Part shown: piece after piece, positions 1 to 64,000 of the stretch
Layout: each line of letters begins with the position of its first letter
How positions within the stretch are numbered: the first letter of the stretch is position 1
NCBI GenBank assembly: GCA_964501945.1
Contig: CAZCTY010000002.1
Location: forward strand, 2,541 to 66,540
From: an uncultured Methanosarcinales archaeon
GTDB taxonomy: Archaea > Nanobdellota > Nanobdellia > Woesearchaeales > 21-14-0-10-32-9
Reading direction: 5' to 3'
Length of the DNA: 64,000 nt
Made by a program: the position numbers and the translations under genes
The notes under the pieces: generated by a model
Databases searched by the model: none
What the model was told of the DNA's origin: nothing
Seen by the model: only the letters and a program-made list of their open reading frames with translations

Positions 1-1
1 C

Positions 2-934
2 TATTTTCACATAAAAAAAGAATTCTTATTTGAAGTCGTACCAGTTCTAGACGTCGAATCAATAAATGATGCAGAAAATGTAATAGACATGTCGCCCATG
101 CACGTTAATTATTTTAAAAATAATGGAAAAGAACTTGAAGATGATGTTAGATTATTAAAATATTTCATGAAAGCAAACAGAGTATATGGAGCAGAGAGTT
201 TTATTAACGGATTTAGTGGGCACGTAGTTGATCTTTTAATCATAAAATACAAATCTTTTTTTAACACTTTAAAGGCAGCTAAGATTTGGAAACCAAAAGT
301 TATAATTGATTTAGAGAAAAAATTAAAAGACCCATTAATGGAACTTGACCGAGAGAAAATATCAGGTCCTTTAATTATTGTAGACCCAGTACAGGAAAAT
401 AGGAACGCAGCAGCCGCGCTAAGCGATGATTGCTTTGAAAAATTTAAAATAGCAAGCAACGAATTTATAAAAAATCCGTCAAAAAAATTTTTTGAGCGCA
501 AAGATGCAAAACAAGTATTAATAGATGAATATAAACATGAACATGTTTTTGAATTAATAATAGAACCTATGCGTGGAAATGAAGACATTGTAGGAACAAA
601 GATATTAAAATTATTAAAATTTATTCACACAAAATTAAAAGAAAACGATTTTAAAACAGAATTTAACTGGGATTTTGGATATCCTACAAAAGCGTACTTT
701 TCAACTAATACAACAACACTCGATGCAAAAAAAATTGTGCGAGGACCACCAACGAACATAAAAAAACACTGTGATTTGTTTAAAAATAAACACGAGAGTG
801 TATTTGAGAGAGATAATTTTTTATACGCTGAAATAAAGAGAAAATACACAAATATCAAAACAATGATACACGATTTACTTAATGATGAGCATGTTACAAG
901 CAGATGCAAGTCAATAAAACTTGCACACAAATAA
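2..934 (+). CDS. cca: CCA-adding enzyme (archaeal class I tRNA nucleotidyltransferase), 5' end cut by window edge
   Basis: The frame of the 89..934 ORF stays open back to nt 2 (YFHIKKEFLFEVVPVLDVESINDAENVIDMSPMH). The motifs VIDMSPMHVNYF and GAESFINGFSGHVVDLLII resemble the archaeal Cca DRTPFH and GAE..GFSG..ELL regions. Confidence 0.7.
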   Translation, partial: YFHIKKEFLFEVVPVLDVESINDAENVIDMSPMHVNYFKNNGKELEDDVRLLKYFMKANRVYGAESFINGFSGHVVDLLIIKYKSFFNTLKAAKIWKPKVIIDLEKKLKDPLMELDREKISGPLIIVDPVQENRNAAAALSDDCFEKFKIASNEFIKNPSKKFFERKDAKQVLIDEYKHEHVFELIIEPMRGNEDIVGTKILKLLKFIHTKLKENDFKTEFNWDFGYPTKAYFSTNTTTLDAKKIVRGPPTNIKKHCDLFKNKHESVFERDNFLYAEIKRKYTNIKTMIHDLLNDEHVTSRCKSIKLAHK

Positions 935-1009
935 AAAAAAATTATTTTTACTAATGAGTAGTTATAAATAGTTAATTTTTTAAATTCTGAATTATTACAA
1001 ACAGAGTAA

Positions 1010-2101
1010 ATGAATAAACCACAAAAAAACAACAACAATAATGAATTTGAAAATGAAAACATAACACCTGAGATAGATAGAGCTCTTAGAAAAGAAATAT
1101 ATAAAACACTATACCCCGCAATATATAATGAGATAAAAGATTATGAAAACATGCACGAGAGAGTTCTAAGATTATACAATATTAACAGAATCGATAATAT
1201 AAAATCTAAAGATATTAAAACAATTAAACAAACAATTACCACATTAGATGAATTAGATGATATAGAACACAATGTTAAATATACGCCGATATATGATGAA
1301 TTGAAAGATAAAATAGAAGAAAAAAAAGAAGAAGTAAAAAAAACATCACAAAAAAAATTAACAAATAAAATCTTAAAAAAACTATATTTTCTATCAGATA
1401 AAGAAAATAAACAAAAATTCTACAAAGAAAAAACAAAAATTGAAGAAGACATAGAAAAAGCATGCAAAAGAGGAATAGACTTTGAAGATTATTTTAAACG
1501 AGTTGAAAAATTGGAAACAATAGTAAATAAACCAAAACAAGAAATATATGAGGAGTATATGCAAAACATATTTCGCGAAGCACAAAAACTAATGGGAAAA
1601 GGCGAATATAAACAAGGACTGCACCTAATAAGCTTTGTAGAGGATCATTTCAAACAAAAAAATGAAAAAAAATATCTACAAATAACAAGATATGTAAAAA
1701 ACCAAATAATATCATCATACACATCACTACATCACACACAAGCATTCAAATATGCGCAAGATGCAAAAAAAGATATGATGAATAAACATTTAGCAATAGC
1801 TCAAAGCTTAATGAAAAGAGGACAAATTAAAAATGATGAAACACCTACAACAATACAAAACACATGCTATAGAGAATTAATGCATTGGAGCGTTAAACAA
1901 TTACAAAAAACACTTCCCGAAAATAAAGAAAACAGAGACTACATAAACCTTTTAATAGAGCACTTTAATGAACACAAAAACCTATTAGAAAATAATGCAC
2001 AAGGATCATATGATTTAGAACGCGTAGTTAAATTAGAAAAAGATCTTGAGAAAACATTAAACGCAAACAACTACAAAAGACCTTATATAAAAAATAAATG
2101 A
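1010..2101 (+). CDS. hypothetical Lys/Glu/Asn-rich, probably all-helical protein
   Basis: 363-aa ORF with no signal peptide, TM segment or catalytic motif that I recognise. Its 3' end overlaps the convergent lctP-like gene by 19 nt. Confidence 0.4.
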
Positions 2102-3573
2102 AACAATAAGCCAATAATAATCACGACTAATAAATAAATAAGAGCAGGAACTAGAGTTCTTTTCAAAATAATCAATTCCATGCCTTTAAGATTAACCGTC
2201 GCCTGCGCTGCAACAATATTAGTTAAAGATAACATATTACCAATACCCGCACCAACAACTTGAAGCGCCAAAACTAAAAAACCACTAACCCCAATGATTT
2301 GAGCAGCATTTACTTGAAGCGCACCAAATAAAATATTAGAAACAGTAGCACTACCAGACAAAAAAGAACCAAAAACACCAAGAATAGGAGAGAAAATTAA
2401 AAACACATCATTTAACAAAAAAATAGTCAACTGATCTAACATCCCTGGAAGATTTGAAAAATTATTAGACGAGACAATAAGCAATTGAACGATACCTGTA
2501 ATAAATAAAACAGCAATAAAAGGATAAAACAAAGTCTTCAAAGATTTCTCGACACTACTAAAAAAACCAACAAACTTTTTAGAAAATACAGATAAAACAG
2601 CGATAGTGAAGAAAAAAATGAAGCCAGGATTATTAAAAGAAAAAGAGTGAGAAACACCCTCAGCAAATAACAGAGAAATTGACGGCATAACATATTTACC
2701 GAGCAATAAAAAAACAACTAACAAAATATACGGGAAAAAGTCACGAAGCGCAGAATTATCAAAAAAAGAAGACTTAGAAACACTTTCTTTAGGAACGAAC
2801 AAACCCTTTTTTGTAGTAAAGATTACAATGAATAAACCAATAACAGAACCTAAAAGAGACGGAAACTCAGGCCCAATAAAAGATAATAAAAAATAAGGCA
2901 AAAGAAAACAAAGACCAGCCCAAAGAGAAAAAGGAACCATCCCCCATAAATCCTTGAAAGATTTTTTCTCATAAACATTAATAGTCCAAACAAGCAATAA
3001 AGGAACAAGAAGCCCCGCAAATAAATTAATAAACGCAGAGAGCTCTGAGACAAATAAAGTATCAAGGCCCGCAAACCCAACATTTATAGGCGTGCCAACA
3101 GCGCCAAAAACAACGGCAGTAGAATTACCAATTAAAGCCAAAACAACCGCGAGAATAGCAGGAAACCCAATAGCCACAAGCAAAGGAGCCGTTATTGCAG
3201 CAGGAGTACCAAAACCAGCCATGCCCTCAATAAAACTACCAAAAAACCAAACAATAATTATCGCCTGAACCCTCCTATCAGAACTAATACCAACAAGCTT
3301 TTTCTCAATTCTCTCAATCCTACCTGTCTTTTTTAAATAATCCAAAAATAATAATGCGCCAAAAATAATTAATAAAATATCAAATGCAACAAAAAAAGAT
3401 TTGAAAAAAGATGCAACAATAAAATCTTTGAAAACAAACCAATAAAAAAAAGAAATTAAAAGAGTATAAACGAAAACAATAGGCGCAACAATAAAAAGAG
3501 GCCTCCTAAATAATAACAATAAAACCAACAACAAAATAGGAGATCCAGCAATAAATGTATTTAACAAAATCAA
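2083..3573 (-). CDS. lctP: L-lactate/glycolate permease (LctP family)
   Basis: Polytopic membrane protein. [27 protein letters not shown]...[14 protein letters not shown] closely parallels the LldP/LctP signature [24 protein letters not shown]...NTAPVAFGAMGIPI. Confidence 0.8.
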
Positions 3574-4685
3574 TCACCCTGCACTAACTCAAATAACACA
3601 ATCTCATTTTTAGACCCAAGCCTCATAGGAGGACCCCACCAACCAGTACCAGAAGATACATAAAAATAAGAACCACCCCTCTTATAAAAACCCTTAACCC
3701 TTTTATAATAAAGCCTCATTAAAAAATTTAAAGGAAAAATCTGACCACCATGAGTGTGACCTGACAACATCAAATCAACACCGCGCTTTGCAATTTTTTT
3801 AAATTTTTTAGGCCTGTGAAATAACAAAATATTGAAATCAGACTCACTAACCCCTATTTTAGACAACCTAGATAACATCACACTAGGCTTTTCAACATCA
3901 TCAATGCCAATAATTGAGAGCTCATCAAATTTAACTTTACCCCCTCTAAGCAAAACAACACCCGAGTCCTTTAGTAAATTAGAAACATTCCTCATACCAG
4001 TAACACGCTCATGGTTGCCCGTAACCATGTATGTTGGCGCAGAAATATTTTTTAAAATATTAAAATAACCAGGAATATATTTGTGCTTACCATCAATTAA
4101 ATCACCAGTGATAAAAACAATGTCAGGTTTTAAATTATTAATACGACGCACAATGTTTTCTAAAAAATTATTTTTATGAGCAGCACCAATATGCAAATCA
4201 GATATTTGAACAATTCTTTTAGAAGATTTAATCTTATCAGATTTAATAACAATTTTTTTATTAAAAATAAACAATGCATTAATAATAGAGTAAATAAAAA
4301 AAATCATGGTTAAATAAAAACTAAAAATTAACTTATACTCAAAGCTAATCAAATTAAATAAAAAAAGCAAATCAAATACAAGGAAAAAAAATAAAGCAAT
4401 AACACAAAAACCAAGCCAAAGAGAACCTAAAACATTTAAAATTTTAGCAAATACATTATTAGAATAACGAATTGCCGCAGCTCCAAGAACATATACAAAA
4501 GATAAAAAAACAAACAAAAAAGAAAAAAACTGACCCATCTCAAGTCCAAAAACAAGATACAAATTAGATAAAACATAATAATTGATAAAAAATAAAATAA
4601 ATACAAATAATAAAACCCTAGGCGCGAGCCTCTCTTTTTTATCAACCGATTCAGGAATTACAATATCAAAAATTTCTTCAACCAC
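3570..4685 (-). CDS. membrane-anchored calcineurin-like metallophosphoesterase (YkuE/YaeI type)
   Basis: About 4 N-terminal TM helices are followed by [20 protein letters not shown] and SGHTHGGQI motifs. Overlaps lctP by 4 nt. Confidence 0.8.
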
Positions 4686-4695
4686 TCACCACACC

Positions 4696-5559
4696 TCAAA
4701 AAAATAAAACCAACCAATTACCAAAAATTAACAAGAGAACATACGTAATAAAAAAACTTGGAATAAAAGGAATGCCTTCTTTAACTTTTACCTCACTAAC
4801 ACCCTTATTTTTTAACAACTCAATCTCACTACTAGAAATACCAGTCTTGCCAATAGCGAAAGGCTTATTATCAAAAACAAATTCATCAATAACCCAATCC
4901 CCCTCAACGAGATTAGAAACTTTAATTTTTTTAATTAAAGAAGACTCCTCAACAGCTTTGAGTAAAACACCAAAATAGTAAAGAAAAAATAATAACAGAG
5001 AAAAAATGAAAAGAATAACAAATAATCTAAAATCAAAACCAAAAGCTAAAGCCAAAATTAAAAACAAAAAAACAAATAAGAACAAAAACAAAACCCAACG
5101 AGGCTTTTTAGACGCGAAAAAACGATATTTTTTTAAAAAAATTTTACGATTTAAAAAAGCCATAATAACTAACCAAACCAAACCATACAGCGCGCCAATT
5201 ATAAGAGATGAAATAATAAATACTAAAAACATAGGCAAAGATGAATCTAAGAAAAAAGGATTAAAACCTAAAACAGCGCCAATACCCATAACCATTTTAG
5301 CATCTCCGCCGCCCCACTGACCAGAATAATAAAATAAGGCACCAATACAAAAACCAACAAATAAACCAAAAAGAGAATACACAATATAAGAACTGTCAAA
5401 ATAGAAAATAGATAATAAAGAGTTAAGTAATAAACCAATAGCAATAAGAGAAAAATTTAACGTATCAGGAACCTCGTGCTTTTTAAAATCAGTGATAGAA
5501 CCCAAAAAAAGAGCCAACAATATAACAAAATTCTGAATCATAAAACAAAAAAGTTCCAC
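4696..5559 (-). CDS. A24-family prepilin/preflagellin aspartyl peptidase
   Basis: Polytopic protein with a first Asp context SITDFKKHEVPD, a second catalytic motif GQWGGGDAKMVMGIG, and C-terminal EGIPFIPSF. A soluble insert of about 60 aa precedes the last TM. Confidence 0.75.
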   Translation of the reverse strand: MELFCFMIQNFVILLALFLGSITDFKKHEVPDTLNFSLIAIGLLLNSLLSIFYFDSSYIVYSLFGLFVGFCIGALFYYSGQWGGGDAKMVMGIGAVLGFNPFFLDSSLPMFLVFIISSLIIGALYGLVWLVIMAFLNRKIFLKKYRFFASKKPRWVLFLFLFVFLFLILALAFGFDFRLFVILFIFSLLLFFLYYFGVLLKAVEESSLIKKIKVSNLVEGDWVIDEFVFDNKPFAIGKTGISSSEIELLKNKGVSEVKVKEGIPFIPSFFITYVLLLIFGNWLVLFF

Positions 5560-5593
5560 ATTAATATATAAATATTATGATTTGAAAAATAAG

Positions 5594-6754
5594 TTAAACA
5601 TTATTTAACACATCAACAACCTCGTGCGCAATCATCAATTCCTCGTTAGTTGGAATAACCAATACTTTAATCTTAGAAGACTCATCACTAATAACTGCGG
5701 GCTTTGAGAAAGAACCACTATTGAACATGTTTTTTTCATAATCAATTTTAACACCAAGATGCTTTAGAGAATCACATACCTTCTTTCTCACAAAAAAACC
5801 ACCCTCACCAATACCACCACTAAAAACTAAAGCATGAGTATCACCACCCATACTCGCCAAATAAGCGCCAATGTATTTAACAACACTATAACAAAATAAA
5901 TCCAACGCTAAAAAAGCATCCTCATCACCCTCAAGAACCCTATCATACACAATGCGCATATCAGAAGCCCCACAAAGACCTTTCAATCCAGACTTATTAT
6001 TCAACAAATCAAGAACACCATCAGCAGTTAAATTAAGCTTTTTTTGCAAAAAAACAACCAAACTAGGATCAATATCCCCAGAACGAGAACCCATAACTAA
6101 GCCCTGAAGAGGAGAAAAACCCATAGATGTGTCAATACAAACATTATTTTTAATACAACTAACACTACTACCATTACCAAGATGACAAGAAATAATATTC
6201 ACCTTCTCCCTACCAAGCAAGTCTTGAGATGACTGAGTTAAATACTTATGAGAAATCCCATGAAAACCAAATTTTTTAATCCTGAACTTAGAGGCAACCT
6301 CTTTAGGCAAAGCATAAGAAGATGCATGCTGAGGCAAATTTTTAAAAAAAGAAGTATCAAAAACAACTATTTGAGGAACGCCAAGCAATTTCTTACAAGC
6401 CTTAATACCCTCTAAGTTATGAGGATTGTGAAGAGGCGCCAAATCACAAAGAGAACTTAATTTTTTAAGAACACCATCATCAACTAAAACAGGCTCAAAA
6501 AACAAAGAACCACCATGAACAAACCTATGACCAACCGCCATAATAGAAGACTTATCAATTTTTCCTAAAATCAGAGAAATAGCCTCAACATGATCTTTCA
6601 CAAAAACATTATCCGATTCAACACCATGCTTAAAAACACAAGATTTCAAACCAATCCCATCAACATGACCCCTTGCAACAATGCCCCTATTACTAGGATT
6701 TATAACTTTATATTTAACACTAGAACTACCACTATTAATAACTAAGATATTCAT
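5594..6754 (-). CDS. ackA: acetate kinase
   Basis: N-terminus MNILVINSGSSSVKYKV, plus GHRFVHGG, FHGISHKY, HLGNGSSV and EELMIA motifs. Confidence 0.9.
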   Translation of the reverse strand: MNILVINSGSSSVKYKVINPSNRGIVARGHVDGIGLKSCVFKHGVESDNVFVKDHVEAISLILGKIDKSSIMAVGHRFVHGGSLFFEPVLVDDGVLKKLSSLCDLAPLHNPHNLEGIKACKKLLGVPQIVVFDTSFFKNLPQHASSYALPKEVASKFRIKKFGFHGISHKYLTQSSQDLLGREKVNIISCHLGNGSSVSCIKNNVCIDTSMGFSPLQGLVMGSRSGDIDPSLVVFLQKKLNLTADGVLDLLNNKSGLKGLCGASDMRIVYDRVLEGDEDAFLALDLFCYSVVKYIGAYLASMGGDTHALVFSGGIGEGGFFVRKKVCDSLKHLGVKIDYEKNMFNSGSFSKPAVISDESSKIKVLVIPTNEELMIAHEVVDVLNNV

Positions 6755-7740
6755 TCATCCACCTCTAATACAGTTAAAACAGCTACATTAACAATATCTT
6801 CAATGCAACAACCCCTACTAAGATCATTAATAGGTTTTTTCAAACCCTGAACGATAGGACCAATAGCCCTAAAATGACCTAAGCGTTCAACTAATTTATA
6901 ACCAATATTACCCGAATTCAAATCAGGAAAAATAAGCACGTTAGCACGACCCTTAAGAGGCGAGTTAGGACATTTTAAACTCGCAACGCCCTCATCAATT
7001 GCAGCATCCAATTGAAGCTCGCCATCAACTAAAAGAGAAGGCTCATCTTTTTTTATTAAAGCGAGCGCATCAACAATTTTAGAAATAGATTCATGCTTTG
7101 CGCTACCAAGAGATGAAAAACTAAGCAAAGCAACCCTAGGCTCAAAGCCAAGACGCTCAGCACTACGCGCAGTGCTAATCGCAATATCTTTTAGCTGAGA
7201 TGCATCAGGATCAATAACAAAAGCACAATCACTAAAAAAATAATTCAAATCATCCTTCGAGACCAAAAAGAAACTAGATGCTGTCTTAACACCCACGCGT
7301 GTACCAACGATTTGTAAAGCAGGCCTTAAAACAGACGATGTAGGATGACTCGCACCAGAAATCATAGCATCAACAAACCCAGACTCAACCATTAACGCGC
7401 CAAGATAATTAACATCACCCAATAAAGCCTCAGCATCACTTTTAGATAAACCTTTATGCTTTCTTTTCTCAAGGAGCAAAGAGATGTAAAAATCAAAATC
7501 AACAGATGATACATCCACAAATTCTAATCCCTCAACACTAATGCCTTCTTTTTCCATTAAAGCCATAGCACCACTACCAAGAATAACAGGATACGCAATA
7601 CCCTCATCACGAATAATACGACACGCCTTTAAAATACGCAAATCATCCCCCTCAGGAAAAACAATACGCCTAGGCGATTTTACAGCAAGTTCTTTTAATT
7701 TAACAATTATATCAGCCATGAAATAAAAAAACAAAACCAA
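6751..7740 (-). CDS. pta: phosphate acetyltransferase (short PTA_PTB-only form)
   Basis: RIVFPEGDDLRILKA, SGASHPTS, FPDLNSGNIGYKL and PINDLSRG motifs. Overlaps ackA by 4 nt. The likely true start is the ATG at 7719 (MADIIVKL) rather than the TTG at 7740. Confidence 0.9.
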   Translation of the reverse strand: MVLFFYFMADIIVKLKELAVKSPRRIVFPEGDDLRILKACRIIRDEGIAYPVILGSGAMALMEKEGISVEGLEFVDVSSVDFDFYISLLLEKRKHKGLSKSDAEALLGDVNYLGALMVESGFVDAMISGASHPTSSVLRPALQIVGTRVGVKTASSFFLVSKDDLNYFFSDCAFVIDPDASQLKDIAISTARSAERLGFEPRVALLSFSSLGSAKHESISKIVDALALIKKDEPSLLVDGELQLDAAIDEGVASLKCPNSPLKGRANVLIFPDLNSGNIGYKLVERLGHFRAIGPIVQGLKKPINDLSRGCCIEDIVNVAVLTVLEVDE

Positions 7741-7801
7741 ACTTAATAAATTTAACTATTAAATATATGAAAGAATAAAGAGAAAAAAATAGAGAAAAAA
7801 A

Positions 7802-8236
7802 TTATTTTCTAGCTTTTTGAAGCTTACCATTCAACAAAGCTTCCAATGATTGATCATTAACCTGAATGACCTGCCACCTAACACCAGGCAAATCACCTTT
7901 AGCACGACCCATGTTACCACCCATGCACTCAACGACAACTTCATCGTGTTCATCAACCATTTTCTGCGCCCCATCACCAGGCATAAAAGCAGTAATCTGC
8001 CTACCGTTTTTAACGAGTTGAACCCTAACACACTTTCTCATAGCAGAGTTAGGCTGCTTAGCTTCCCTTTGAACCTTCTCTAATACAATACCAGAAGCCT
8101 GACTTGCACCTTCAAGAGGATCAGATTTCTTCTTTAAACCTAACTTTTTAGCATACCATTTATATTTCTTCTTTTGCTCAGTCCTACGCTTAATAAGCTT
8201 AGTACCCGCGTTCATACCAGATGCTTTCTTACTCAT
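7802..8236 (-). CDS. rps12: 30S ribosomal protein uS12 (S12P)
   Basis: [47 protein letters not shown]. Confidence 0.95.
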
Positions 8237-8240
8237 AATA

Positions 8241-8657
8241 TCACACTACCTTTATTTCTTTAATTTCATCAAAATACTTTTGAACTATAGCTTCATAGTT
8301 CCTAAGATTCTGAGCACGCGCACCAATCATCAAACCTTTAGTCTTGGTGTCAGCGCCCTTAATCGTAATTACCCCCTCATCCATGTCAATACTATCCATT
8401 TTTAAAGGATGCATGACATTTTTAACGAAGTCCAACACATTAGGATTAAATTCCACTATTTTAATGTTTCTATTTGTTGCCTTAACCAATTTATGAACAT
8501 TCTCATTTTTAGGCCCTAAAGCCTTCCTCAAATAACCATGCTCAACTAAAAAAAACAACTTGTCTTTAACAGTAAAACAATCCTTCAACTTAGCACGAGT
8601 AATCTTCTCAAAAAGATTCATCAACTGCAAAGTCTCAACGTCATACTTAGTTTTCAT
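8241..8657 (-). CDS. nusA: archaeal NusA-like (two-KH) transcription termination/antitermination protein
   Basis: 138 aa. It occupies the conserved position between L30e and S12, with a KH-like [10 protein letters not shown] segment. Confidence 0.8.
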
Positions 8658-8908
8658 TTTACTAAACCAATAACAGCAATAGAAAAAGGCTTCTTACAAA
8701 AAGTACCAAGCTCATCGTTTGGAAGTTTAACAACTTCAACTTCAGTACCATTAAGACTAGCATAACGCTCAACATCCTCTAAAACTAAAGGATCAACGTT
8801 ACTTGCTAAGAAAACTTTACTAAGTTCCCCTTTCTTTAAAAGCTTCAATGTTCTATCCTTACCAATTATCAGTTTCTCTGAACCCAACAATTTTTTCAAT
8901 TCATTCAT
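8654..8908 (-). CDS. rpl30e: 50S ribosomal protein eL30 (L30e)
   Basis: 84 aa with L7Ae/L30e-like LIIGKDRTLKLLKKGELSKVFLASNV. It lies in the conserved slot after rpoA2. Confidence 0.8.
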   Translation of the reverse strand: MNELKKLLGSEKLIIGKDRTLKLLKKGELSKVFLASNVDPLVLEDVERYASLNGTEVEVVKLPNDELGTFCKKPFSIAVIGLVK

Positions 8909-8934
8909 CTATATTCACCTTTCAAATAAAAATA

Positions 8935-12706
<3,772 letters not shown>

Positions 12707-12710
<4 letters not shown>

Positions 12711-14512
12711 AACTTACTTTTTAATTTTAACTTAGGATACAACCCTAAGGATTTGAACTCATCTATTAACAACTTAAACGCATAACTCATCTCAATATCA
12801 CTCATCTCAGAATCCTCATCATACAAAGAGGAAACAGCCCTATTATTTTTACGAGCATCATAATAACCAGACAAACCAGAACGCTCACAGATAGGAACAA
12901 CCACTGTGTCTGTATCAAAACGCTCCTTTAAAGTCAAAGAAGAGCCATGAGCTATGAAAGTATCTTTCTCCATCTCACCAAGCCTCAAACCACCTTCTTT
13001 AGCACGACCCTCAGTAGGCTGCCTAGTTAAAAGCTGAATCGGACCACGCGCCCTGCTATGCATTTTATTTGCAACCATGTGCTTTAACTTCAAATAATAA
13101 ATGTTACCTACAAATATTTGAACCTGATATTGCTCACCAGTAACACCATTATAAAGAGTCTCAGAGCCATCCTCTCTAAAACCATGATCTAATAATTCTT
13201 TTCTAATATCACGCTCTTGCTCTGATTCAAACATGGTACCATCAACTAACCTACCAGATAAAGCAGCAGTTTTACCTGCAAGCAATTCAAGTAAGTGAGA
13301 TATAGTCATACGGCTAGGAATACCAAAAGGACTAAAAATTATATCAGGCCTAACACCTGTGCTAGTGAAAGGAACATCCTCTTCAGGAACAACTAAACTA
13401 ATAACACCTTTCTGACCATGCCTAGATGTAAACTTATCACCAATTTCAGGAATTCTTTGCTCACGCAAACGAACTTGAATTAATTTATTACCTTCCTCGT
13501 TTTCAGTTAAAGAAACAAAATCAACAACTCCCTTCTCACCGTGCTTTAGCGCAAGAGAAGATTCCCTGTTAGAATCAGTAGCCAAGCTATACTCCTCCAT
13601 GCTACTCAAAAACCTAGGAGGACTAACCTTACCAATGATAACATCCCCCTCATCAACTTTAGATTCAGGATAAATAATACCATCATCTTCAAGCATACGA
13701 TAATCTTGCTCAGACCTATAACCCCTAACTTCTTTATCAGGAACCCTAATCTCATCCATTAAACCACCAGAATAACGAAGCTCCTCAGAGACAATAGGTC
13801 TAAAATAAGAAGACCTGCCAAGACCCCTATCAACAGAGCCCTTGTTAATAACAACAGAATCCTCCATGTTATAACCCTTATAACTCATAACAGCTAAAAC
13901 AACGTTTTGCCCAGAGGGATGAGTATCATATTTAATAACATCATGAAGCGCTGTTTGAACCAAAGGATACTGAGGATAATGTAATAAACTAACATCCATA
14001 TCCATCCGAACAGGATAATTAGAAGCATACAAACCAATTCCTTGCTTTTGATTCTTAGCACCTTGATTGAGCCTTACACCTTGATTATAATTACCAAAAG
14101 GAACCAAACCAGTAGTCAACCCAAGAACAGATAGAGGACTAACATCCAAATGAGTATGCTCAGGAGTAATATCCTCCTCAAAGAAAGCCACCAAAGCGTT
14201 CTCCTCCTCAGTTGCATCTAAGTATTCAATAACACCAGTTTTAACCAAATCAGACCAACCAATCTCGCCTTTCTCTAGTTGTTTTACATGCTTTTCTTCA
14301 AGCAAAGGCTTACCCTCTTTAACAACAATTAAAGGACGAGTAGTCCTACCACTAGAAGTCTCAACGACAACCTTATCTTCTTGAGGAATATGCAAAACAT
14401 TAACATCCCCCTCAATTTTACCAGACCTTCTCGAAAACACAATTTGGTTTACGAAATCAGAAGGATCTTTAACAGTCCCAACAAATTTACCATCCATGAA
14501 TACGTCAGTCAT
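12707..14512 (-). CDS. rpoB1: DNA-directed RNA polymerase subunit B' (C-terminal half of B)
   Basis: FTSRHGQKGV, GEMEKD and PTEGRAKEGGLRLGEME motifs. 4-nt overlaps with both neighbours. Confidence 0.95.
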
Positions 14513-16023
14513 TTTACACTCACCGTTTCCAAGCCCATTTCTTTTAATTTAGGCAATAAATCATCTTCATTAACAGAATTTGTAACTTTGACAAGCAAAG
14601 AAAAATTCTTCCTCAACCCAATATTTGTACCCTCAGGAGTCTCACTCATACAAAGCCTACCCATATGAGTAGGATGCAAAGCTCTAGCCTCAAAATTTTC
14701 TTGACTAGCACTAAGCGGACTTACAACCCTTTGAAGTACAGACAATAATTGAATATAATTCATCCTCTCAATCCTCTGAGAGATACCCTTACGCGCGCCA
14801 ACCCAGTTACCAGTCGCCATACTACTATAAATCCTCTGAGTTAAAAGCTTCTCCCTAATAATAACACGAATACTAGGAAACTTCCCACGCTTAACAATCC
14901 TTTGAAAATTATATAACATATCCCCAATTAAAACTTTAATATTAACCCTGAACAAATCCGCCAATAAGTCACCTGCTAATTTCAACCTTTTATTAGAATA
15001 ATGATCTTTATCAGGCATAGCTAAATCCCCATTAGCAACACCTAAATAAGTCCTGATGAACTTACAAAGATTAACAGCCTTAGCAGCCCTATCCTCCGTG
15101 GCTAAACCAATATGAGGAAGCAAATACTTATCCAAGATGTCTTTAACCCTCTCAATCCTAACTTCTTTAGATTGAGTAATACCCATCTCTTTTGCAATAT
15201 AATCTATCGCATCCTCCTCTGATTTAATATCTGCAAACTCATATAAATTAATAAAAACCTCAGAGCTATTAGGCAAATCAATAAGCTTCATAATCTCCTC
15301 ATCCTTAATAACACCAAGTGCTTTTACAAGCACAGTTATAGGAATCTTACGAACCCTCGTAAAAGAAATATACAAAATCTCATCTTTTTGCTTTTCAATT
15401 TGATGAGGAATCTTATACGATCCCCTCTCAGAGAAAATCTTACCAATAAAATCAACAGTCCCCGTAGATTGCTCTTCCACAATAAAACGATTAGCCGCCA
15501 AATCCTCAACGGATACAATTACTTTCTCAGTACCATTAATAATAAAGTAACCACCAGGATCATCAGGATCCTCCCCAGCTTTAATAAGCTCTTCACGAGA
15601 TTTGCCTTTAAGATGACAATACTTACTTTTAAGCATTATAGGAATATTACCAATCTGAGTAGTAAAAGACTCTTTTTGCTGACCATTTACATGAGCAGAT
15701 ACTTCTAAGAAAACAGGCGCAGAATAAGAAATCTTCCTAAGCCTCGCCTCAGAAGGTAACAAATCACGCTTAGAACCATCCGCCTCAGTTATCTCAGGCT
15801 TTTCAACAGTGATCCTATCAAGCCTAATTTTAAATTCTTCAACATTAGTTGGAATAATAGTAGGCTCAATTTCTTTGTTTTCTTCAATTATTTCCTGAAG
15901 CTCTTCTAACATGAACTTATTAAAAGAATCAATATCAGATTGAGCAACAGAATTTTCTTCAAAAAACTTTTTTAAAAGAAGCTTAGACTTATTTAATTTT
16001 ATATCTTGAAAAATCTTACTCAT
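14509..16023 (-). CDS. rpoB2: DNA-directed RNA polymerase subunit B'' (N-terminal half of B)
   Basis: GGYFIINGTEKVIV and LHPTHMGRLCMSETPEG motifs. This is the split-B arrangement. Confidence 0.95.
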   Translation of the reverse strand: MSKIFQDIKLNKSKLLLKKFFEENSVAQSDIDSFNKFMLEELQEIIEENKEIEPTIIPTNVEEFKIRLDRITVEKPEITEADGSKRDLLPSEARLRKISYSAPVFLEVSAHVNGQQKESFTTQIGNIPIMLKSKYCHLKGKSREELIKAGEDPDDPGGYFIINGTEKVIVSVEDLAANRFIVEEQSTGTVDFIGKIFSERGSYKIPHQIEKQKDEILYISFTRVRKIPITVLVKALGVIKDEEIMKLIDLPNSSEVFINLYEFADIKSEEDAIDYIAKEMGITQSKEVRIERVKDILDKYLLPHIGLATEDRAAKAVNLCKFIRTYLGVANGDLAMPDKDHYSNKRLKLAGDLLADLFRVNIKVLIGDMLYNFQRIVKRGKFPSIRVIIREKLLTQRIYSSMATGNWVGARKGISQRIERMNYIQLLSVLQRVVSPLSASQENFEARALHPTHMGRLCMSETPEGTNIGLRKNFSLLVKVTNSVNEDDLLPKLKEMGLETVSVK

Positions 16024-16336
16024 TTATTACACCCCTATAAAAAACAGACTCGCCTGCTGTAGCACTATTTCTAGTGATTTTTATCACGTCATTTTCTTTA
16101 ACATCCAAATGACGAATAGCAGGATCTTTTTTAAGAATCTTAGGCAATTCTTTTATTGTTATGTTATGATATTCAAAAAGCTCTTTTATTTCTTTTTCAG
16201 ATAGCTTCTCATGAATAGGCACAAAGGAATGAACTATTTTAGATGTGTCCTTCGGCGCTTTTTGTTTAGCTGAAGATTTTTTTGCTACCTTAACAGCTTT
16301 TTTAGAAGTAGTTTTTTTAACTTTTTTATCGGCCAT
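16016..16336 (-). CDS. rpoH: RNA polymerase subunit H (Rpb5 homologue) with a Lys/Ala-rich N-terminal tail
   Basis: The core is HSFVPIHEKLSEKEIKELFEYHNITIKELPKILKKDPAIRHL..VIKITRNSATAGESVFYRGVI. It is preceded by MADKKVKKTTSKKAVKVAKKSSAKQKAPKDTSK. Confidence 0.85.
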   Translation of the reverse strand: MADKKVKKTTSKKAVKVAKKSSAKQKAPKDTSKIVHSFVPIHEKLSEKEIKELFEYHNITIKELPKILKKDPAIRHLDVKENDVIKITRNSATAGESVFYRGVINE

Positions 16337-16379
16337 TTTAACTTATATACCCCCTCGATTATACGAGCTTTAAAGATGA

Positions 16380-16453
16380 TGAGTCGGACGAGATTTGAAC
16401 TCGCGACACCTTGGTTAAAAGCCAAGTGCTCTACCAGGCTGAGCTACCGACCC
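16380..16453 (-). tRNA. tRNA-Lys (anticodon TTT)
   Basis: The reverse complement folds by hand as GGGTCGG TA GCTC AGCCTGGTA GAGC A CTTGG CTTTTAA CCAAG GTGTC GCGAG TTCAAAT CTCGT CCGACTC A (74 nt). No CCA is encoded. Confidence 0.9.
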
Positions 16454-16479
16454 GAAAAAATAAAAATAAAAGAGATGAA

Positions 16480-16554
16480 CGCCCTGGCCGGGATTCGAAC
16501 CCGGGTCGAAGCCTCGACAGGGCTTCATGATAGGCCAGACTACACCACCAAGGC
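16480..16554 (-). tRNA. tRNA-Asp (anticodon GTC)
   Basis: The reverse complement reads GCCTTGG TG GTGT AGTCTGGCCTA TCAT G AAGCC CTGTCGA GGCTT CGAC CCGGG TTCGAAT CCCGG CCAGGGC G (75 nt). Confidence 0.9.
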
Positions 16555-16719
16555 ATAACAATCATCTCTTGCTCGTGAATAAAGCATTTTATCTAGCATA
16601 ATGCGGAAATTTAATCGCTTTATAAAACTTACGCTTTTTAATAGTGAATTCATATTATTAAAAACACAATAAAATCAAAGATAACACTTTATCAGTAACA
16701 AAAAAATATTAAAAAAAAA

Positions 16720-16839
16720 TCCCTCGGGGGAGATTTGAACTCCCAACCTTTCGGTTTCAGCTGACCATAAATCATCCAACCCGTTTGGGCAGTCAAATGG
16801 TTTCTACAGCCGAACGCTCTACCGTTGAGCTACCGAGGG
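16720..16839 (-). tRNA. tRNA-Tyr (anticodon GTA) interrupted by an intron of about 48 nt at the canonical 37/38 position
   Basis: The reverse complement reads CCCTCGG TA GCTC AACGGTA GAGC G TTCGG CTGTAG [48 nt] A CCGAA AGGTT GGGAG TTCAAAT CTCCC CCGAGGG A. It has the C1:G72 pair typical of archaeal/eukaryal tRNA-Tyr. Confidence 0.85.
16756..16803 (-). other. tRNA-Tyr intron (boundaries ambiguous by 1-3 nt because of flanking A residues)
   Basis: Insert AAACCATTTGACTGCCCAAACGGGTTGGATGATTTATGGTCAGCTGAA lies between anticodon-loop G37 and A38. ACCAT/ATGGT and exon GCTG/intron CAGC complementarities flank the junctions. Confidence 0.7.
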
Positions 16840-16861
16840 CTAGAGAGCAGAGACGCATATT

Positions 16862-16880
16862 TTTTTATAAAAGTTTCCTT
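16862..16880 (-). promoter_or_regulatory. putative BRE/TATA promoter for tRNA-Tyr (possibly bidirectional, shared with the GTPase gene)
   Basis: The minus strand reads AAGGAAAC TTTTATAAAAAA, with the TATA centre about 28 nt upstream of the tRNA 5' end at 16839. Confidence 0.45.
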
Positions 16881-16943
16881 TATTTTGAAAAAATAAGAAA
16901 AATAGCAACATAAATAAATTAAGAAAAAAAACCTAATTAAGAT

Positions 16944-17699
16944 ATGGTAAGTTTTTGGAACGCTGTAAATAAAGTAATAGAACAAGCAGACATACTATTA
17001 ATAGTAGTTGATGCAAGAATCGCAGAAGAAACAGTGAATACAGAGGTAGAAAATAAAATAAAAAAAACAAAAAAACCTTACTTTTATGTTATAACCAAAT
17101 GCGATTTAATCACACAAAGAAAAGCAGAGATGCTAAAAAAAGAAATTAGACCCTCAATTTTCATATCATCAAAAGAATATCACGGACTGAAAAAATTAAG
17201 AGAACAAATCATAATTACAGGCAAAAAAAATTACTCAGAAAAACAATCATATGTAGTAGGCGTTCTAGGATACCCTAATGTTGGAAAATCCTCACTTATA
17301 AACGCATTAAATGGGAGAAGCTCTGCTGGAGTTAGCAGTACTAGCGGGTTTACAAAAGGAATACAAAAAATTAGAAGCGATAATAAAATACTTTTCTTAG
17401 ATAGCCCCGGAGTGATACCATACAAAGAAAAAGATGCATTAAAACATTCAATAATTGGAACAATAGATTATAATAGAGCGAAAGATTTAGATTTAGTAAT
17501 ATACAAACTATTCGACACATTCCCAGGCATAATAGAGAGACACTACGATTTAGACACAGACCTCGAAGAAGATGAAAAAATTGAAATAATCGCTAAAAAA
17601 AATAATATGTATAAAAAAGGCGGCATCCCAGATATTGAGCGAGCATCAAGAAAAATACTAAAAGATTGGCAAGAGGGAAAAATAAAAAGTACCAAGTAA
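16944..17699 (+). CDS. circularly permuted GTPase (YlqF/RbgA/Nug-like ribosome-biogenesis GTPase)
   Basis: G4 (ITKCDL) precedes G1 (GYPNVGKSSLINAL) and G3 (FLDSPGV), which is the permuted order. Confidence 0.75.
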   Translation: MVSFWNAVNKVIEQADILLIVVDARIAEETVNTEVENKIKKTKKPYFYVITKCDLITQRKAEMLKKEIRPSIFISSKEYHGLKKLREQIIITGKKNYSEKQSYVVGVLGYPNVGKSSLINALNGRSSAGVSSTSGFTKGIQKIRSDNKILFLDSPGVIPYKEKDALKHSIIGTIDYNRAKDLDLVIYKLFDTFPGIIERHYDLDTDLEEDEKIEIIAKKNNMYKKGGIPDIERASRKILKDWQEGKIKSTK

Positions 17700-17721
17700 G
17701 AATTCTTTAAAAAAATATTGT

Positions 17722-19191
17722 CTAAAAAAGAGAATTAAACCAATTAAAAAGGTCCCTGATAAAATTAGAACGATTATTTGAATTAACAAAATCTAATTCT
17801 TTAATATCAAAAGGAGCATCATCAACAAAGGCAACGTTATAAGGCTCAGTGTTACCAAAAATATCAACCACTCTATATAAAATTTTATCTTGATTCTCAT
17901 CAATTAAAACAGGCTCTTGAAAAACCCACCAAGAAGAACCATTATCAAAACTATATTGAAAAATATCCGCACCAACAGAATTATTAGAACTTAAAACAAA
18001 ACCAGGATTAATAAAACCATCCCCTTCTATTTTAACAAATTCAAGATTACTCTCAACAGACTCATATGAAATGTTTAAAGAAATACTCTTAGACGTAGAA
18101 AATCCTGCATCATCAACAGCATTAAAAGTCACATCACAAACACTTTCACTTTGAATGCAACCTAATTCAAAAGGATAAACGCTTGCAGAAAAATTACCAC
18201 CAAAAGATAAGTCCCCCTCAAAGAACACATCACCTGAATAAACATTTTCTAAAAACTTAACCGAAGAAGGATACGCATTAAAACTTATATTAAATTCTTC
18301 AAACCAATCAACACTACTTGGAAGGTTTAAATTTGAAATAGAAGGCTTTGAAGTTATATCTGTTTCTTTTACAAATAAAAAAAAATTAGAAGATAAAACT
18401 CGCCGCCTATCCAAAACATCTTCATCCTCGTTTAGTGCAATACCTGATTGAATACTTGAGAGATTAAACAAAGCAGACTCCTTATAATCAAGCCTAAAAA
18501 AACCATCCTCACCCCACTCATCACCCCAACTATTTTTTAAAATCCAATAATTTCCAGAATCATTATACCCAATTAATAAAACACTATGCGCAAACAAAAA
18601 ATCACCACTTTCATAAGAATAAACCCCGCCCGTATAATTTTTAAAATCCTCATAAACATACATCCTAGCAGCAACAGGACCATAATTTACTAATACGTGC
18701 TTAACAGTATCAAAAACCCCATCAGATACACGATAATAACCTGGAATAGAAAGCCTGCCAACAGAAGTATTCTCACAAAGATAACTAAACACATCAACCC
18801 CACGATAATCAAGAAAATAATTAGAAACAACACCCTCCTCAACAACAAAATCTAAAGCGCGATGTTTAAAACCACCAATGCAAGAAATATCCTCTGAACA
18901 AGATAAAATAAATTGTTCAGATAAATCAATATCATAATTAGAATCATTTAAATCCATACGAGCCCTCGCCTCAAGCAAAGAAGCAACAGTAAATGCAGTA
19001 CAAGAACCACAATCTCCTTGATCTTTTATAGGAGAAATCCACCCATAATCTCTTAAGTCAAAGCTAGATGGATTAGAAAAATTAACAATATGGGTGTAAT
19101 TAAAAAAATTATCCTCATAACTACTAACAAGAACTGAGAACCATAAAAAAAAGAAAAAAACAAACCCTAAAAAAAATATTTGCCTACCCAT
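17722..19191 (-). CDS. secreted papain-family (C1A) cysteine peptidase with a C-terminal beta-rich extension of about 230 aa
   Basis: Signal-like N-terminus MGRQIFFLGFVFFFFLWFSVLVSS. Catalytic contexts are DQGDCGSCTAF (Cys), AHSVLLIGY (His) and ILKNSWGDEWGEDGFF (Asn). Confidence 0.85.
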   Translation of the reverse strand: MGRQIFFLGFVFFFFLWFSVLVSSYEDNFFNYTHIVNFSNPSSFDLRDYGWISPIKDQGDCGSCTAFTVASLLEARARMDLNDSNYDIDLSEQFILSCSEDISCIGGFKHRALDFVVEEGVVSNYFLDYRGVDVFSYLCENTSVGRLSIPGYYRVSDGVFDTVKHVLVNYGPVAARMYVYEDFKNYTGGVYSYESGDFLFAHSVLLIGYNDSGNYWILKNSWGDEWGEDGFFRLDYKESALFNLSSIQSGIALNEDEDVLDRRRVLSSNFFLFVKETDITSKPSISNLNLPSSVDWFEEFNISFNAYPSSVKFLENVYSGDVFFEGDLSFGGNFSASVYPFELGCIQSESVCDVTFNAVDDAGFSTSKSISLNISYESVESNLEFVKIEGDGFINPGFVLSSNNSVGADIFQYSFDNGSSWWVFQEPVLIDENQDKILYRVVDIFGNTEPYNVAFVDDAPFDIKELDFVNSNNRSNFIRDLFNWFNSLF

Positions 19192-19200
19192 TTTTAAAAA

Positions 19201-21708
19201 TTATTTTTTAGATAAAAACTTATCAATATCAGATTTAAATCTTTGCAAAGTTTTAATTAAGTGCTCAGGCTGAGTTTTTAAAATATTAGCAGCTTCTTGA
19301 ACAACATCACCTTCAAATACATCAGTACTTGTTAGAGCAAAACTCTCTAATTTTTTCTTTTTAGCCCTCTTCCACATATTAAATAATTCTTTTGCCCTTG
19401 CAGGAATTTGATTTTCACCACACTCTAAAATCTCACAAGCTTTTTTAATAACTTCTCTCTCTTTTTTAAAGTAATTATCCGCAGCAAGACCTGCAATGAA
19501 TTCTAACCTGATAATACCATCTTGAATCTTAGATGATTTAATAATTTTAATGCGACCAACATCCCCAGTTACATCTAAATGAGTACCGCCACACGCCTCA
19601 ACATCAAATTCATGAATATTCACAATTCTAAGCTCTCTGCCTGGCACAGCCCCGCCTTGATAAATCCTAACACCAAACAAAGACTCAGCAACATTTCGCT
19701 TCATAAAAGATTTGTAAACGGGACGATTTTGAGAGACAATTTCATTTGCTAATGATTCAATTTTTTTCAATAAAGCACCAGAGAGCTGAGCGTAATGAGT
19801 TATATCAAGCCTGCTCTTCTCAACGGTTTTAGACGCGCCAGCTTGCCAAACGTGATCTCCTAAAACTCTACGAGCACAACCAGTTAATATGTGAGTTGCG
19901 GTGTGATGCTGAGCTAATTGAATACGCTTATCAATATCAATTTCCCCTTTAACAGTGTCACCTTCAGAGAAATTAACTTCTTTTAATTCATGCAAAATCA
20001 CACCGCCCTGCTTTTTAACATCAACAACACTTATACCATTAATAGTACCCGAGTCATTTATCTGCCCACCACTAGTCGGATAAAAAGCAGATTTGTTTAA
20101 AATAACAAAGTAAGAATCATCCCCTTTAATTATTTTTAAAACATTAGCATCAAAGCTAACCAAGTCATAATGTTCAAAGTATAGCGCAGTAGTTGTTGGA
20201 ACATTTTTTAAATCAAACTTTTCATCCAACGAAGTGCTTTGCTCTTTTAATTCATGCCTTTTGGCAACAAGAGAATAAAAGTTAGATGGAATTTCTAAAG
20301 ACCTGCCAATTTTAGCCGCCTCTTCTTTTATTATCTCCGGGGCGACTCCGTTACTATCATAAACTTCAACTAGTTTTTCAACAGAGATGTCTGATTTGAC
20401 AAGTTTTTGAACAAGCTTTTTATTACGCTCAATGCTCTCTTCATACTTTAATTTTTCAACACTAATAATATTTTTAACATGATTTAAATTATCAGATAAC
20501 TCAGGAAATAAAGGCTTTAGATAATCAGCGTGCCAAGCACAAACCTCACCTAAATCTAAATCCCAACCTTGCTCATCAATAAACCTTAAAGCCCGCCTTA
20601 AAATCATCCTAAGATTATAACCACCTTTAACATTAGATGGAAGCGCACCATCACTAATTGCAACAAGCAAGCTCCTAGAATGCTCAGCAACAGAATACAA
20701 AGCCCTTAGAGGCAACAATTTTTCTTTTAATTCCCTAACAGATAAATCAAGCTTTTTTGCAACAAACTCCCACGAAGAATTAATATCATCAGTTTCATCA
20801 AGATTTAAAAGAGAACCATAAGGAACAAATTTTCTCAAAAAATCCTCATCTTTAACAACACCAGTTTTCTTAACAAGCTTATCTATAACATCTGGGAAAA
20901 CCGCGTCATAAATCGTGCTTGAACCCTGAGAGAACCAAGCAACACGCTCATGACCCATACCCATATCAAGAACTTTAAGATTTAAATTCTTAGAACCTTG
21001 AGGTGTTTGCTCAAACAACATGTAAACCTGATTTGCAAGCTCTGAGCCCTTACAAAAAAATTCTAAACAAGAACCAAAATTACCACCACCAGCCCAAGCA
21101 TCTTCATGAATAGTAACCTCATCTTCAGGCAAGCCTAAAATTAATAAAAACCAATCAAGCAAGTCTTTAAAATATTTGTCCTGTTGCCACTCTTTATCAG
21201 AATTAAATGCATGTTGACCAATCATGACAAAGCCAGTGTGATGCGACATAGTAACGCCTACGTTATCAACATCATTAAAACGAAGAGAAAACTGAGGCAC
21301 AACTAAAGGATTAGCAGGAGGATCAACCTCTCCATTAACCACGTATGGCTGAAAGTTATAAATACTTGCCTGAACAAAGTCAGTATCATCACGCCACCTT
21401 GCAACAACAGAATAACGAGGAATAGACTCATACCCCCTAGATTCCATGAATTTAGAGAATTCTTTCCAAGTTTCAATGTATGATAGTTTCTTTTTTACAT
21501 TACCCCCCTCAAAGAAACGAAAACCACCACTACAAGAAGGCTCACCACAAACAAACCTATTTAGATTTTTAGTCCAAAAAAAAGTCCCACAACTACACTG
21601 CTTTCTATGAAAACCCTCAGATTTTAATTTTGATATAGGAAAATATTTTTCAGGATTTTTATTAACTTCTAACTTAAAATCTTTTTTTATTTGCTTATCC
21701 GGGAGCAC
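19201..21708 (-). CDS. alaS: alanyl-tRNA synthetase (archaeal type)
   Basis: 835 aa. Editing-domain motifs HHTATHIL and CGGTHL, with a class II core preceding them. Confidence 0.9.
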   Translation of the reverse strand: MLPDKQIKKDFKLEVNKNPEKYFPISKLKSEGFHRKQCSCGTFFWTKNLNRFVCGEPSCSGGFRFFEGGNVKKKLSYIETWKEFSKFMESRGYESIPRYSVVARWRDDTDFVQASIYNFQPYVVNGEVDPPANPLVVPQFSLRFNDVDNVGVTMSHHTGFVMIGQHAFNSDKEWQQDKYFKDLLDWFLLILGLPEDEVTIHEDAWAGGGNFGSCLEFFCKGSELANQVYMLFEQTPQGSKNLNLKVLDMGMGHERVAWFSQGSSTIYDAVFPDVIDKLVKKTGVVKDEDFLRKFVPYGSLLNLDETDDINSSWEFVAKKLDLSVRELKEKLLPLRALYSVAEHSRSLLVAISDGALPSNVKGGYNLRMILRRALRFIDEQGWDLDLGEVCAWHADYLKPLFPELSDNLNHVKNIISVEKLKYEESIERNKKLVQKLVKSDISVEKLVEVYDSNGVAPEIIKEEAAKIGRSLEIPSNFYSLVAKRHELKEQSTSLDEKFDLKNVPTTTALYFEHYDLVSFDANVLKIIKGDDSYFVILNKSAFYPTSGGQINDSGTINGISVVDVKKQGGVILHELKEVNFSEGDTVKGEIDIDKRIQLAQHHTATHILTGCARRVLGDHVWQAGASKTVEKSRLDITHYAQLSGALLKKIESLANEIVSQNRPVYKSFMKRNVAESLFGVRIYQGGAVPGRELRIVNIHEFDVEACGGTHLDVTGDVGRIKIIKSSKIQDGIIRLEFIAGLAADNYFKKEREVIKKACEILECGENQIPARAKELFNMWKRAKKKKLESFALTSTDVFEGDVVQEAANILKTQPEHLIKTLQRFKSDIDKFLSKK

Positions 21709-21914
21709 TTACAACCACCTATTATAATAAAAAAAATGTTTTCTTTTTTATATGTTACTAAAAATTAAGAATAAAACACAGATAAACAACAAAACAAAAA
21801 TTATAACAGAAAAATAAAAAATAAAAAATAAACAATGCTAAAAAAATTAGTTTTTATTAAATAGTAGCTACAAAAGTAAATTTTAAATAATAAAGCAAAC
21901 TATGAACTTATAAA

Positions 21915-22688
21915 ATGCGCGGTGTATTTAAAAAAATATTATTGATTGGTGCAATTACAGGGTCTATGCTTTTACCTAAAAACGAGTACCAAATACAAGA
22001 TAGTAATAAAAATCTAGAAAACACAATAACAGCAGAAATTAAAAGAAATGAACTAGTAATAGATGCGAGTAGAAAGAATGTAGGCGTAGATTTTTACACA
22101 TTTTTTAGATACGTATACACAGATAAAGATTCAAGAACTTGCCCTGATAGCTACAGAGAATTAGAACCTAAAACGAAGCAAGATATAAAATTAGGACGCG
22201 CCCTTAAAGATTCATTACAAATTATATATGAATCAATGATACCAAATCATAAAAAAGAAGATAACTGGGGGCCGATGTTAAAGAGCGAGATGAGAATCCC
22301 TAATGGAACATATACGCCTTGGCACCAAGCATTAGACATATTCTCAAAGAACGGAACAAAAGTAATAGCACCTTTCTCAGGACTTGTAATTTCCTCAGGA
22401 GATATGTGGCGAGGAGAATATAATAACAATAAAATTACAAATTGGAACGGAAAAGGACTTACCATTAGAGGAGGAAACGGAGTTATAATATACAATCCCG
22501 AAGAGAGAGGATACATGTTAATAACGCACTTAGATGAAAACATAAAAGTTCAAGCAGGAGATTTTATAAGCAAAGGAAGCACCATTGGACGCATAGGCCC
22601 GACAGGAACTGCAAGTAGATTAGGACATGATAACCACATACACGTCGCATATAAATTACCTACAGAAGATAACTTATTAAAGCCATAA
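21915..22688 (+). CDS. secreted M23 (LytM/lysostaphin-type) metallopeptidase
   Basis: N-terminal hydrophobic signal KKILLIGAITGSMLL. HxxxD motif in WHQALD, HLDENIKVQAGDFISKGSTIGRIGPTG, and HxH in NHIHVAYK. Confidence 0.8.
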   Translation: MRGVFKKILLIGAITGSMLLPKNEYQIQDSNKNLENTITAEIKRNELVIDASRKNVGVDFYTFFRYVYTDKDSRTCPDSYRELEPKTKQDIKLGRALKDSLQIIYESMIPNHKKEDNWGPMLKSEMRIPNGTYTPWHQALDIFSKNGTKVIAPFSGLVISSGDMWRGEYNNNKITNWNGKGLTIRGGNGVIIYNPEERGYMLITHLDENIKVQAGDFISKGSTIGRIGPTGTASRLGHDNHIHVAYKLPTEDNLLKP

Positions 22689-22707
22689 ATTTTGAATACA
22701 GATTCTA

Positions 22708-24882
22708 TTAAGATGCATATTTTTTAACAATGCTTAAGATATCTTCTCCGTACTTAGAAACTTTTTGCTCGCCAAGACCCTTAATACTTAAAAGCTCACT
22801 ATTAGATAAAGGAACAAACTCAGATATTGCATAAATTGCAGAATCATGAATAATAGTAAATGGAGGCAGAGAATTTTTTTTAGCCAAATCCCGACGCCAA
22901 TTTTTTAATTCTTCAATTAATAATAATTTTGATTTAGAATCTATACGCGACTCATCAACCGTTTTATTTTCGCTATCAACCAATAAATCTTTTTTACCAT
23001 TACTTGAAAACATAAATGAAGCGCTACGCTTTTTAACATAGCCTTTCTCAGCGAGCCGCCTCATATCAGCAGAAATAAAATAAGTAGGATTCCTGCCAGA
23101 ATAAGTCATGACTAATTTATCCATCGCGCGACTAACAGCGACATAAAACAAGCGACGCTCCTCCTCTTCTTTATCATAATCTTGAATCTTTATCAATTCA
23201 GTTACAGGATGCTCGCTAGTCTTGCATGGAAAATTCATAGAATTACAACCAGTAACAAAAACAAGCTTTGCCTCAAGGCCTTTAATCGCGTGAACAGTTG
23301 CAAGAGTAACCTCGCCACGCTTTGCCTCAACTTTTTTAATCCTATCCTCAGTTTTAACAACGTGAGGAATATCGTTTTGCTTGAGTAAATTAGAAAATTC
23401 GTTTAACGCTTTATTAGTCCTTGCAAGAACAAATATATCATCCCTTAAAACATCAGTTCCAAGAATTGATTGAAGAACAAATAAACGCTCCTCTTGCTCA
23501 GATTTAAATTTTAAAAGTTTTAAAAAACCCTCATCTTGATTTACAGGCTCCAAATCAGGCATGTTAAGCTTTTTTATAGCCAAATTCATAAAGTCAACAA
23601 TTAATTTTTTAGAACGATAATTCTTAGTTAAAAAAATAACCTCACAACTAGGATGTTGCTGCTCAAATTCCATTATAAATTTTATATCAGAACCTCTCCA
23701 ACCAAAAATAGATTGACGAGGATCACCAACACAAAACAAGTTTTTAACATCTAAAACATTAACTAAATCAATCTGAGAAGAATTAACATCTTGATATTCA
23801 TCAATTAGAATATGATCAAATTCAGGAACCATAGAAGGATTATTTTTGAAAAATTTTAAAGCATCAAGCAATTGATCAGAAAAATCACGAAGACCACGCT
23901 CTTGCATGTATTCTTCAAGCGCCAAGCAAGTCTTATAAACAAGCCTCGCCCCACGCATAAAACTAGGACTCGCATCCTTAGTAAAATCTTCAAGACCACC
24001 TTGAGCCTTGAATGTATCAAGAACTAAAAAACAATCATTCATAAAAATAGCTGCGAGTTGCTCATCAGTTTTACCACGCCTCTGAGAGTGAGAAAAATAA
24101 GTATCAATAGCATCCCTCAAATCCAAACCTTGCTCTTCAAGCGCCCTTTTAATACCAATTATTTTATCCTTATAACGCATAACTCTAACAGGGCGATCAT
24201 AAATTTCATCATTGTGAATACGCAAAGTCTTCTCACAAAAAGAATTAAAAGTCTCAACGCGAGCATTAAAAATACCTGCTTGCTCTAAACGATTAATCAT
24301 TTCCTTTCTAGCCTTACGAGTAAAAGTAATAGCCAATATCTTAGACGGATTTACACCTTTATACCTAATTAAAAACTCCGCCCTCTTAGTTAAAACACGC
24401 GTCTTACCAGAACCCGCGCCAGCAACACATACAACTTTATTTGCAGGAGTTACAACAGCTTTTTTTTGCTCATCATTCAACCCAGTTAAAAAGAAATCAA
24501 AATTTTTAAAAAGCTCTTTTTCATCAAGAGAAATACTCGTTTCCTGATTGAATTTGAACCCAAGCTTACGCTTAAAAAAAGAAGGTTTTTTTAATTCATC
24601 AAAACCTTTCCTTGAAAGTCTTAAAACCTTCGCATATTTATTTATAGTGCTAAAAGATTCTTGCTCAATAAAACCATTCCTAATTAAAGAATCAATAACC
24701 GCGTTAAGCTCGTCTTTAGAGTATGCAAGCTCGCCAAAACAATTAAGTTCGTGAAGCTTATTACGCTCAATTGAAGGATTGTTAATATCACCTAATAACA
24801 TATCTGATAAAAGATTTTTACCAACATTGAAAGGAACTTCTGTTAAAGCTTTTAAAACAACCAAATAATCTTTCTCATCCAT
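22708..24882 (-). CDS. UvrD/PcrA/Rep-type SF1 helicase with an N-terminal RQC-like winged helix and a C-terminal HRDC domain
   Basis: Walker A VAGAGSGKTRVL, ILIDEYQDVN, VGDPRQSIFGWRG and TVHAIKGLE. The N-terminus LKALTEVPFNVGKNLLSDMLLGD...FGELAYSKDELNAVIDSLIRNGFIE is RQC-like. The C-terminus LKNWRRDLAKKNSLPPFTIIHDSAIYAISEFVPLSNSELLSIKGLGEQKVSKYGEDIL is HRDC-like. Confidence 0.85.
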   Translation of the reverse strand: MDEKDYLVVLKALTEVPFNVGKNLLSDMLLGDINNPSIERNKLHELNCFGELAYSKDELNAVIDSLIRNGFIEQESFSTINKYAKVLRLSRKGFDELKKPSFFKRKLGFKFNQETSISLDEKELFKNFDFFLTGLNDEQKKAVVTPANKVVCVAGAGSGKTRVLTKRAEFLIRYKGVNPSKILAITFTRKARKEMINRLEQAGIFNARVETFNSFCEKTLRIHNDEIYDRPVRVMRYKDKIIGIKRALEEQGLDLRDAIDTYFSHSQRRGKTDEQLAAIFMNDCFLVLDTFKAQGGLEDFTKDASPSFMRGARLVYKTCLALEEYMQERGLRDFSDQLLDALKFFKNNPSMVPEFDHILIDEYQDVNSSQIDLVNVLDVKNLFCVGDPRQSIFGWRGSDIKFIMEFEQQHPSCEVIFLTKNYRSKKLIVDFMNLAIKKLNMPDLEPVNQDEGFLKLLKFKSEQEERLFVLQSILGTDVLRDDIFVLARTNKALNEFSNLLKQNDIPHVVKTEDRIKKVEAKRGEVTLATVHAIKGLEAKLVFVTGCNSMNFPCKTSEHPVTELIKIQDYDKEEEERRLFYVAVSRAMDKLVMTYSGRNPTYFISADMRRLAEKGYVKKRSASFMFSSNGKKDLLVDSENKTVDESRIDSKSKLLLIEELKNWRRDLAKKNSLPPFTIIHDSAIYAISEFVPLSNSELLSIKGLGEQKVSKYGEDILSIVKKYAS

Positions 24883-25044
24883 AAAAAAAACCTTTCATCA
24901 CAGTAAAAAAAACTTAAATAAAAAAATTTCTAAAACACAAATTAATAACACTTAAGTTTTTATTATATACGAAAAATAAAAAATATTTATAAGCGTTACC
25001 AATAAATGACCAGTGAAAAAAAATAAGAAAAAAAAGTTTTAAAA

Positions 25045-28000
25045 TTAAGAGCACCCAGTAGTATTACCACAATCCTCACAGACAGCGCAACTACCACTTC
25101 TCTTTAATTTCATCGAGCCACAACTAGTACACTGCTCGCCTGTATACCCTTTAGATTTAGCTTCATAAACATCAGCCTCTTTACCAGATATACGAAGCTG
25201 TTTTTCTTTAGGCCCTTCTTTTTCAGGCTCTTCCTTAGTATCAGATGCTTCCATTGTTTTTACATGAACAAAGTCCTTACGCCCAAGGTACTCATACCCA
25301 AGAGTCCTAAATACATAGTCAAGAATCGAAGTGGCATTTTTAATTACAGGATGCCCAATAACCATACCTGCGGGCTCAAACCTTGTAAATGTGAATGAGT
25401 CCACAAATTCTTCTAAAGGCACACCATATTGCAAGCCCTTAGATATAGCCACAGCGAAACAATTCAACAAAGCACCATAAGAGGCACCTTCTTTGTATGT
25501 GTCAAGGAAAATCTCCCCCAACGAACCATCCTCATACTCGCCAGTTCTAAGGAAAACCTTTTGACCGCCAACATTTGCCTCTTGAACAAAACCCTTACGC
25601 TTTGCAGGCATCTTCTTTTGGCTCATCTTATAGACAACTTTTTCATGGATTTTTTTAGCATCCACAGATTCATCAACGTCATCAACTTGCTTTAACATTA
25701 AAAGCTCAGCATCTTCTTGAGAAGTAGAACTCAAAGGCTGACTAAGCTTACAACCATCCCTATACAAAGCGACAGCTTTAACCATTAACTTCCATGCATC
25801 TTTATGAGCTTTAGCAACATCACTAATGCTCGCAGTTTTATCCATGTTAATAGTTTTACTAATAGCTCCTGAGATATAAGGTTGAACTGCAGCCATCATC
25901 TGAATGTGCCCAGAGTAATCAATTAAACGAGTACCAAGCTTGCCACATTTATTAGCACAATCAAAAACAAATACGTGCTCTTCTTTTAAGCCAGGCGCTC
26001 CCTCAACAGTCATAGTACCACAAACATATTCCTCAGCTTTTTCAATATCCCTTTTAGAAAAACCAAGCGCCTCTAAAACATTAAGATCAGGCTTTCCTAT
26101 TTGCTCCTCAGTAAAACCTAGCTCTTTTAAAACATCATCACCAAGAGTCCACTTAGTAAATGCATATTTTAATTCAAACACAGTTTTTAACTGAGACTCA
26201 ACTTTTTGAATAGCAACATCAGTAAAACCTTTTTCTTTTAAATCCTCATGATTAATACCAGGTGCGTCTTTTAAAGTACCCGCGCCAACACAGTATTTGA
26301 CAATCTTATCAATTTCCTCATTAGAATAACCTAAAACTTCTAAAGCACTAGGAACAGACTGATTTACAATCTTAAAGTAACCGCCACCAGCGAGCTTTTT
26401 GAATTTGACTAAAGCAAAATCAGGCTCAACACCAGTAGTATCACAATCCATAACTAAACCAATAGTACCAGTCGGAGCAATAACAGTTACTTGAGCATTC
26501 CTAAAACCATACTCCTCACCCCAAGATAAAGCATCATCCCACGCAGAACGAGCATGACGCACCATGTACTCAGGACAATTATCAACACCCAAACCAACAG
26601 GCTTAATCGTCAAACCCTCATACTCAGACGGCTTAGCATTATGAGCTGCGCGCCTATGATTCCTAATTACTTTAAGCATATCTTCTTTATTTTCATCAAA
26701 TCTCTCAAAAGGACCTTTAGCTCGAGCCAACTCAGCAGAAGTAGTATAACTTTGACCACCCATAATAGCAGTAATTGAAGCAGCAAAGCTCCTACCTTGA
26801 GGACTATCATACGGAAGACCCATCCTCATAAGTAAAGCGCCAATATTAGCATAACCTAAACCAAGCGTCCTATACAAATAACTGTTTTTAGCAATTTCTT
26901 TACTTGGAAATTGAGCCATTAAAACAGAAATTTCAAGAACCGTAGTCCAAAGACGAACACCATGCTTGAATTTATCAACATCAAACATTTTAGTGCCATT
27001 ATCAAAGAACTTAACTAAATTAAAACTAGCCAAATTACAAGCAGTATCATCTAAAAACATATACTCCGAGCAAGGATTACTAGCATTAATCCTACCATCA
27101 TTTGGACAAGTATGCCATTCATTAATTGTGTCATCAAATTGAACACCAGGATCCGCACTCATCCAAGATGAGTAATTAATTTTATCCCAAAGCTCAGATG
27201 CTTTTAGAGTTTTATGAACTTTACCGTCAGTCCTTCTAGTTAAGTGCCAATCTTCTTCTTTGTGAAGAGTTTCAAAGAACTTATTTGGAATCCTAACAGA
27301 GTTATTACTATTTTGACCTGCAACAGTTAGATAAGCTTCAGATTCATAATTAGAATCCATAACAACGAAATCAATTTCTTTTTTACCCTGCCTGACAAGC
27401 ATTAATGCTCGCTGAACATAGTTAATAGGAACTTCATCATCAAGAGCTTTTTTTACAGCTTTCCTCAACGCAATATTTTCTTTTAAGTTAACAGATTTTT
27501 TCTCATGAGCAATCCTCATTATGTTATTTAAGTGCTTGCTTGATGTAATGCTACCTTGAACAAGAGATGCAACTTTTTGCTCCTCCCTCATCTTCCACTC
27601 AATAAAATCTTCAATTTCAGGATGATCAAGATCTAAACAAACCATTTTAGCAGCGCGCCTAGTAGTACCACCAGATTTTATCGCGCCAGCCGCCCTATCA
27701 AAAACAGTTAGAAAAGACATCAACCCAGAAGATTTTCCACCACCAGATAAGTGCTCACCACGACCCCTAATAGATGAGAAATTAGTACCAGTACCCGAAC
27801 CATACTTAAATAAACGAACTTCTCTTGTAATCAAATCAAATAACCCACCTTCATTAACTAAATCATCCCTAATAGATTGAATGAAACAAGCATGAGGCTG
27901 AGGCCTACTATAAGCATCCTGAGATTGTTTTACCTCTCCTGAATCAGGCTCAACATAGTAATGACCTTGAGATTCACCTTTAATACCATATGCAGTAAAT

Positions 28001-28512
28001 AAACCAGTGTTAAACCACTGAGGACTATTAGGAGCACACATCTGATTTAAAATCATAAAAGCAAGTTCATCATAAAAAGTAGCAGCATCCTCCTCTGATT
28101 TAAAGTAGCCGTAACGAACACCCCAATCAGTCCAACAACCAGCTAATCTATGAGCGACTTGCTTAACGCTCCTCTCAGAACCAAATACTATATTACCTTC
28201 TTTATCAACAGCAACATCTCCATTTTCATCAAGCTGAGGAACACCTTTTTTTCTAAGATACTTTTGAGCAAGAATATCAGTTGCCATCTGACTCCAAGAA
28301 GACGGAACTTCAATTTTTTTTATTTCATAAACAACAGAACCATCACTGTTTCTAATAACAGAATCCCTATAAGTATATTCAAACATTTCATAAACAGACT
28401 TCCCTGGCTTTGTAAAAAGCCTTTTAACACTAAGCCCTTTTTCATAATATTTAGCATTTGTTATCTTATCTACAAACTCATCACCCAACACATCATATTT
28501 TTTCTCACTCAT
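25045..28512 (-). CDS. nrdJ: class II (adenosylcobalamin-dependent) ribonucleotide reductase
   Basis: 1155 aa. Motifs GSGTGTNFSSIRGRGEHLSGGGKSSGLMSF and NPCSEYMFLDDTACNLAS, plus a C-terminal Cys-rich tail CTSCGS..CAVCEDCGNTTGCS. Confidence 0.9.
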   Translation of the reverse strand: MSEKKYDVLGDEFVDKITNAKYYEKGLSVKRLFTKPGKSVYEMFEYTYRDSVIRNSDGSVVYEIKKIEVPSSWSQMATDILAQKYLRKKGVPQLDENGDVAVDKEGNIVFGSERSVKQVAHRLAGCWTDWGVRYGYFKSEEDAATFYDELAFMILNQMCAPNSPQWFNTGLFTAYGIKGESQGHYYVEPDSGEVKQSQDAYSRPQPHACFIQSIRDDLVNEGGLFDLITREVRLFKYGSGTGTNFSSIRGRGEHLSGGGKSSGLMSFLTVFDRAAGAIKSGGTTRRAAKMVCLDLDHPEIEDFIEWKMREEQKVASLVQGSITSSKHLNNIMRIAHEKKSVNLKENIALRKAVKKALDDEVPINYVQRALMLVRQGKKEIDFVVMDSNYESEAYLTVAGQNSNNSVRIPNKFFETLHKEEDWHLTRRTDGKVHKTLKASELWDKINYSSWMSADPGVQFDDTINEWHTCPNDGRINASNPCSEYMFLDDTACNLASFNLVKFFDNGTKMFDVDKFKHGVRLWTTVLEISVLMAQFPSKEIAKNSYLYRTLGLGYANIGALLMRMGLPYDSPQGRSFAASITAIMGGQSYTTSAELARAKGPFERFDENKEDMLKVIRNHRRAAHNAKPSEYEGLTIKPVGLGVDNCPEYMVRHARSAWDDALSWGEEYGFRNAQVTVIAPTGTIGLVMDCDTTGVEPDFALVKFKKLAGGGYFKIVNQSVPSALEVLGYSNEEIDKIVKYCVGAGTLKDAPGINHEDLKEKGFTDVAIQKVESQLKTVFELKYAFTKWTLGDDVLKELGFTEEQIGKPDLNVLEALGFSKRDIEKAEEYVCGTMTVEGAPGLKEEHVFVFDCANKCGKLGTRLIDYSGHIQMMAAVQPYISGAISKTINMDKTASISDVAKAHKDAWKLMVKAVALYRDGCKLSQPLSSTSQEDAELLMLKQVDDVDESVDAKKIHEKVVYKMSQKKMPAKRKGFVQEANVGGQKVFLRTGEYEDGSLGEIFLDTYKEGASYGALLNCFAVAISKGLQYGVPLEEFVDSFTFTRFEPAGMVIGHPVIKNATSILDYVFRTLGYEYLGRKDFVHVKTMEASDTKEEPEKEGPKEKQLRISGKEADVYEAKSKGYTGEQCTSCGSMKLKRSGSCAVCEDCGNTTGCS

Positions 28513-28527
28513 TCTTTATACACCCTC

Positions 28528-28980
28528 TCATTGTTTAGTTTCGAATTTTTCTAATTCTTTTTTAAAAGACTCTATGTCTTGAAAATCGTTATACACCGAA
28601 GCAAATCTTATATAAGATACCTGATCAAGTTTTTTTAATTGCCTCAAAATCATTTTACCAATGTTTTTAGTTTTTATCTCCCGCTCATCACTGCTACGCA
28701 TCTTAGCTTCCACTTTTGAGACAATTTTTTCAATATCTTCCTCAGATACAGGCCTTTTTTGACACGCGGTTTGAATTGATTTTATAACTTTTTGCCTATC
28801 AAAAATTTCGCGTGTACCATCCTTTTTTAAAATCCTTATGTTCACCATCTCAATTTGCTCATACGTGGTAAATCTTCGCTCACACTTTAAACACTGACGC
28901 CTCCTTCTTGTAATATCTTCTTCAGTCTCCCTTGTCTCAAGGACTTTAGTTTCTGGAAAGCTACAATAAGGACATTTCAA
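28528..28980 (-). CDS. nrdR: NrdR transcriptional repressor (Zn ribbon plus ATP-cone)
   Basis: (L/M)KCPYCSFPETKVLETRE..RRRRQCLKCERRFTTYE followed by an ATP-cone. I place the start at TTG 28978-28980, which has GGTGG 7 nt upstream. The track ORF extends to ATG 29025, which would add an implausible hydrophobic leader. The gene ends 15 nt upstream of nrdJ. Confidence 0.85.
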   Translation of the reverse strand: MKCPYCSFPETKVLETRETEEDITRRRRQCLKCERRFTTYEQIEMVNIRILKKDGTREIFDRQKVIKSIQTACQKRPVSEEDIEKIVSKVEAKMRSSDEREIKTKNIGKMILRQLKKLDQVSYIRFASVYNDFQDIESFKKELEKFETKQ

Positions 28981-29021
28981 TATAAGACCACCTCGAATCA
29001 CAAAAAATAAAAAAACAAAAT

Positions 29022-29037
29022 TCACTAAATACAGGTA
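29022..29037. promoter_or_regulatory. NrdR box (proximal, degenerate)
   Basis: TCACTAAATACAGGTA matches about 10 of 16 consensus positions. Its centre is 31 bp from the distal box, which is the spacing typical of tandem NrdR boxes. Confidence 0.45.
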
Positions 29038-29052
29038 AAAACAACTCTAAAA

Positions 29053-29068
29053 ACACTACCCCTAGTGT
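29053..29068. promoter_or_regulatory. NrdR box (distal)
   Basis: ACACTACCCCTAGTGT has perfect 6-nt palindromic arms. By my count it matches 12 of 16 positions of the published consensus acaCwAtATaTwGtgt. Confidence 0.65.
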
Positions 29069-29281
29069 TTTATCATGTTTCTTAGATTCTTTATAAATTT
29101 ATCTATTCTCATACATTATTTTTATTAAAATGTCATTTTTTCATACATATTAAATGATATGCTTTAAAGTGCTATTATTAAATTAAAAAGACGAAAAAAC
29201 AAACAAAATTAATAAAACATTTAAATACTAGTTTTAATTACTAGTAGCAGAAAACCAAAAAAATGAAGGTTTTCCTGTGGG

Positions 29282-29602
29282 GTGAACGCAGTGGATGAAA
29301 ACATAGAATTAGGGGGGAAGATATTCCTTTCAGGTTTTAAGAACCTTAGAAGAGACGAATTAATAATAGCAAAGAAGCTAATAGGAAGCTATGCAAGAAA
29401 GTTTAGTGACGGATTAGAAAACTACGAGTCTTTAAATCTGCATTTAAAACCAATTCATAACCCAGACTCAGATAAATACGAACTACACGCAAAACTAATG
29501 TATGGTGGCAAGATGGCAAATAGCGAAGTAACAGACCACAACATATTCATATGCGTGGATTCAGCACTTAAAAAAATAGAAGAACAAGCATTAAAACAAT
29601 AA
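29282..29602 (+). CDS. HPF/RaiA/YfiA-like (ribosomal S30Ae family) protein, GTG start
   Basis: 106 aa. HAKLMYGGKMANSEVTDHNIFICVDSALKKIEEQ aligns by eye with E. coli HPF DATLHVNGGEIHASAEGQDMYAAIDGLIDKLARQ. Overall length and beta-alpha-beta3-alpha layout fit. Confidence 0.5.
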   Translation: MNAVDENIELGGKIFLSGFKNLRRDELIIAKKLIGSYARKFSDGLENYESLNLHLKPIHNPDSDKYELHAKLMYGGKMANSEVTDHNIFICVDSALKKIEEQALKQ

Positions 29603-29628
29603 AAAAAAGTGCAAAAAAAATTTTTTGA

Positions 29629-31740
29629 TTATTTTATTTTTCCTTTTAAATTCTTATCAACAATTATATTCGCGCCAACAAGTTTTCTGCCCTCAGCGCT
29701 AACACCTAAATCATCAGCGATTAAATCAAAGCTAAAAAAATCATCAATAGAAATCTCATCATCGCAAGGCTCAACACCCTCAAATTTTAAAACCTGACCT
29801 GGTTTAGCATCAGGAGCTAGCAATAAACCAACTTTTTTACCCTGAGAGACTGCAAGCAACATACCCTCACTTTTAACACCGCGAAGCTTTACAGGCTTTA
29901 AGTTAGTTACAATAATTATTTTTTTACCAACCAATTCCTCTGCCTCGTATTGCCCCGCCAAACCAGAAACAATAGTCCTCTCCTCACCGCCAAGATTTAT
30001 TTTTTCAATAAATAATTTATCAGCATCAGGATGCTTTTCAACAGAAGTTATTTCTGCAACTTTTAATAAAGGCTTTTTCAATGAATCAACATCAGCCTTT
30101 ACTTCTTGCGCGCCAGAATATTTACTCTTTAAACCATTAACAATGTCATCATCAAGCTTAGAAAATAAAGGCTTCGTTTTACCTATATTATGCTTTTCAA
30201 TTTTAACAGATAAATCAGAGAAAGAATTATAATTAACATTTAACTGTTTTAATATGTCCTTTGATATTGACGGCATCACAGGCGAGATTAATAAAGCCAA
30301 ATCTTTAATAACATTTACGAGAACAGCCAAATCGCTTTTTGCAATCTCAGGATTTTCTTTAATCTTTTTCCATGGCTCATTTTCCTGAAAATAATGATTA
30401 GCTTTTTTAGATAAAGCCATAATCTCTTTTAACGCTCGCTTAAGCTCAATGTCATCATATAATTGAATAATTTTTTTAACATCTTCCCCATAATCCCACT
30501 CTTTTTTAATCTCACCAACAAAACCATCAGAGAATTTGTTTACAAACGTTAAAGTCCTATTTACAAGATTTCCTAAATTACCAACTAGTTCATTGTTAAG
30601 CTTGTCTTGAAAGTCCGTCCACGAAAAATTAGTATCAGTACGCTCAGGACGATTCATAATTATATAATACCTCCAAGCATCAGCGTTAATACCAACATCT
30701 TGAATGTTATCACCAAAAATACCAACACCCCTAGACTTAGAAAATTTCTTGTCCTCATAGTTCATATATTCATTAACATTTAAAGTATCAACTAATGTAA
30801 AATTATCCCTTGAACCAATCAAGGATGCAGGGAATAAAACTGAGTGAAAAGGAATGTTATCTTTACCCATGAATTGAACAAGCCTAACCTTGTCAGGATT
30901 CTTCCACCAATCCTGCCAATCTTGCCTTAAAGATTTAGCTATGGAAATATAACCAATAGGCGCATCAAACCAAACATAGAAAACTTTATCCTCAAAGCCC
31001 TTAAGCGGAACAGGAATCCCCCATTTTAAATCACGAGTAATCGCCCTCTCTTTCAAGCCTTCTTTGAGCCAAGCATTAGTAGTAGTTAAAGCATTCTCAG
31101 ACCAAGAATCTTTAACAATATCTAAATGAGATTCTAATAAAGGCTGAAGCTTATCAAGCCTTAAATACAAATGCTTAGTTTTTCTCAAAACAGGCACAGA
31201 ACCAGTAAGCTTCGATTTAGGATTAATTAAATCCAAAGGATCTAAAAGCTTACCACAAGAATCACACTGATCCCCACGAGCCTCATCGTACTTACAAAAA
31301 GGACACTTACCCTCAATGAACCTATCAGATAAAAATTTATCCGCATCAACATCAAAAAACTGCTCGATCTCCCTACTTACAATGAAATCATTATCAAATA
31401 ATTTTAAAAAAATCTCTTGAGTTAACTGAGTGCTCTCATCACAAGAAGTCCTACCAAAACAATCAAAACTACAATTAAACCACTCATAAATATCTTTATG
31501 AATTTTAAAGAAATGATCAGTAGCCTCTTTAGGAGACATACCCATCTTCATCGCAATAGTTTCAGTAGTCGTGCCATGCTCATCCGTGCCAAGAACAGAT
31601 AAAACATTTTTACCTTGAAGCCTTAAAAACCTAGTGTAAACATCCGCACTAATAATACAAACCATAGTACCAAGGTGCGGAATATTATTAACATAGGGCA
31701 AAGCACTAGTTACAAGTATTTTTTTATCTAATTTAACCAC
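29629..31740 (-). CDS. metG: methionyl-tRNA synthetase with a C-terminal Trbp111/EMAPII-like tRNA-binding domain
   Basis: ALPYVNNIPHLGTM (HIGH-type), KFSKSRG (KMSKS) and a CPFC..CDSC Zn knuckle. The C-terminus is VEKHPDADKLFIEKINLGGEERTIVSGL. Confidence 0.92.
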   Translation of the reverse strand: MVKLDKKILVTSALPYVNNIPHLGTMVCIISADVYTRFLRLQGKNVLSVLGTDEHGTTTETIAMKMGMSPKEATDHFFKIHKDIYEWFNCSFDCFGRTSCDESTQLTQEIFLKLFDNDFIVSREIEQFFDVDADKFLSDRFIEGKCPFCKYDEARGDQCDSCGKLLDPLDLINPKSKLTGSVPVLRKTKHLYLRLDKLQPLLESHLDIVKDSWSENALTTTNAWLKEGLKERAITRDLKWGIPVPLKGFEDKVFYVWFDAPIGYISIAKSLRQDWQDWWKNPDKVRLVQFMGKDNIPFHSVLFPASLIGSRDNFTLVDTLNVNEYMNYEDKKFSKSRGVGIFGDNIQDVGINADAWRYYIIMNRPERTDTNFSWTDFQDKLNNELVGNLGNLVNRTLTFVNKFSDGFVGEIKKEWDYGEDVKKIIQLYDDIELKRALKEIMALSKKANHYFQENEPWKKIKENPEIAKSDLAVLVNVIKDLALLISPVMPSISKDILKQLNVNYNSFSDLSVKIEKHNIGKTKPLFSKLDDDIVNGLKSKYSGAQEVKADVDSLKKPLLKVAEITSVEKHPDADKLFIEKINLGGEERTIVSGLAGQYEAEELVGKKIIIVTNLKPVKLRGVKSEGMLLAVSQGKKVGLLLAPDAKPGQVLKFEGVEPCDDEISIDDFFSFDLIADDLGVSAEGRKLVGANIIVDKNLKGKIK

Positions 31741-31741
31741 C

Positions 31742-32170
31742 TCAAATATTTTTAGGAACAGCTTTTTTGGATTTTTTCTTAGGCTCTTTCATCTTTTTAG
31801 TAATAGGAATTTTAACCCCGCAAGAACCACACTCAAAGACAAAAGATTTAACACCCATAAAAGTTTTTCTTTTATACGGAATTTTAGTTTTGCCCTCAAA
31901 GTTGCACGAACCACAAGTGTAATCAACACAAAGCTCTAATGAAGCCTCATACTCATCTGCAGGCACCTCATATGAACAAGAACCACAAACATATTCTTTA
32001 GCCCTAATTTTAGGCTTTTTAGTTTTAGGATCAACAGGCTTTGTCATCAACTCTTTTTTACATTTAGGACACAGCTCCCTAAACGCCCAAGCCATAACTC
32101 TACCCTCAGGAGTTTTCCTCCTACTAAAATAAACAAGTTCATCCATACTATCAGGTTCTCTCAATTCCAC
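31742..32170 (-). CDS. double zinc-ribbon protein, function unknown
   Basis: Four CxxC pairs (CPKC, CGSC, CGSC, CGSC) and a basic tail. Its stop lies 1 nt from the metG start. Confidence 0.5.
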   Translation of the reverse strand: MELREPDSMDELVYFSRRKTPEGRVMAWAFRELCPKCKKELMTKPVDPKTKKPKIRAKEYVCGSCSYEVPADEYEASLELCVDYTCGSCNFEGKTKIPYKRKTFMGVKSFVFECGSCGVKIPITKKMKEPKKKSKKAVPKNI

Positions 32171-32172
32171 AA

Positions 32173-33000
32173 TTATCCCTCCAAATCCAATTTTTTAATC
32201 TCAATTGAAATAACATTATCATCAAGCGTCCTAATATATAGAGGACATACTTGATATGGTAAATTGTTTTCTTCACAGAACTTTATTAAGTTTTCCCTTT
32301 TAGAACCAACCGCTTTTACAAATATATTAATAGAATCATTATTGTTTAACACATCAAAGCCACTGCTTAAAAGCTTCTTTTTAATACTTGAAGAAAACTC
32401 AACCCAACGCTTCTTTTTTTTTAAAACATTATCTAAAGCCAAAGATAATTCATCAAAAGATATACCCTCACCACTACCTTGAAAGTGCTCATTTTTTAAA
32501 TCAAGTAATAACTTTAAATGATGATCTGAATCAAATGCTATGAACGCGCCCCCCGAGCTAATAGATAAAGGCTTGTCTTTACCAAAACTACCAATTAAAA
32601 AATCTCCCCTCGTAGAGTAATCCTCACCAATAGAAGATACAATATCATGCACGAATAAAGAACCAGTTTTTTTAATTTCATCAAAGAAAGTAAACTTGTC
32701 AATGTATGCATAACCTGGATTACTATTCAATAAAACTAAAGCAGGAATAAAAGGAAACTTATCTTTTAAAAGAACACCTGATTGCATAGGAGCTTTTATA
32801 ACATTCAACCCAACTTTTAAACCCGATTTTTCATAAGTATACCACCCACCTTCTTCTTGAATTATTAGATCATTAAAACCTAATTTTTTTGCAAGAAACA
32901 TTAAAAGCTCCGCTGCATGCCTGCATTTATCCATAAACAAAAAATGCTTTTTCCCAGTTAATTGATTTAATTTAACAACAACATCACTCAAATCAACCAC
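32173..33000 (-). CDS. hypothetical protein with weak resemblance to fold-type I PLP enzymes (DegT/DnrJ-like)
   Basis: VHDIVSSIGEDYSTRGDFLIGSFGKDKPLSISSGGAF resembles the D..Q/H..G....GD...FSF...K....GGGA region around the PLP lysine. At 275 aa it is short for that family. Confidence 0.3.
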   Translation of the reverse strand: MVDLSDVVVKLNQLTGKKHFLFMDKCRHAAELLMFLAKKLGFNDLIIQEEGGWYTYEKSGLKVGLNVIKAPMQSGVLLKDKFPFIPALVLLNSNPGYAYIDKFTFFDEIKKTGSLFVHDIVSSIGEDYSTRGDFLIGSFGKDKPLSISSGGAFIAFDSDHHLKLLLDLKNEHFQGSGEGISFDELSLALDNVLKKKKRWVEFSSSIKKKLLSSGFDVLNNNDSINIFVKAVGSKRENLIKFCEENNLPYQVCPLYIRTLDDNVISIEIKKLDLEG

Positions 33001-33634
33001 CCATTTTTATAGCAAAAAAACCACTAACATCAATAATTTTTTTAGACGCATCATGATGAGTAAATGTTTTTTTTAGAACATAATCAAAATCAAACACTTC
33101 AACGACTTCAAAGTTATTAACGTTAAAAAAATCTAAGACATATTCTTTAGTGCTAGACTTGTGAATACTTAAAATTTTATTAGACAGAGAAATAGCCTTT
33201 TCCAAAAATAAAGTGTCCATGTGCTTAGTCTTAGTACCAAAAGGAGGATTCATAATTACCAAATCAAAAGAACCACTAGAAGATGAAACATCACCTAAAA
33301 CAACTTCAAAATCAGGCAACTCATATTCCTCACCGATTAAAGCCAAGTTATCTTTTAAAATTTTTAATGCAACCTCATCTTTTTCTAAGAAAACAACCCT
33401 CTTCGCGCCAAGAAGCAGAGCGCCAATACCAAGAATGCCCGTGCCCGCACCGAGATCTAAAATAGTTTTCCCTTCAATGTTACCCCTCATATTCATAGAC
33501 CAAAGTAACTCCGCAGCGACCCCACTATCTGTTAAATATTGCTCCAAATCAATTTTTGGCTCCTTAAAGTCTTCAACTTTAGAGAGCACCCTTGCTAAGT
33601 GTTTTAAAGACATAAAAATAAGAGAATACGTCAC
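32993..33634 (-). CDS. METTL5-like SAM-dependent N6-adenine (rRNA) methyltransferase
   Basis: SAM motif ILDLGAGTGILGIGALLLGA, and the NPPFG motif in DLVIMNPPFGTK. Confidence 0.7.
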   Translation of the reverse strand: MTYSLIFMSLKHLARVLSKVEDFKEPKIDLEQYLTDSGVAAELLWSMNMRGNIEGKTILDLGAGTGILGIGALLLGAKRVVFLEKDEVALKILKDNLALIGEEYELPDFEVVLGDVSSSSGSFDLVIMNPPFGTKTKHMDTLFLEKAISLSNKILSIHKSSTKEYVLDFFNVNNFEVVEVFDFDYVLKKTFTHHDASKKIIDVSGFFAIKMGG

Positions 33635-33747
33635 ACTTTAAAAAAGTTAACTTAAAAAATATAATAAAAAAATATTAGTGACAAAATATAATATGCAATA
33701 CTAAACATAAATATTTAAAAACACAACACCATTACCAAGATACCAAG

Positions 33748-34278
33748 GTGTTAGGGGCTATAGGTATAAAGAATGAAGCGAAGAAGCTAAAGGATATACA
33801 AAACGGTGTTAGAGCAGGATTTAAAGAGATAAAATTCGAGTTAGAAGACCATTTAGAATCTATAAATAAGAGCACTCATGAAATACAACAACTCTACGAT
33901 TTTATGAACGAGTTAGATGCAAAAGTAGACAAAATAAATGAGAGAATAGACGAATTACAACTTGCAATAAATCCAGAAGTTGAGAGCAAACACGAAATAA
34001 AATTAACAAATAGAGAACAAGAAGTATTCATGGTACTATATGCAGAAGAGAAAACAACACAAAAAGGCATAGCAAAAAAACTAGGCTTCACAGAAGAGAT
34101 GGTCAATAAATACATATACAATTTAATATCAAAAGGAATACCTGTTTTAAGAGAGTATGAAGAAAACATGACTTCTTTCTCATTAGATTTAAAGTTTAAA
34201 GATATGCAAGCGAAGAAAAACATATTAAATATAAACGAAACAATTTCAAGAGAGATACTAGCAGAGAAAACACTATAA
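33748..34278 (+). CDS. coiled-coil plus C-terminal HTH DNA-binding protein (GTG start)
   Basis: LTNREQEVFMVLYAEEKTTQKGIAKKLGFTEEMVNKYIYNLISKGI is a LuxR/sigma-r4-like HTH. The N-terminal half is heptad-like. Confidence 0.5.
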   Translation: MLGAIGIKNEAKKLKDIQNGVRAGFKEIKFELEDHLESINKSTHEIQQLYDFMNELDAKVDKINERIDELQLAINPEVESKHEIKLTNREQEVFMVLYAEEKTTQKGIAKKLGFTEEMVNKYIYNLISKGIPVLREYEENMTSFSLDLKFKDMQAKKNILNINETISREILAEKTL

Positions 34279-34327
34279 GAAATAAACAACAGTTAATTTT
34301 ATAAACAAAGAAAGGTTCCAAATAAAA

Positions 34328-34606
34328 ATGAAAATCACAACAATAGAAAATAAAGCGCAAAAACTAGTATTTGAACTAGAAGGCGCAGATCACACACTAT
34401 GCAACGCGATAAAAGATGAACTAAACAACCAAGACGATGTAACCGTCGCGACATACGCAATCGACCACCCTCAAAGAGGAAAACCAAAGTTCTTCATAGA
34501 AACAAAGAAAGGAACAAAACCAAAAGACGCACTAACAAAAGCAACAGAATCATTAAAAAAGAAAAACGCAGCGTTCTTAAAATCCTTTAAAACAATAAAA
34601 GCATAA
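34328..34606 (+). CDS. rpoL: RNA polymerase subunit L (Rpb11 homologue)
   Basis: LVFELEGADHTLCNAIKDELNNQDDVTVATYAIDHPQRGKPKFFIETKKG. Confidence 0.85.
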   Translation: MKITTIENKAQKLVFELEGADHTLCNAIKDELNNQDDVTVATYAIDHPQRGKPKFFIETKKGTKPKDALTKATESLKKKNAAFLKSFKTIKA

Positions 34607-34620
34607 AAAAAAATTTTTAT
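34605..34620. terminator. bidirectional oligo-T terminator between convergent rpoL and uppS
   Basis: The run A9T5 fills the 10-nt gap between the two stop codons, giving a T-run on each transcribed strand. Confidence 0.35.
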
Positions 34621-35315
34621 TTACCAAATCTACGCTCCCTATTAGAAAAAGCCTCAACGCACTCAATAAAGTCTTCTCTGCTAAACTCAGGCCATTTCTT
34701 ATCAACAAAAAACCACTCAGAATAAATACTCTGCCAAGGCAAAAAATTACTAGTCCTACAATTACCACCAGTCCTAATAATCAAATCAGGATCACTTCTA
34801 AGATATAAATAATCTTGAAAAAGCTCCTCATCAATATCACAAGGATCAATCAAACCTTCTTTAACTTTTAGAGCAATATTTTTAACAGCGCGAACAATTT
34901 CTTCACGACCACCATAACCAAGAGCCAAGTTAAAAAAATAGTTGTTATTATTCTCAGTTACATCAACGAGCTCTTGAAGCTTTGCTTGAACTTCTTGAGG
35001 AAAAGGAGAAATATCACCAAGAATCCTAACCTTAGTGCCAGATGTTAAAAATTCAGAATCTCCTAAAGCCTTATTTGCAGCAGATAAAAAAATTTTCATC
35101 AAATAATCAAATTCTTTTTTAGGCCTGTTAATATTTTGAGAAGAAAAAGCATAAACAGTAACCTCTTTTATACCAGCATCCTTAGCCCAAGATAATAAAT
35201 CAAAAACCTTTTTTTCACCATACTCATGACCCTTCCAAGGATTCAAATTCAAAGATTTAGCAAACCTACGATTACCATCCATAACGATGCCAACATGCCT
35301 AGGAACGCCACCCAT
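34617..35315 (-). CDS. uppS: undecaprenyl/di-trans,poly-cis-prenyl diphosphate synthase
   Basis: HVGIVMDGNRRFA, YAFSSQN and IRTGGNCRTSNFLPWQS motifs. Confidence 0.9.
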   Translation of the reverse strand: MGGVPRHVGIVMDGNRRFAKSLNLNPWKGHEYGEKKVFDLLSWAKDAGIKEVTVYAFSSQNINRPKKEFDYLMKIFLSAANKALGDSEFLTSGTKVRILGDISPFPQEVQAKLQELVDVTENNNNYFFNLALGYGGREEIVRAVKNIALKVKEGLIDPCDIDEELFQDYLYLRSDPDLIIRTGGNCRTSNFLPWQSIYSEWFFVDKKWPEFSREDFIECVEAFSNRERRFGK

Positions 35316-35321
35316 AAAAAA

Positions 35322-35771
35322 TCAAATCTCCTTATATTCTTCAGGTAAAAAATCAAACATATTTTCTAATAAATCAGGCTCAATACCAAAAATATCTTTC
35401 ATCGTAATAATCCCACGAAGAACACCATTTTCAATAACAGGAAGACGCCTAACATCATTATCATTCATAAGCGTCATCGCAGTGTAAATACTCCTACCAG
35501 GATTAATACTGATAATTTGTTTTGCAGGTGTCATAATATCTTTAACAAACGCTTTTTTAGGATCTACACCAGAGGAGACAATTTTAACAACTAAATCCTG
35601 CTCAGTTACAATGCCACGAAAAACATCTCCTTTCATAACAAGCAAACTACCAACTTCTTTAGACGACATAACCTCTGCGCACTCTTTTGCTGAAACAGAC
35701 TCCTCAATGCTCACAGGAGTAGTAGTCATAATATCCCTAACCAAATATTTTCTCATTATAATAACCCCCAA
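35322..35771 (-). CDS. CBS-domain pair protein
   Basis: Two CBS repeats (VRDIMTTTPVSI.. and VKDIMTPAKQIISI..RRLPVIENGVLRGIIT). Confidence 0.8.
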   Translation of the reverse strand: MGVIIMRKYLVRDIMTTTPVSIEESVSAKECAEVMSSKEVGSLLVMKGDVFRGIVTEQDLVVKIVSSGVDPKKAFVKDIMTPAKQIISINPGRSIYTAMTLMNDNDVRRLPVIENGVLRGIITMKDIFGIEPDLLENMFDFLPEEYKEI

Positions 35772-35778
35772 CCATAAT

Positions 35779-37617
35779 TTATAATATAAGCTTTATCTTT
35801 TCTTTAAATATTTTATTCAAATCAGATATTAAAGATTCACAAACATGAAGCTCACCTTGCTGAACAGGAACCTCTAAAGCATCCTCAAATTCTTTAGGCT
35901 CACAACTAACAACCTTAGAAATCTTACCCTCTTTCAAATAAGCCTTCCTAATATTTTTCTCAGGAACCTCAATATCCTCAATTAAAAATATGTTATCACC
36001 TGCAAGAATTATCTCACCAGTTTTATCCCCATGCATAAACCTCACACGAGTTTTTTGAACCTCAAGCAAACGCCTACGCTGAACATGCTCCATTAACTCC
36101 ATGATAACAAATTTAGCATTAGATAATAATTTACTAACCTCAGCTTTCGCAAGCTTGCCAGCCTCAAAATCTTTTTTAGATGAGAAAATATTCTTTAATT
36201 CAGAGAACGTATTAGGCGAGAGCAAACCCTTATCAGAGAGCTCTTTTTTAGTAACTTTAATTAAAGAAGCATCATCAACCTCATCAATACCATGCACCCT
36301 AAGAGTTTCTTTTAGCGCATGAGTTAACTCATCGAATAATTTGACAAAAACATCCGTATCCTTCAATGATTGAATCTCATCAAACAACTTCTTCATACGA
36401 GTTAAAAACGCCTCAGTATCATCATAGAGCTCATCTAATAACTTACCTGAAACTTTCTTTAACTTAGAGTGCTCTAAGTCTTTTCTAACCTTAACGAGTC
36501 TCTCCAATATTTTAACATGCTTATCATCTAATAACTTTTCTTTTTTAACAAAAATATGCCTTAAAACATCAGAACACTCCTTAGGAGTTGGAGGAGGCAA
36601 ACCATAAATCATAATAGCTGCTTGACTCGTAGTTAAAGCAGCCCAATAAAAATCCTCCATAGCCATTTCTTTAAATTTCATAGAAACCCTATCTAGAACC
36701 TGATCACCAGCTTGAGAGTACATATCAATCGCCTCAGGACTAGGCTTTATACGACCCATCTGCAAAAGCTGCTTCCACGGCATAAACGTACCACGATCAT
36801 AGAGCGGAACACCATCCCTTAAAAAAGTAAAAATGACAGGCTGAGCCTCTTTAACATTCTCCCAGAAATCAGTAAGCAAATAAACCTGAACGCCAAGCTC
36901 TTTATCAATACCAGTCATCTTACGAACTTCATAAGTCATACTAATAATAATTGATCGCAGCTTGTCTTTAAGCTCCGCGCGAGTCATCTTTTTAACATCA
37001 GTATCATCAATTATAACAAAAGTATCAACATCAGACTCAGGACTCGCACGCCCTTGAACTAAACTACCCGCAAGAACATAAGAGACAATGTATTTTTCAA
37101 ACTTTTTAATAACCATTGCTTTGTGAATCTCAGCGAGCTTCATAGACGCTAAAACACCAGTATCATAAACCGCGGCGGAGTTTGCAATCATCTCAGCAAT
37201 CTCATATTTAGAATCAAGACAATTAGCCCAAATATCAGTCATTAAAATAGTTAAAGGAACAATGGATTCGTTAACCTCACCAGATAATTTTTTAACAACC
37301 TCCGCAACTTTTTCACGAAGCTCATCTTTACTCATCTTCTTACTATCAGAATCATCAATTACAACAAGAACATTAACATTTTCTTTTTTATCATCTTCTT
37401 TACTTGGAGGAAGCAAAGCCAACCCAGACAAATTACCCTCAAATCTACCTAAAAGCTTTTCTTTAAAAGTCTCCAAGTTCTTCTTGATATCATCAAGCTT
37501 TTTTTGAGAAGTCGCATCAAGCTCAGGAACAGAACCCGCGCCTGCTTGATTTTCAAAATTATCAGACTTAACAGTATCTTTTTGTTTATTCTTTTTACCC
37601 TGATTTTTCTTCGCCAT
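35779..37617 (-). CDS. tandem nucleotidyltransferase-fold protein with a HEPN-like helical module and a long C-terminal extension
   Basis: The second module AGSLVQGRASPESDVDTFVIIDD matches the minimal NTase GS..G..x..SD(V)D motif. The first module is degenerate (NVNVLVVIDDSD). The downstream helical region ends in VRKDLEH (an Rx4H pattern). Confidence 0.45.
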   Translation of the reverse strand: MAKKNQGKKNKQKDTVKSDNFENQAGAGSVPELDATSQKKLDDIKKNLETFKEKLLGRFEGNLSGLALLPPSKEDDKKENVNVLVVIDDSDSKKMSKDELREKVAEVVKKLSGEVNESIVPLTILMTDIWANCLDSKYEIAEMIANSAAVYDTGVLASMKLAEIHKAMVIKKFEKYIVSYVLAGSLVQGRASPESDVDTFVIIDDTDVKKMTRAELKDKLRSIIISMTYEVRKMTGIDKELGVQVYLLTDFWENVKEAQPVIFTFLRDGVPLYDRGTFMPWKQLLQMGRIKPSPEAIDMYSQAGDQVLDRVSMKFKEMAMEDFYWAALTTSQAAIMIYGLPPPTPKECSDVLRHIFVKKEKLLDDKHVKILERLVKVRKDLEHSKLKKVSGKLLDELYDDTEAFLTRMKKLFDEIQSLKDTDVFVKLFDELTHALKETLRVHGIDEVDDASLIKVTKKELSDKGLLSPNTFSELKNIFSSKKDFEAGKLAKAEVSKLLSNAKFVIMELMEHVQRRRLLEVQKTRVRFMHGDKTGEIILAGDNIFLIEDIEVPEKNIRKAYLKEGKISKVVSCEPKEFEDALEVPVQQGELHVCESLISDLNKIFKEKIKLIL

Positions 37618-37758
37618 TATAAGAACCCCATTAATTTCTATAAAAACAATAAAAGAGCAAGCGCATAGTTATATAAATGTTTTGCCGAAAACAATGAAAA
37701 ACCTACGAAAAATGAAAAGAAAACCTTTATTAAAAGAAAAGAAATTCAAAGAAAAACA

Positions 37759-38322
37759 ATGAAAATAACAATATCAGGAACACTTGGAAGCGGGAAGAGC
37801 ACAGTAGCTGGAAAAATAGCAAAAGCACTAAATCTAAAACAATACCAAAGCGGCGGATTTATGCGAAAAATGGCAGATGAGCGAGGAATTACACTAAACA
37901 AATTACAAGAACTAGCAGAAAAGAGCAGAGATATAGATGATGAAATTGATAATAGACAAAAAAAACTTGGAGAAGAAGAAAACAATTTCATATTCGAGGG
38001 AAGATTAGGATACCACTTCATACCAGATTCATATAAAATATTTCTAAAAACAAATGTAGACGTTGCAGCAGAGAGGATACAAAAATCAATGGATGAGAAA
38101 AACGATGAGAGAACAAGAGAAGGATTGAAAAATGATAAAGAAGAAATTATACAAAGCCTGAAGAGAAGACGAGAATCAGAAAAGAAACGATACAGAGAAT
38201 TATACAACTTAGATTATGAAGATGAAAACAATTATGATTTAATAATAGATACCACGAATATTAACGCAGACGAAGTATCGAAGATAGCAATTGAAAAAAT
38301 AAAAGAACACTACAAAAAATAA
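37759..38322 (+). CDS. cmk: archaeal-type cytidylate kinase
   Basis: MKITISGTLGSGKSTVAGKIAKALNLKQYQSGGFMRKMADERG (P-loop plus NMP-binding pattern of COG1102-type Cmk). Confidence 0.75.
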   Translation: MKITISGTLGSGKSTVAGKIAKALNLKQYQSGGFMRKMADERGITLNKLQELAEKSRDIDDEIDNRQKKLGEEENNFIFEGRLGYHFIPDSYKIFLKTNVDVAAERIQKSMDEKNDERTREGLKNDKEEIIQSLKRRRESEKKRYRELYNLDYEDENNYDLIIDTTNINADEVSKIAIEKIKEHYKK

Positions 38323-38337
38323 AAAAAATAAAAAAAA

Positions 38338-38796
38338 TTATTCTTTTTTCTCAGAAGATTTATCTTCTGATTTCTCATCAGCACCCGCAGAGTCTTTTTT
38401 ATCCTCAACAGGCTGCTCAGGCTTAGGCTCTTCAAATAGAGGAGTTTTACCAGCCTTTGAAACTTTAAGATTTATTTGAACAGTTTTCCTCGTAACAGTG
38501 TTACCTGCAACAGTTTTTCTAATCTTCCTACCCGCAACATTTTTCCTAAGACCAATACCCTTAACGATTAAAACTTTTCTCCTAGAACCGCCCTCAACGT
38601 CAGTACGCATAGGAAAACCAGCACTATCACTACCACCAGTTATAACAAGCTCATAACCAGTTAAACCAAATAAATCCCCTTTAACAGAATCGCCGATTTT
38701 TTTACCAACAAAAACTTCAGCTTCAGCATCTTTAACATCTTTTTTCAAAGTCTTCTTAGACTTCGGATCACCAATGTTTAATTTAAATTCAACCAT
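38338..38796 (-). CDS. rps6e: 30S ribosomal protein eS6 (S6e) with an acidic C-terminal tail
   Basis: MVEFKLNIGDPKSKKT..GYELVITGGSDSAGFPMR. The ATG at 38796 has GGAGGT 8 nt upstream. The track start (GTG 38823) is probably an over-extension. Confidence 0.85.
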   Translation of the reverse strand: MVEFKLNIGDPKSKKTLKKDVKDAEAEVFVGKKIGDSVKGDLFGLTGYELVITGGSDSAGFPMRTDVEGGSRRKVLIVKGIGLRKNVAGRKIRKTVAGNTVTRKTVQINLKVSKAGKTPLFEEPKPEQPVEDKKDSAGADEKSEDKSSEKKE

Positions 38797-38888
38797 TTTT
38801 CTATACCTCCCGAGAACATCCACAACAAAAGTTGGGCCTCAGCAAAGAAGAGAAAATAAAGATCATTTTTAAATGTAACTAAAAAAAG

Positions 38889-39497
38889 TTATAACTCTTT
38901 TAAAATATCAGATATTTCATTATTAAAATCACCGCGACCAGAAAAATATTTACTCAAAGCCCAATTATAATCTTTAGGCGAAATATCCATATCAATAATA
39001 CTCACCCTATCAATACTTTTAGAATAAAACTCAGATAAATCTACATTAGGCTTGATAGATGCAAAAATTAACAAATAAGGATCTTTTCTAAAAGCATGCC
39101 TAGCATTACTTAAAACTTCATCAACAGAGTCTAAATAAGAATGCAAGTTACTTGATTTTACCTCAACAACATAAAAATTATTTTTATGCTTGCCTACAAA
39201 GTCAAATTCAAAGACAGGAGATGAACCCTTATAGAATTTTAAATTATGAAAATCCTCAACGACATCAAAGCTAGGATCGCGAACATCATCTTTTGAGAAG
39301 AATTGAAACCCATGATATTTTAAAGCATGCCCCACTAATTGCTCGCTCATCGCGCATTTAACAACACTTTTAAGATTCTTCTTATCACCTAAACGATGAT
39401 TTATACCAACAAAGTCAAGATTACCAACATCATAACCATAACGCCTCAGAGAATTTACAAAAGCCACATGATTTTTATCTTTCATATTATCTTTCAT
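38889..39497 (-). CDS. hypothetical PD-(D/E)xK-like nuclease-fold protein
   Basis: FEFDFVGKHKNNFYVVEVKSSN resembles the D...(D/E)xK core of Hjc/YraN-type nucleases. No other motif was recognised. Confidence 0.3.
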   Translation of the reverse strand: MKDNMKDKNHVAFVNSLRRYGYDVGNLDFVGINHRLGDKKNLKSVVKCAMSEQLVGHALKYHGFQFFSKDDVRDPSFDVVEDFHNLKFYKGSSPVFEFDFVGKHKNNFYVVEVKSSNLHSYLDSVDEVLSNARHAFRKDPYLLIFASIKPNVDLSEFYSKSIDRVSIIDMDISPKDYNWALSKYFSGRGDFNNEISDILKEL

Positions 39498-39543
39498 TAA
39501 AATAAAGAAATTTTAACAATTATAAAAATCTTCTCAAAAAAAA

Positions 39544-39921
39544 TTAACCCCTGTTTTTAAAGTTCCTTTTGATTTTATTTTTCAGCCCAAAAAAATACCT
39601 AGAAAATAAAGCATAAGATGAATCAAGTTCACCAACACCTTTTTTAGATAAAGAATAAACTTTACGCCTACCCTGCTTTTCAAATGAGACAAGCTTTTTA
39701 TTTTTAAGATTTTTCAAAGCAGGATAAATCGTGCCAGGAGTTAGAACAGTTCCTTTCCTCATACCAATTTTTTTAGCCAAATCCTCACCCGCGAGAGGCT
39801 TTTTAGAAAGTTCATGCAAAATTAAAAAGCTAAGAAAGCCTTTAAATTCTATGATAGTTGAATCACTTTTTTTCAAAGAAGAATTTTTAGACCTACTCTT
39901 TTTTACCTTAGCCATTTTCAA
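39544..39921 (-). CDS. PadR-family winged-helix transcriptional regulator
   Basis: FLILHELSKKPLAGEDLAKKI....GTIYPALKNLKNKKLVSFEKQGRRKVYSLSKKG. Confidence 0.8.
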   Translation of the reverse strand: MKMAKVKKSRSKNSSLKKSDSTIIEFKGFLSFLILHELSKKPLAGEDLAKKIGMRKGTVLTPGTIYPALKNLKNKKLVSFEKQGRRKVYSLSKKGVGELDSSYALFSRYFFGLKNKIKRNFKNRG

Positions 39922-40349
39922 TCAAATTTCCTTATTTTATTTACACGACGAAGATGCCTACCACCCTCAAAGTTAGAACTTATAAATTTCTTTAAAATCA
40001 AAAGAGCATCTTTTTTAGAAGACCTACCACTTAAAACTAAGACGTTCGCATTGTTGTGCTTTCGAGCAAGCTCAGCTTCCCTCGGGGATTTGCAAAGCGC
40101 AGCCCTAATACCTTTATGCTTATTTGCAGCAATACTCATACCAATACCCGTGCCGCAAACAAGAACACCAAAAGCTTTTTTTTCAAACACGCTACGAGAT
40201 ACAAGGTGTGCAACGTCAGGATAATCATCCCCCTCTTTATTTGATGGAGATAAATCATGAAACACAATTTTTTTATCGCAAAAAAAATCACTCACCCAAC
40301 GCTTCACGCGAGCACCAGCATGATCACTACCAATAAAAAAAGATTTCAT
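39918..40349 (-). CDS. rpiB: ribose-5-phosphate isomerase B (RpiB/LacAB family)
   Basis: FIGSDHAG..GVLVCGTGIGMSIAANKHKGIRAA..ARKHNNANVLVLSGR. Confidence 0.85.
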   Translation of the reverse strand: MKSFFIGSDHAGARVKRWVSDFFCDKKIVFHDLSPSNKEGDDYPDVAHLVSRSVFEKKAFGVLVCGTGIGMSIAANKHKGIRAALCKSPREAELARKHNNANVLVLSGRSSKKDALLILKKFISSNFEGGRHLRRVNKIRKFD

Positions 40350-41608
40350 TTTCTACCAAACCTCATACGAGGAAAAACATCACGAATCCTCAAAAGCTGA
40401 TTATATTTAGCAGTACGCTCACCACGCGCAGGAGCACCAAGCTTTATTTGACCACAGCCAACCCCAACAGCCAAGTCAGAGATGAAAGGATCCTCAGTCT
40501 CACCACTACGATGACTAACCATGACCTCCCATCCAGCCTCTTTAGCCAAATAAATCGCATCAAGCGCCTCAGTTACGCTACCAACCTGATTGACTTTTAA
40601 AAGCAACGCGTTACAAAGCTTTTTTTGAATAGCAACTTTAATGCGTTCAATGTTAGATACAGTTAAATCATCACCAACGATTTGAACGCGCCTACCAATC
40701 TTCTTAGTTAAAGCTGCAAAGGCCTCAAAGTCATCTTCATGAAAAGGATCTTCAATACTAATAATCCTATAATCGCGCGCAAGCGAAACATAATAATTAA
40801 CAAATTCATCACGCGACATAAATTTATTTTTAAAAACCTCATACTTATCAATATCTGCGCGATAAAACTCAGATGCTGCAGGATCTAAAGCAAACCCAAT
40901 CTTAGAATAATGACCTGCTTTTTTTGCAGCAACAACTAATAAATCAAGTGCTTCCTCAGGCCTGCTAATAGGAGGCGCAAAACCACCCTCATCACCAACG
41001 CTTGTAGCAGATGAACCAAAACTCTCAGCTAAAATCTTCTTTAGAGCATGATAAATTTCAACAATTATTTTAACAGCCTCATCAAAACTTTTAGCTTTAT
41101 ACGGCGCGATCATAAATTCTTGAAATAACAAATCATTACCAGCATGCTCGCCACCATTAATCACATTAGCAAAAGGAATAGGTAACGCAAAGTTTTTGTT
41201 TTTTATCATTTTACCCAAGTATTCATGAAGAGCTAAATCATGAATGGACGCTCCAAGCCTCGCACACGCCATACTAACACCTAAAATAGAGTTTGCACCA
41301 AGATTTTTTTTATTAGGCGAACCATCTCTACCAATCATAGTCTCATCAATTAAAAACTGATCATCAACAGCAAAGCCCTTAAGTGCAGGACTAATACTAC
41401 GCTTAATTTTAGAAATTGCACGAGACACATTTTTACCATTAAAATCCTTACCACCATCCCTTAACTCAACAGCCTCATGAGAACCAGTACTAGCCCCACT
41501 TGGAACCATTGCAGATGCAACTAAAGAATCAGTGTAAACCTCAGCCTCAACAGTAGGATTACCCCTCGAATCAAGAACCATACGCGCATTTAATTTTTCA
41601 ATTTTCAA
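40346..41608 (-). CDS. eno: enolase
   Basis: (L/M)KIEKLNARMVLDSRGNPTVEAEV, SHRSGETED and IKLGAPARGERTAKYNQLLRI. The probable TTG start at 41608 has GGGTG 7 nt upstream. The track ORF extends to 41653. Confidence 0.92.
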   Translation of the reverse strand: MKIEKLNARMVLDSRGNPTVEAEVYTDSLVASAMVPSGASTGSHEAVELRDGGKDFNGKNVSRAISKIKRSISPALKGFAVDDQFLIDETMIGRDGSPNKKNLGANSILGVSMACARLGASIHDLALHEYLGKMIKNKNFALPIPFANVINGGEHAGNDLLFQEFMIAPYKAKSFDEAVKIIVEIYHALKKILAESFGSSATSVGDEGGFAPPISRPEEALDLLVVAAKKAGHYSKIGFALDPAASEFYRADIDKYEVFKNKFMSRDEFVNYYVSLARDYRIISIEDPFHEDDFEAFAALTKKIGRRVQIVGDDLTVSNIERIKVAIQKKLCNALLLKVNQVGSVTEALDAIYLAKEAGWEVMVSHRSGETEDPFISDLAVGVGCGQIKLGAPARGERTAKYNQLLRIRDVFPRMRFGRK

Positions 41609-41689
41609 ACAAAAACACCCCTCAATAAAATTTTTTATAACAAAGAAGAACAAAAAAAGACATATAAATACTTTTTGGAAAAAAAAGGA

Positions 41690-42184
41690 TTAGAGAACCT
41701 CTTCTTCAATTTCCTCATTTACATTTTTTAGAGTTCTAGCTTTAGGAACAGAGTTGAATGCAACAAAATCTTTAACTTTCGCGCACCCAAGATAATCACT
41801 ACCAGATTTTAAAATAATAAAACCAGATTTAATACTAACCTCTAAGTCAAAGCCTTTGAGCCAAGAGTGCTTTTGCTCTTGACTAATCTCAACAACATTA
41901 CACATACAACTAGAACCAATTAACTGAGAACCCTCAATGCTTAAACGAAAACCATCAGAATAAAACTTACCAAAATAAAGACCGAGCGCATCAACCCTTA
42001 AAGATTCATGATTGATTAAATCAACATCTTTATTTATAATTAAAACCTTATCTTTTTTACTCAATAAGAAAGCATAATCAAGCGAGCCACTAAAACAAAA
42101 CTGCTCATCTAAAGCTTTAAAAATTTCTTTTCGCGCCTTAGAATTTAAAACCTCGTACTTACCAATAGTGTTCAAATCAAACAC
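41690..42184 (-). CDS. NIP7-like (UPF0113) pre-PUA/PUA ribosome-biogenesis protein
   Basis: 164 aa. GLYFGKFYSDGFRLSIEGSQLIG and a C-terminal GFIILKSGSDYLGCAKVK pattern resemble archaeal Nip7 homologues. Confidence 0.5.
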   Translation of the reverse strand: MFDLNTIGKYEVLNSKARKEIFKALDEQFCFSGSLDYAFLLSKKDKVLIINKDVDLINHESLRVDALGLYFGKFYSDGFRLSIEGSQLIGSSCMCNVVEISQEQKHSWLKGFDLEVSIKSGFIILKSGSDYLGCAKVKDFVAFNSVPKARTLKNVNEEIEEEVL

Positions 42185-43958
42185 CCCACACAGGGTTTTG
42201 CTTACGCTTTAACTCAGCGATATCCTTTAAAACCTCAAGCTCTAATTTAGTTAAATGCTTCTTTAATCCCTTAAGCTTTTTAAAATCCTCTTGAGATAAA
42301 TCAGTATAATAAATCTCGCCTTCAACTAAACATTTAGCAGCAGTTATATTAGGAAAACTAGCCGCGACTTGACGACCCTTCTCAGCTTCAGAAATATTTT
42401 TATTTTCAGATTGCATGCTTTTTACAACATCCACCCTATCTCCTTTTTTATCCATGATAAACGTTCCCTTCTTTAAATGACCCTCAATTACCTCAACACC
42501 TGCAATACACGGATTACACTGCCTAAAAATACAATTTTGCAAAACCTCAATTTTAGCAGGACGCTGAATTTTCTCAAGCTCTTTTGCCTCAATATCAGCT
42601 TTTACTTTATCAGACCAAAGCTTGTAATCATCAAGCAAAGAATAAATAATGTCACGAACAATTATTTTAACCTTATCAGTTGATGGCTCTTCTTTTATAT
42701 TAAACCCAAGAATAGCACTATTCAAAGGATCATCTTCAAAAGAAGACTCCGCATCAAGAGTATCTTTTTTAGTAATATTACCAATACTCGCGCGCCTAAT
42801 ATTAATGCCCTGACCTTTTAATAATTTAATTAATGCCTCAAGACTTCCAAGAGTGTCCGCCTTAACAATTAATCCCTTCCTATCAGCATCAAATGCGACA
42901 TCATCAACCTGCTTTTTTAAAGATGCACGAACAGAGCCCTCATCTTGATCCCTTAAACCAAGAATAGGCATACCCGCAACTACATCACCTGTAAAATCAG
43001 GACTTGAAATTTTAACACCCATCGCAGCAACAACTTGCTTGACAGATTTAAATTTAGATTTTTTATCACGCATATCCGCTAAAGCATCAGGCAAAAGAAG
43101 CGCTCTAACCTTTGCTTTAAGAGGCTCACCCATAGTACCAATTAAAATATTATCACCTGCCTTAAGCGAACCATCATAAATAATAGAATCAGCACAAAGA
43201 CCAAGACCCTTATCTTCTTTAACCTCGAGAACAATGCCTTTAGCAGGACCAGAAATATCCAATTTTAAATTTTGCTCCAAGAATTTTTGAGCAAGCCCAG
43301 TTATAACCATTAATAACTCATTTAAGCCGATGTTATCTTTTGCAGAACAAGGAATAATAGCAACTTGCTTAGTATAATCATCAACCCTATCAAAACGCTC
43401 CGCGCTAAGAGAAAACTTTTCATGAAGCTCCCCTATTAATTCATATATCTTTGTTTCAATAACAGTTTTAAGATCATCTCTTTGAGATGTGAAAGATTTC
43501 AAAAAAGAATCATCAACCCTCCTAAAGCCTTGAAATAAATCAACTTTGTTTGCAGCAATCACAAAAGGCGTTTTAAAAGCCCTTAAAATCTCAATAGCCT
43601 CAAGAGTTTGAGGCTTTAAACCCTCATTAATATCAACAACGACAATCGCAATATCAGCCAAGTTACCCCCACGCTTTCTCAAACTAGTAAACGCGGCGTG
43701 ACCTGGAGTATCAATAAATAAAATACCTGGAATAGTAATATTCATCTTTAAAGAATCAATGATAGGCCCGCACTTTTTACGAATAACATTAATAGGCATA
43801 ATAGATGCACCAATGGCCTGAGTGATAGCACCAGCCTCACCTCTAACAATGTTCGTGCCACGAACAGCATCAAGAACACTAGATTTACCATGATCAACGT
43901 GTCCTAGAACCGAAATTATAGGTGAGCGAATAGCCATAGAAAAAAGGATGAAGTACAC
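42177..43958 (-). CDS. infB: translation initiation factor aIF5B (IF-2 homologue)
   Basis: SPIISVLGHVDHGKSSVLDAVRGT, FIDTPGHAAF and ANKVD motifs. The likely true start is ATG 43937 (MAIRSPII). Confidence 0.92.
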   Translation of the reverse strand: MYFILFSMAIRSPIISVLGHVDHGKSSVLDAVRGTNIVRGEAGAITQAIGASIMPINVIRKKCGPIIDSLKMNITIPGILFIDTPGHAAFTSLRKRGGNLADIAIVVVDINEGLKPQTLEAIEILRAFKTPFVIAANKVDLFQGFRRVDDSFLKSFTSQRDDLKTVIETKIYELIGELHEKFSLSAERFDRVDDYTKQVAIIPCSAKDNIGLNELLMVITGLAQKFLEQNLKLDISGPAKGIVLEVKEDKGLGLCADSIIYDGSLKAGDNILIGTMGEPLKAKVRALLLPDALADMRDKKSKFKSVKQVVAAMGVKISSPDFTGDVVAGMPILGLRDQDEGSVRASLKKQVDDVAFDADRKGLIVKADTLGSLEALIKLLKGQGINIRRASIGNITKKDTLDAESSFEDDPLNSAILGFNIKEEPSTDKVKIIVRDIIYSLLDDYKLWSDKVKADIEAKELEKIQRPAKIEVLQNCIFRQCNPCIAGVEVIEGHLKKGTFIMDKKGDRVDVVKSMQSENKNISEAEKGRQVAASFPNITAAKCLVEGEIYYTDLSQEDFKKLKGLKKHLTKLELEVLKDIAELKRKQNPVWGV

Positions 43959-43998
43959 CTATAAAAATATAACTGAAAAAAAAGAAAAAAAAAGATTT

Positions 43999-45489
43999 TT
44001 AGAAATCTTCAACTTTTTTACGTTTAACCTTCCTAAAAACAGGAGGCGCAGATAAAACCCTACGCTCACGCTTGTTTTTAGTCTCAAACTTAGCACCAGC
44101 CCTTGGAAGAGTTAAATCCCCAACGACCCTAAGCTTAGATTTTAATTTATATGTAAAAATCCTCTCCTCAAAAGGCTCTAATTCATCTAAGTCCCAAAAG
44201 AGCATAGTGCCTTTTTTAGATGTCTTCGTAGTCCGAGACGGCTTAACATGACCTAACTGGTTAGATTCAATGTATGTTGTAATACCTCTAACCTTATCAC
44301 TTATAGTTAAGTTATTAACACTATTATTAGACCTATTCCTAATAAATAACCTAACCCTTAAATTAGAAGAACCCTCTTCCTCGTCCTCATCAACAACAGC
44401 TACTTCTTTTTCCACTATAACAGGACTTCTTAGTTTAAAGTACGCAACAACTAAAGCGATGATTAACAAAATAGCAAACACTAAAGGCCAATAATTAGTA
44501 GTTACAGTAATAGTTTTTTTCTCAGTAGGACTTAAAGTAGGCGTCCAAACCAAGTTATTCTCACCTTCAATCCTCTCAAAACTCGCAGCAGGATCAGAGC
44601 GAGAAAACAAGTTTTTAAACCAACTACTAGCAAGCTTAACCTCAGGGGTAGCTTCCCTATTACCAAAGTTTTCAACTTCAATTACATGATTTACTATGAA
44701 TAAAGCACTCCTAGACGTATCAAGCTTAGTTGGAGTAGACGAGTAACCCCTAACAGAAACAGTTTGCCTATCTTGAGATATAACACTATCAGTTCTAGGA
44801 TAATAAATTTGAGCAACAACTTCATACTCACCAGGCGCCTTTAAAGGATCCATAGAGAACACAAGCTCTTTTTCAATAGCATCCGCATCAGTTAAATGAG
44901 GTCCTGGCGGAATATCAATGACTTGTTCACCTTCAAATAAGTCACTTCTAATCCTAAGCTCAGCATCCTCAATGTTTAAAGGATTCCTATTTCTAAGTTT
45001 TACAAGAACACGAGCATTATCCCTAGGATCAATTTCATCAGCTAAAGATAAGGTTGTATTTACATTAGGAACAAAGTCAAAGAACAAACCATCAAAGCTT
45101 AGATGAACAGGAATATCAAGAACTTCTCTAAATTCTCCGCTACGCACGTTAAGATTTAACCTGTAAACACCAATAGGCGTAGCAGGATTAGGCTTGACAC
45201 TTAAAATGAAACTGTGCTCTGATGAGGCAGGCACTCTGACATTAGACGGATAAGATACCCATTTCAAAGAGTCACTAATAGATAACCCAAATGAGAAAAC
45301 CTTATCAACCGGTTCAAGATTTGTAATAGTTATATTATATTTAGCAGTCTCATCAGGACTTATCCTAAAATCAATATTCTCCCTTTCAATTAAAACATCC
45401 GATGCAGAAACACTCGGAATAAACGCAAAAAAAAGCGCTAATAAAAACAATACAAACACGTTAAATAGTAGTGACTTCTTTAATACCAT
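43999..45489 (-). CDS. bitopic surface protein: signal peptide, ectodomain of about 300 aa of beta-sandwich-like repeats, one TM, and a cytoplasmic DUF11/CARDB-like tail of about 145 aa
   Basis: Signal peptide LLALFFAFIPSVSAS/D. TM at aa 334-351 (WPLVFAILLIIALVVAYF) followed by KLR. The tail has LRVRLFIRNRSNNSVNNLTISDKV...MLFWDLDELEPFEERIFTYKLK. Confidence 0.55.
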   Translation of the reverse strand: MVLKKSLLFNVFVLFLLALFFAFIPSVSASDVLIERENIDFRISPDETAKYNITITNLEPVDKVFSFGLSISDSLKWVSYPSNVRVPASSEHSFILSVKPNPATPIGVYRLNLNVRSGEFREVLDIPVHLSFDGLFFDFVPNVNTTLSLADEIDPRDNARVLVKLRNRNPLNIEDAELRIRSDLFEGEQVIDIPPGPHLTDADAIEKELVFSMDPLKAPGEYEVVAQIYYPRTDSVISQDRQTVSVRGYSSTPTKLDTSRSALFIVNHVIEVENFGNREATPEVKLASSWFKNLFSRSDPAASFERIEGENNLVWTPTLSPTEKKTITVTTNYWPLVFAILLIIALVVAYFKLRSPVIVEKEVAVVDEDEEEGSSNLRVRLFIRNRSNNSVNNLTISDKVRGITTYIESNQLGHVKPSRTTKTSKKGTMLFWDLDELEPFEERIFTYKLKSKLRVVGDLTLPRAGAKFETKNKRERRVLSAPPVFRKVKRKKVEDF

Positions 45490-45589
45490 TATAAATTCCC
45501 TCCCTAGTATAATACATAAGATACGAAATACTATTTAAATATTTTTCTTTGAAAGCGCAAAAAAGAACGAAAATAAAAGATAAAACAAG

Positions 45590-47587
45590 TTATTCATATA
45601 CAATATCGTATTTTACAAGGAAACAATCAGCATCATCTTTAATGTTTGTAAACCTTTTTAATTTCTCAAGAAACGCATCCAAATCCAACGAAGAAGATAA
45701 TTCCTCAGAGAATTGAATTTCCTCATATTTTATCTCATCATGATTTGCAAACCTTGAGAGCTTTGAGAAAATAAAATCATCAGATAAAACAAAAAAACCA
45801 TCTCTGCGAGATAAAAAACCCCTATCCAATAAATTGTTGAGCTTTTCTTTAATACCAAAAGATAACCCTAGCTTTTGAATTAAATCCTCCTCACGAAATT
45901 TCTTGTTACTGAATGCAAACCTTAAAATACTAATTTCTATGCTATCAAGATTTTTAAGATCAGGAATTTTTTTAGATAAAAAATCATTTTTATCAACAAT
46001 TACCTCACCTGAAACAAGCTCAACGAGTAATGAATACTCCCCTTGCTTGTCTTGACATGAAAACTTTTTGCAAGGAACAAGAATGTTTTTAATTTGCCCA
46101 ATAGGCTTTTGACTCATAAGCATTAAATCTTTATGAGAAATATTAGGCTTTATTAAAGGCAAAACTTTTTTTTCATCAAAACTAGAAACTTTTTCCATAA
46201 AGTCCTCCTGCTTAGGCTCAAGTATTGAGTGAGCCTTACCACCATGAAGACTTAGCCTTGGACGAACATTTACAAAGAGAGGAACTTCTGTTAAGCCAGT
46301 TATTAAAGCAGTACCAATAGGTAAGTTCTGAATTTCTTTTTCAGCAGAACTTGTAAGACCCTCAACGGATGCACTAAGCGCCTTTAAATCATTAGGATTT
46401 GTAACTTTTAAAATAAGCTGAGTAGAACATTGACTTATAACAGATTTATCAACACGCGCAGGCCTTTGACTTATAGCACAAAGACCAAGACCGAACTTAC
46501 GACCCTCTGATGCAATGTTTCGAATAATCTTACTCGCCTTAGTCTCACCGAAACTACGCTCAGGACAATAGTTATGAGCCTCTTCAACGATTAAGAAAAA
46601 AGGAGGAACTTTGTTTTTTTTACGAAGCTCAAATAAATCTTTACAAAGCTTGTACACGATTATTTCTTGAACATCAGGATTTATACCTTTAAGATTTATG
46701 ATACTTGCTTTACCAGGCTTTAAAAACTCAGAGTAAGGCACAGGAGTTCCAGAAAAAATATTCATATCCTTTAAGTGCTCAATCATACTCATAATACTCC
46801 ACTTAGCAGAACTCTCCTCCATCTCCAAAGCATGCATTATAGAATTAAAATCAGACGTGCGCGCAGTTTTAAGCGCGCTGTATAAAAGAGCGAGCTGAGT
46901 ATTAGACATCTTACCAGGCATTAGATGAACAAGTTCTTGCTTATCAGAAGTCCTCGGAAGCCTTAGAGGACGCGCGCCTTTAACAATTTCACTATCACCA
47001 AATTCTAAGATGTCAAAAGATGCAGGCTTTAAATCAAGCCCAGCAAGTTTTTCAAGCTCACCTTCAACATCATTTTTAAACCTTAATGAAGAATACTCAC
47101 CGTGAGGATCAATTATTAATAAAGGAATGTTACGCTTAATCATTTCCTCAAGTAAAACGCCGACAGCATAAGATTTACCAGAACCAGATTTTGCGAGAAC
47201 AGCTAAGTGCATGGATAAGACCTTGTTTAAATCTAATGAAACTTTTATGTCCTTACCCTCAAGCTCACCTAAAAAAGCACCCTCATCACCATGAATTTTT
47301 ATGATTTCCTCGATGAAATCATCTTGAGCTTCAAGAACCTCAGAACCGATATCTAACGGGATTCTAAGCTTTTTAACAATACCATCTTCCCTAAACCCAA
47401 TGATTTGACAATAAGCAGTCGTAGAATTTAACTCTTTAAATACCTCAACTACTTGAGCTAAGACATAACCATACGCATTATGCATTACTTGAACATACTC
47501 AAATTTTTTAGGTTCAGTCTCCGCAATGAAAGTGAAGTCATTAGTCGTAGATTTTCCAGATATCTTGCCAAGAATCATAAAAACCAA
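45590..47587 (-). CDS. herA: HerA-family (FtsK/HerA superfamily, DUF87) ATPase with a C-terminal extension of about 200 aa containing a winged helix
   Basis: N-terminal HAS-barrel-like segment, Walker A LAKSGSGKSYAVGVLLEE, IIDPHGEY, Walker B FFLIVEEAHNY and SQRPARVDKSVISQCSTQLILKVTNPNDL. The tail includes LIQKLGLSFGIKEKLNNLLDRGFLSRRDGFFVL. Confidence 0.75.
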   Translation of the reverse strand: MVFMILGKISGKSTTNDFTFIAETEPKKFEYVQVMHNAYGYVLAQVVEVFKELNSTTAYCQIIGFREDGIVKKLRIPLDIGSEVLEAQDDFIEEIIKIHGDEGAFLGELEGKDIKVSLDLNKVLSMHLAVLAKSGSGKSYAVGVLLEEMIKRNIPLLIIDPHGEYSSLRFKNDVEGELEKLAGLDLKPASFDILEFGDSEIVKGARPLRLPRTSDKQELVHLMPGKMSNTQLALLYSALKTARTSDFNSIMHALEMEESSAKWSIMSMIEHLKDMNIFSGTPVPYSEFLKPGKASIINLKGINPDVQEIIVYKLCKDLFELRKKNKVPPFFLIVEEAHNYCPERSFGETKASKIIRNIASEGRKFGLGLCAISQRPARVDKSVISQCSTQLILKVTNPNDLKALSASVEGLTSSAEKEIQNLPIGTALITGLTEVPLFVNVRPRLSLHGGKAHSILEPKQEDFMEKVSSFDEKKVLPLIKPNISHKDLMLMSQKPIGQIKNILVPCKKFSCQDKQGEYSLLVELVSGEVIVDKNDFLSKKIPDLKNLDSIEISILRFAFSNKKFREEDLIQKLGLSFGIKEKLNNLLDRGFLSRRDGFFVLSDDFIFSKLSRFANHDEIKYEEIQFSEELSSSLDLDAFLEKLKRFTNIKDDADCFLVKYDIVYE

Positions 47588-47654
47588 GAATAAAGTTCTT
47601 ATTTATATTAGTTTGCACTAAAAGAAAAATTAATAAAAAAAAATAAAAAAAAAG

Positions 47655-47879
47655 TTATTTTTGATGAGGCTTCAACCTTTTAATCCCCATAGGCAAAACT
47701 CCTTGCTCAAACTCTTTTTTAGCAATATCTAAAGGATTATACTTTAATTCCTCTAATTGCTTTTTTGAGAGCTTGATTAAAAAAGGAGCACCCATGCTGA
47801 TTTGAAGAGCTCTCGCCCCAATCAATCTAGCTTTCTCATATTTAGTAATATGGCCTTTTGGAAGATCAATTTTAACCAT
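47655..47879 (-). CDS. rpoK: RNA polymerase subunit K (Rpb6 homologue)
   Basis: [22 protein letters not shown]...[16 protein letters not shown]. Its start codon abuts the rrp42 stop codon. Confidence 0.9.
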
Positions 47880-48665
47880 TTATTTCACCTCATCAATTAA
47901 AGCTCTGAGCTTTTTAGATGTGCTTATTGCTAAATCCACCATTTTCTCAACGTCGCTAATAGATAGAGAAGAATTTCCGCCTTTTTGCAAAGCACAAATC
48001 TTATCATCTTCTAAGACAGTAACAGTTAGGCGCGCATCAACAGCTTTCTCTTCCTCATCTGTAGGATCAACGATGAACAAATCCCCGATTTTACAAACAG
48101 TTACAGGAATAGGCACCTTTTGCATCTTTAAAGTTTCTTTAGATTTAGAATGATAATCAACGTTTCCATCCTTATCAACTTCAGGGAACCTCGCATTTTT
48201 AAGCGCAGCAATAGCCGCAACACCGCCAATGTCAATGAGATTACCATCATAGTTTAAAGGAACAACATCAATTGCAACCATCCAAACTTTCTCACCTTTC
48301 TCAACACAAAGAGATTTAGTGTCAAAAGATTTACTCTCACGAATACCCCTATCAATAACCCTCGCAGTTTCAATAGATTCAATACTTGGAGGGCCAGACT
48401 CAAAGTTAGGACTGCTAATAGGTAATAATTCAGAATTTACCATTAAAACCCCATCCTCCGGAGTGTCAGGGTAAGGAGTTCCTAAAGACATTTTAACCCC
48501 TGCTAGAACTTCTGCCTCACCACAAATAATTTTAGCAGAACCCTCAGCAGTAGATAAAAAACCAGCCTCAATGTTAATAGGTCTCAGCTCTTCAAGACCT
48601 CGACCATCAATTCTAATACCTTTTTTTAACGCGTTTCGTATATGTTCTTTTACTTCATGATTCAT
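47880..48665 (-). CDS. rrp42: exosome complex subunit Rrp42 (inactive RNase PH-like)
   Basis: GIRIDGRGLEELRPINIEAGFLSTAEGSAKIICGEAEVLAGVKM. It occupies the conserved position after rrp41. Confidence 0.85.
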   Translation of the reverse strand: MNHEVKEHIRNALKKGIRIDGRGLEELRPINIEAGFLSTAEGSAKIICGEAEVLAGVKMSLGTPYPDTPEDGVLMVNSELLPISSPNFESGPPSIESIETARVIDRGIRESKSFDTKSLCVEKGEKVWMVAIDVVPLNYDGNLIDIGGVAAIAALKNARFPEVDKDGNVDYHSKSKETLKMQKVPIPVTVCKIGDLFIVDPTDEEEKAVDARLTVTVLEDDKICALQKGGNSSLSISDVEKMVDLAISTSKKLRALIDEVK

Positions 48666-48675
48666 TGTGAATACC

Positions 48676-49380
48676 TCATACTTTTTTATACTTATTTTTC
48701 AAAGCATCTCTTTGAACTTCAGCAATTTTTTTAAGAGCAGGCTTTACCATTTCCATGCCCTCAAATAAATCTTCCCTTGAAACTATACCATCCATTTGAA
48801 GAAGAGTTATCTCCTCAGTGCTTGGAATCATAGCCACAGGGACATCAGCCGCTTCGTTTTCATCCATGTGCTCCTCAGGACCATCAAGGTCTACAAGCAA
48901 ATTACCTCTAACCATGCCAAAAGAGACAGATGCAACCATGTCTTTCATAGTTATACCCGCATCAGCTAGAGCAATAGCTGCAGCGCAAATACCTGCGCAC
49001 CTACTACCCGCGTTGGTTTGAGGCAACTCAATGAAAACATCAACTACTGTATTAGGATAATCCCTCAAATCAAGAACAGGCCTCAAAGATTTCTCTGTAA
49101 CCATGCTAATTTCCTTACTCCGACGAGACGGACCAGGTCTAACCCTATCCCCATCACCAGAGAATGGAAGCATACTATAATTACACCTAAGAACGCCCGC
49201 CTTAGGATCTTGCAAGAACTTCGGATGAAGCTCACGCGGACCATAAACCGCTGCATAAGCCTCAGTGTTCCCAATTTTAAAACGAGCAGAACCATCCGCT
49301 TTTTTAATAACGCCCGCCTCAGCTTCAATAGGACGAGGCTCATCAAATTTTCTTTTACTAGGTCTTTCAAATTTAGTCAT
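48676..49380 (-). CDS. rrp41: exosome complex exonuclease Rrp41 (RNase PH-like, catalytic)
   Basis: ADGSARFKIGNTEAYAAVYGPRELHPKFLQ..PGPSRRSKEIS..DVFIELPQTNAGSRCAGICAAAIALADAGI. Confidence 0.88.
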   Translation of the reverse strand: MTKFERPSKRKFDEPRPIEAEAGVIKKADGSARFKIGNTEAYAAVYGPRELHPKFLQDPKAGVLRCNYSMLPFSGDGDRVRPGPSRRSKEISMVTEKSLRPVLDLRDYPNTVVDVFIELPQTNAGSRCAGICAAAIALADAGITMKDMVASVSFGMVRGNLLVDLDGPEEHMDENEAADVPVAMIPSTEEITLLQMDGIVSREDLFEGMEMVKPALKKIAEVQRDALKNKYKKV

Positions 49381-50126
49381 TGTTGATCACCTTGATTATT
49401 TTGAGAATCATCGTTCTCTTTTTCTTCTAAATCAATTTTTTTACCAGTTTTCTTTTCAAGAAACTCTTTAATTTTATCAGTCATGCCCTGATGATGACTT
49501 TCAGCTTCAATTTTTTTGATTGTCTCAGATACAAGTACTTCCATTTCAGGAGAACCTTCAAACCAAATCACACCGTTTTGACCAATCATAATCTTACACT
49601 CAGTAGCGTTTTTAATCATAGAAACCATAGAACCTTTTTTACCGATGATTCTTGGAACCTTGCTAGGATTAACTCTCATAATCCTACCACCCCTAAGCTT
49701 TTTGAGACCAGGGCCTTTTGCAGTTACATCAATTAAATTTTGACTTGTAACATTTGTAATTTTAACCATTACATAATCTTCTAAATTGAAATACCTAGTA
49801 AGATCTGCTCCTTTTGCAATAAAGTCAAAACTAGCATCTTTTAGAGGTAGAACCGCGGAGTAAGGACAATTAATGTCAAGCCTCCAACCACTCATTAAAA
49901 TGTCATCTACTTTACCAATAATGACATCATTTTTTTGAGGTAAATACCTCCCACTCATAGGGATAGTTCTCAAAACCTTACCTTCAACTGCAAGCAAGCC
50001 AAGCCTGTTTGCAAGTATTTCATCATTTAACCTATACGTCCCATTACTAGGCAAATACTCAAGCCCCTTGGCAAGTACTTGGCCCGGGACTACAACTTCT
50101 TTGTCTTTTGCTAATAATTCTCCCAT
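49377..50126 (-). CDS. rrp4: exosome RNA-binding subunit Rrp4 (S1 plus KH)
   Basis: VVPGQVLA..GRYLPQKNDVIIGKVDDILMSGWRLDINCPYSAVLPL followed by KH-like IIGKKGSMVSMI. Overlaps rrp41 by 4 nt. Confidence 0.85.
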   Translation of the reverse strand: MGELLAKDKEVVVPGQVLAKGLEYLPSNGTYRLNDEILANRLGLLAVEGKVLRTIPMSGRYLPQKNDVIIGKVDDILMSGWRLDINCPYSAVLPLKDASFDFIAKGADLTRYFNLEDYVMVKITNVTSQNLIDVTAKGPGLKKLRGGRIMRVNPSKVPRIIGKKGSMVSMIKNATECKIMIGQNGVIWFEGSPEMEVLVSETIKKIEAESHHQGMTDKIKEFLEKKTGKKIDLEEKENDDSQNNQGDQQ

Positions 50127-50160
50127 TTTATTTTTTCACCTTTCATATTTTTTAAAAATA

Positions 50161-50898
50161 TTATTTCATTAAATCAACTTCAGCAGAGCCCTTTGTTTTA
50201 GCACCTAACTCCTCCATTATATCAGCATAAATCCCCGCGGGAACTTTAAGCTTGCAAACAAAAGAGCCATCACTAAGCCAATCCTCAGATTCTATTTTCC
50301 CCTGATTCCTTAAATAGCCTTGAAGCTTTGCAGCATATTGAACAGGCAACCTGATCTGCAAAGTTTTCTCCTCTATCCTAATAGGAATTACAGGTTTTAG
50401 CTTAGAGACAATTTCCTGAATTTGATCATCAGCACTCTTATACTCATCAATTTTCACCTTAGCCTCTTCCATAGCCGATTCAATCCTAGTAGATGGATGA
50501 GGAAGACCCGATTTAGGATCAATTGCGAGCCTGTGAATTTTGTAAATAATTTTCTTTTTCTTCTCCTCTCTGAGTTTTTCACGATGCTCAGCAGATAATT
50601 GAATTTCGCCTTGCTGAATAATTTTCAAAGCAACCTTAAAGTTATCAGTTGTTAAGAAAACTTTCTCCAAATCCACCTCGGATGCAAGCGTGCCTTTTTT
50701 AGCATCAGAGAAAATATTTTCAGATTTTAATAATTCAGATAAGTCTTCAAGAGAATCAGAACCCTTGTTTTTGAAATCTATTGCAAGATCAGGATCTACA
50801 ACTATCTCAAATGTTTTCCCAAACTTTTGAAACCTAACAAGGTTAAATTGAACTTTTTCATGCGTGAATATTTTTTCACCAACTCTCATAAAGACCAC
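50161..50898 (-). CDS. sdo1: SBDS (Shwachman-Bodian-Diamond / Sdo1) ribosome maturation protein
   Basis: LVRFQKFGKTFEIVVDPDLAIDFK, three-domain length, and conserved superoperon position. Confidence 0.85.
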   Translation of the reverse strand: MVFMRVGEKIFTHEKVQFNLVRFQKFGKTFEIVVDPDLAIDFKNKGSDSLEDLSELLKSENIFSDAKKGTLASEVDLEKVFLTTDNFKVALKIIQQGEIQLSAEHREKLREEKKKKIIYKIHRLAIDPKSGLPHPSTRIESAMEEAKVKIDEYKSADDQIQEIVSKLKPVIPIRIEEKTLQIRLPVQYAAKLQGYLRNQGKIESEDWLSDGSFVCKLKVPAGIYADIMEELGAKTKGSAEVDLMK

Positions 50899-50911
50899 CT
50901 CAAATTATTAT

Positions 50912-51628
50912 TTATTTACAAAATTTTTCAAGTTTCTCTTTTGAAACTTTTTCCATCTCTTTTGTTTTTAGAGGAATCACAGCCGCATCAAGCCTTTCTG
51001 CTTTAAAGTTATCATTTAAAACTTTTTTAAGCATTTTAATTGCAAGCTGCAAACCCTCATCCATAGTCATATCTTCTTTGTACTCAGCGTGCAACATTTC
51101 CTCAATGTCTTGCTCGCCTTCCCCGATAACAGTTGCTTTATATTGATAGTAAAGCCCAGTTGGATCAGTTTCAAATAAAGACATGCCTGTTGAGTCAATC
51201 CCTGCAACTAATAAAGATATACCAAAAGGTCTCAGACCACCAGATTGAGTGCAAAGTTGCTTTAAATTACACATATCTTTTATTATCGCGATGTTATCAA
51301 TAGGATTATCATATTCAACGCGGTGCTGCTGAGCTTTTACTTGAGAACGCTCAACTAATACACGAGCATCAGATAGTATACCCGCAGCTGTTGCCATTAT
51401 GTGATCATCGATTTTGAATATTTTCTCTATCGCATCAGGAACAACTAACTTATCAATTAATCTTTTATCCGTTACAAGTATTACCCCGTCTTTACAAACC
51501 ATGCCAATAGCTGTGTTTCCAAGACGAACAGTTCTCTTAGCATATTCAACTTGTAATAAACGCCCGTCAGGACTGAACATAGTTATTGCACGGTCATAAC
51601 CCATCATTTGGTGTTGTACTGGTTCCAT
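50912..51628 (-). CDS. psmA: proteasome subunit alpha
   Basis: YDRAITMFSPDGRLLQVEYA and GNTAIGMVCKDGVILVTDKR. Confidence 0.93.
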   Translation of the reverse strand: MEPVQHQMMGYDRAITMFSPDGRLLQVEYAKRTVRLGNTAIGMVCKDGVILVTDKRLIDKLVVPDAIEKIFKIDDHIMATAAGILSDARVLVERSQVKAQQHRVEYDNPIDNIAIIKDMCNLKQLCTQSGGLRPFGISLLVAGIDSTGMSLFETDPTGLYYQYKATVIGEGEQDIEEMLHAEYKEDMTMDEGLQLAIKMLKKVLNDNFKAERLDAAVIPLKTKEMEKVSKEKLEKFCK

Positions 51629-51636
51629 TCTTATTC

Positions 51637-51996
51637 TTACCTCCTATTACTCCTAGGTTCATCTCTGGCTTTGTTTACAGAGCCAGAAACCTTATTTGTT
51701 TTAAGTATTACCTTATTCGAGCCAAGCTCGTCTATAAAAAGAAGAGATGCTTTTACACGATCAAGATATTTTGCAGACACCCTGATCATAGCTTTATCAT
51801 CTTTAAAGTCAAGAGGAATGATTCCTGCACCTGCAGCATCAAAAATTCCTAGATGATAATTAATTTTTTCCACGAGTTCTCGCAGAGGCCTTCCAATATA
51901 TGAACCTTTTTCTAAATTTACCAATTCTATGTTCATATACCTTTTTTTTTCTTTAATGCTAGGCATAAGACCTTTTATTCGTCTCATAATAATCAC
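51637..51996 (-). CDS. rnp2: RNase P protein component Pop5 (Rnp2)
   Basis: LMPSIKEKKRYMNIELV..GIFDAAGAGIIPLDF..AMIRVSAKYLDRVKASLLFIDEL..VSGSVNKA. First gene of the superoperon, with GGTGA 7 nt upstream of its ATG. Confidence 0.75.
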   Translation of the reverse strand: MIIMRRIKGLMPSIKEKKRYMNIELVNLEKGSYIGRPLRELVEKINYHLGIFDAAGAGIIPLDFKDDKAMIRVSAKYLDRVKASLLFIDELGSNKVILKTNKVSGSVNKARDEPRSNRR

Positions 51997-52207
51997 CTAG
52001 AAGAACCAACCCTCTCTCCATTCTTCTTCGTATATGACGGGGAAACAAAAAATCGTTTATAAAGTTTTGTTTTTAATAGAATAATAAATGTTTTTTAGTT
52101 ATTGCTGAGTAATAAATATTATAAATGGAGAGTGATTTCTTAACACATAAAGCTTACACAAAAACTGTTGTGATTTAATTCAATTAATTTAAGTGAGAGG
52201 TCAATAC

Positions 52208-53332
52208 ATGAAGCTTAGACACAGAGAAATAGTTAATTCAGCGTGCATTTCAGCACTCCTAGTTATTAATGCAGCGAATTTTACAGAAGGAGATGAGCCT
52301 AGCTTGAAGTATTTGAGAAATGCAAAGAATACTTTAGAGACTGCTGTGAATAAAATGCCGAATTTTAGTGAAGGTTTTAAGAGAACATCTGATTTTTTTT
52401 TAAAAACGAAAGATAAATTAAAAGATGTCGCGAGTAGAATTGATTTTGGCCAAGATACAGATGAGGAATATTTTGAAAACGATAGCTTTGATTATGAAGC
52501 TTTGATTAATCGCGCATTAAAAAGCGATGAACATAACCTTGTTGATTCTGTTATAAAATTTGTTCCAAAAGATTTCCTTAGAGAATACATAGATAATGAA
52601 GCAAAAAATAGCAATCCTAATTATAATCGCTTAATGCTCGCATCAAGAACAGGCGAGGAAATTAGAGATAAGCGATTTAATAGCGGAAGAAATTTTAATG
52701 AATCACTTAGAAATATGGCCGCGAGTGCGAATGTTAGACCTGGATCTTTTGGAAGCCGAGGAGAACTTAAAGAATTTTTAGATTTGTATAAAGATGATTT
52801 CGTAGAGGTTGCAAAAGAGTATGATTTAAATCCTTCTCTGCTCGCAAGCATTGCAAGCGTTGAGAGTCGAGGAAGAACGTTTACAATTTCAAATACAGGA
52901 GCACTCGGAGCGTTTGGACAGACAAGCTATGCATATATGCCTCAAACTAATTGGTTTGATGGAAATGGACGAGATGCAATAAATCCTTTTCATACATTAG
53001 AGGCCATGGATAGAGCCGGCGATATGATTAGAGGATTAATTGATTTATATGCACGAGTTGATGATGAACACCACACATTAGCATTAACAACATACAATCA
53101 AGGAGAAGCCGTTGTTAATAGAGCCATAAGATTGGCAAGACAAGAAGGCATTTTTGAACCTAAAAAAATAATTCAACACACAAATAATACAAGACGAGAT
53201 AGAAATATTTTTTCAATCGCAACACGTGAGGGAAGAAATTACTCCGCGCATATTCAAAGAGAAAATGTTATTATGAGCGAGTATTTTAATACTCAATTTG
53301 ATAATCTTGCAAATACTCATTCATATGAATAG
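52208..53332 (+). CDS. SLT-domain (GH23) lytic transglycosylase with an N-terminal region of about 200 aa of unknown function
   Basis: LLASIASVESRGRTFTISNTGALGAFGQTS (E-S...S..GA.G..Q signature) and LTTYNQGEAVVNRAI (AYNxG motif). The ATG at 52208 has a GAGAGG RBS upstream. The track ORF starts at GTG 52193. Weak hydrophobic N-terminus ACISALLVINAANF. Confidence 0.75.
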   Translation: MKLRHREIVNSACISALLVINAANFTEGDEPSLKYLRNAKNTLETAVNKMPNFSEGFKRTSDFFLKTKDKLKDVASRIDFGQDTDEEYFENDSFDYEALINRALKSDEHNLVDSVIKFVPKDFLREYIDNEAKNSNPNYNRLMLASRTGEEIRDKRFNSGRNFNESLRNMAASANVRPGSFGSRGELKEFLDLYKDDFVEVAKEYDLNPSLLASIASVESRGRTFTISNTGALGAFGQTSYAYMPQTNWFDGNGRDAINPFHTLEAMDRAGDMIRGLIDLYARVDDEHHTLALTTYNQGEAVVNRAIRLARQEGIFEPKKIIQHTNNTRRDRNIFSIATREGRNYSAHIQRENVIMSEYFNTQFDNLANTHSYE

Positions 53333-53381
53333 AAAACAATAAAAATGAGAAGAACAATACATAAGTATATAGGTGATTTAT

Positions 53382-54050
53382 ATGAGTAAAAAAATACCTA
53401 AGCCCTTAGAGGAGATGATTAGTAGAGCAGAAGCATTAGATGTATATACATTCGCACTCAACCACAGACATGAAGACTTCATTATAAACCCAAAGCAAGA
53501 ACTCATTAAAGAAAAAGGACTTGACGCTGCAAGAGCTTATGTTAAAACAGTAGAAGGCCGAGAAGATTACGGTAAACGAGGAGCTGATAAGCTTAAAGAG
53601 ATTTTTTTTGAAGAGTTTAATGTTGATAAAAGCAATTATAATAAATCAGAACTAGAAACATTAACTAAAACACTTTATGGAATGAATAAGAAAAATATTT
53701 CTGAGGCAGTTGCAAGACACGGCTTAGAATTAGATGTTGAAACGTATAAAGAAGAATTTTTAGGCAATCATTTAAGCCAAATTAAACAATATGTTGTAAA
53801 TCACCACATAAAAAATTATGATGCAGAACACAACCCTGCAATACTTGACCACATATTACATGAAAATCATAAAACATATTTTAGAGAAGACGTATTACCC
53901 GAGCTTAAAACTGATCGCGCGAAAGATTATGTAGTCAACTCTTTTTTAAGATGGAAACTTGAAAAAAAGCAACAATCACCCCTAGGAGTTAAGGACATAA
54001 AAGATACGGGGTTTTCTGAGTATTTGAAAAAAGAATACTTGAAACAATAA
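53382..54050 (+). CDS. hypothetical protein, paralogue A (no signal peptide)
   Basis: The ATG at 53382 has AGGTGA upstream (the track start GTG 53373 lies inside that RBS). It shares a QELIKEKGLDAARAY motif with the next gene. Confidence 0.45.
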   Translation: MSKKIPKPLEEMISRAEALDVYTFALNHRHEDFIINPKQELIKEKGLDAARAYVKTVEGREDYGKRGADKLKEIFFEEFNVDKSNYNKSELETLTKTLYGMNKKNISEAVARHGLELDVETYKEEFLGNHLSQIKQYVVNHHIKNYDAEHNPAILDHILHENHKTYFREDVLPELKTDRAKDYVVNSFLRWKLEKKQQSPLGVKDIKDTGFSEYLKKEYLKQ

Positions 54051-54200
54051 CCTTTTTTTCTTTGAAAAACAACCTAAAATGAATGTTTTTGTCACTTAAA
54101 AGTGAATAAAAGCGAAACATTTATATAGTTTGAGTACTTAATAGTAGTATAAAGATAAGATTTTTTTAGATAAACAATCTAAAAAAACGAGGTAAAAAAA

Positions 54201-54845
54201 ATGTCAGATAAAAAAGATGAACCAACACCAGCCGAAAAGGCACAAAAGAAAATAGTCAAAGGATACAATGAAACAGTCCCAGGCGCAGTATTAGATTTTA
54301 AACACAAACAAGAAAAAGTACCCTACGATATCAGAGAACAGTTAATAAAAGATAAAGGCGCACCTGGAGCAGCAAAGTTCCTAAATACCGAAGATGGACA
54401 AAAATACATGATAGAACACCTAAAAGCAGGAAGCGAAAAAGTAGGATATGAAAGCCTGAAAAAAATAGGAAAAGTAGACGACTACTTAGCTGCACAATTC
54501 ATGGGAAACTTCATGCTAAACCAACAAGCACTAGCACAAGAAGTAGGCAGAAACGGATCACAATTCGACGGCGGAAATTACATGAAAGTACTACAACCAA
54601 ACATAGGAAACGTACAAGAAGGAGCTTTACTTAGAGTTGCAAACAGTTACGACCCAAAACTATCATCAGAATTACTTAAGAAAACAGGCACAGCAAAGTA
54701 CATGAAAGATACAAAAGACGTAAGCCCAACACAAGTAACACAAATAGTAGGTCTTGATGAAGGTGGAAAAAACCCACAAGGACCAAGCACACTAAGACAA
54801 CTAGGACTTGAAGATAAATTAAACGAAAAATACAGATTAAACTAA
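54201..54845 (+). CDS. hypothetical protein, paralogue B (no signal peptide)
   Basis: GAGGT RBS 9 nt upstream. EQLIKDKGAPGAAKF aligns with paralogue A, and the two are similar in length. Confidence 0.45.
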   Translation: MSDKKDEPTPAEKAQKKIVKGYNETVPGAVLDFKHKQEKVPYDIREQLIKDKGAPGAAKFLNTEDGQKYMIEHLKAGSEKVGYESLKKIGKVDDYLAAQFMGNFMLNQQALAQEVGRNGSQFDGGNYMKVLQPNIGNVQEGALLRVANSYDPKLSSELLKKTGTAKYMKDTKDVSPTQVTQIVGLDEGGKNPQGPSTLRQLGLEDKLNEKYRLN

Positions 54846-54852
54846 ACTGACT

Positions 54853-54942
54853 AAAAAAAAACCTTTTTTATTTTTTTTATTTAATTTAATTTTTTAGTAT
54901 AAAATATTTCTATTACAAAAAAAAAGATAAAGCAAAAAAAAG
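54853..54942. terminator. convergent intergenic region with oligo-T runs on both strands
   Basis: T6 (54864-54869) and T8 (54871-54878) follow the plus-strand gene. A9 and A8 runs (T-runs on the minus strand) lie at 54913-54940, downstream of the 733-aa gene. Confidence 0.35.
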
Positions 54943-57144
54943 TTAAGATTTAGACACAGTGAATGTTTGAGGATACCTTTTAGATGCATTGTTTACCAAA
55001 TCAAACACTTCCAAATCTTGATGAAGCAACAATTCCTGATAATCATAAGACGGATAGACAACATCAAAATAATCTACAGATAACAAATCATCTTTAGATA
55101 TGTTAAAAGTAAATTCATCCCTCAATTCCATGAACCCAAGAACTAAAGATTCATTAAAAACAATCTTTTCTAAGAAAACTTCCTCATCATCAACAAATAA
55201 GCCACTAATAAAACCATCAGGACCAACTTCATAAGTCTGATTTTCAATTACCCAAGGCTCATCTAAATCTAAAGAACTAACAACTTGAACGTTATACCTA
55301 CCCGGGACAAACCCCACAACATCAGACTCATGAGGCGCTTCAAAATCAACAACCCTAAAAAACTCAGAATCACCAGGCTCTTGAACCCTACTAAAAATAA
55401 CAACAACAGATTCATCATCATAAGGCAAATGCGTAGACTCACTCAACGCAACAGACCACTCCCTTGAAAAATCAGGCTCATCAGGAAGAGGATAAAGACC
55501 TAATTGAGGAGAGAATCTTAAAGTTCCAACACTAACCTCAACTTCTCTTTCAGGATAAACCTCAAAATCAACTTCAACAACGCCATCATCAACAATAAAG
55601 TCTTTAGTAACAGGAGATGCGAAGTAAGAATAATCATTAATAGATAAAGTGCCCCCAATACAAGGAGGAACATAAGTTTCAACATATACTTCATCCTCAT
55701 CTAATACCTCAAGATAAATAGATTCAGAACCACAACTATACTGAACAGATAAATCATAAACAGGATCAGATGTGTACGCATCAAATAAATTAATCCTAAC
55801 AGGAACAGTCCTCTGATCAACCGCTCCAAAACCACTCTCAAAGACATCATCCTCATCAAAATCAAACTCAGGGAAATCATCAAGCAAAGAAACCCTAGGC
55901 TCATTATTAACCAGATTAACAGTTACAGGGAATTGAAAAAAGAAACCATCCCCACCAAAAGAATCAGATTCTTCTAAAGTTATAAGAATAGGATAAACTA
56001 AGTCATAAGCATACTCATAACGCGTAACCCCAACCTCACCAATTAAAGGCATATCAACAGAACTACCCGCGTCCCTAACAGGACCAACCATGTCCCCCGA
56101 ACTTGGAAGAATATCTAAAAACATAGGCCACGAGCTAAAGAAATTAAACCTTACTTTAGTACTCTCAAGAACCTCAGGCTCAACTAATTCCAAAGGAAAT
56201 TGAAACTGAGAATAAATACCATCCAAATAAGGATTTTGCGTCATAGGAACATAAGAATCCCTCGAACCCCTAATTTGAAAATAAGGAACAGTCTCTTGAA
56301 GAGTTTGTTTTAACTCTTCCTCAACTGATGATATAGACCAAAACCTAAAGGAAGGCCCCATCTCAACATCAGGAGAGATAGGAGGAATATCAGCATCCTT
56401 GCCACCCATACTCAAAATAGATAAAATGAGACGAGTAGATTTTTCTAAGAAAGGCTCCTCATCTAAGAACTGAGTTTGAAGAGCAATTTGAGACGCTAAT
56501 TCATAAACATCCCTAAAACGAACATCAACAGTATTACTAAAACGACTAATAGATGAATCAAGGCCAGACGGAAATACAATAGATAAAGGATAATTTAAAC
56601 CAATGAAAACATCATCATCCCTAAAACGAACATCCGCAGACGGCTCTGCAGGAATAACCTCAAAGTCCTCATAATCCTCAAAATTATTAACACACTCCAA
56701 AATATTTTGCTCAACGTAATTACCAACCTGATACGCAATAGAACCACGACCACCAGATAGAGGAGGCACATTAAAAACATAAGAACTACCCTCATCCCTA
56801 GGAGAACCATCAAAATACAACCAAAAAGGCAAAACCCTATCACTACCCTCAAATATTTCTAAACCGGTATTCAAATAAGCAGGCTCATAACCATACATAA
56901 CATTACTCGCATCAGAAAAACCACCAGACCTACCAAGATCTTCAAGTACTTCACGACCAAGATCAGCAATACAATGATTAACACTATTCACCAAAGGCTG
57001 CAATTGAGCATCAACATCCTCAGAGAATTCATCTTCAACATCTAAATCAGGATCAACTTGAAAGATAAAAAAGAAAGCAATAAATGCTAAAATAAATACA
57101 ATCAAACCCAAAATGACAAATATAGTAACCTGACCTTTTTTCAT
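54943..57144 (-). CDS. 733-aa acidic, Lys-poor surface protein with an archaeal class III (type IV pilin-like) signal peptide
   Basis: The N-terminus MKKGQVTIFVILGLIVFILAFIAFFFIF has a basic n-region, Gly at -1, Gln at +1 and a long hydrophobic stretch. The ATG lies 2 nt after the upstream gene's stop, with GGTGGGGG inside the upstream gene's last codons. Confidence 0.6.
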   Translation of the reverse strand: MKKGQVTIFVILGLIVFILAFIAFFFIFQVDPDLDVEDEFSEDVDAQLQPLVNSVNHCIADLGREVLEDLGRSGGFSDASNVMYGYEPAYLNTGLEIFEGSDRVLPFWLYFDGSPRDEGSSYVFNVPPLSGGRGSIAYQVGNYVEQNILECVNNFEDYEDFEVIPAEPSADVRFRDDDVFIGLNYPLSIVFPSGLDSSISRFSNTVDVRFRDVYELASQIALQTQFLDEEPFLEKSTRLILSILSMGGKDADIPPISPDVEMGPSFRFWSISSVEEELKQTLQETVPYFQIRGSRDSYVPMTQNPYLDGIYSQFQFPLELVEPEVLESTKVRFNFFSSWPMFLDILPSSGDMVGPVRDAGSSVDMPLIGEVGVTRYEYAYDLVYPILITLEESDSFGGDGFFFQFPVTVNLVNNEPRVSLLDDFPEFDFDEDDVFESGFGAVDQRTVPVRINLFDAYTSDPVYDLSVQYSCGSESIYLEVLDEDEVYVETYVPPCIGGTLSINDYSYFASPVTKDFIVDDGVVEVDFEVYPEREVEVSVGTLRFSPQLGLYPLPDEPDFSREWSVALSESTHLPYDDESVVVIFSRVQEPGDSEFFRVVDFEAPHESDVVGFVPGRYNVQVVSSLDLDEPWVIENQTYEVGPDGFISGLFVDDEEVFLEKIVFNESLVLGFMELRDEFTFNISKDDLLSVDYFDVVYPSYDYQELLLHQDLEVFDLVNNASKRYPQTFTVSKS

Positions 57145-57146
57145 TA

Positions 57147-60100
57147 CTACTCAACCCCCACCCTTTGACAAAGCCTATTATCTCTAACACTTACAGCGTG
57201 AAAATAATCAGACAACCTATTAGTTTCAAATTCAATACAAAACTTCTCATAAACCCTCTCAGAACTGAAATCAGAAGGATTACTAAAACCACCAAAACTA
57301 ACCCTAGTGTTAGCCCCAGAAATTAAAATATCATCTCCTGCGACATTATTAGTGTAATCGTGCTCCCTACCAGAAGAATCATACGCAACGAGCCTAAACC
57401 TCAAGCCCTCAAGCTGAGCCTCCACCCCACCTTGAATCCAATAATCATAAAAACCTAATTCATCAGGAGAAGAAGTCCTCCTCGCAGCAATGAAAGCACC
57501 AGGCCTAGTACCACCACCAGCCCTAGTAGTAATAGAACCAGACGCACCCGCAGGAGGCGCAACAGGCTCATTGAAAGAATCATCACAAAAAGCCCTCTCA
57601 GGCTCAGTCACATAATCTAAAGACATAGCCAACTGACCCATAGCAGTATCATCCCTCCACTCACGATTATCAATACCAACAATGTCCGCTGCAATAGATA
57701 ATCCAAGCGCGCCCTCACGCATACGACCAAAAGAAGACATAGACTCATAACGCTCAGCTTGCTCAGCCATGTATTCATTAAACGCAATTTTTATACCATC
57801 CATAGCCTCACCAAACCAAGACCTACTACCCTCAGTTATCTCATCATTCATAGCACGCCTAAGCTGCCTACGATTAAGATCGTCAATATCATCAATATTA
57901 TTATCATCTAAAAGCTCTCGAATAAATTCCTCACTATACCCCGTTTCTCTTGAAATAATGTTCCAATCCAAATCATTTAAAGAATCCCTACGCCCCGCAT
58001 AATTATCTAAGACATCAAATACAGGCTGAAGCTCATCACGCCTATTTTGCTCATTAGTCAAACGCCTCGCCTTCTCCCACCTAATCTCAGCAGCCCTAAC
58101 CGCATAATCATACGCGACCTCGTTTTCAGCATAATAAGCAGCATAATACTCATTTATGTACTCCTTCATAATATCCTCGGCATTGTTATCTGCCAATAAA
58201 CCTAAAAAGCCCATTTCATCAGGCATCGAACCAAGATTAGCCTCAGCTTCATCTAAAAAATTATTTAACTCATCAAGCTCATTTTCTAATCTTTCACGAG
58301 TACCACTATCTAAAGCCTCCCAATCAGTTTCCTCTAACTCATATTGTATTGCAGATAACACACCAATATAAACAGGATCATAACTATCTAAAGCATCTAA
58401 ATCATCAAAAGCATTTTGCAAAGCTTCCTTTCGAACACCATCTACACCTTCCCAATCAGTATTCTCCAATTCATCACGAATAGCACCCATCCTCATAGAC
58501 GTATCTATATAAAATTGATCTAAAATTTCTCTTCGCTCACCCGCTAAATCAGTTAAACTATCATAACGAGAATCTAAGACATAACCCATTTGATTACCTT
58601 CAGGACCATAAACTAATAACTGCCTACCAATATCCACAGTATCCTCAGAAGTCATAATTGTCCTACCAATGAGCTGATCATCACCATCATATATGTAACA
58701 AGTATTACCCGTACACATAGCCCTATCCCCACCATCACCAAGAGGCATCTCCGTAGGTTCATATTCATCAAGGAATGTTTCTCTACCATAACCAAAACCT
58801 TCACGCTGAGCATCCATCTCCCAATTCCTCTGAATCATACCAATCGCACCAGTTAAAGCAGGAGAACACCTATCTTTAACATCATCACTCATACCAAAAC
58901 CCATCATTAATTGATCAACTGTACTTCTAATACGCTGATATTGAACAGGCAAACTCATAGCAGTTTGAGCAACAACACAAGCCCCATGAGCACTCGCAGA
59001 ACCAGTAGATAATAACCTACAAGCATAAGGGATCGCCCCACCAAGAAGAGCTGCAGGATCACGAATCATATTTTGAACGTCTTGCGCCGCATTAGTAAAC
59101 ATGTTAGTGAAAGGTAAAGCATACAAAACATTACCCGCCGTTCTAATACAATGATCATAACCACGATTACGCTCACAATGCTCAACAGATAAACCCATAG
59201 TACTAACACCTTCATTTAAACAAAGAGCATAATTACACTCAATACCCTGAGCAACCCTCCTATGATAAACAAAAGCAGGAAGACACATAGTCGCAACAGC
59301 CACATATTCACTCTTATATGGATTAAATAACTCCCTACTAGACATACTAAGATTACTCGCTATATCATCAACCCTCAAAGTCTCTCTTAAATCACCAAGA
59401 CCAATAGTGTCACTGTAAAAAGAATCAACCCAAGAAGATTCACACGCAATCGCCTCACACACAGGAACACCCAACTCAGCTAAAGTACCATAAGTCTCAT
59501 CTAACCCCGCAGTAACCGGCTGAAGAGTTTGACCTAAAGGCGCACCAACAACAGATGCCTCCGCGGCGGCCTGAGTCGCACCAAGCGCACCCCTAGCAGT
59601 ATCTGCTGAATGAGTAGCCCTACAAAGACCTTGAATCATATTAAGCGATTGCTCTAAACCATCAAGACGCCTATCAGTACGCTCAACACGCTCATTAACA
59701 GCATCAATTGTTTCATAAATTTTCTCATCAAGAGTGTAACCTTCTTCTAAATCAAATTTAACAGTGAAGTTTTTTTGCTCAGGAATCGCATAAAAATAAC
59801 CAAGATCAACAGACCTCAAATCTAAGCCACAATTAAATTCCAAAGTATCATAATCAGCATAACGATGATCATCACGAATAGTAAGACCAGCCCCCCTAAG
59901 TGTTAAACGAAGATACGCCACGTTAGATTCCTTATTAACATCTAATAACCTCAAATTAGAAACATCCCCCCTACGACCAGTTTCATTCTCAACAACAGGC
60001 AAACACCTAAAATTAGAAATATCAACAGATACCAAATCAGCATCCCCAATTAATTCAACTTCAAGGAAAATATCCCTACTATAAGCCAAGTTCCTAATCG

Positions 60101-61199
60101 TAAGAGAGTCAGCTTGCTGATTAACATTACCAACAGACCAAAAATCAGGAACCTCATCAGATTGAACTTCAACAATGTCAACAGAAACAGAGGAGTGAAC
60201 CTCATTACCAGCAAGATCTGAGAAAATAACAGGAATTTCATAAACTCCCTTCTCAGAGACAAAAGAGGTAACATCAATAGAACAAACAAAAACACCATCC
60301 CTATCAACACATTCACGAGAAAGATTAGCAGAGTTCACAGGATCACCAATGACCTTCATTTCAACAACAGGACTAACATCCTCAGATACATTAGCCCTAA
60401 TAGTAAAAGAATCAGAAACCCTCGTAATACCTAAATCAGAAGACTCATCAACACCAATAAACTCAACTACAGGAGGAGAAGAATCACAAATAAATTCACC
60501 AACCTCAGACGGAGAAACACGCATACCCGCATCATCCCAACTACGCTGATTATCAATACGCGCAGTAATACTGCTACCATCAGCACAAGAAAAAGAAGCT
60601 GAAGTAAAACCCCTACAAGTAAAATCCTCACAATCACTAAGTAAAGCAGTACTCTGACCGATACGCGCCCTCACATTACCTCTACTAAAACCAACATCAG
60701 AGTTTTCTAATACAACAGATAAGTTGTTAATACCAGAAGATACATAACAAGTACCATCATGACACTGATTAGACGTAAAAGACGAGACACGAGGAGTAGA
60801 AGTTGCAAGTTGCAAAGAAACATTTTCTTGCACGATGACACCTTGCCTGCTAAAATAGAATTCAAATACACCATCCCCATCGTTTTTTAATAAACGCAAG
60901 TTATTAATCCTACAATTAAATACACCATTTTCCTCGACGCAGTTAGGCGCAATACTATTGTAATTAGCAATATTTGAATCATAACCAAAAGCCTCATTTA
61001 CACCAGAAGCATCAACGACTAAGTTAGAAGCATTAGCTGAAAATTCTAAGTGAACAATAATAAGATTACCCCTAGAATAATGAGTAACCTCACTACCCGC
61101 AGCAGTGAATGAAAGATCACTAATTTCTAAGGAGAGCGCAGGCGATGAGAGTAATAATAAGAAAGACAAAAAAAACAATGAATATACTATAAATTTCAA
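57147..61199 (-). CDS. 1350-aa secreted, Cys-rich, acidic giant protein of unknown family
   Basis: TTG start with GGTG 6 nt upstream. Sec-type signal MKFIVYSLFFLSFLLLLSSPALS/LE. The N-terminal half is beta-rich with paired Cys, followed by a central Cys-rich helical block, acidic 44-aa repeats and a beta-rich C-terminus. No TM anchor. Confidence 0.6.
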   Translation of the reverse strand: MKFIVYSLFFLSFLLLLSSPALSLEISDLSFTAAGSEVTHYSRGNLIIVHLEFSANASNLVVDASGVNEAFGYDSNIANYNSIAPNCVEENGVFNCRINNLRLLKNDGDGVFEFYFSRQGVIVQENVSLQLATSTPRVSSFTSNQCHDGTCYVSSGINNLSVVLENSDVGFSRGNVRARIGQSTALLSDCEDFTCRGFTSASFSCADGSSITARIDNQRSWDDAGMRVSPSEVGEFICDSSPPVVEFIGVDESSDLGITRVSDSFTIRANVSEDVSPVVEMKVIGDPVNSANLSRECVDRDGVFVCSIDVTSFVSEKGVYEIPVIFSDLAGNEVHSSVSVDIVEVQSDEVPDFWSVGNVNQQADSLTIRNLAYSRDIFLEVELIGDADLVSVDISNFRCLPVVENETGRRGDVSNLRLLDVNKESNVAYLRLTLRGAGLTIRDDHRYADYDTLEFNCGLDLRSVDLGYFYAIPEQKNFTVKFDLEEGYTLDEKIYETIDAVNERVERTDRRLDGLEQSLNMIQGLCRATHSADTARGALGATQAAAEASVVGAPLGQTLQPVTAGLDETYGTLAELGVPVCEAIACESSWVDSFYSDTIGLGDLRETLRVDDIASNLSMSSRELFNPYKSEYVAVATMCLPAFVYHRRVAQGIECNYALCLNEGVSTMGLSVEHCERNRGYDHCIRTAGNVLYALPFTNMFTNAAQDVQNMIRDPAALLGGAIPYACRLLSTGSASAHGACVVAQTAMSLPVQYQRIRSTVDQLMMGFGMSDDVKDRCSPALTGAIGMIQRNWEMDAQREGFGYGRETFLDEYEPTEMPLGDGGDRAMCTGNTCYIYDGDDQLIGRTIMTSEDTVDIGRQLLVYGPEGNQMGYVLDSRYDSLTDLAGERREILDQFYIDTSMRMGAIRDELENTDWEGVDGVRKEALQNAFDDLDALDSYDPVYIGVLSAIQYELEETDWEALDSGTRERLENELDELNNFLDEAEANLGSMPDEMGFLGLLADNNAEDIMKEYINEYYAAYYAENEVAYDYAVRAAEIRWEKARRLTNEQNRRDELQPVFDVLDNYAGRRDSLNDLDWNIISRETGYSEEFIRELLDDNNIDDIDDLNRRQLRRAMNDEITEGSRSWFGEAMDGIKIAFNEYMAEQAERYESMSSFGRMREGALGLSIAADIVGIDNREWRDDTAMGQLAMSLDYVTEPERAFCDDSFNEPVAPPAGASGSITTRAGGGTRPGAFIAARRTSSPDELGFYDYWIQGGVEAQLEGLRFRLVAYDSSGREHDYTNNVAGDDILISGANTRVSFGGFSNPSDFSSERVYEKFCIEFETNRLSDYFHAVSVRDNRLCQRVGVE

Positions 61200-61292
61200 C
61201 GCTCACACCTTTTTTATAACTAGTTGTGTTTTTATTTAAATATTTTTCTAATAAATATAGACTAAAAACTGATAAATGAAAAAACAAAAAAA

Positions 61293-62321
61293 TTACTTAT
61301 TAATCGATAAAACTTCTCTATTGAAAAACTTAATTACTAATACACAAAGAGCAACAGCAATAGGCCCAATTATCAAACCAATAACACCAAATAGTTTTAT
61401 ACCACCAAAAATAGATAATAAAACAAGAATAGGATGCATACCCGACCTCTTACCAATAATCCTTGGACGCAAGATATTCTCAATTGAAAACATTACAATA
61501 GAACCAAACAATAATAACCCAATACCACCCCAAAGAGAACCATACATTATCTCAAGGATACCTGCAGGAGCCCAAACAGCAGGCGTTCCAAGAATAGGAA
61601 TAAACGCCAAAATAGCCATTATAAAACCCCAAAAAACAGGATTACTCAAACCAAAAGCAAAGAAAGCAAGACCCCCAAGAATACCTTGAAGAATAGCAAT
61701 TAAAAGCTGACCATACATGACACCATAGAGAATTTTTTTAGATTCAACACTGATTTGATCTTTATGACTTTTAGATAAAGGAACAAGATCCATAATACTC
61801 ATCAAAATATGATCCCCATCTTTGAAAATATAATACAATAAAAACAACATAACAAACAAACCAATAAGCACATCAGCCAGAGAACCAATCACTTCAATAA
61901 TGGATGCAGATAAAGCCTCATTTAAATTATCCATTAAAACAAGCGCAATTTCCCTTGTAGAAACCTCAAAGCCAAGAGTATTTTCAACAAATAAATCAAC
62001 ATCAGCAAAGTCATACCCCGCAAGAGACCTATACGTAGAAGTCGCCTCTTTTACAAGACTATTAACAAAGAAAAAAGAACCCGCAATAATTAAAATAAAA
62101 ATAAGAAAAACAAGCATTAACGATGAACGCTTAGCACTAATACCCCTGCGTTGCAAGTACTTGTTTAAAGGAAAAAAGAAAATACCAAAAACACCACCCA
62201 TAATTAAAGCATAAAGAAAAGGCCTAAAAATAATAATTAATGAAACAATAGATAAAATATAGAGCAATAAGAATATGTAAAAAACATTTTTATTACCCTC
62301 ACCTTTTCTTTTATTACTCAA
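61293..62321 (-). CDS. AI-2E family (PerM/TqsA, UPF0118) transporter
   Basis: Polytopic protein with YGVMYGQLLIAILQGILGGLAFFAFGLSNPVFWGFIMAILAFIPILGTPAVWAP. Confidence 0.8.
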   Translation of the reverse strand: MSNKRKGEGNKNVFYIFLLLYILSIVSLIIIFRPFLYALIMGGVFGIFFFPLNKYLQRRGISAKRSSLMLVFLIFILIIAGSFFFVNSLVKEATSTYRSLAGYDFADVDLFVENTLGFEVSTREIALVLMDNLNEALSASIIEVIGSLADVLIGLFVMLFLLYYIFKDGDHILMSIMDLVPLSKSHKDQISVESKKILYGVMYGQLLIAILQGILGGLAFFAFGLSNPVFWGFIMAILAFIPILGTPAVWAPAGILEIMYGSLWGGIGLLLFGSIVMFSIENILRPRIIGKRSGMHPILVLLSIFGGIKLFGVIGLIIGPIAVALCVLVIKFFNREVLSINK

Positions 62322-62396
62322 AAAATATCACCTGCAGATAAAAAATAAAACAAAGTAGTATATAAATTTGTTGTAAATTTTATGAAAAAAAAGCTG

Positions 62397-63635
62397 TTAA
62401 AACTTTTTTATAATAACCGATTTAACAGTGTCATGCTCGCTTTCTTTAATCGTGATTAAGACTTTTTGACTATTAATAGAGTATGATTTGTTAACATCAA
62501 CACTATCAAGACGCTCAGCTAAGAACTTAGATATAGGCTTGAACTCATTAGTAATAGGCAGTGAAACATTGAGCTTTTTATTAATCGTCCTGATAAAAGT
62601 TTTACCCTTAACAAGCCACTCACCATTACCCAAGGATTTGATTAAAGAACTAACACGATCTTCCTCATCATATATATCACCCACTAACTCCTCCAAGATA
62701 TCCTCAACTGTAACTAAACCAATAACTTTTTTTCTAGCACCTAAAACAATAGCTAAATGATTATTCCTCTGCTGAAGCTCAGTTAAAATCTCATCAATTT
62801 TTTTATGCTTATTTACAAAGTAAACAGGACTCATAATAGATTTGAGCTTAACATCATTATTACCCTTATAGATTTCACCCATAACATCATGAATGGTTAA
62901 CATACCCCGAATTTTTTCCCTACTAGATGCATGAATCGGAATCCTAGTAAAACCATGCTCAATTATTAGAGGCGTAGCCTGCTCAACAGACAAGTTCCAA
63001 TCAAGCGAGAAAATACTACTCGCAGGAGTCATAATCTTGTGAACAGAAACATCATCCAATTTGAAAGCCTGTGTGATTATATTTTTCTCATTTTTTTTAA
63101 TCTCGCCCTCCTTCGCGCCAACATGAACCAAGTATTTAATCTCGCCCTCAGTTACAAGAGGATCAGGATTCTTATTACCAGATAAGTTATTGACAAGAAT
63201 GCTCAAATAACTAAAAGCTTTAACAAAAGGATAAAATAAATAATACAAAAATACGAGGATAGGCGAGATTGCAAGAGCAATTGTTTTAGAATTGTTTACA
63301 ACAAAAGTTTTTGGAATTATCTCACCAAAAGTTAAAATTACAAGAGTCATAACACCAGTGATTAAACTAATACTAGTATTTTGAAAGAAATCAAAGGAAA
63401 TTTTAGTTGCAAGAGCAGAACTTGCAACGTTAGTAATATTATTACCAATAAGAATAGTTATCAGAGAATCGTTAGGATTATTTTTGAGCTTTAATAAAGC
63501 ATGAGAGTTCCTAACATTTTTTTGAGCGAGCTGCTCAGCTTTTAATTTAGATGTGCCAACTATTGCAACCTCAGAGCCACTGAAAAAAGCAGATAGCGCA
63601 ATCGTTATTATTATTAAAATAAATTCTCCCTGCAT
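62397..63635 (-). CDS. CNNM/CorC/HlyC-family transporter (DUF21, CBS pair, CorC_HlyC)
   Basis: N-terminus IIITIALSAFFSGSEVAIV (DUF21), then GEIIPK, a CBS pair (IMTPASSIFSL.., GLVTVEDILEELVGDIYDE) and a C-terminal transporter-associated domain. Confidence 0.8.
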   Translation of the reverse strand: MQGEFILIIITIALSAFFSGSEVAIVGTSKLKAEQLAQKNVRNSHALLKLKNNPNDSLITILIGNNITNVASSALATKISFDFFQNTSISLITGVMTLVILTFGEIIPKTFVVNNSKTIALAISPILVFLYYLFYPFVKAFSYLSILVNNLSGNKNPDPLVTEGEIKYLVHVGAKEGEIKKNEKNIITQAFKLDDVSVHKIMTPASSIFSLDWNLSVEQATPLIIEHGFTRIPIHASSREKIRGMLTIHDVMGEIYKGNNDVKLKSIMSPVYFVNKHKKIDEILTELQQRNNHLAIVLGARKKVIGLVTVEDILEELVGDIYDEEDRVSSLIKSLGNGEWLVKGKTFIRTINKKLNVSLPITNEFKPISKFLAERLDSVDVNKSYSINSQKVLITIKESEHDTVKSVIIKKF

Positions 63636-63775
63636 TTGAATACTCTAAAAGAGATAGATGAATAAGATTATATAAATAATTTTCTAAAAAAAAGACGAAA
63701 AAAATAACAATATAAAAAATAATTTATAGAAAAAGGGTAAAACTATTTAAATGAGTTATGATATGATTTTTTTGT

Positions 63776-64000
63776 ATGGCAAAAACTATTTCACGAGACA
63801 CACCACTCGCAGAAGTTACACTTAGAAAGTATGAGAAACCAAGCAGCCTTGAGGGAAGAGAACTTGTACGCAAGTTTTGCTTGAGCATAGGATTACTACA
63901 ACCAGGAGATTCACGAGACGTAGTAGTTGATGTCCTGCACGTTTTTTTAAAAAATAAAGGAAAAGAACTAAGCTCTGTTGAAGTTGAGAAATTAGTAATC
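63776..64000 (+). CDS. conserved archaeal winged-helix-like protein, 3' end cut by window edge
   Basis: An open frame runs from ATG 63776 to the window end: MAKTISRDTPLAEVTLRKYEKPSSLEGRELVRKFCLSIGLLQPGDSRDVVVDVLHVFL. It is absent from the ORF track because no stop is reached. Confidence 0.4.
   Translation, partial: MAKTISRDTPLAEVTLRKYEKPSSLEGRELVRKFCLSIGLLQPGDSRDVVVDVLHVFLKNKGKELSSVEVEKLVI

Follow-up and report, generated by a model that had tools for sequence, protein, structure and literature searches.

A predicted NrdR operator downstream of the TATA box of a Woesearchaeota-type nrdR-nrdJ operon

Introduction

Among the closest described systems to the locus reported here is the nrdRJ operon of S. 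coelicolor, in which nrdR is co-transcribed with nrdJ, the gene of a class II ribonucleotide reductase (RNR), and represses its own operon from two 16-bp boxes upstream of nrdR, which have a 15-bp linker between them and overlap the core promoter (PMC9110341; PDB 7p37/7p3f). The gene pair, the two boxes, their linker and their overlap with the core promoter all recur at our locus, where self-repression is predicted. The two systems differ in that the promoter described here is of the archaeal TATA/BRE type and not of the sigma-70 type, the centre of box 1 is GGGG, the residue corresponding to D15 of the regulator is E15, and there is no second RNR operon. The best structural relative of the encoded protein is NrdR of E. 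coli, which is known from several structures (PDB 9fzf, 9fvr, 9fxk, 9gex) and from the nrdAB, nrdHIEF and nrdDG operators; there, unlike here, nrdR is unlinked to an RNR gene and the promoters are bacterial.

The DNA-contacting residues of NrdR, in S. coelicolor numbering, are the RRRR motif, R17 and D15 (PMC9110341). On the operator side, the critical bases are C4, A6, T11 and G13, and the exchange A6G in both boxes weakens binding 4-10-fold (PMC13584703). The central A8-T9 step is highly conserved yet dispensable in vitro: with A8C,T9G in both boxes the KD is 65-82 nM, and the affinity of both S. coelicolor and E. coli NrdR stays nanomolar (PMC13584703). Linkers of 15-16 bp form the predominant bacterial class (PMC13584703). 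Among archaeal genomes, 22% encode NrdR (PMC13584703), and nrdR-nrdAB operons have been described in haloarchaea, without an operator analysis (PMC3019208). The latter resemble our locus in that an archaeal nrdR adjoins an RNR operon, but they encode class I enzymes and are recent, patchy transfers from bacteria (PMC3019208), whereas the enzyme here is of class II and NrdR occurs in most of the phylum. A survey of NrdR boxes was confined to bacterial genomes (PMC12051234). In the literature searched we found no paper combining NrdR with DPANN archaea and none relating NrdR boxes to a TATA box.

Archaeal promoters that are served by TBP and TFB carry their TATA box about 26-27 bp upstream of the transcription start. 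The archaeal repressors MDR1, LrpA and Phr bind at the start and block the recruitment of RNA polymerase, from an operator placed over the start, directly downstream of the TATA box, the position predicted here for the NrdR boxes. To our knowledge these repressors belong to protein families unrelated to NrdR, and none of them senses nucleotides through an ATP-cone.

In this report we describe an element upstream of an archaeal nrdR-nrdJ gene pair that is best read as the operator of a self-repressing operon, a reading to which we assign a probability of roughly 0.85 on comparative grounds.

Results

The nrdR-nrdJ locus

The locus lies within a window of 64 kb (the whole stretch of DNA analysed, 64,000 nucleotides) from an assembly of 1.02 Mb with 34% G+C and an estimated 97% completeness. 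A split RpoB, RpoA' and aIF2-type factors are encoded in the window, and because of these markers we take the genome to be archaeal, in agreement with the archaeal type of transcription that had been read from the sequence earlier; the host is a Woesearchaeota-type DPANN archaeon with a tiny genome. Reading along the minus strand, AGATAAA-TTTATAAA (29104..29090) is followed by a 21-nt spacer, box 1, a 15-nt linker, box 2, a T-rich leader, GAGGTGG (28994..28988), 7 nt and the TTG codon at 28980 (Table 1). A gap of 15 nt separates the nrdR stop (28528) from the nrdJ ATG (28512), so the coordinates agree with the earlier statements that nrdR stands 15 nt upstream of a class II RNR gene and that it is the first gene of an nrdR-nrdJ operon.

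Table 1. Features of the nrdR-nrdJ locus, in the order in which they are met on the minus strand (positions of the window)
Feature	Position	Strand	Basis or remark
BRE-like purine-rich stretch AGATAAA	29098..29104	-	abuts the TATA box on its upstream side; function inferred
TATA box TTTATAAA of the nrdRJ promoter	29090..29097	-	conserved in the family
Predicted transcription start, about 29067	29064..29070	-	first T of the TATA box + 30
NrdR box 1 ACACTAGGGGTAGTGT (predicted site)	29053..29068	-	conserved arms, matrix ranks
Linker between the boxes, 15 bp	29038..29052	-	non-conserved
NrdR box 2 TACCTGTATTTAGTGA (predicted site)	29022..29037	-	position and orthologous boxes
Shine-Dalgarno GAGGTGG	28988..28994	-	7 nt ahead of the TTG start
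nrdR, 150 aa	28528..28980	-	TIGR00244, PF22811, PF03477
nrdJ, 1155 aa, class II RNR	25045..28512	-	NF005736

The product of nrdR scored 179.1 bits against the NrdR equivalog model TIGR00244 (cut-off 124.65), covering model positions 1-146 of 147, and contained the NrdR zinc ribbon (PF22811, 59.7 bits) and an ATP-cone (PF03477, 79.3 bits; residues 49-135, profile positions 2-87 of 88). Together with a match to the E. coli NrdR structures, including 9fzf, at E=1e-40, the score above the TIGR00244 cut-off upholds the identification of the protein as NrdR. In an alignment of 27 orthologues the zinc-ribbon CxxC pairs (C3, C6, C30 and C33) are invariant, and R17, the RRRR motif (R25-R28) and the ATP-cone are retained. 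Where S. coelicolor NrdR has the base-contacting D15, the protein described here and those of all family members have E15, a residue that 6 of the 69 sampled bacterial NrdRs also have at this position.

M(K/R)CP opens each of the 27 aligned orthologues, as it does the protein read from the TTG at 28980 (MKCPYCS...), and for this reason we take that codon to be the real start. The sequence-only reading had favoured the same TTG, which has a Shine-Dalgarno sequence before it, on account of the overlap of the proximal box with the start of the annotated frame. It had named an ATG at 29025 as that start; the mechanical open reading frame does begin at 29025, but with GTG.

NrdJ, the class II (adenosylcobalamin-dependent) RNR, scored 1795 bits against NF005736 (cut-off 1737). 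Neither NrdD nor a second gene with PF02867 was found in the 97%-complete genome, which makes nrdJ the only RNR gene of this genome.

Several other features were observed in the window and elsewhere in the genome. About 130 nt before the nrdR TATA box, the same intergenic region also contains a palindrome, TACTAGT-N5-ACTAGTA at 29227-29245, which precedes a divergent 106-aa ORF (29282-29602) that has no Pfam match. Elsewhere in the window, positions 22708-24882 (minus strand) encode a UvrD/PcrA-type SF1 helicase with an N-terminal RQC domain and a C-terminal HRDC domain. On another contig of the genome (C35) the 16-mer ATCCTACTCGTAGTGG occurs at 2714, 5723 and 8732, a spacing of exactly 3009 bp, which points to tandem repetition of a unit of about 3 kb.

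Sequence and statistics of the two boxes

Box 1, which reads ACACTACCCCTAGTGT on the plus strand, has perfect 6-bp arms around a non-palindromic centre. It carries C4, A6, T11 and G13, with GGGG in place of ATAT in the middle, and its A+T fraction from C4 to G13 is 0.5, compared with 0.63-1.0 in the tabulated bacterial boxes (PMC13584703). Box 2 carries C4, A8, T9, T11 and G13, with G instead of A at position 6, and its central A8-T9 step is AT where that of box 1 is GG. The two starts are 31 bp apart, with the 15-bp linker between the boxes and both of them upstream of nrdRJ; the palindrome at 29053-29068 and the second box 31 bp away, as originally reported, are therefore both present in the sequence.

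The pattern ACACWA-N4-TWGTGT occurs a single time in the 1.02-Mb genome, at box 1; about 0.1-0.4 copies would be expected by chance genome-wide and about 3e-5 in this intergenic region. Matrix ranks were taken over 1,018,727 genome positions. With a matrix of 10 bacterial boxes validated by experiment (PMC13584703, Table 1), box 1 ranked 19th, box 2 6270th and the pair 11th, while a matrix of 36 boxes from other DPANN families placed box 1 at 122 and box 2 at 5593, with the pair absent among the matches listed. A leave-one-out matrix, made from the 11 remaining genomes of the family and excluding this one, ranked box 1 first, box 2 354th and the pair first in the genome, at 28.2 bits versus 19.3 for the runner-up. 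We regard the support from the generic NrdR matrices as moderate and as informative for box 1 only. Under them box 2 alone is indistinguishable from background, so that the matrix scan proposed with the sequence-only reading lifts one box above background and not the other. Given these poor ranks, box 2 rests on its position and its orthologues and not on its own score.

The other top-scoring single-box matches all fall within coding regions. Four of them were considered as extra regulon members (window position 16062 in rpoH, C13:10757, C6:19524 and C2:59835) and rejected as chance matches, being intragenic and having no partner box.

Conservation in the family

The footprint set consisted of the 12 family genomes with an assembled nrdR upstream region. 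In all 12, nrdJ follows nrdR (NrdJ identity 63-84%) and the same pattern recurs: TTTATA(A/T)A with its first T 24-29 nt ahead of box 1, then (A/G)C(A/G)CTA-N4-TAGTGT, a 15-16-nt linker and a second box, with box starts 31-32 bp apart in every member. Column conservation across the 12 genomes is 0.97 in the TATA box and 0.98 in the arms of box 1, as against 0.65 in the centre of box 1, 0.52 in the linker and about 0.5 in the spacer. We consider this conservation the decisive support for the predicted operator; as both boxes are conserved across the family, it also sustains the earlier proposal that they act as tandem operators.

Orthologous second boxes in the two closest genomes (AACCTATATGTAGTAA and AAACTATATTTAGTGA) are better than the one found here, and box 2 of this genome is a decayed copy of these better boxes in its two nearest relatives. 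Two family members (L024 and L028) have, at an unchanged offset, a box 2 core, ACTAAATACAGG, whose reverse complement is exactly the box 2 sequence CCTGTATTTAGT of this genome; the half-site that is degenerate lies on the promoter-proximal side in this genome and on the distal side in those two. This is probably a case of convergent decay of one half of the palindrome.

Three family genomes seemingly lack NrdR. Their nrdJ is cut by contig ends, from which we conclude that NrdR is missing through an assembly gap, and we rejected these genomes as a negative control since their nrdR is simply unassembled.

Promoter and predicted transcription start

TTTATAA is found at 29097..29091 of the minus strand as part of the 8-mer TTTATAAA (29097..29090), in keeping with the TATA-like element noted earlier at about 29091-29098, and its first T lies 29 nt ahead of box 1. 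Upstream of it, cAGATAA(A/C) is also found in the closest relatives. When the usual archaeal distance between TATA box and start is applied, transcription is predicted to begin on the second base of box 1, at about 29067, and the previous placement of the distal box over the start is consistent with this. The same distance fits an intron-bearing tRNA gene of the window, in which the first T of TTTATAAA lies 31 nt before the mature 5' end. More broadly, a perfect TTTAWAWA stands at most 45 nt upstream of 26 out of 32 archaeal box pairs, where about 2% would be expected by composition.

Whether repression would indeed work by covering the start is a separate matter from NrdR binding. NrdR bends DNA by about 90 degrees per box (PMC9110341), and bound NrdR might act through bends that hinder the assembly of TBP and TFB, or box 2 might serve as a roadblock to elongation. 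The spread of the TATA-to-box distance across the order is compatible with such mechanisms (17-36 nt, median about 26, in 30 archaeal promoters), as is one relative (L006) in which a TATA-like element is found within the linker between the boxes. Within the family, however, the distance is fixed at the 24-29 nt given above, a spacing at which the TATA box and BRE stay free while box 1 lies over the start, and we therefore think it unlikely that repression takes a route other than occlusion of the start.

Co-occurrence of boxes and regulator

Among 41 relatives, TIGR00244 was found in 28. Of 9 relatives that encode NrdR, 6-7 have box pairs of at least 22 bits (bacterial matrix) near RNR or nrdR genes; the RNR loci of 9 relatives without NrdR yielded no pair (0/9). 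The pairs sit in front of nrdR or RNR genes only, and they flank RNR genes solely in relatives that encode NrdR. This distribution bears on the idea that the palindrome is the site of another archaeal regulator and that its likeness to an NrdR box is coincidental, an idea that could draw on the non-canonical centre of box 1, on arms that are more rigidly conserved than the bacterial logo, and on the only moderate ranks under the generic matrices. Such a regulator would have to account for the presence of C4, A6, T11 and G13 together, for box starts 31-32 bp apart, and for boxes that co-occur with nrdR and sit before nrdR or RNR genes only; we hold it to be very improbable, and read the boxes as sites for NrdR.

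One of the relatives without NrdR has three tandem reductase genes (G037:C60:1000-6200) and no NrdR box pairs there.

A role of the palindrome in RNA, in which a hairpin at the 5' end of the nrdRJ leader would affect stability or attenuation, was rejected and is the least credible reading of all. In this genome box 1 has the potential for a stem of 6 bp closing a 4-nt loop, with UUUUU after it, but the folding of the 91-nt leader does not surpass that of shuffled sequences (z = +0.39), the arms retain their sequence and show almost no covariation, conservation does not extend to the U-run, and the predicted start falls inside the 5' arm. An Rfam scan of the 64-kb window matched tRNAs and no other RNA family, and we accordingly see no riboswitch in the window. 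One match, at 16720-16840 (minus strand), is a 120-nt tRNA gene, presumably intron-bearing, that was missed by ARAGORN; it is the gene with the TTTATAAA element mentioned above.

Distribution and origin of NrdR

Of 301 high-quality genomes of the phylum, 221 (73%) encode an NrdR that exceeds the cut-off. In a tree of the 150-aa NrdR the family proteins form one clade (support 95), and the DPANN proteins group loosely with those of Patescibacteria (loci L038, L063, L078 and L086); the backbone is weak (support 79-90), and the direction of inter-domain transfer is not settled by this tree. Bacterial NrdRs are 45-56% identical to the protein described here, and the NrdRs of other Woesearchaeota families are no closer. 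The sequence-only reading had suggested that regulator and operator were transferred into this genome. We find otherwise, because NrdR occurs in most of the phylum, the family forms a single clade and the bacterial identities are no lower; any inter-domain transfer of NrdR was ancient, into an ancestor. Its description of a bacterial-type NrdR in an archaeon is right in that the protein is a genuine NrdR, but the occurrence of NrdR in archaea had already been published (PMC13584703, PMC3019208).

Two further observations were made in the course of this comparison. A contig labelled Candidatus Saccharibacteria (L088, CAZNER010000084.1) encodes an NrdR that is sister (support 99) to a Woesearchaeota NrdR and has a TTTAAATA element 31 nt ahead of its boxes; the contig may be archaeal and placed in the wrong bin. 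A complete NrdR joined in frame to a class III reductase, NrdD, occurs in one genus of the order to which our genome belongs (L149:523-3036, G054:C11); the resulting protein of 837 aa has the zinc ribbon and ATP-cone plus a second ATP-cone, and the fusion also occurs in G120, G167, G171, G182 and G317. The promoter of the fusion gene at L149 consists of TTTATATA, 23 nt, ATACAATATTTAGTAT, a 25-nt linker and ACACAACATATTGTGT. Our literature search found no report of a natural NrdR-NrdD fusion.

Discussion

If this NrdR behaves as its S. coelicolor and E. coli counterparts do, a rise of dATP relative to ATP would convert it to a tetramer with two pairs of zinc ribbons, one for each of the two boxes, which are separated by three helical turns; the tetramer on both boxes would bend the DNA (PMC9110341, PMC13584703). 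From their positions, box 1 would lie over the predicted start, at about -1 to +15, and box 2 at about +31 to +46, and the TATA and BRE elements would stay accessible to TBP and TFB. Occupancy from about -1 to +46 would then block the recruitment of RNA polymerase or the opening of the promoter, although which step repression blocks on a TBP/TFB promoter is a guess on our part. Expression of nrdR and nrdJ would fall together, and the operon would therefore form a negative feedback loop on dNTP supply.

The Patescibacteria loci whose NrdRs group with DPANN NrdRs in the tree can be compared. Their box starts are likewise 31-32 bp apart, but there box 1 directly adjoins a -35 element, TTGAC, and takes up the space between -35 and -10, whereas in our family it follows the TATA box by 24-29 nt. 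The same operator module thus sits differently on two promoter types.

A G+C-containing centre has a counterpart in box 2 of the E. coli nrdAB operator, GTACTACAGGTAGTCT, which resembles the family's GCACTACAGGTAGTGT (PMC13584703 Table 1). A second family with an E15 NrdR (G032) carries the 16-mer ACACTAGGGGTAGTGT in identical form in an RNR promoter (L130, G032:C10; locus position about 631, in gene orientation), ahead of a reductase that is only 29% identical to the NrdJ described here. With two lineages, this is a hint that the residue at position 15 may be linked to the type of operator. We tentatively join three readings, a combination that seems to us rather doubtful as a whole: that Woesearchaeota-type NrdR is old, has been kept largely vertically and acts at the start of TBP/TFB promoters; that the E15 variant of this family reads a modified operator, with invariant ACACTA/TAGTGT arms and a free, G+C-tolerant centre, without reliance on the central A-T kink of the bacterial complexes; and that E15 goes together with this operator type.

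The predicted operator appears to be real and conserved, yet it is an expected member of the known NrdR system, and the practical value of describing it is modest, as the regulator, its boxes and its occurrence in some archaea were already published. What the comparative evidence adds is a nucleotide-sensing NrdR switch fitted onto an archaeal promoter, with the operator shifted from the bacterial -35/-10 spacer to the predicted transcription start downstream of the TATA box. This switch is the rule and not an oddity in one large archaeal phylum (73% of genomes), which brings a simple question within reach of work in vitro: whether a bacterial-type ATP-cone repressor can stop archaeal RNA polymerase.

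Follow-up and report, generated by a model that had tools for sequence, protein, structure and literature searches.

A conserved archaeal gene pair encoding a Cys-rich secreted giant and a partner with a class III-type signal, and its possible link to bacterial peptidoglycan degradation

Few uncultured archaea are as abundant as Woesearchaeota and Pacearchaeota. Published work has noted scattered murein hydrolase genes in them and has guessed at bacterial hosts. In three papers (PMC8204110, PMC9723730, PMC12352652), SLT proteins of these archaea, including giants of up to 3000 aa, were proposed to bind or degrade bacterial walls, and the papers agree that these archaea carry murein hydrolases. 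The closest described proteins are the giant SLT proteins of fam00969 (2021, PMC8204110) and the GH23 giants of Vigneron et al. (2022, PMC9723730). They come from the same lineage as the locus studied here and are giant, secreted and SLT-bearing. Large adhesin-like and PilY-like proteins also occur in archaeal type IV filament loci (bioRxiv 10.64898/2026.04.22.720090).

In this study, a 9-kb block was investigated in a 64,000-nt stretch of DNA of a tiny DPANN archaeon; the whole stretch is called the window. Five open reading frames (ORFs) had been predicted in the block. All five were confirmed at their positions, in two convergent arms. The features of the block, and two genes outside it, are as follows.

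51997-52207, no strand: AT-rich divergent intergenic region between Rpp14 and the SLT arm, read from the sequence; presumed promoter region
52193-53332, plus strand: SLT/GH23 lytic-transglycosylase-domain protein (PF01464), ORF of 379 aa
52862-52864, plus strand: predicted catalytic Glu of the SLT protein, E224 in the 379-aa numbering, in the E-S motif
53373-54050, plus strand: protein A, 225 aa, paralogue of B
54201-54845, plus strand: protein B, 214 aa, paralogue of A
54846-54942, no strand: convergent intergenic region with oligo-T and oligo-A runs, read from the sequence; likely a terminator serving both arms
54943-57144, minus strand: protein M, 733 aa, acidic, with a prepilin-like signal or N-terminal anchor
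57061-57144, minus strand: class III-type signal and hydrophobic helix of M, with the invariant N-terminal residues
57147-61199, minus strand: protein G, secreted giant of 1350 aa with a Sec-type signal
57150-57596, minus strand: C-terminal beta domain of G, residues 1202-1350
59100-59312, minus strand: Cys motif that is the hallmark of the G superfamily (G residues about 630-700)
4696-5559, minus strand, outside the block: type IV leader (prepilin) peptidase, A24 (PF01478, E 4.7e-15)
21915-22688, plus strand, outside the block: secreted M23 (LytM-type) peptidase (PF01551, E 8.7e-12), N-terminus MRGVFKKILLIGAITGSMLL

The block is flanked on one side by Rpp14, proteasome-alpha, SBDS and exosome genes, and on the other side by an AI-2E transporter gene and a CNNM/CorC gene. 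The five ORFs are genes and not chance ORFs, as their conserved homologues and kept synteny show. Two nt lie between the stop codon of G (TAG, 57149-57147) and the start codon of M (ATG, 57144-57142), consistent with the translational coupling that had been predicted for the giant pair.

Family 1 lytic transglycosylases have a catalytic Glu in an E-S motif, followed downstream by GLMQ-like and AYNxG motifs. The predicted SLT domain was recovered by PF01464 at residues 206-319 (E 3.1e-7, 30.4 bits; Pfam gathering score 21.3 bits). The protein contained the motifs VES (224-225), GAFGQ and TYNQGE. E-S and YNQGE were invariant across the three SLT orthologues, from the window and from the related loci L001 and L090, and the GLMQ motif was degenerate. 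The likelier start of the SLT protein is the ATG at 52208, giving 374 aa, because it is preceded by GAGAGGT, agrees with the orthologue starts and was picked by gene callers. The N-terminus is short and Sec-like as judged by hydropathy. The N-terminal region of about 170 aa is lineage-specific; it is conserved in the L001 and L090 orthologues and gave no detectable match to the giants. Weak matches of the SLT protein to PHROG lytic tail protein and endolysin families were also obtained (5e-8 to 5e-5).

The two proteins of about 220 aa had been predicted to be paralogues. Compared directly, A and B were only weakly similar (20% identity, E 4e-4). A and the 221-aa protein of L090 were orthologous (35% identity, E 2.5e-35), as were B and the 211-aa protein of L090 (27% identity, E 1.7e-23), and the two L090 proteins matched each other with 28% identity (E 8e-16). 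The paralogy of A and B is therefore solid by transitivity through the L090 proteins. Both are soluble proteins lacking a signal peptide, A being rich in Lys and Glu, and both are probably cytoplasmic.

M consists of an alpha/beta domain at about residues 46-330 and beta-sandwich domains at about 380-730. M gave no match in Pfam with the single sequence, and none among PDB sequences with either the single sequence or a profile. The N-terminus is MKKGQVTIFVILG..., and Q5, T7, F9, I11 and G13 were invariant in ten homologues; the invariant N-terminal pattern reads MKKGQxTIFVILG. This is a class III-type signal (MKKG/QVTIFVILGLIVFILAFIAFFFIF), with basic residues, Gly at -1 and then a hydrophobic stretch of about 20 residues. 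The invariance of the motif, together with the prepilin peptidase in the window, agreed with the type IV pilin-like signal that had been proposed for M. The peptidase is a candidate for the enzyme that processes the M signal. Besides M, no protein of the window had a class III-type signal. Five M-family N-termini were searched with PF13400 (TadE/G-like) and PF04021 (Class_IIIsignal). PF13400 matched four of the five, the window's M not being among them, with E of 0.005-2.6, all below the threshold of 22.3 bits; PF04021 matched one homologue with E 3.9. The AF2 model of M (pLDDT 73) showed a helix at 3-28, then a low-confidence, variable acidic linker (28-45) and another helix (46-72). Foldseek with this model returned only generic beta-sandwiches of CnaB, transthyretin-like and Gram-positive-pilin types, with query TM-scores of at most 0.15.

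M may belong to a type IV filament as a minor or tip (pseudo)pilin, with G as a PilY1-like tip adhesin and the machinery encoded elsewhere in the genome. Its prepilin-like signal, the sub-threshold TadE/G-like matches, the A24 peptidase and the large adhesin-like and PilY-like proteins of archaeal type IV filament loci are consistent with this. However, a search of the window found neither a secretion or pilus ATPase nor a platform protein nor a small pilin, and almost no other class III-type signals occurred in the flanks of about 160 related loci. In the model, the helix of M gives way to the low-confidence linker and does not look like the continuous alpha-1 helix of pilins, about 50 residues long and packed on a beta-sheet head; the size of M is far above that of known pilins, and no homology of M or G to PilY1 or known pilins was detected. 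A filament-tip role is considered distinctly unlikely. The same absence of core parts from the window, and the lack of any pilus-type family among the Pfam-annotated genes of nine related loci (L001-L009), argue against the analogy with secretion, conjugation and pilus machines on which the original prediction had drawn. The only P-loop candidate near the block was a HerA/DUF87 gene (45590-47587) beyond the exosome operon, which is syntenic in L001.

The start codon of G is TTG, with AGGTG before it and a TTTAAATA box upstream. Its N-terminus is MKFIVYSLFFLSFLLLLSSPALS/LE, with a single, N-terminal hydrophobic segment; the protein has a pI of 4.3 and 28 Cys. After the Sec-type signal (1-23) comes a beta-rich region (about 24-480). 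The Cys-rich core is helical (about 490-810), the region at about 885-1200 is acidic and either helical or coiled-coil, and the protein ends with the C-terminal beta domain. The structure model of G was of low confidence (pLDDT 32), and its secondary structure alone is usable. Neither the single sequence (Pfam, NCBIfam and PDB sequences) nor a profile (PDB) gave a match, and G contained no SLT or other Pfam domain. A search of 1.84 billion proteins with the core of G (residues 130-800) gave 684 cluster representatives at E<=1e-3, and at least 15 Cys were invariant in 63 homologues.

The hallmark Cys motif, C-[LI]-[PT]-[AG]...C-[LM]...G....C.......C, was the sole segment common to G-type giants and longer giants, called G2, some of which carry SLT. 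Its domain E-values with the iterated profile were 8e-13 to 3.5e-6. The connection from G to the SLT-bearing G2 giants runs through this motif of about 60 residues and an iterated profile, for which drift is possible. With jackhmmer, the C-terminal beta domain of G was found at the end of the gene after G in many loci (for example L005, residues 743-876, and L009, 518-654). In operons of the order M>G>X>Y it forms the C-terminus of the separate X protein. It also occurred within the M23-bearing protein of L076 and the SLT-bearing giant of L122.

The distribution of the pair was investigated across archaeal genomes. Ten homologues of M were found at first, and at least 318 relatives by tblastn in GTDB species-representative genomes, mostly labelled Woesearchaeota, Nanoarchaeota or Pacearchaeota. 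G homologues adjoined M at all nine of the first loci, and an adjacent giant gene on the same strand was present at 155 of the 174 evaluable M genes. G and M together are a large module lacking sequence relatives in Pfam or PDB. Many contigs carried two divergent M-giant modules a few kb apart. Recurrence of the block had been proposed as a check. The five genes recurred together in one other genome, L090, where M was 49% identical. G, M and SLT recurred in L001 (M 40% and SLT 31% identical) at the same position as in the window, between the exosome operon and the AI-2E gene; the single small gene of L001 had no detectable similarity to A or B. A separate SLT gene beside the pair was limited to the three closest genomes of the window's subtype.

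G+C was 0.395-0.40 over G and M, against roughly 0.27-0.39, typically about 0.34, in the rest of the window. This slight rise, and the resemblance of the SLT protein to phage tail lysins, could point to an integrated virus or mobile element with G and M as virion or fusion proteins. The G+C shift, however, agrees with the acidic, Lys-poor make-up of secreted proteins. The block has no integrase, flanking repeat or adjacent tRNA, its chromosomal site is shared with L001, and no M relatives were found among the 2.9 million viral contigs of IMG/VR. A viral or mobile origin is regarded as extremely improbable.

The link between the giant pair and murein hydrolysis, also part of the original prediction, was supported independently by more distant loci. 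Peptidoglycan hydrolase domains (SLT, Amidase_2 and M23, with GDSL) were found at 11 or more such loci, either within the giant as fusions or in the gene that follows. SLT lay inside the giant beside M in L040 (E 4.6e-8), L089 (2.8e-6), L122 (4.1e-9), L166 (5.1e-21) and L167 (8.2e-15). The giant of L150 reached 17.8 bits with Pfam SLT, which is below threshold, and E 1.3e-6 with a local SLT profile. The giant of L127 carried Amidase_2 beside M; the L122 and L127 giants were positive with the iterated G profile. The gene after the giant encoded SLT, M23 and Amidase_2 in L054, SLT and GDSL in L061, GDSL and Amidase_2 in L083, and an M23 protein with the C-terminal domain of G in L076. These domain fusions (Rosetta-stone evidence) support a functional link of the G-M pair with the SLT enzyme. 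Within the DNA examined, a hydrolase was seen at about 15 of about 160 M-giant loci and none at most; murein hydrolysis may therefore be an addition to the module rather than its core function. The M23 and C1 peptidases predicted elsewhere in the window were both found with secretory N-termini (C1 at 17722-19191), and the M23 peptidase is possibly part of the same murein-degrading repertoire.

The two arms may instead be unrelated, SLT, A and B being a separate unit such as a horizontally acquired lysin for nutrition or for remodelling the cell's own polymers. The arms are convergent and separately transcribed, most M-G modules have no SLT within 10 kb, A and B lack signal peptides, and the SLT protein weakly matches phage lysin families. 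Against this, the neighbourhood is held in three genomes despite SLT identity down to 31%, and in M modules murein-hydrolase domains recur as fusions within the giants or in genes directly after them. Independence of the arms is considered very unlikely.

Another explanation is that G and M serve the envelope in general as a two-component S-layer like SlaA/SlaB, with G as the outer lattice, M as the membrane stalk, and SLT and A/B as neighbours or later add-ons. A coupled operon for one large Sec-secreted protein and one smaller, membrane-anchored protein would fit, and the pair is very widespread in the lineage, amid housekeeping genes with conserved synteny. Both proteins are acidic, beta-sandwich-rich and fast-evolving. 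However, two divergent modules per contig, as seen in many cases, are unusual for S-layer genes, and the giants end in enzymatic domains that vary. The signal of M is of class III type and not a C-terminal anchor, at least 15 Cys are invariant in G, and solved S-layer proteins (PDB) had no sequence similarity to G or M. A general S-layer role is considered unlikely; comparison of the giants with S-layer and adhesin families gave no sequence match, and the predicted reading of a host-directed apparatus stands on this point. An S-layer role and the explanation preferred below are compatible and not mutually exclusive.

In the best explanation, G and M are the two partners of a cell-surface complex that is typical of Woesearchaeota, Pacearchaeota and Nanoarchaeota and has a function tied to bacterial peptidoglycan degradation. 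We hold this with about even confidence. Observed are the gene families with their signals, the adjacency kept between the genes and the fused domains; from these, complex formation, signal processing, surface location, enzymatic activity and the bacterial target are inferred. Comparative genomics supports a surface apparatus that would be aimed at bacterial cell walls. M would be exported, and its signal would be cut after Gly4 by the A24 peptidase encoded in the window. It would then be kept by its N-terminal hydrophobic helix or inserted in a pilus-like stalk, with the beta-sandwich domains facing outward. Translational coupling would fix the G:M ratio. G would exit through Sec, be stabilised by many disulfides and dock on M. 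In many relatives the giant itself bears the putative warhead, an SLT, Amidase_2 or M23 domain, at times with a GDSL esterase. In the subtype of the window the warhead would be the separate, Sec-secreted GH23 lytic transglycosylase from the divergent arm, and its lineage-specific N-terminal region may, as a guess, dock the enzyme to the complex. Where the cell touches a bacterial host or prey, this complex would bind the envelope and open the murein locally. A and B would be cytoplasmic accessory proteins, possibly chaperones or regulators.

A broader reading is offered tentatively, as somewhat doubtful. M-G may be an undescribed, lineage-wide surface machine built from families with no known relatives and present in hundreds of species, with the order M>G>X>Y in other subtypes, that attaches to bacteria and opens their walls with interchangeable fused or recruited hydrolase warheads. 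If so, many of these ultrasmall archaea would have bacteria, not archaea, as the partners on which they live as episymbionts or predators. The analysis ties murein hydrolases to a conserved, widespread two-protein surface module of a pilin-signal anchor and a Cys-rich giant, which offers molecular targets and a genomic marker for predicting bacteria-interacting lineages. Confirmation would make it a new type of apparatus for cross-domain attack or attachment, and would account for murein-cutting enzymes in an organism not expected to make murein.

The giants beside M in L040, L089, L122, L166 and L167 fit the published description of SLT giants. The G of the window differs from these in having no SLT domain, the SLT enzyme being a separate 374-aa protein. 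The accessible text of PMC8204110 and PMC9723730 makes no mention of an M partner, a Cys-rich core or an operon structure. In the original prediction the block was a candidate undescribed locus, and an apparatus for attaching to or breaching a bacterial (or other) host envelope was suggested. This reading is partly supported: the pair's link to murein gained support and its recurrence was seen, and the machine analogy was not supported. As for "undescribed", murein attack by archaeal SLT proteins, including giants, is already published, and no description of the M-G module, or of a tie between it and lytic transglycosylases, was found in the accessible literature. The type IV pilus tip (minor pilins and PilY1) and the Sulfolobales bindosome resemble the pair in combining a prepilin-type signal protein with a large, non-pilin secreted partner, in the presence of a prepilin peptidase and in the proposed adhesion role. 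The pair differs in the lack of ATPase, platform and small-pilin genes nearby and in the size of M (about 700 aa), whose hydrophobic helix is followed by a flexible linker. SlaA/SlaB of Sulfolobales are likewise a large secreted and a smaller membrane-anchored protein in one operon. They have no sequence similarity to G or M. M would be anchored N-terminally through its class III-type signal, and M-G relatives have multiple paralogous modules and enzymatic domain fusions. Phage tail lysins and polymorphic toxins share with the giants a conserved scaffold with a variable C-terminal wall-degrading domain, and the SLT protein has a weak PHROG "lytic tail protein" match. In contrast to these, the locus is chromosomal, with conserved synteny; it lacks virion genes and has no relatives among viral contigs. 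In type IV secretion and conjugation systems, VirB1-type lytic transglycosylases likewise have their genes next to those of envelope-associated proteins. The 9-kb block differs in having no VirB4-/VirD4-type ATPase or channel components, and the target of its SLT enzyme would be foreign, because the producer is not expected to have murein.

All five ORFs of the original prediction were found exactly at its coordinates, window positions 52193-61199. The plus arm contained an SLT protein and the small proteins A (225 aa) and B (214 aa), and the minus arm contained the giant G (1350 aa) and M (733 aa). One flank of the block was the Rpp14/proteasome-alpha/SBDS/Rrp4/Rrp41/Rrp42 superoperon; the other was a gene for an AI-2E family transporter and, after it, a CNNM/CorC gene. 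The remaining genes of the window were housekeeping genes (RNA polymerase subunits, tRNA synthetases, ribonucleotide reductase, enolase, aIF2, and Ack/Pta). The G+C content was ~0.34 across the window and up to 0.40 over G and M. Both proteins were acidic and Lys-poor (pI 4.1-4.3), and the rise was attributed to this composition.

The class II ribonucleotide reductase (25045-28512, minus strand, 1155 aa) had its barrel domain matched as two separate stretches. A homologue with an intein and a LAGLIDADG endonuclease was present at 1-3770 of L003, one of the related loci carrying M (each given an L number). A tRNA spanning 120 nt (16720-16839, minus strand), with tRNA-Lys and tRNA-Asp as neighbours, scored 59.5 bits with Rfam while ARAGORN was silent; an archaeal tRNA with an intron is the probable explanation. 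The 496-aa protein at 43999-45489 (minus strand), between aIF2 and a HerA/DUF87 gene, had a borderline match to DUF11, a repeat of cell-surface proteins, and may be another surface protein. Two genes from G, the CNNM + CBS + CorC_HlyC protein (62397-63635, minus strand) looked like the TlyC/K03699 type; its domain content pointed more to a Mg/Co transporter. TlyC/K03699-type proteins were named as a pore-forming toxin of 'predatory' Woesearchaeota by Vigneron et al. 2022 (PMC9723730).

The distribution of M was investigated by tblastn, which confirmed at least 318 relatives among GTDB species representatives. JGI metagenome contigs contained at least 272, with an identity of 27% or less among the matches listed. 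The nearest relatives came from MAGs titled Candidatus Woesearchaeota and Nanoarchaeota. Many M-bearing TPA MAGs (L010-L089) were titled 'uncultured Methanosarcinales archaeon'; M and G grouped with Woesearchaeota/Nanoarchaeota genes. The 'Methanosarcinales' labels may be wrong, or the M family may be wider than DPANN.

A giant gene directly adjoined M on the same strand in 155 of the 174 evaluable M genes (171 loci). The order was M > giant in 134 adjoining pairs; the other 21 had the window's order, giant > M. Many contigs had a second module a few kb away. About 98 of the adjoining giants were recognisable as G, and the rest, termed G2, had 1300-2300 aa. G and G2 had in common only a hallmark motif of ~60 residues with four Cys (G residues ~630-700), with domain E-values of 8e-13 to 3.5e-6 by iterated profile. 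The commoner subtype was as follows:

M > G (~1050 aa) > X (400-900 aa, G C-terminal domain at its end) > Y (250-300 aa, membrane protein)
Examples of this operon: L005, L007, L009, L021, L027, L041, L047, L063, L070, and L075

A second M > giant module often lay ~7.5 kb downstream of such an operon. In L080 (8422-9402), a 327-aa ORF inside the M-G cluster ended in a Hint (intein/hedgehog-type) domain (E 8.2e-7, slightly below cut-off), which may be a pretoxin-HINT-like processing module.

G had a TTG start codon with AGGTG and a TTTAAATA box upstream, a Sec-type signal, and 28 Cys, with no further hydrophobic segment. Neither G nor M matched Pfam, single-sequence and profile searches of PDB gave coiled-coil noise at most, and none of the five block proteins matched NCBIfam. 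Modelled by AlphaFold from a 2-sequence alignment, residues 151-1350 of G reached a pLDDT of 32, and the fold was unusable. Judged by its predicted secondary structure, G would begin with a third rich in beta strands, followed by a Cys-rich core of helices, an extended acidic stretch that is also helical, and a beta domain at the C-terminus. The core profile recovered 684 cluster representatives at E<=1e-3, and at least 15 Cys were invariant in 63 aligned members. The beta domain at the C-terminus of window G was the same as that ending X. Therefore, the 1350-aa G is effectively a G+X fusion. In L001 (5951-9951, GCA_964462285), the G orthologue stayed open over 1246 codons before shifting frame close to the 3' end, and public gene calls there gave short minus-strand ORFs only. 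An assembly or annotation problem is the probable cause, with a pseudogene as the alternative.

M started 2 nt beyond the G stop codon. Its N-terminus, MKKGQVTIFVILG, was almost invariant in homologues sharing just 21-50% identity elsewhere, and from this pattern we read it as a putative class III (prepilin-type) signal. PF13400 (TadE/G-like) gave sub-threshold matches to four of five M-family N-termini (E 0.005-2.6), window M not among them, and PF04021 gave one (E 3.9, a single homologue). An A24 type IV leader (prepilin) peptidase gene was present at 4696-5559 (minus strand; PF01478, E 4.7e-15), adjoining bacterial-type Ack/Pta genes, with no pilin, ATPase, or platform gene nearby. M was the sole protein of the window with a class III-type signal, and no further M or G paralogues were found there. 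In the AlphaFold model of M (pLDDT 73), a helix at the N-terminus was followed by a linker that was variable and of low confidence, then by an alpha/beta domain and several beta sandwiches. Foldseek against PDB and a viral library returned generic CnaB, transthyretin-like, or Gram-positive-pilin sandwiches only.

M could be a true pseudopilin that carries G as its tip adhesin, in a filament whose assembly genes lie elsewhere. This is the second rival to our reading of M as an anchor for G. In the window, neither a pilus ATPase nor a platform protein nor a small pilin was found, which speaks against the filament and against the pilus or secretion-machine analogy first drawn for the block. The flanks of related loci also held almost no other class III-type signal.

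The SLT domain predicted for the plus arm was confirmed by PF01464 (E 3.1e-7, exceeding the gathering score). Its catalytic E-S motif and YNQGE motif were invariant across three orthologues. PHROG gave weak matches to lytic tail protein and endolysin families. The start is likely ATG at 52208, giving 374 aa; a Shine-Dalgarno-like GAGAGGT lay upstream, and gene callers also picked this product. The N-terminus, MKLRHRE followed by IVNSACISALLVINAA, had the same pattern in both orthologues (L001 and L090) and, on hydropathy alone, looks like a short Sec signal. The N-terminal region of the SLT protein matched none of the giants. The SLT alignment had no relatives in a metagenome scan, and PDB sequence and profile searches gave coiled-coil noise at most.

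A and B were soluble, without a signal. Compared directly, their similarity was marginal (E 4e-4). A and B matched their own L090 orthologues at E 2.5e-35 and 1.7e-23, and these orthologues matched each other at 8e-16. The proposed paralogy was thus upheld despite the marginal direct match, with a duplication predating the split from the L090 lineage.

In the window's own subtype, the SLT arm is linked to the pair. The G, M, and SLT block, whose co-localisation had been set as a check, recurred in two loci (arrowheads give orientation, numbers are protein lengths in aa). L090 (M 49% identical) had G > M < 211 < 221 < 148 < SLT. L001 (M 40%, SLT 31% identical) had AI-2E, G > M < 228 < SLT, then Rpp14 and exosome genes, the same chromosomal position as in the window. 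This kept position argues against a viral or mobile origin of the block, as does the scan of IMG/VR viral contigs, which held no relatives of M; such an origin is unlikely. The farther G > M loci L003, L008, L010-L013, and L015 kept a convergent gene for a small soluble protein after M, with no SLT. BLAST and hhalign did not support homology of these small genes to A/B (not significant; hhalign probability 2%); that of L008 alone joined A/B by iterated search. Their likeness to A/B may be taken as a positional analogy.

Hydrolase domains were also observed inside the giants. SLT lay within the giant adjoining M in L040, L089, L122, L166, and L167, each above the Pfam gathering score (E 2.8e-6 to 5e-21). 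The L150 giant had a truncated, sub-threshold SLT and the L127 giant had Amidase_2; the L122 and L127 giants were positive by the iterated G profile. Further hydrolases were encoded beside the module:

L054, 17373-21062: one 1230-aa protein with SLT + Peptidase_M23 + Amidase_2, directly after an M > giant pair, in an archaeal MAG
L061: gene after the giant, SLT + GDSL
L083: gene after the giant, GDSL + Amidase_2
L076: M23 protein with the G C-terminal domain at its end

Four kinds of murein-directed enzyme were thus joined repeatedly and variously to the module. With a hydrolase in ~15 of ~160 loci, adjacency counts alone would be unconvincing. Domain fusion is stronger evidence for the SLT-pair link than synteny in the window's subtype. 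Chance hardly accounts for fusions into a protein whose translation is coupled to that of M. The gene families, signals, coupling, synteny, and fusions are all directly observed.

The C1 and M23 peptidases cited in the original prediction were present, flanking the alanyl-tRNA synthetase gene:

17722-19191, minus strand: papain-family C1 peptidase, secreted, 489 aa, acidic, with numerous N-x-S/T sequons and a long extension at the C-terminus
21915-22688, plus strand: M23 peptidase, secreted

Both may be part of the same set of extracellular degradative enzymes.

We infer the formation and location of an M-G complex, enzymatic activity, and a bacterial target. After cleavage by the A24 peptidase, M would stay held via its N-terminal helix and anchor the disulfide-rich secreted G on the cell surface. 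The complex would carry or recruit murein hydrolases to the site of bacterial contact. In the window, the hydrolase would be the SLT protein, encoded separately, and possibly the M23 peptidase as well. The leading rival is a two-component S-layer made up of G and M, a reading compatible with hydrolases attached to the layer.

SLT/GH23 genes of Woesearchaeota and Pacearchaeota, encoding proteins up to 3000 aa, were published with the proposal that these bind or degrade bacterial walls (PMC8204110). Large GH23 enzymes were reported in 'vampiristic' Woesearchaeota (PMC9723730). A further study reports peptidoglycan hydrolases as prominent in Nanoarchaeota and presents archaeal hydrolases as killing bacteria (PMC12352652). 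Therefore, the central idea of the original prediction, attack on bacterial walls, is not new. Its 'undescribed' held for the M-G module: the papers searched gave no description of M proteins as a family sharing an invariant prepilin-type N-terminus, of the core of G with its many Cys, of the almost obligatory pairing of M with a giant and its variants with G, X, and Y, or of an SLT left unfused as in the window. A loose genomic hint thus becomes a defined, widespread, and testable module, whose SLT-bearing giants adjoining M probably correspond to the published giant SLT family (PMC8204110).

Follow-up and report, generated by a model that had tools for sequence, protein, structure and literature searches.

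A compact SLT-type lytic transglycosylase encoded by a murein-free Woesearchaeales archaeon and its predicted bacterial substrate

The SLT gene and its genomic setting

The window analysed here, a single stretch of 64,000 nucleotides of archaeal DNA, carries on its forward strand a gene of the SLT family at positions 52208–53332 (stop codon included). The surrounding open frame in the ORF list extends from 52193 to 53332 and would encode 379 aa from an upstream GTG. However, the ATG at 52208 is the likely start and the GTG at 52193 an unlikely one, because a Shine-Dalgarno-like GAGAGGT run lies 6 nt 5' of the ATG and because the database copy of the protein (P0001) begins at the same ATG and is 374 aa long. 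Both observations back the start that an earlier note on this DNA had chosen.

The Pfam SLT domain (PF01464) maps to 52808–53149 (+), corresponding to residues 206–319 of the 379-aa frame, with 30.4 bits and an E-value of 3.1e-7 against a curated cut-off of 21.3. It was the only SLT domain found in a six-frame scan of the whole genome, where it scored 31.3 bits. NCBIfam returned no match for the protein, and Pfam recognized neither LysM nor any other wall-binding domain in it. The earlier note had proposed an intact SLT lytic transglycosylase in an archaeal chromosome. The domain score above cut-off, the conserved motifs, the predicted fold and the archaeal flanks, all described below, bear this out, and the assignment of the predicted protein as an intact SLT-type family-1 lytic transglycosylase is supported.

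Directly upstream, on the opposite strand, lie the genes for Rpp14/Pop5, proteasome alpha, SBDS, Rrp4 and Rrp41/Rrp42 (the exosome/proteasome/RNase P superoperon), and beyond them those for aIF5B and a HerA-like ATPase. Downstream, the gene d1 (53373–54050, +) accompanies the SLT gene in syntenic loci. It encodes a helical protein of 225 aa with no signal peptide, which had no match in Pfam, NCBIfam or PHROG; its AlphaFold2 model (pLDDT 72) had no PDB fold match at E<1. A role of d1 as a known inhibitor or immunity protein was considered and is without support, there being no family or fold match. The next gene, d2 (54201–54845, +), encodes a distant paralogue of d1 (BLASTP E-value 4e-4, 20% identity over the full length) of 214 aa that is also helical, has no signal peptide and matched nothing in Pfam or NCBIfam. 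The ORF list then places a convergent pair at 54943–61199 (−), one member being 733 aa long with an N-terminus of the pilin type (MKKGQVTIF...), the other a secreted protein of 1350 aa; neither had a Pfam match. The SLT gene adjoins this 733/1350 pair in all four close syntenic loci; in two other genomes, G006 and G122, the family member has a different location.

The earlier note had named contamination from a bacterial contig as the observation that would overturn it. The source assembly (53 contigs, 1.02 Mb in total) has an estimated completeness of 97% and an estimated contamination of 0.14%. The SLT gene lies in the interior of a contig of 68 kb, with archaeal housekeeping genes on one side and surface-protein genes of DPANN type on the other. 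Its GC content is 34.5% compared to 33.6% for the genome, its GC3 of 0.22 is like that of its neighbours, and its tetranucleotide distance to the genome mean ranks at the 65th percentile among genome windows of equal size. A search with the proteasome gene retrieved 80 MAG loci, most of them named Candidatus Woesearchaeota, Nanoarchaeota or Nanoarchaeia, the best being 91% identical. The gene order proteasome–Rpp14–SLT–small helical protein(s)–pilin-type protein is repeated in a congeneric genome (G007, the same as loci L003/L009) and in an ENA contig (L006). A 5'-truncated Logan contig (L007) carries the downstream half alone, with the SLT gene, the helical proteins and the 733/1350 pair. Because the flanks are archaeal, the composition is genome-like and the synteny recurs across independent assemblies, contamination or a recent insertion of the SLT gene is excluded for practical purposes.

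The same evidence bears on whether the SLT gene might have arisen through misassembly or misbinning, or might be a bacterial or viral insert of recent date, such as a virion-associated transglycosylase like T7 gp16. Profile and PHROG searches do give distant matches to phage lytic tail proteins and internal virion proteins. However, tblastn against 50,697 phage records gave no match, no viral genes lie nearby, and the nearest relatives are found on contigs whose other genes match Woesearchaeota genes. Unlike the genes of T7 gp16-like virion transglycosylases, the SLT gene sits in neither a viral genome nor a prophage, and its neighbours are housekeeping and surface-protein genes. We therefore give this explanation hardly any credence and regard it as effectively refuted.

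Predicted fold, catalytic motifs and N-terminus

An AlphaFold2 model of the SLT protein, built on 24 relatives, had a mean pLDDT of 84, with values mostly above 90 at residues 95–365 and a dip to 76–80 at residues ~321–340. According to this model and to Foldseek, residues 95–365 (52490–53302, +) form an all-helical folded body made of a helical extension, the SLT domain and a C-terminal helix. The best 50 Foldseek matches in the PDB were all bacterial lytic transglycosylases (MltF, MltC, MltE, Slt, Cj0843 and MltD), at probability 1.00. When the family profile was compared to the PDB, MltC (E-value about 5e-10 to 1e-9) and T7 gp16 (1.8e-9) were matched, together with MltD, MltE, MltF, goose lysozyme and Slt70. 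The single-sequence PDB search gave marginal matches only (MltD, E-value 0.16). As modelled, the SLT protein has the goose-lysozyme-like all-helical fold of bacterial family-1 lytic transglycosylases.

The alignment places the predicted catalytic acid/base Glu at codon 52862–52864 (+), numbered E219 in the 374-aa protein and E224 in the 379-aa frame, with a Ser as the next residue. It lies in motif I, VESRGR, within the ASVESRGR context at 52853–52876 to which the earlier note had pointed. E219 is invariant and S220 nearly invariant among the 24 relatives, and in alignments this Glu-Ser is matched by the ES motif in MltC, MltD and T7 gp16. Motif III, TYNQGE (53090–53107, +), is the equivalent of AYNxG and had also been read correctly as TYNQG. 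Its Tyr and Gly are invariant and its Asn nearly so (n=24), and the aligned stretches are AYNAGE in MltD and AYNQGE in T7 gp16.

Motif II, SNTGALGAFGQT (52889–52924, +, from the alignment), requires a correction. The earlier note had described it as S..GA.G..Q, and the Ser, the Gly-Ala and the following Gly are indeed present. However, the Gln is off by one: the segment reads S-N-T-G-A-L-G-A-F-G-Q, i.e., S..GA.G...Q, with the Gln one residue after its canonical S..GA.GLMQ position. The canonical position is occupied by Gly in the SLT protein, and across the family, in the 24-sequence alignment, by Gln in about one third of members and by Gly in the remainder. As judged from these sequences, the departure is family-wide. 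Two further motifs are conserved. INPF (52979–52990, +), with a nearly invariant Asn and an invariant Pro (n=24), is a signature of the subfamily and of its relatives that combine LysM and SLT domains. EGRNY (53228–53242, +), in the C-terminal helix, corresponds in profile-to-PDB alignments to AESRNY of MltC and EEGRNY of T7 gp16.

Altogether, S228, G234, P260, L277, Y296 and G299 are invariant in the 24-sequence alignment, and N259, R269 and N297 are nearly invariant. Since the Glu219-Ser pair and Y296-N-x-G299 are conserved in the 24 relatives, the alignment indicates purifying selection on the predicted active site. These patterns also bear on the idea that the protein is catalytically dead and merely binds glycan, serving as an adhesin for bacterial walls. 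The modest Pfam score and the out-of-register Gln of motif II are what such a protein might show, yet the Glu-Ser and YNxG residues hardly vary, if at all, even in relatives with as little as 20% identity, the Gln/Gly variation runs through the whole family, and some members retain the canonical Gln. We thus consider loss of catalysis very improbable.

The first 25 residues, MKLRHREIVNSACISALLVINAANF (52208–52282, +), form a signal-like segment with a basic n-region and a short, moderately hydrophobic h-region, delineated by a conserved pattern and by a modelled helix at residues 2–25. Every core family member has a K/R-rich start, then 10–13 hydrophobic residues, then N..N[FY]. The Kyte-Doolittle maximum is 2.2 over 11 aa and 1.54 over 19 aa, in agreement with the earlier remark that this N-terminus is weakly hydrophobic. 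A possible cleavage site (VINA|A) is present in the segment, and the cleavage site is poor in the relatives. We infer that residues 1–25 act as a Sec signal peptide or signal anchor. A class-III (pilin-type) signal was rejected for the SLT protein, which has no conserved Gly ahead of the hydrophobic stretch. A lipobox was rejected as well, the candidate VNSAC being too near the N-terminus and not conserved. Separately, two relatives, P0010 (with a lipobox-like LISC) and P0040, may be lipoproteins.

The earlier note had left the approximately 200 N-terminal residues unassigned. This no longer applies to the signal-like segment or to residues ~95–200, the helical extension, which is confidently folded and common to the family and to the LysM+SLT relatives; it stands for the rest. 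Between these two parts lies a K/E/D-rich stretch (aa 30–94; 52295–52489, +) that is largely a protein-specific insertion, gapped in P0002–P0004 and modelled with a pLDDT of 41–66. The helical extension contains the motif DSVIKFVP (52544–52567, +), found unchanged in all core family members. When the nearest relatives are aligned with them, the motif coincides with the last strand of the LysM domain, and it may be a LysM remnant.

Relatives, distribution and known systems

HMMER, run exhaustively against 1.84 billion cluster representatives, retrieved only 11 clusters at E<1e-30, most of them full-length. Members of the next tier (P0012–P0021) are homologous from about residue 105 on, and most carry one or two LysM domains in front. 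The subfamily itself occurs in four of 401 Woesearchaeales species genomes, three of the same genus (G000, G007 and G006) and one other (G122). Only one of the 80 proteasome-anchored loci carries the SLT gene at this position, and a profile scan of the genome contigs with a four-sequence alignment found no relative.

The contigs of two LysM+SLT relatives have a GC content of 27–28%. They encode a PPDK that is 62% identical to the copy in the source genome, a UvrD-type helicase (41% identical) and a radical-SAM gene that is 47–49% identical to Woesearchaeota loci. Several further family matches are identical to proteins in sampled Woesearchaeales genomes. Because the LysM+SLT contigs are DPANN-like and such identical matches exist, the SLT family looks, at the sequence level, like a diversification within DPANN, with any bacterial donor further back.

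On a broader scale, PF01464 is present in 220 of 401 Woesearchaeales species genomes (55%) and in 162 of the 281 high-quality ones, often in several copies per genome, the frames ranging in length from 150 aa to over 2,400 aa. The rarity implied by the earlier note can thus not be maintained, and the phenomenon has already been published. Murein-like lytic transglycosylases in Woesearchaeota and Pacearchaeota go back to Rinke 2013 and Castelle 2015 (AR20), as these are cited in PMC8204110. Castelle et al. (2021; PMC8204110) described such transglycosylases (fam00969) as large extracellular proteins of up to ~3,000 aa, and Vigneron et al. (2022; PMC9723730) read the transglycosylases of Lake A MAGs as tools of a predatory lifestyle. 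Woesearchaeota murein transglycosylases have accordingly been proposed to attack bacteria (PMC8204110, PMC9723730). We found no biochemical test of any DPANN transglycosylase in the literature. Sequence comparison adds what appears to be a new finding: the SLT protein belongs to a small subfamily of about 11 clusters that has no LysM and is most closely related to LysM+SLT proteins encoded on DPANN-like contigs.

The SLT protein shares with the fam00969 proteins its lineage, catalytic domain, predicted extracellular site, murein-free genomes and proposed bacterial-wall target. It differs in being a 374-aa protein with one catalytic domain that belongs to a separate, narrow subfamily, whereas fam00969 proteins are giant and multi-domain.

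Among E. coli enzymes, MltC is the best profile match and MltF the best structural match; the ES motif, YNxG and the C-terminal E-x-R-N-Y helix are common to the SLT protein and to MltC, MltF and MltE. The bacterial enzymes MltC, MltF and MltE are lipoproteins of the periplasm with which the cell remodels its own wall. In contrast, the SLT protein comes from a murein-free archaeon, is devoid of the DUF3393 and ABC-type substrate-binding modules, and carries Gly where motif II canonically has Gln. The best single-sequence PDB match, P. aeruginosa MltD (PDB 8rhe/8rhf), combines LysM and SLT as do the nearest relatives, although its LysM is C-terminal, that of the relatives is N-terminal, and none was detected in the SLT protein.

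Predicted substrate and proposed role

Neither GT51 nor SEDS polymerases were found in the source genome or in three relatives carrying the SLT family, in agreement with the premise of the earlier note that the host makes no murein. Across the order, SEDS occurs in two of 401 Woesearchaeales genomes (0.5%), compared to the 220 with SLT. Because murein polymerases are missing from the archaeon and its order, its gene content predicts no endogenous murein, and the substrate of the SLT protein must on this evidence be foreign, that is, the bacterial cell wall.

Other hydrolases encoded in the genome point to the same target. A Peptidase_M23 protein of 257 aa with an N-terminal signal-like segment is encoded in the window at 21915–22688 (+) (PF01551, 45 bits against a cut-off of 28.7). 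Another contig of the assembly (C6) encodes an Amidase_2 protein (MurNAc-L-Ala amidase, 93 bits) with a pilin-type N-terminus, directly adjoined by a signal-bearing 3D-domain (MltA-like) protein. Four murein-type hydrolase domains (SLT, M23, Amidase_2 and 3D) are thus present in a 1-Mb genome that has no murein synthesis genes. We take this predicted set to be the strongest argument for bacterial peptidoglycan as the target of the SLT protein. Further support for murein comes from the LysM domains of the nearest relatives.

Could the substrate be another glycan, such as chitin, chito-oligosaccharides or a glycan of the archaeal surface? The GH23 family does include chitinases. LysM, which the relatives carry, binds both chitin and murein (PMC12352652), MltE has been crystallized with chitopentaose (PDB 4hjy, among the Foldseek matches), and motif II departs from its canonical form. 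Nevertheless, the Amidase_2, M23 and MltA-like 3D proteins of this small genome are murein-specific tools, and the structural neighbours (the best 50) are all murein transglycosylases. Pseudomurein could not give a 1,6-anhydro product, since its beta-1,3 links are to N-acetyltalosaminuronic acid, which is without a C6-OH. A substrate other than murein is therefore, in our opinion, improbable.

Most likely, then, the SLT enzyme cuts bacterial peptidoglycan outside the cell. The short basic and hydrophobic N-terminus would direct it via Sec either to the cell surface or into the medium, where the helical lysozyme-like domain would bind the peptidoglycan glycan strand. Glu219 would protonate the glycosidic oxygen of the MurNAc-beta-1,4-GlcNAc bond and then activate the MurNAc C6-OH, so that the cut strand would end in 1,6-anhydro-MurNAc. 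This chemistry is that of the family mechanism, whose residues and fold are conserved here. The enzyme probably acts together with the M23 endopeptidase, the Amidase_2 protein with its pilin-like N-terminus and the MltA-like 3D-domain protein. Where the archaeon touches a bacterial partner or prey, the enzyme would probably serve to loosen or breach the wall of that bacterium. The neighbouring pilin-anchored surface-protein pair may take part in this breaching; wall fragments set free as nutrients would come as a by-product or be of secondary importance. Our main explanation is therefore an exported GH23 lytic transglycosylase of Woesearchaeales with a bacterial wall substrate, which would loosen or breach the wall of a partner or prey at the contact site; we give it a probability of about 65%.

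Export is supported by the conservation of the signal-like N-terminus in the family and by the pilin-type N-termini of Amidase_2 and of the 733-aa neighbour. Several observations count against this main explanation. The Pfam score is a modest 30 bits; the Gln of motif II is shifted by one residue, most family members having Gly in its place; the protein has no recognisable wall-binding domain; and its signal segment is weak. In addition, the link to the pilin-type pair is one of adjacency alone, in one narrow clade.

The same enzymology and the same evidence would also suit a scavenger, in which the secreted enzyme digests peptidoglycan debris from dead bacteria and feeds an auxotrophic cell, especially with stem-peptide amino acids. 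Such a role would involve neither contact with a living host nor any tie to the surface proteins encoded next to the SLT gene. Between them, the hydrolases of the genome cover the full range of bonds, namely glycan (SLT and 3D), amide (Amidase_2) and peptide (M23), and a small SLT protein without LysM or another anchor fits a diffusible enzyme. Nutrient use of peptidoglycan has been proposed for DPANN (PMC11537232). However, AnmK was not found in the source genome or in the three relatives, and the recognised route of anhydro-MurNAc utilisation is therefore missing, which weakens a nutrient role and not a wall-breaching role. The pilin-type anchor of Amidase_2 and the position of the SLT gene beside the pilin-anchored pair in four loci likewise point to surface deployment. 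On this evidence we consider scavenging unlikely as the main function.

Returning to wall breaching at a contact site, a bolder version can be envisaged. The Woesearchaeales genus would live on bacteria and not on other archaea, and the SLT, pilin-anchored Amidase_2, 3D and M23 proteins would form a distributed wall-breaching kit, deployed with the 733/1350 surface pair as a cross-domain contact apparatus, with the conserved, cytoplasmic d1 and d2 proteins as dedicated partners of the SLT enzyme, e.g., chaperones or regulators. We put this forward tentatively and have more doubt than confidence in it as a whole. If true, the 733/1350 contact apparatus would be a cross-domain one, of a kind without experimental description. 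To our knowledge, every DPANN archaeon in cultivation so far lives with an archaeal host.

That many DPANN archaea may instead interact with bacteria, or prey on them, is suggested at the genomic level chiefly by murein-cutting enzymes in members of the group that make no murein. To this idea the present analysis adds figures, with SLT in 55% and SEDS in 0.5% of the sampled Woesearchaeales species, and the observation that a single 1-Mb genome can hold four murein-type hydrolase domains. The overall picture is unchanged, as the concept had already been published and the SLT protein is an ordinary further example. The added value is modest and comes from three things: a small architecture without LysM, the figures on prevalence and the predicted four-enzyme kit in one genome. 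A compact 374-aa enzyme should also be easy to express and assay.

Experimental precedent exists in another archaeal phylum. Strock et al. (2025; PMC12352652) demonstrated that M23 peptidoglycan hydrolases of the haloarchaeon Halogranum salarium kill bacteria. Those enzymes and the SLT protein are alike in being archaeal, in their patchy distribution and in having bacterial peptidoglycan as target, with secretion and target being predictions in the case of the SLT protein. They differ in enzyme class, the former being M23 endopeptidases with PG_binding_1, and in that they have been experimentally validated, whereas the SLT protein is known from its sequence. Murein-like transglycosylases are also mentioned in the literature for DPANN genomes from ODZ.

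SLT gene, its insertion and its neighbours

Between residues 30 and 94, the SLT protein (52208-53332, +) carries a charged insertion of about 65 residues (52295-52489, +) that is absent in its closest relatives and is modeled with low confidence. Two helical proteins that are distant paralogues of each other, neither with a signal peptide, are encoded downstream at 53373-54050 (+) and 54201-54845 (+). Each syntenic locus has one to three copies of these proteins together with the SLT gene, and neither family nor fold searches returned a match for them.

The nearest outgroup of the SLT protein consists of LysM+SLT proteins of 508 and 534 aa, encoded on metagenome contigs (L122-L125) that have a GC content of 27-28% and otherwise carry Woesearchaeota-like genes. 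A gene for a methyl-accepting chemotaxis protein, a type unusual in DPANN, is found among the neighbours of these outgroup genes.

Peptidase_M23 gene and the cluster on a second contig

Also encoded in the window (21915-22688, +) is a Peptidase_M23 protein of 257 aa whose N-terminus is signal-like; its gene is convergent with that of a UvrD/RQC/HRDC-type helicase (22708-24882, -). On L122, a distant DPANN contig, the orthologous helicase likewise lies near a LysM+SLT gene. Another contig of the source genome, C6, holds three co-directional genes (locus L128, 1-3199, -). The product of the first is 191 aa long and has a pilin-type N-terminus (MKKTNKKGS...); that of the second, a 394-aa Amidase_2 protein, has the same type of N-terminus (MKKTNKKGAVMYYWLLLIL...). 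The third product, at least 478 aa long, combines a signal peptide with an MltA-like 3D domain.

SEDS, transporter-type and tRNA matches

Two strong SEDS (FtsW/RodA) copies, of 325 and 295 bits, were found in G188 (C10:17913-19013 and C13:60-1088), one of only two sampled Woesearchaeales genomes with SEDS matches. One copy contains an in-frame TGA and bin contamination is estimated at 4%; they reflect either a contaminated bin or a genuine exception within Woesearchaeales.

Near the window end, a gene for an AI-2E family transporter (61293-62321) adjoins one for a protein with CNNM, CBS and CorC_HlyC domains (62397-63635, -), a set typical of CorB/CorC-type Mg2+/Co2+ transporters. With this transporter-type domain set, a toxin reading of the protein is therefore doubtful. 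It was as a pore-forming toxin that this 'TlyC' type was scored in 'vampiristic' Woesearchaeota (Vigneron et al., 2022; PMC9723730).

A 120-nt Rfam tRNA match (16720-16839, -; 59.5 bits), not reported by ARAGORN, adjoins tRNA-Lys and tRNA-Asp and is probably an archaeal tRNA containing an intron.

Follow-up and report, generated by a model that had tools for sequence, protein, structure and literature searches.

Positions 54,943–61,199 of the window (i.e., the whole 64,000-nucleotide stretch of DNA that was analyzed) encode two large, Lys-poor proteins side by side, which raises the question of what such a pair does in an uncultured Woesearchaeales archaeon. On balance, we favor the view that their products are partner subunits of an extracellular complex conserved among Woesearchaeota-like DPANN archaea, which is anchored by a pilin-like helix and probably serves adhesion or host contact. 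The locus and its flanking signals are as follows.

57147–61199, minus strand: gene of the 1350-aa putative secreted partner ('BIG+CT'), an ORF with a TTG start, whose homologues adjoin genes of the 733-aa family
54943–57144, minus strand: gene of the 733-aa putative pilin-like anchored protein ('PIL1'), an ORF with an ATG start, represented by an AF2 model and a large family
57142–57162, minus strand: gene junction, with GGTGGGGG (57162–57155), the stop codon TAG (57149–57147), a 2-nt spacer, and ATG (57144–57142)
61206–61240, minus strand: putative operon expression signals as read from the sequence, with TATA-like TTTAAATA (61240–61233) and AGGTG (61210–61206)

A sequence-only reading of this DNA had described a coupled arrangement of two genes 2 nt apart, and re-reading of the coordinates and of the junction on the coding strand (...AGG GTG GGG GTT GAG TAG ta ATG AAA AAA GGT) showed this description to be exact. 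The RBS-like element that it reported, GGTGGGGG, also lies at 57162–57155, within the final codons of the upstream 1350-aa gene. The GGTG element is located 10–15 nt from the ATG of the 733-aa gene, which is rather far for a Shine-Dalgarno site and counts against the favored reading, and the AGGTG upstream of the operon lies 6 nt 5' of the TTG start of the 1350-aa gene. In relatives, the genes most often overlap by 4 nt in the ATGA manner, as they do in 19 of 33 cases where the large gene lies downstream.

To characterize the two proteins, Pfam, NCBIfam, and PDB were searched, and no known family was found for either of them; in line with the earlier remark that neither protein has a recognizable catalytic motif, the profile searches gave no catalytic family. 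The 733-aa protein belongs to an unannotated family of 8370 clusters (at 50% identity) that is present in at least 318 GTDB species of the DPANN Woesearchaeota/Nanoarchaeota/Pacearchaeota. Both families are adjacent in all eight first-round contexts and at 38 GTDB loci, in either gene order, and the two genes were neighbors in every examined relative that had enough flanking sequence, with no case of independent occurrence. This adjacency persists where the gene order is inverted, where the C-terminal domain is fused or split off, and where paralogous pairs have arisen by duplication, and synteny with housekeeping genes is common to the relatives. In the paralogous 'pilin-like + giant' pairs, the Ig-like array recurs along with the Cys motif described below, and many genomes contain two or three such pairs in one operon with a polytopic membrane protein. 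The conserved adjacency, the gene overlaps, and the fusions and splits support the earlier proposal that the two coupled genes probably specify a stoichiometric complex. The 733-aa family is found almost universally in the lineage and its length is constant, which counts against the favored reading in that it fits a core structural role better than that of a host-specific adhesin.

The 733-aa protein contains the following regions, and a peptidase gene relevant to its processing is found in the same window, outside the operon.

57061–57144, minus strand: putative class III (prepilin-type) signal peptide and hydrophobic helix, residues 1–28, MKKG followed after the predicted cut by QVTIFVILGLIVFILAFIAFFFIF, with an invariant motif
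55885–57009, minus strand: N-terminal alpha/beta domain in the AF2 model, about residues 46–420, with an invariant C58/C151 pair
54946–55806, minus strand: C-terminal stalk of about three beta-sandwich domains in the AF2 model, about residues 447–733, with an invariant C471/C495 pair
4696–5559, minus strand: prepilin (type IV leader) peptidase gene (Pfam Peptidase_A24, E=4.7e-15)

The conserved first residues of the 733-aa protein follow the layout of a class III (prepilin-type) signal peptide. Its family motif, [KR][KR]-[G/A/S]-Q-x-T-x-F-x-I-x-G, is kept among proteins that are only 21–25% identical, with Q5, T7, F9, I11, and G13 invariant. Across 154 family representatives, the leader has a median length of 6 aa, position −1 is occupied by G in 96 sequences, by A in 31, and by S in 10, and positions −2 and −3 are K/R. 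When the window ORFs were scanned for a FlaFind-type pattern followed by a hydrophobic run, the 733-aa protein was the sole match, and the Peptidase_A24 gene at 4696–5559 encodes a prepilin peptidase that is the candidate enzyme for its processing. Archaeal pilins of the EppA type have leaders of 5–13 aa that end in Gly and are followed by Gln at +1 (PMC3875500). The 733-aa protein resembles the EppA-processed pilins of Methanococcus maripaludis (Pfam DUF361 / Class_IIIsignal) in its short Gly-ended leader, its +1 Gln, and the alternating conserved residues after the cut site (PMC3875500). However, the +5 residue is an invariant Phe in the 733-aa family and Glu in EppA pilins, the Class_IIIsignal model has no match in the 733-aa protein in a Pfam search (E≤1), and EppA pilins are 60–300 aa long.

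Using a hydropathy scan, the sole hydrophobic segment of the 733-aa protein was found at its N-terminus. The AF2 model, which is of moderate confidence (pLDDT 73), shows a helix at residues 3–28, a disordered acidic linker at 29–45, and a second helix at 46–72 that leads into the alpha/beta domain. In this model, the linker parts the N-terminal helix from the globular part, and the helix does not appear to run on into a canonical pilin fold, which would speak against a pilus-like reading. All four Cys of the protein are invariant in the family, and no conserved catalytic-type residues occur among the family's invariant columns in the alpha/beta domain. In a structure search with the model, fold matches were limited to the beta-sandwich domains: Foldseek matched the stalk locally to domains of the CnaB, transthyretin-like, and carboxypeptidase-regulatory-like types from pilins, adhesins, and tail fibres, and TM-scores for the whole protein were only 0.1–0.15. 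The C-terminal half of the model is like the CnaB/transthyretin-like stalks of Gram-positive pilins and adhesins (SpaA, BcpA, SdrD) at the domain level only, and both sequence similarity and a C-terminal LPxTG are absent. A sortase-assembled Gram-positive pilin was rejected on these grounds (no C-terminal LPxTG in the sequence scan, local CnaB-like matches only); the same scan returned a single internal LPSSG at residue 346.

Parallels also come from the Sulfolobus 'bindosome' sugar-binding proteins, which carry class III signals but do not serve as filament subunits, and from modular pilins; these likewise have a short basic leader ending in a small residue, an anchoring hydrophobic helix, and a large globular extracellular part, are encoded away from filament ATPase/platform genes, and depend on prepilin peptidase (bioRxiv 10.64898/2026.04.22.720090). 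In contrast to bindosome proteins, the 733-aa protein is unrelated to substrate-binding proteins in both sequence and fold and lacks an ABC transporter next to it, and it is much larger, carries a beta-sandwich stalk, and is always paired with a giant partner with a Sec-type export signal.

This partner, the 1350-aa protein, is divided into five regions.

61131–61199, minus strand: Sec-type signal peptide, residues 1–23, MKFIVYSLFFLSFLLLLSSPALS, recognized from sequence, hydropathy scan, and equivalent N-termini of homologues, with predicted cleavage
59730–61130, minus strand: beta-rich Ig-like domain array, about residues 24–490, from AF2 secondary structure and Big_3_3 matches in 7 of 41 family members
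58770–59729, minus strand: conserved, predicted all-helical Cys-rich core, about residues 491–810, with Cys invariant in 41 sequences
57750–58769, minus strand: acidic, variable, helical/coiled-coil-like region, about residues 811–1150, poorly conserved in homologues and with sub-threshold coiled-coil Pfam matches only
57150–57749, minus strand: C-terminal domain, residues 1151–1350, with HMM matches in relatives

The N-terminus is the only hydrophobic segment that the hydropathy scan detected in the 1350-aa protein, and LPxTG and PGF motifs are absent from its sequence. In the Ig-like array, DxxxP and AxDxxGN motifs recur, Cys pairs are conserved, and C195, D239, P243, D328, N332, C399, and C457 are invariant. 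In the core, which had no match in Pfam and PDB searches, nine Cys are invariant in the 41 sequences (C586, C639, C655, C660, C675, C684, C727, C741, and C778), and its family motif (CLPGIIYNLxKxRQIxCxYxxCL...G.P...C.....Y..C.YV.GE.F.) is common to the paralogous giant families F2big and F8big in hhalign comparisons. The total of 28 Cys in the protein corresponds to about 14 potential disulfides, and 16 of these Cys are invariant across 41 homologues. The C-terminal domain was found at 17 loci of the GTDB set; its HMM matches P0002, L003, L001 (frameshifted), and L006 (split), as well as L005 (a 911-aa gene, E=1e-10) and L009 (a 678-aa gene). In distant relatives, this domain is the C-terminus of a separate third gene, and it is fused in the 1350-aa protein here. 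The AF2 model of the whole protein has a pLDDT of 45.6, and its 3D arrangement is unreliable.

These features suggest how an anchored complex could be assembled. The 733-aa protein would be synthesized bearing a class III signal peptide and cut after Gly4 by the prepilin peptidase encoded at 4696–5559, leaving Gln as the first residue and a hydrophobic helix about 24 residues long. This helix would hold it in the membrane or a short stem resembling a pilus, in much the way that archaeal binding proteins with class III signals and modular pilins are held. Its alpha/beta head, followed by the roughly three beta-sandwich stalk domains, would then project outward. The 1350-aa protein, exported through Sec and lacking an anchor of its own, would fold with up to 14 disulfides into the Ig-like array, the Cys-rich helical core, and the C-terminal domain, and may be retained at the surface through binding to the 733-aa protein. 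Termination-reinitiation at the 2-nt junction could provide roughly equimolar synthesis of the two. From this architecture, adhesion to or contact with a host cell or particle is the most likely role.

A broader version of this proposal is only tentative: the pair may form the center of a previously undescribed surface organelle that defines the lineage of Woesearchaeota/Nanoarchaeia-type DPANN archaea, i.e., an envelope or host-contact structure that depends on the prepilin pathway and is built with no dedicated filament ATPase locus. The module of most relatives comprises, besides the pair itself, a third protein, a polytopic membrane protein, and another paralogous pair.

We know of no DPANN S-layer protein that has been determined, and it is conceivable, with a rather low probability, that the pair is a two-component S-layer with the large protein as canopy and the 733-aa protein as membrane-anchored stalk, by analogy to SlaA/SlaB of Sulfolobales. 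SlaA and SlaB likewise come from adjacent genes, one for a large protein (about 1400 aa) and one for a smaller protein that acts as the anchor, and both are acidic and rich in beta-sandwiches. A large and a smaller protein from adjacent coupled genes, the Ig-like and beta-sandwich domains, and the near-universal presence of the pair at constant sizes in a housekeeping neighborhood all agree with this reading, as do the pI values (1350-aa: 4.31; 733-aa: 4.05), given that S-layer proteins usually have a pI of 4–6 (PMC4232325). Current DPANN S-layer candidates are about 1000 aa in length, with about five Ig folds and no anchor (bioRxiv 10.1101/2023.10.27.564410). The large partner, however, is Cys-rich (28 Cys, 16 invariant), and sulfur amino acids are typically scarce or absent in S-layer proteins (PMC4232325). 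There is no enrichment of N-glycosylation sequons (1350-aa: 8 vs. 9.8 expected; 733-aa: 4 vs. 2.8 expected), and no sequence similarity to any known S-layer protein, SlaA/SlaB included, emerged from the Pfam, NCBIfam, and PDB searches. The anchor is an N-terminal prepilin-type helix and not a C-terminal TM segment as in SlaA/SlaB, and the two or three paralogous pairs with a polytopic membrane protein in one operon of many genomes also argue against an S-layer.

It is still less probable that the 733-aa protein is a minor or modular pilin at the tip of a type IV pilus that carries the 1350-aa protein as a non-pilin tip adhesin. The model for such an arrangement is the bacterial tip complex of minor pilins and PilY1/PilC, in which a pilin-like partner and a large, anchorless, Sec-exported partner with a presumed role in adhesion are likewise encoded in one operon. 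The class III signal on one co-encoded partner, the Sec signal without an anchor on the other, and the prepilin peptidase in the window are consistent with this arrangement, as are the large adhesin-like proteins, some remotely PilY-like, that are often found in archaeal type IV filament loci (bioRxiv 10.64898/2026.04.22.720090). On the other hand, type IV filament ATPase/platform genes are absent among the scanned window ORFs and the Pfam-annotated neighborhoods of eight relatives, which also counts against the anchored complex, and the window contains neither a small major pilin nor a minor-pilin set. A Pfam PilC/PilY1 signal is missing from the 1350-aa protein and its 41 homologues, the lineage is archaeal, and the moderate-confidence AF2 model suggests a flexible linker in place of a pilin fold after the N-terminal helix. 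A tip adhesin is a special case of the surface complex, from which it differs only by placement on a filament instead of at the membrane.

The composition of the two proteins bears on the origin of the locus. Recounting gave exactly the Lys numbers of the sequence-only reading (1350-aa: 15 [1.1%]; 733-aa: 11 [1.5%]), the two lowest fractions among the 52 window ORFs (median of 10.4% in window ORFs; mean of 10.9 ± 3.6 in the other non-secreted ORFs). K/(K+R) is 0.14 in the 1350-aa protein and 0.28 in the 733-aa protein, compared to a median of 0.71, and Arg occupies the columns that are conserved as Lys in homologues. The remaining secreted proteins in the window are likewise Lys-poor (p=0.002–0.003), and the extreme depletion is a lineage-specific exaggeration of this trend. 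Lys-poor, Arg-substituted, acidic surfaces of this kind look like an adaptation of exposed proteins to the outside milieu. The raised G+C that had been reported was found in both genes (1350-aa: 0.396; 733-aa: 0.363; window: ~0.34), but it is not unusual and is a by-product of amino acid composition, because values of 0.398 and 0.368 are expected from amino acid content and the window's own synonymous usage. Some other genes in the window have a G+C of 0.41–0.43. GC3 (0.26 and 0.24, respectively) and codon-usage distance are ordinary for both genes; thus, codon usage is native, and G+C carries no information on origin. A horizontally acquired island, or neighboring but unrelated secreted proteins without a complex, is highly improbable and largely refuted, since the G+C somewhat above the window mean, which would favor it, is as predicted by amino acid content with ordinary codon usage, and both the shared housekeeping synteny and an adjacency that outlasts inversion, fusion or fission, and paralogous duplication contradict it.

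The coupling and the Lys depletion described in the sequence-only reading thus stand, and the class III signal, the Sec signal, the approximately 14 potential disulfides, and the Lys-poor trend of secreted proteins, all of which it missed, are added to them. Woesearchaeota-like DPANN archaea are abundant, almost entirely uncultured, and thought to live attached to other cells; to our knowledge, no attachment or envelope protein has been described for them. The families reported here form thousands of sequence clusters that carry no annotation, and they are kept together as a coupled module throughout the lineage. The anchored complex that we favor provides a concrete surface-complex candidate: its anchor is of the prepilin type, its partner is rich in disulfides, its domains are defined, and adjacent pairs number in the thousands. 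In addition, the replacement of Lys by Arg on acidic surfaces offers a clean case, found in nature, of selection acting on exposed-protein chemistry independently of the genome's base composition. If the tentative organelle proposal is true, this structure could turn out to be the apparatus for attachment or bridging that has long been sought in these uncultured symbionts, or else their cell envelope.

The large, Cys-rich 1350-aa protein and the pilin-like 733-aa protein are encoded by adjacent minus-strand genes that are nearly contiguous:

57147-61199, minus strand: ORF of the 1350-aa protein, TTG start
57149-57147, minus strand: stop codon of this upstream gene, followed by a 2-nt spacer and the start of the 733-aa gene at 57144
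54943-57144, minus strand: ORF of the 733-aa protein, ATG start

On the coding strand the junction reads ...AGG GTG GGG GTT GAG TAG ta ATG AAA AAA GGT, and the RBS-like element GGTGGGGG (57162-57155) lies inside the final codons of the 1350-aa gene. The sequence-only reading had described these coordinates, the 2-nt junction and the RBS-like element in the last upstream codons, and it was correct in every particular. Public gene calls differ in the start of the large gene (61199 vs. 61169): one record gives 1350 aa from the TTG at 61199, with an MK... signal peptide and AGGTG 6 nt upstream, and two others give 1340 aa. The longer 1350-aa form yields the better signal peptide.

A signal-peptide protein of 1000–2100 aa adjoins the 733-family gene in every relative context retrieved, and in most contexts it is homologous to residues ~50–850 of the 1350-aa protein. 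The large gene precedes the 733-family gene in the window's clade and follows it in more distant relatives. Across 80 GTDB loci, an adjacent large partner was detected in 32 of the 45 loci with a full-length-type 733-family gene, and several of the remaining 13 had the partner one gene further off or were themselves located at a contig edge. In 19 of the 33 cases that have the large gene downstream, the two reading frames overlap by 4 nt, a classic configuration for translational coupling. Genomic pairing is obligate and the junctions are coupled; the coupled, probably stoichiometric pair proposed by the sequence-only reading is supported by the pairing in relatives and by these overlaps.

The pair belongs to a larger module. 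Its commonest order in the lineage is a pilin-like gene (~720 aa), a large Cys-rich gene (~1050 aa), a third protein (500–1200 aa), a polytopic membrane protein (~280 aa), a shorter pilin-like paralogue (~640 aa), a giant (1500–2200 aa) and again a membrane protein. Homology links the C-terminal domain of the 1350-aa protein with the C-terminal end of the module's third protein (E=1e-10), and therefore the second and third genes are fused in the window's clade, with the pilin-like gene moved behind them. The giants that follow the second pilin-like paralogue share the Ig-like array with the large protein (profile-profile comparison, probability 98.9%), and the Cys-motif core matches between the large protein and one giant family (69% probability) and between two giant families (96.8%); thus the combination of a pilin-like and a giant Cys-rich protein is an old duplicated unit. 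When the window was searched, neither the membrane protein nor the second pilin-like paralogue nor any giant paralogue was found. Two neighbouring families first counted as module members proved to be MetRS and a nucleotidyltransferase, reflecting housekeeping synteny only.

Several features were observed in the loci of relatives that carry 733-family genes (numbered L001–L092). The polytopic membrane protein, which has no Pfam match, occurs in 41 copies in 39 loci (among L022–L092; e.g., L051 9624-10494; L009 9157-9909 and 18360-19169). One of its positions separates the first module from the second pilin-like paralogue, and the other follows the giant; it may serve as a factor for assembly or anchoring. 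Interruptions of the large gene were seen in L001 (5972-9969), L006 (6319-9992; contig shared with L018), L015 and L021. L001, where annotators did not call the gene, has a 1239-aa ORF and a 57-aa ORF that matches the last 50 residues; L006 has 868 + 377 aa, with similar splits in L015 and L021. Such interruptions may reflect frameshift errors, pseudogenes or programmed events. L037 has one 1630-aa ORF (84-4976, plus strand) that aligns with positions 111-712 of the pilin-like profile and with 22-797 of the large family; it is either a natural fusion of both partners or a 1-nt assembly error. In L003 (1-3770), the ribonucleotide reductase gene beside the pair contains, by Pfam annotation, an intein that bears a LAGLIDADG homing endonuclease.

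Close relatives of the 733-aa protein are found in Woesearchaeota/Nanoarchaeota MAGs. A profile search with the family recovered 8370 clusters at 50% identity, 1622 of them at E<=1e-30, and among the best 150 of the 8370 nearly all were full-length (690–790 aa). Scanning GTDB species genomes gave at least 318 relatives, labeled Woesearchaeota, Nanoarchaeota, Nanoarchaeia or Pacearchaeota. Conservation within the family is highest at the N-terminus: Q5, T7, F9, I11 and G13 are invariant although the proteins share just 21–50% identity. The consensus of 154 representatives is [KR][KR]-[G/A/S]-Q-[IV]-T-[ILV]-F-[IV]-I-[IL]-G followed by ~12 more hydrophobic residues, with a leader of median length 6 residues and Gly (96), Ala (31) or Ser (10) preceding the Gln. 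By its sequence, this N-terminus is built like an archaeal class III (prepilin-type) signal peptide. EppA-type pilins of Methanococcus have leaders of 5–13 aa ending in Gly, with Gln at +1 (PMC3875500). They are the closest format to that of the 733 family, but carry Glu at +5, where the 733 family has Phe. The 733-aa gene is the only window ORF with such a class III motif, and the window encodes a candidate processing enzyme:

4696-5559, minus strand: Peptidase_A24 prepilin (type IV leader) peptidase gene (Pfam E=4.7e-15)

No pilin, ATPase or platform gene was found beside it in the 64-kb window. In an AlphaFold2 model of the 733-aa protein (10-sequence alignment, pLDDT 73), residues 3-28 form a hydrophobic helix, which a disordered acidic linker joins to an alpha/beta head (~46-420); about three beta-sandwich domains (~447-733) follow. 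In Foldseek searches of PDB and viral libraries, the sandwich domains alone gave matches, to CnaB, transthyretin-like and carboxypeptidase-regulatory-like domains, and no fold match turned up for the N-terminal head. The matched domains belong to Gram-positive pilins and adhesins and to phage tail and baseplate proteins, with whole-protein TM-scores of 0.1–0.15. Invariant residues of the family are Cys (two pairs), Gly, Pro and aromatics, with no conserved catalytic-type residues among the invariant columns.

In the 1350-aa protein, a Sec-type signal peptide is the sole hydrophobic segment, and neither an LPxTG nor a PGF-CTERM motif is present. Because a word-indexed homology search returned only three proteins, even with a profile, large-protein homologues were gathered through the neighbors of 733-family genes. 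Of its 28 Cys, 16 are invariant across 41 homologues. The structure model (3-sequence alignment, pLDDT 45.6) was unreliable, and only secondary structure was taken from it. This predicts an Ig-like array to about residue 490 (with weak Big_3_3 matches in 7 of the 41 homologues) and an all-helical Cys-rich core (~491-810), after which come an acidic variable region and the C-terminal domain (1151-1350). Profile searches for known families, suggested along with the original observation, gave no match for either protein in Pfam, NCBIfam or, with single sequences and family profiles, the PDB. Pfam detected nothing but Big_3_3 in the 41 large-protein homologues and only generic Ig/fn3 domains in the accessory proteins of relatives.

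Both proteins of the pair are acidic (pI 4.31 for 1350 aa, 4.05 for 733 aa) and have the two lowest Lys fractions among the 52 window ORFs, 1.1% (15 Lys) and 1.5% (11 Lys), exactly the counts that had been estimated by eye when the pair was set against Lys-rich housekeeping proteins. The 46 reference ORFs (window ORFs minus the pair and four other secreted proteins) have a median of 10.4% (mean 10.9 ± 3.6), and K/(K+R) is 0.14 and 0.28 (1350 and 733 aa) vs. a median of 0.71. The four other clearly secreted window proteins are shifted likewise, with K/(K+R) of 0.38–0.63 (Mann-Whitney p=0.002 vs. the rest):

17722-19191, minus strand: papain-family (Peptidase_C1) protease
52193-53332, plus strand: SLT transglycosylase
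21915-22688, plus strand: M23 peptidase
43999-45489: DUF11-type protein

In relatives (80 loci), both families are somewhat Lys-poor throughout (averages 6.0% and 5.8% vs. 8.3–8.9% in adjoining genes). The window pair is the extreme, followed by two relatives at 2.1/3.0% and 2.5/2.5%. In the window proteins, Arg occupies 4 of 8 and 6 of 18 of the few columns where homologues conserve Lys. We infer that exposed surfaces in this lineage are under selection against Lys, with positive charge retained as Arg where needed; the acidic, Lys-poor pattern resembles a halophilic-type surface adaptation in an organism with Lys-rich cytoplasmic proteins, and a halophilic or alkaline setting of the sample (ERZ27266011, SRR9330141) may account for the depletion. 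The papain-family protease has a signal peptide and is also acidic and Lys-poor (pI 4.15, 2.7% Lys), but, unlike the pair, is rich in N-glycosylation sequons (13 vs. 5.4 expected). The SLT lytic transglycosylase domain and M23 peptidase are bacterial-type murein hydrolases in an archaeon, which may bear on bacterial hosts or prey; an SLT gene also lies near the pair in L001 and L002.

Amino-acid content explains the base composition. The raised G+C reported for the pair is present (0.396 for 1350 aa and 0.363 for 733 aa vs. ~0.34 in the window), but as a signature of origin it fails: values expected from amino-acid composition and the synonymous codon usage of other window genes (0.398 and 0.368) agree with those observed. 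GC3 is ordinary (0.26 and 0.24), and in codon usage the two genes lie 0.23 and 0.21 from the other window genes, typical distances for long genes on the same strand. Therefore, the excess reflects a scarcity of AAA/AAG codons and a larger share of codons for Asp, Glu, Arg, Gly and Ala. Horizontal transfer as its source was rejected on these grounds, and both genes are native to the genome. Strand asymmetry is strong, with a plus-strand GC skew of -0.2 to -0.4 across most of the window and nearly all genes on the minus strand; the few plus-strand genes differ markedly in synonymous codon usage (distance 0.5–1.0 vs. ~0.2). The most deviant in the window (0.99) is a gene convergent with the pair (54201-54845, plus strand) that encodes a 214-aa Lys-rich protein without a family match and is kept at the same position in the nearest relatives (L010–L012).

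Both proteins are exported. The 733-aa protein combines a prepilin-type N-terminus with a stalk-like architecture, and the 1350-aa protein is anchorless and disulfide-rich. The prepilin peptidase would cut the 733-aa protein after Gly4, and the hydrophobic helix would anchor it either to the membrane or within a short pilus-like stem, where it would capture the 1350-aa protein at a ratio of roughly 1:1; the complex may act in adhesion or host contact. An S-layer-like two-component lattice, for which no DPANN protein has been determined so far (bioRxiv 10.1101/2023.10.27.564410), would account for the near-universality, constant sizes, acidity and large/small gene pair. We consider it unlikely, given the many invariant Cys of the large protein, whereas sulfur amino acids are usually scarce or absent in S-layer proteins (PMC4232325), the lack of N-glycosylation sequon enrichment in the pair, the paralogous pairs inside one genome and the membrane proteins that accompany them. 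A true pilus-tip complex, by analogy with minor pilins and PilY1, is weakened by the linker after the N-terminal helix in the 733-aa model and by the failure to find ATPase and platform genes nearby, among window ORFs or in relatives' neighborhoods. Foreign origin, or mere neighborhood without a complex, is essentially excluded by native codon usage, composition-explained G+C, adjacency, coupled junctions and duplicated paralogous pairs.

No earlier account of the family, for Woesearchaeota or for DPANN, came up in literature searches. Surface proteins anchored by a class III signal and accompanied by accessory partners are a known kind, but this particular module is not known, and is set apart by its Cys-rich core domain, its three- to seven-gene organization and its restriction to Woesearchaeota-like DPANN archaea. 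The pair is a solid finding, with a mechanism so far unsurprising and a function that we infer, and is potentially useful to DPANN cell biology.

Follow-up and report, generated by a model that had tools for sequence, protein, structure and literature searches.

What is a pilin-type signal doing at the front of a protein of 733 residues? The question is raised by a reading frame (54943..57144, minus strand) in the 64-kb stretch of DNA analysed here (the window), whose host is a DPANN (Woesearchaeota-like) archaeon and not a methanogen. Archaeal class III signals are recognised by a processing site that lies ahead of a hydrophobic (H) domain near the N-terminus, by Gly, Ala or Ser at position -1 and by a charged residue at -2 (PMC4371748). 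It is already established that such signals can stand on large non-pilin proteins. At issue here are whether the signal is genuine, which enzyme would process it, and what use a DPANN archaeon would make of it.

The reading frame starts with an ATG, which is the correct start codon because homologues open with the same MKKGQ; its first 30 codons (57055..57144) correspond to MKKGQVTIFVILGLIVFILAFIAFFFIFQV. As the initial annotation had described for this reading frame, the N-terminus (MKKG/QVTIFVILGL...) has a short basic n-region (MKK), G at -1, Q at +1 and a long hydrophobic run. Directly after K3-G4/Q5 come 24 uncharged residues, followed by a strongly acidic stretch. Checked by hand, the protein has its site before the hydrophobic domain, a -1 residue from the set G/A/S and a charged -2 residue (K3). 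From family conservation and the published criteria for class III signals (PMC4371748), the leader peptide M1-K2-K3-G4 (57133..57144, minus strand) is predicted to be cut off after G4, and the H-domain Q5-F28 (QVTIFVILGLIVFILAFIAFFFIF; 57061..57132, minus strand), which is free of charge, falls in conserved columns and lies within a helix (residues 2-29) in the AlphaFold (AF2) model, would form the hydrophobic helix at the mature N-terminus. No other real reading frame in the 64-kb window has a class III motif, and none has a higher N-terminal hydropathy. The pI of the protein is 4.05, against 5.3-7.6 for cytoplasmic proteins, which fits an extracytoplasmic location, and all four of its cysteines occupy family-conserved positions. 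Judged by this acidity and these conserved Cys pairs, the protein is clearly an exported one. Lipobox, Tat and archaeosortase signals were ruled out, there being no lipobox Cys, twin-Arg motif or C-terminal sorting signal.

The 733-aa protein belongs to a large DPANN family, for which it served as the query. A word-index search returned 9 homologues, and at 50% identity and E<=1e-3 the family comprises 8,370 representative clusters, nearly all of them full length, whose named sources are all DPANN archaea. Residues in the signal columns are present in 135 of the 140 sequences of alignment A2, which are 20-50% identical to the query. Only three residues occur at -1, G (91 of the 135), A (34) and S (10); 130 sequences have K or R at -2, and 134 have Q at +1. 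Within the H-domain of the same alignment, +3 is T (121) or S (9), +5 is F (126) or Y (9), +9 is G (128) or A (9) and +21 is Y (90) or F (30), and beyond +22 the columns become polar and variable. No other run of 12 residues in the protein is as conserved as residues 2-13, and the signal with its H-domain is the best-conserved stretch overall, the remainder being only about 21% conserved per column; the same peptide, in the form K[KR]GQ[VIA]T[IV]F[VI], was also chosen as the search pattern by which loci were found. The leader before Q ranges from 4 to 20 aa across the family, so it is the cut site, rather than the start codon, that fixes the register. Conservation in 135 aligned relatives also excludes a chance origin of the motif. 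Judged by these sequences, what stands at the N-terminus is a genuine class III (prepilin-type) signal of archaea, one of those with Q at +1, for which cleavage is predicted, and the earlier assignment to this class extends to the whole family.

The +1 Gln had also been read as a trait of the EppA-processed pilins of methanogens, and this reading is supported, with reservations. EppA requires Q at +1, and KGQV is the predicted processing site of the Methanococcus maripaludis pilins EpdB and EpdC (PMC4371748); KGQV, KGQI and KGQL are processing tetrapeptides of proven EppA substrates. The window protein thus shares its tetrapeptide with EpdB and EpdC (EpdE has KGQI), and shares with the Epd pilins generally the Q at +1, a hydroxyl residue at +3, a charged residue at -2 and a small one at -1. 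Unlike the Epd pilins and the DUF361 pattern (QXSXEXXXL), the family has F and not E at +5, and G and not L at +9, and where the pattern asks for S at +3 it mostly has T; Pfam PF04021 (Class_IIIsignal/DUF361) was matched neither by the query (E<=0.1) nor by 68 family members (E<=0.05). The family further differs from the Epd pilins in its cargo of about 700 aa, a pilin being well under 200 aa, and in coming from DPANN archaea, whereas the Epd pilins are from a methanogen.

A candidate cognate enzyme for this signal is encoded in the same window, 50 kb from the 733-aa gene (4696..5559, minus strand). Its product is an A24 (type IV prepilin) peptidase by its match to Pfam Peptidase_A24 (E 4.7e-15), and its full-length relatives are labelled A24 or prepilin peptidases in Woese- and Nanoarchaeota. 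In an alignment with M. maripaludis FlaK (3S0X) it keeps the two catalytic Asp motifs, as SITDF and GGGDAK. FlaK, its closest solved relative, does not accept Q at +1. The local peptidase (281-287 aa) carries a conserved C-terminal extension, and PF06847 is found in some relatives.

Genes for a pilus ATPase, a platform protein or small pilins were not found in the 64-kb window. Related Woesearchaeota that bear the family (loci L017 and L088-L090) encode one T2SSE ATPase and two half-size T2SSF platform proteins, in which they resemble the Epd system; this layout has been reported for methanogens and DPANN archaea as 'system 1' or Epd-type. This ATPase is widespread in the lineage: among the matches listed, more than 100 Woese- and Nanoarchaeota clusters share it at 65-93% identity. 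The small pilins of the related Woesearchaeota (KAQAAMEF, KAQASIEV, RAQASMEY) combine Q at +1 and E at +5 with a [KR][GA]Q site. Within 10 kb on either side of the family genes at 84 related loci, T2SSE, T2SSF, A24 or SLT genes were linked to the family at one locus only (L017), and in one clade the family pair lies about 5 kb from the pilus locus with a MetRS gene between them.

The family has no relative in Pfam, NCBIfam or the PDB. Neither the full protein (Pfam at E<=0.1) nor its first 70 residues nor 68 family members (Pfam at E<=0.05) matched Pfam or NCBIfam, and a sequence-profile search of the PDB with the 733-aa protein yielded nothing beyond a marginal match to a collagen-binding domain (E 0.03). 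The confident AlphaFold model comprises a transmembrane helix, a linker, an alpha/beta domain and beta-sandwich domains. Helix 2-29 is followed by a break of 16 residues and a second helix at 46-72; the continuous alpha1 of about 50 residues packed on a beta-sheet head, which is a trait of pilins, is absent from the model. The acidic linker between helix and globular part (Q29-D45; 57010..57060, minus strand) varies in length and sequence in alignments A1 and A2 and is mostly non-helical in the model, with a short helix at 36-39. The alpha/beta region (about residues 46-425; 55870..57009, minus strand) is modelled with pLDDT mostly >90 and contains the invariant C58 and C151 together with YW, YxYD and ExN motifs; short relatives of 300-346 aa retain only the first 240 or so residues of the family protein. 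Residues 30-440 were modelled alone to unmask the N-terminal domain (pLDDT 84.7), and a Foldseek search of the PDB with this model returned nothing below E 0.01 (best 0.028); none of the matches was to the fold of a pilin, peptidase or glycosidase. The C-terminal domains (about residues 445-733; 54946..55812, minus strand), which include C471 and C495, are all-beta in the model and appear to be beta-sandwiches of an Ig/CnaB/transthyretin-like kind. Searched with Foldseek against the PDB and BFVD, the full model gave weak, generic tandem beta-sandwich matches only, including tandem Ig-like adhesins and Gram-positive pilins, with TM-scores <=0.27 for the multi-domain matches in the PDB.

The genomic neighbourhood supplies a partner. 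The adjoining gene (57147..61199, minus strand) encodes an acidic, Cys-rich secreted protein of 1,350 aa that has a Sec-type signal but lacks a membrane anchor, and 2 nt separate the TAG stop of this gene from the downstream ATG of the 733-aa gene. Other neighbours are the genes of an AI-2E transporter and of an SLT-domain protein. When related loci were gathered with a 10-sequence alignment of the family, the gene of a giant secreted protein abutted the family gene on the same strand in 75 of 103, with a median gap of -4 nt. These giants are 600-2,300 aa long, carry Sec signals but lack an anchor at the C-terminus, and are homologous across loci. Some members have Ig-like domains, and all share a conserved Cys-rich C-terminal part; 39 of the giants, searched against Pfam, gave only scattered Ig-like and fn3 matches. 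The pairs often number one to three per locus, beside housekeeping genes, and at some loci an operon holds several divergent paralogous pairs.

We consider it fairly probable that the 733-aa protein is a processed, pilin-like anchored adaptor that holds its giant partner, whether at the tip of a pilus or from the membrane, as a surface attachment module. Sec would insert the precursor so that its H-domain lies in the membrane, and the A24 aspartyl peptidase would cut behind Gly4 on the cytoplasmic face and remove MKKG, so that the mature protein would begin with Gln5 and the hydrophobic helix QVTIFVILGL... would be its sole hold. The acidic, disulfide-containing ectodomain would then project from the cell on a flexible linker, the alpha/beta region first and the beta-sandwich domains beyond it, where it may serve as adaptor for the anchorless, Sec-secreted Ig-repeat giant that would be translated from the same mRNA. 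The motif with its conservation, the peptidase gene, the pairing of the two genes and the predicted fold are observed; we infer cleavage, topology and pilus incorporation, and partner binding from gene order only. The two proteins probably constitute a cell-surface attachment module, which in this DPANN archaeon would act in adhesion.

Two end states of such an adaptor can be envisaged. Its helix may be built into the core of an Epd-like type IV pilus, with the protein as the first subunit at the tip, in parallel to the bulky GspK-type minor pilins that have no Glu5 and to the minor pilins that hold PilY1; alternatively, the protein may remain in the membrane as a stalk. Large size and a hydrophobic +5 residue, where the other pilins have Glu5, form the signature of first or tip subunits (PMC5207764), and the 733 residues and F at +5 seen here, against E at +5 in the small pilins of related Woesearchaeota, correspond to it. 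The 733-aa protein accordingly resembles the GspK family and other tip minor pilins in being far larger than a major pilin and in its hydrophobic +5 where the other pilins keep Glu5. It differs from them in having no sequence or fold similarity, in a gene that lies outside any minor-pilin cluster, in the linker between helix and head and in its archaeal origin. The minor pilin-PilY1 pair is matched by the nature of the partner, a Sec-secreted non-pilin protein of more than 1,000 aa (PMC7541494; Makarova 2016). The substrate-binding proteins of the Sulfolobus bindosome (GlcS, AraS, TreS) and other non-pilin class III proteins likewise place a large functional ectodomain on a class III signal. 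Bindosome genes lie away from the pilus machinery and beside functional partners, and their products are processed by the general prepilin peptidase, as is predicted for the 733-aa protein. Unlike the bindosome proteins, the 733-aa protein has no substrate-binding domain (Pfam) and no ABC transporter as a neighbour, its partner is a giant Ig-repeat protein, and its +1 residue is Q.

The alternative that survives best, and which we regard as a real contender though the less probable account, is that processing takes place but no polymerisation follows, and that the protein forms instead the membrane stalk of a two-component surface layer of which the giant is the outer sheet, as SlaB (anchor) and SlaA (lattice) do in the Sulfolobales. 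SlaA and SlaB are encoded by an adjacent gene pair and comprise a large secreted protein that lacks an anchor and a smaller one, rich in beta-sandwich domains, that is anchored in the membrane. The tight two-gene operon described above, with an anchored protein of about 700 aa and an anchorless Sec protein of 1,000-2,300 aa, speaks for such a layer, as do the very wide distribution of the family, the frequent occurrence of one to three pairs beside housekeeping genes and the flexible linker that the model places behind the helix. Linkage to pilus genes is not general, and functional pilins that are retained in the membrane are known in H. volcanii. Weighing against the stalk is that neither sequence nor fold similarity to SlaA, SlaB or any S-layer protein was found, so the comparison is one of functional analogy only. 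The anchor of SlaB is C-terminal, whereas that of the 733-aa protein is N-terminal and pilin-like; a plain anchor would need no conserved T+3, F+5, G+9 and Y+21; and several divergent paralogous pairs in one operon would be unusual for a lattice protein.

It is improbable that the N-terminus stays uncut and serves as the signal anchor of a type II bitopic membrane protein in which K-G-Q is incidental or serves some other purpose. In either case a long hydrophobic helix would stand behind a basic n-region, and the linker that separates helix from ectodomain in the model suits an anchor. Against this, position -1 is restricted to G, A or S in all 135 sequences and position +1 is Q in 134 of them, behind a leader of variable length, which is the pattern of a cut site and not of an anchor; a matching A24 peptidase is present in the window, and the small pilins of related Woesearchaeota share the [KR][GA]Q site.

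We give very little weight to an ordinary Sec signal, cut by signal peptidase I behind the hydrophobic region with release of a soluble protein. Such a signal would account for the export of this acidic protein with its conserved Cys pairs. Substrates of signal peptidase I are expected to have an H-region shorter than the 24 residues seen here, however, and no small-x-small site follows the H-region (...FFFIF/QVDPD), where the family columns past +22 turn variable and polar. What local Sec signals look like can be seen in the neighbouring giants, for example ...PALS/LE and ...VYSA/SVFA. That the protein is a structural (major) pilin, for which the class III signal and conserved H-domain could be cited, can be set aside in view of its 733 residues with an ectodomain of about 700, its hydrophobic +5 where the small pilins of related Woesearchaeota have E5, and the position of the family genes outside pilus loci. 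The initial annotation had preferred a minor or tip pilin or a pilin-anchored surface protein over a major pilin, and size, predicted fold and gene context agree with that preference.

The preferred reading, an anchored adaptor with a giant partner, bears on how these organisms touch other cells. DPANN archaea live attached to other cells, and the proteins that make this contact are, to our knowledge, largely unknown. A very large unannotated family of 8,370 clusters, whose best-conserved feature is a pilin-type signal and whose genes are translationally coupled to those of giant secreted Ig-repeat proteins, is brought to light here, and the pair is a concrete candidate for an attachment module. 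The Q(+1) 'Epd/EppA' signal class is extended from methanogens to DPANN archaea, and the distinct H-domain signature QxTxFxIxG...Y could be used in class III signal predictors or in a Pfam or arCOG model. More speculatively, and less probably than not, the pair might be the host-attachment organelle of Woese-, Pace- and Nanoarchaeota-type DPANN, in which an adaptor that caps an Epd-type pilus or forms a membrane stalk would present a giant Ig-repeat adhesin, both with folds that have no solved relatives; it would then be an independently evolved counterpart of the minor-pilin/PilY1 tip complex.

The 733-aa protein is encoded on the minus strand by an ATG-initiated open reading frame (54943..57144), the first 30 codons of which (57055..57144) read MKKGQVTIFVILGLIVFILAFIAFFFIFQV. 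Its ATG lies 2 nt beyond the TAG stop of the upstream gene for a 1,350-aa protein, here called the giant, and the start codon is considered correct because four homologues share the MKKGQ beginning. An initial annotation had described a basic n-region, Gly at -1, Gln at +1 and a hydrophobic run, and this layout is borne out by the n-region MKK, Gly4, Gln5 and 24 charge-free residues (Q5-F28), followed by the acidic stretch QVDPDLDVEDEFSEDVD. In N-terminal hydropathy this ORF ranks top among all window ORFs, and a motif scan of six frames and all alternative starts revealed no second credible ORF of the KGQ-signal type in the window.

Since K-G-Q followed by a hydrophobic helix in a single sequence could be an ordinary signal anchor, it is comparative evidence that decides. 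A word-index search yielded 9 relatives, with named sources all Woesearchaeota or Nanoarchaeota MAGs, and searching 1.84 billion cluster representatives with a profile gave 8,370 matches with E<=1e-3, of which 1,622 reach E<=1e-30. Among the 150 matches listed, almost every one is full length, measuring about 650-790 aa. An alignment of 140 family sequences, just 20-50% identical to the query, contains 135 with residues in the signal columns. Relative to the predicted cut after Gly4, position -1 is occupied by G (91), A (34) or S (10) and no other residue, position -2 by K or R in 130/135, and position +1 by Q in 134/135; within the hydrophobic helix (H-domain), the residues are T (121) or S (9) at +3, F (126) or Y (9) at +5, G (128) or A (9) at +9, and Y (90) or F (30) at +21 (n=135). 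Residues 2-13, KKGQVTIFVILG, form the best-conserved 12-residue stretch of the whole protein in this alignment, and K[KR]GQ[VIA]T[IV]F[VI] was picked independently as the most conserved scanning peptide during the related-locus search. The leader ahead of Q ranges from 4 to 20 residues, and the register is therefore fixed by the cut site rather than the start codon.

A signal peptidase I (Sec) signal is unlikely, given the 24-residue H-region, the lack of a small-x-small site after it, and the Sec signals of local proteins, which look unlike this N-terminus. An uncleaved signal anchor leaves unexplained a -1 position limited to G, A or S, the invariant +1 Q or the variable leader length. The family signal shows every feature in the published description of archaeal class III signals. 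Predicted processing sites of M. maripaludis pilins read KGQV (EpdB/C), KGQI (EpdE), KGQL (EpdD) and RAQI (EpdA), and EppA, the peptidase of these Epd pilins, needs Q at +1 (PMC4371748). The N-terminus of the 733-aa protein is very probably a processed class III signal; the class III signal proposed in the initial annotation is upheld by these features and by conservation in 135 relatives.

The window also encodes a Peptidase_A24 protein of 281-287 aa (4696..5559, minus strand; Pfam E 4.7e-15). Aligned with the solved FlaK of M. maripaludis (3S0X), it keeps both catalytic aspartate motifs (SITDF vs SVQDF and GGGDAK vs GGGDGK in FlaK), and its full-length relatives in Woese- and Nanoarchaeota are labelled A24 or prepilin peptidase. 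Beside this gene are bacterial-type acetate kinase and phosphotransacetylase genes and an L-lactate permease gene (2083..3573, 5594..6754 and 6751..7740, minus strand); few archaea are known to possess the Ack-Pta pair. The remaining window genes are housekeeping (RNA polymerase, aminoacyl-tRNA synthetases, an exosome/proteasome cluster, ribonucleotide reductase), and no T2SSE ATPase, T2SSF/FlaJ platform gene or small pilin was found within the 64 kb. The ribonucleotide reductase is a class II (B12) enzyme of 1,155 aa with a TSCPD domain, whose barrel domain is matched in two stretches, which may reflect an insertion. An NrdR-like repressor (Zn ribbon and ATP-cone), a regulator known chiefly from bacteria, precedes the reductase; the two lie at 25045..28512 (reductase) and 28528..29025 (repressor) on the minus strand. 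Across 1..64000 the minus strand holds nearly all genes, including tRNA genes Lys-TTT and Asp-GTC (16380..16555), and GC skew stays below zero over the whole length (cumulative -7.6).

In the related DPANN loci L017, L088/L089 and L090 (L090 and L073 are one contig), a family gene and giant lie about 5 kb from a pilus locus comprising one T2SSE ATPase, two half-size T2SSF genes and 4-5 small proteins, with starts that include KKAQAAMEFLMTYGW, RKAQASIEVVLL, RAQASMEYLMV and KKAQTWSLDV. Their pilins carry Q(+1) and E(+5), and the loci match the 'system 1'/Epd layout reported for methanogens and DPANN (bioRxiv 10.64898/2026.04.22.720090). The assembly ATPase and platform, whose absence would have counted against the initial annotation, are present in these relatives. 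The T2SSE ATPase of related genomes shows 65-93% identity across >100 clusters among the matches listed, the named ones mostly Woese- or Nanoarchaeota. The relatives' loci and the peptidase therefore indicate that the lineage has Q(+1) pilins, the machine and the peptidase. The 733-aa family has -2, -1, +1 and +3 in common with the local small pilins, whereas F replaces their E at +5. The initial annotation regarded the protein as atypical for a major pilin, and size together with the +5 residue indeed rules out that identity. Assignment to Pfam Class_IIIsignal/DUF361 fails on E+5 and on the HMM, and the classical pilin fold test also fails; the protein is therefore not to be filed under either, and its processing route is most likely the same as theirs.

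Searches with the 733-aa query, its N-terminus and 68 diverse relatives matched no Pfam or NCBIfam model, and no related PDB sequence was found. The AlphaFold2 model from the 140-sequence alignment is confident (mean pLDDT 91.6, pTM 0.76) and predicts an N-terminal helix (residues 2-29), an acidic variable linker (30-45), a second helix (46-72) running into an alpha/beta region that ends at about residue 425, a disordered loop (430-436) and all-beta domains from residue 447 to the C-terminus. By Foldseek, the C-terminal half bears a weak generic likeness to tandem Ig/CnaB/transthyretin-like adhesin domains, for example the B. anthracis TIE protein, the Gram-positive pilins SpaA and BcpA, and phage fibre proteins, with TM-scores <=0.27 for PDB multi-domain matches; residues 30-440 modelled separately (pLDDT 84.7) matched nothing in the PDB at E <0.01, nor any pilin head fold. 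The pI of 4.05 (vs 5.3-7.6 for window cytoplasmic proteins) and four Cys, all at family-conserved positions, fit a predicted extracytoplasmic, disulfide-bonded ectodomain. The secreted 733-aa and giant proteins, with pI about 4.1-4.3, are markedly more acidic than cytoplasmic proteins. A 496-aa Sec-signal protein (43999..45489, minus strand; pI 6.6), which matches DUF11 weakly and, in NCBIfam, the 'putative S-layer protein' and 'choice-of-anchor' models faintly, is a further candidate envelope protein, not acidic, unlike these two. Short relatives of 300-346 aa (L027 3133..4173, L080 19928..20947, L082 8435..9337, L083 8015..8929) retain just the signal and roughly the first 240 residues; in L027, L082 and L083 a same-strand protein of 730-1,030 aa follows, to which the giant profile gave no match.

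The giant (57147..61199, minus strand) is acidic, has 28 Cys, starts with a Sec-type signal (...SSPALS|LE) and lacks a membrane anchor. Homologues flank family genes in L003, L005, L006 and L007; in L003 (5887..10001) the gene is broken by a 100-N scaffold gap, and gene callers therefore give just small spurious ORFs, but tblastn confirms its presence. Across 84 DPANN loci from GTDB genomes, a giant-family member directly adjoins 67 of 111 family genes, and a same-strand neighbour of at least 600 aa accompanies 75 of the 103 full-size family genes at a median intergenic distance of -4 nt, typical of translational coupling. Giants have Sec signals, a Cys-rich conserved C-terminal part and, in some members, Ig-like/fn3 domains; they lack a C-terminal TM segment. 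Many Woesearchaeota carry two pairs per operon (famA-giantA-~416 aa-~294 aa-famB-giantB), as in L006 (12136..22139) and L039 (12052..21378) and similarly in L018, L019, L023, L025 and L026. The middle genes encode a ~416-475-aa secreted protein and then a ~294-aa membrane protein; famB, a paralogue of 640-690 aa, shares the KGQ.T.F signal, and giantB reaches >2,000 aa with He_PIG/Ig domains. In L058 (6408..8691) and L076 (460..2358), three or four small class III-like proteins (N-termini KRGQTQEIF, KRGIAVTF, KKGQLEIGI, KKGQAEIIG) directly precede the family gene, in L058 after two large secreted proteins of 622 and 1,470 aa, and may be a family-associated minor-pilin set in some lineages.

Divergent from the 733-aa gene are an SLT lytic-transglycosylase-domain gene (52193..53332, plus strand; Pfam E 3e-7) and two unknown genes (53373..54050, 54201..54845); L003/L004 keep the SLT gene and one unknown gene there. 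The window also encodes an M23 peptidase (21915..22688, plus strand) and a papain-family C1 protease that is secreted (17722..19191, minus strand). The archaeon should be without murein; the SLT, M23 and C1 genes may serve to attack bacteria on which it lives or preys, or may have been acquired by horizontal transfer.

We propose that the precursor would be inserted into the membrane via Sec and MKKG cut off by the A24 peptidase, leaving a mature product with Gln5 at its N-terminus and the conserved hydrophobic helix retained. In M. maripaludis EpdE, cyclisation turns the N-terminal Gln into pyroglutamate, and Gln5 could undergo the same change. The ectodomain would tether the co-translated, anchorless giant at the cell surface. 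This full adaptor-plus-giant surface module is likely; its cleavage, topology and partner binding are predictions, as is any polymerisation. The initial reading of a minor or tip pilin, or a surface protein anchored through pilin-like assembly, is supported with caveats, and both placements of the helix stand. It may lie in a pilus, as first or tip subunit: H-domain conservation far exceeds the needs of a passive anchor, and the protein shows the signature of such subunits, being far larger than other pilins with a hydrophobic +5 where others have Glu5 (PMC5207764). Pairing with a >1,000-aa Sec-secreted non-pilin is also reminiscent of minor pilins that hold PilY1. Alternatively, the protein may remain in the membrane as a stalk. 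In favour of this are a 16-residue linker that interrupts the helix, models that show no pilin head fold, and family genes that in general lie apart from pilus loci (linked within +/-10 kb at 1/84 loci, and otherwise just in the clade of L017/L088-L090); the pair would then resemble bindosome-type or SlaB-like anchoring.

Pilins that are large and modular or sit at the tip are known in bacteria. Class III signals are also established on large cargo other than pilins, as in Sulfolobus sugar-binding proteins, proteases and redox proteins (PMC2910488; bioRxiv 10.64898/2026.04.22.720090), and the flagged signal is therefore ordinary in kind. What is new is the family itself, which is very large, unannotated, without solved relatives and DPANN-restricted among all named sources, its own H-domain signature QxTxFxIxG...Y, and the conserved coupling of its genes to giant secreted proteins. 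The 733-aa protein and the giant represent a concrete, testable candidate for a DPANN cell-surface attachment apparatus.
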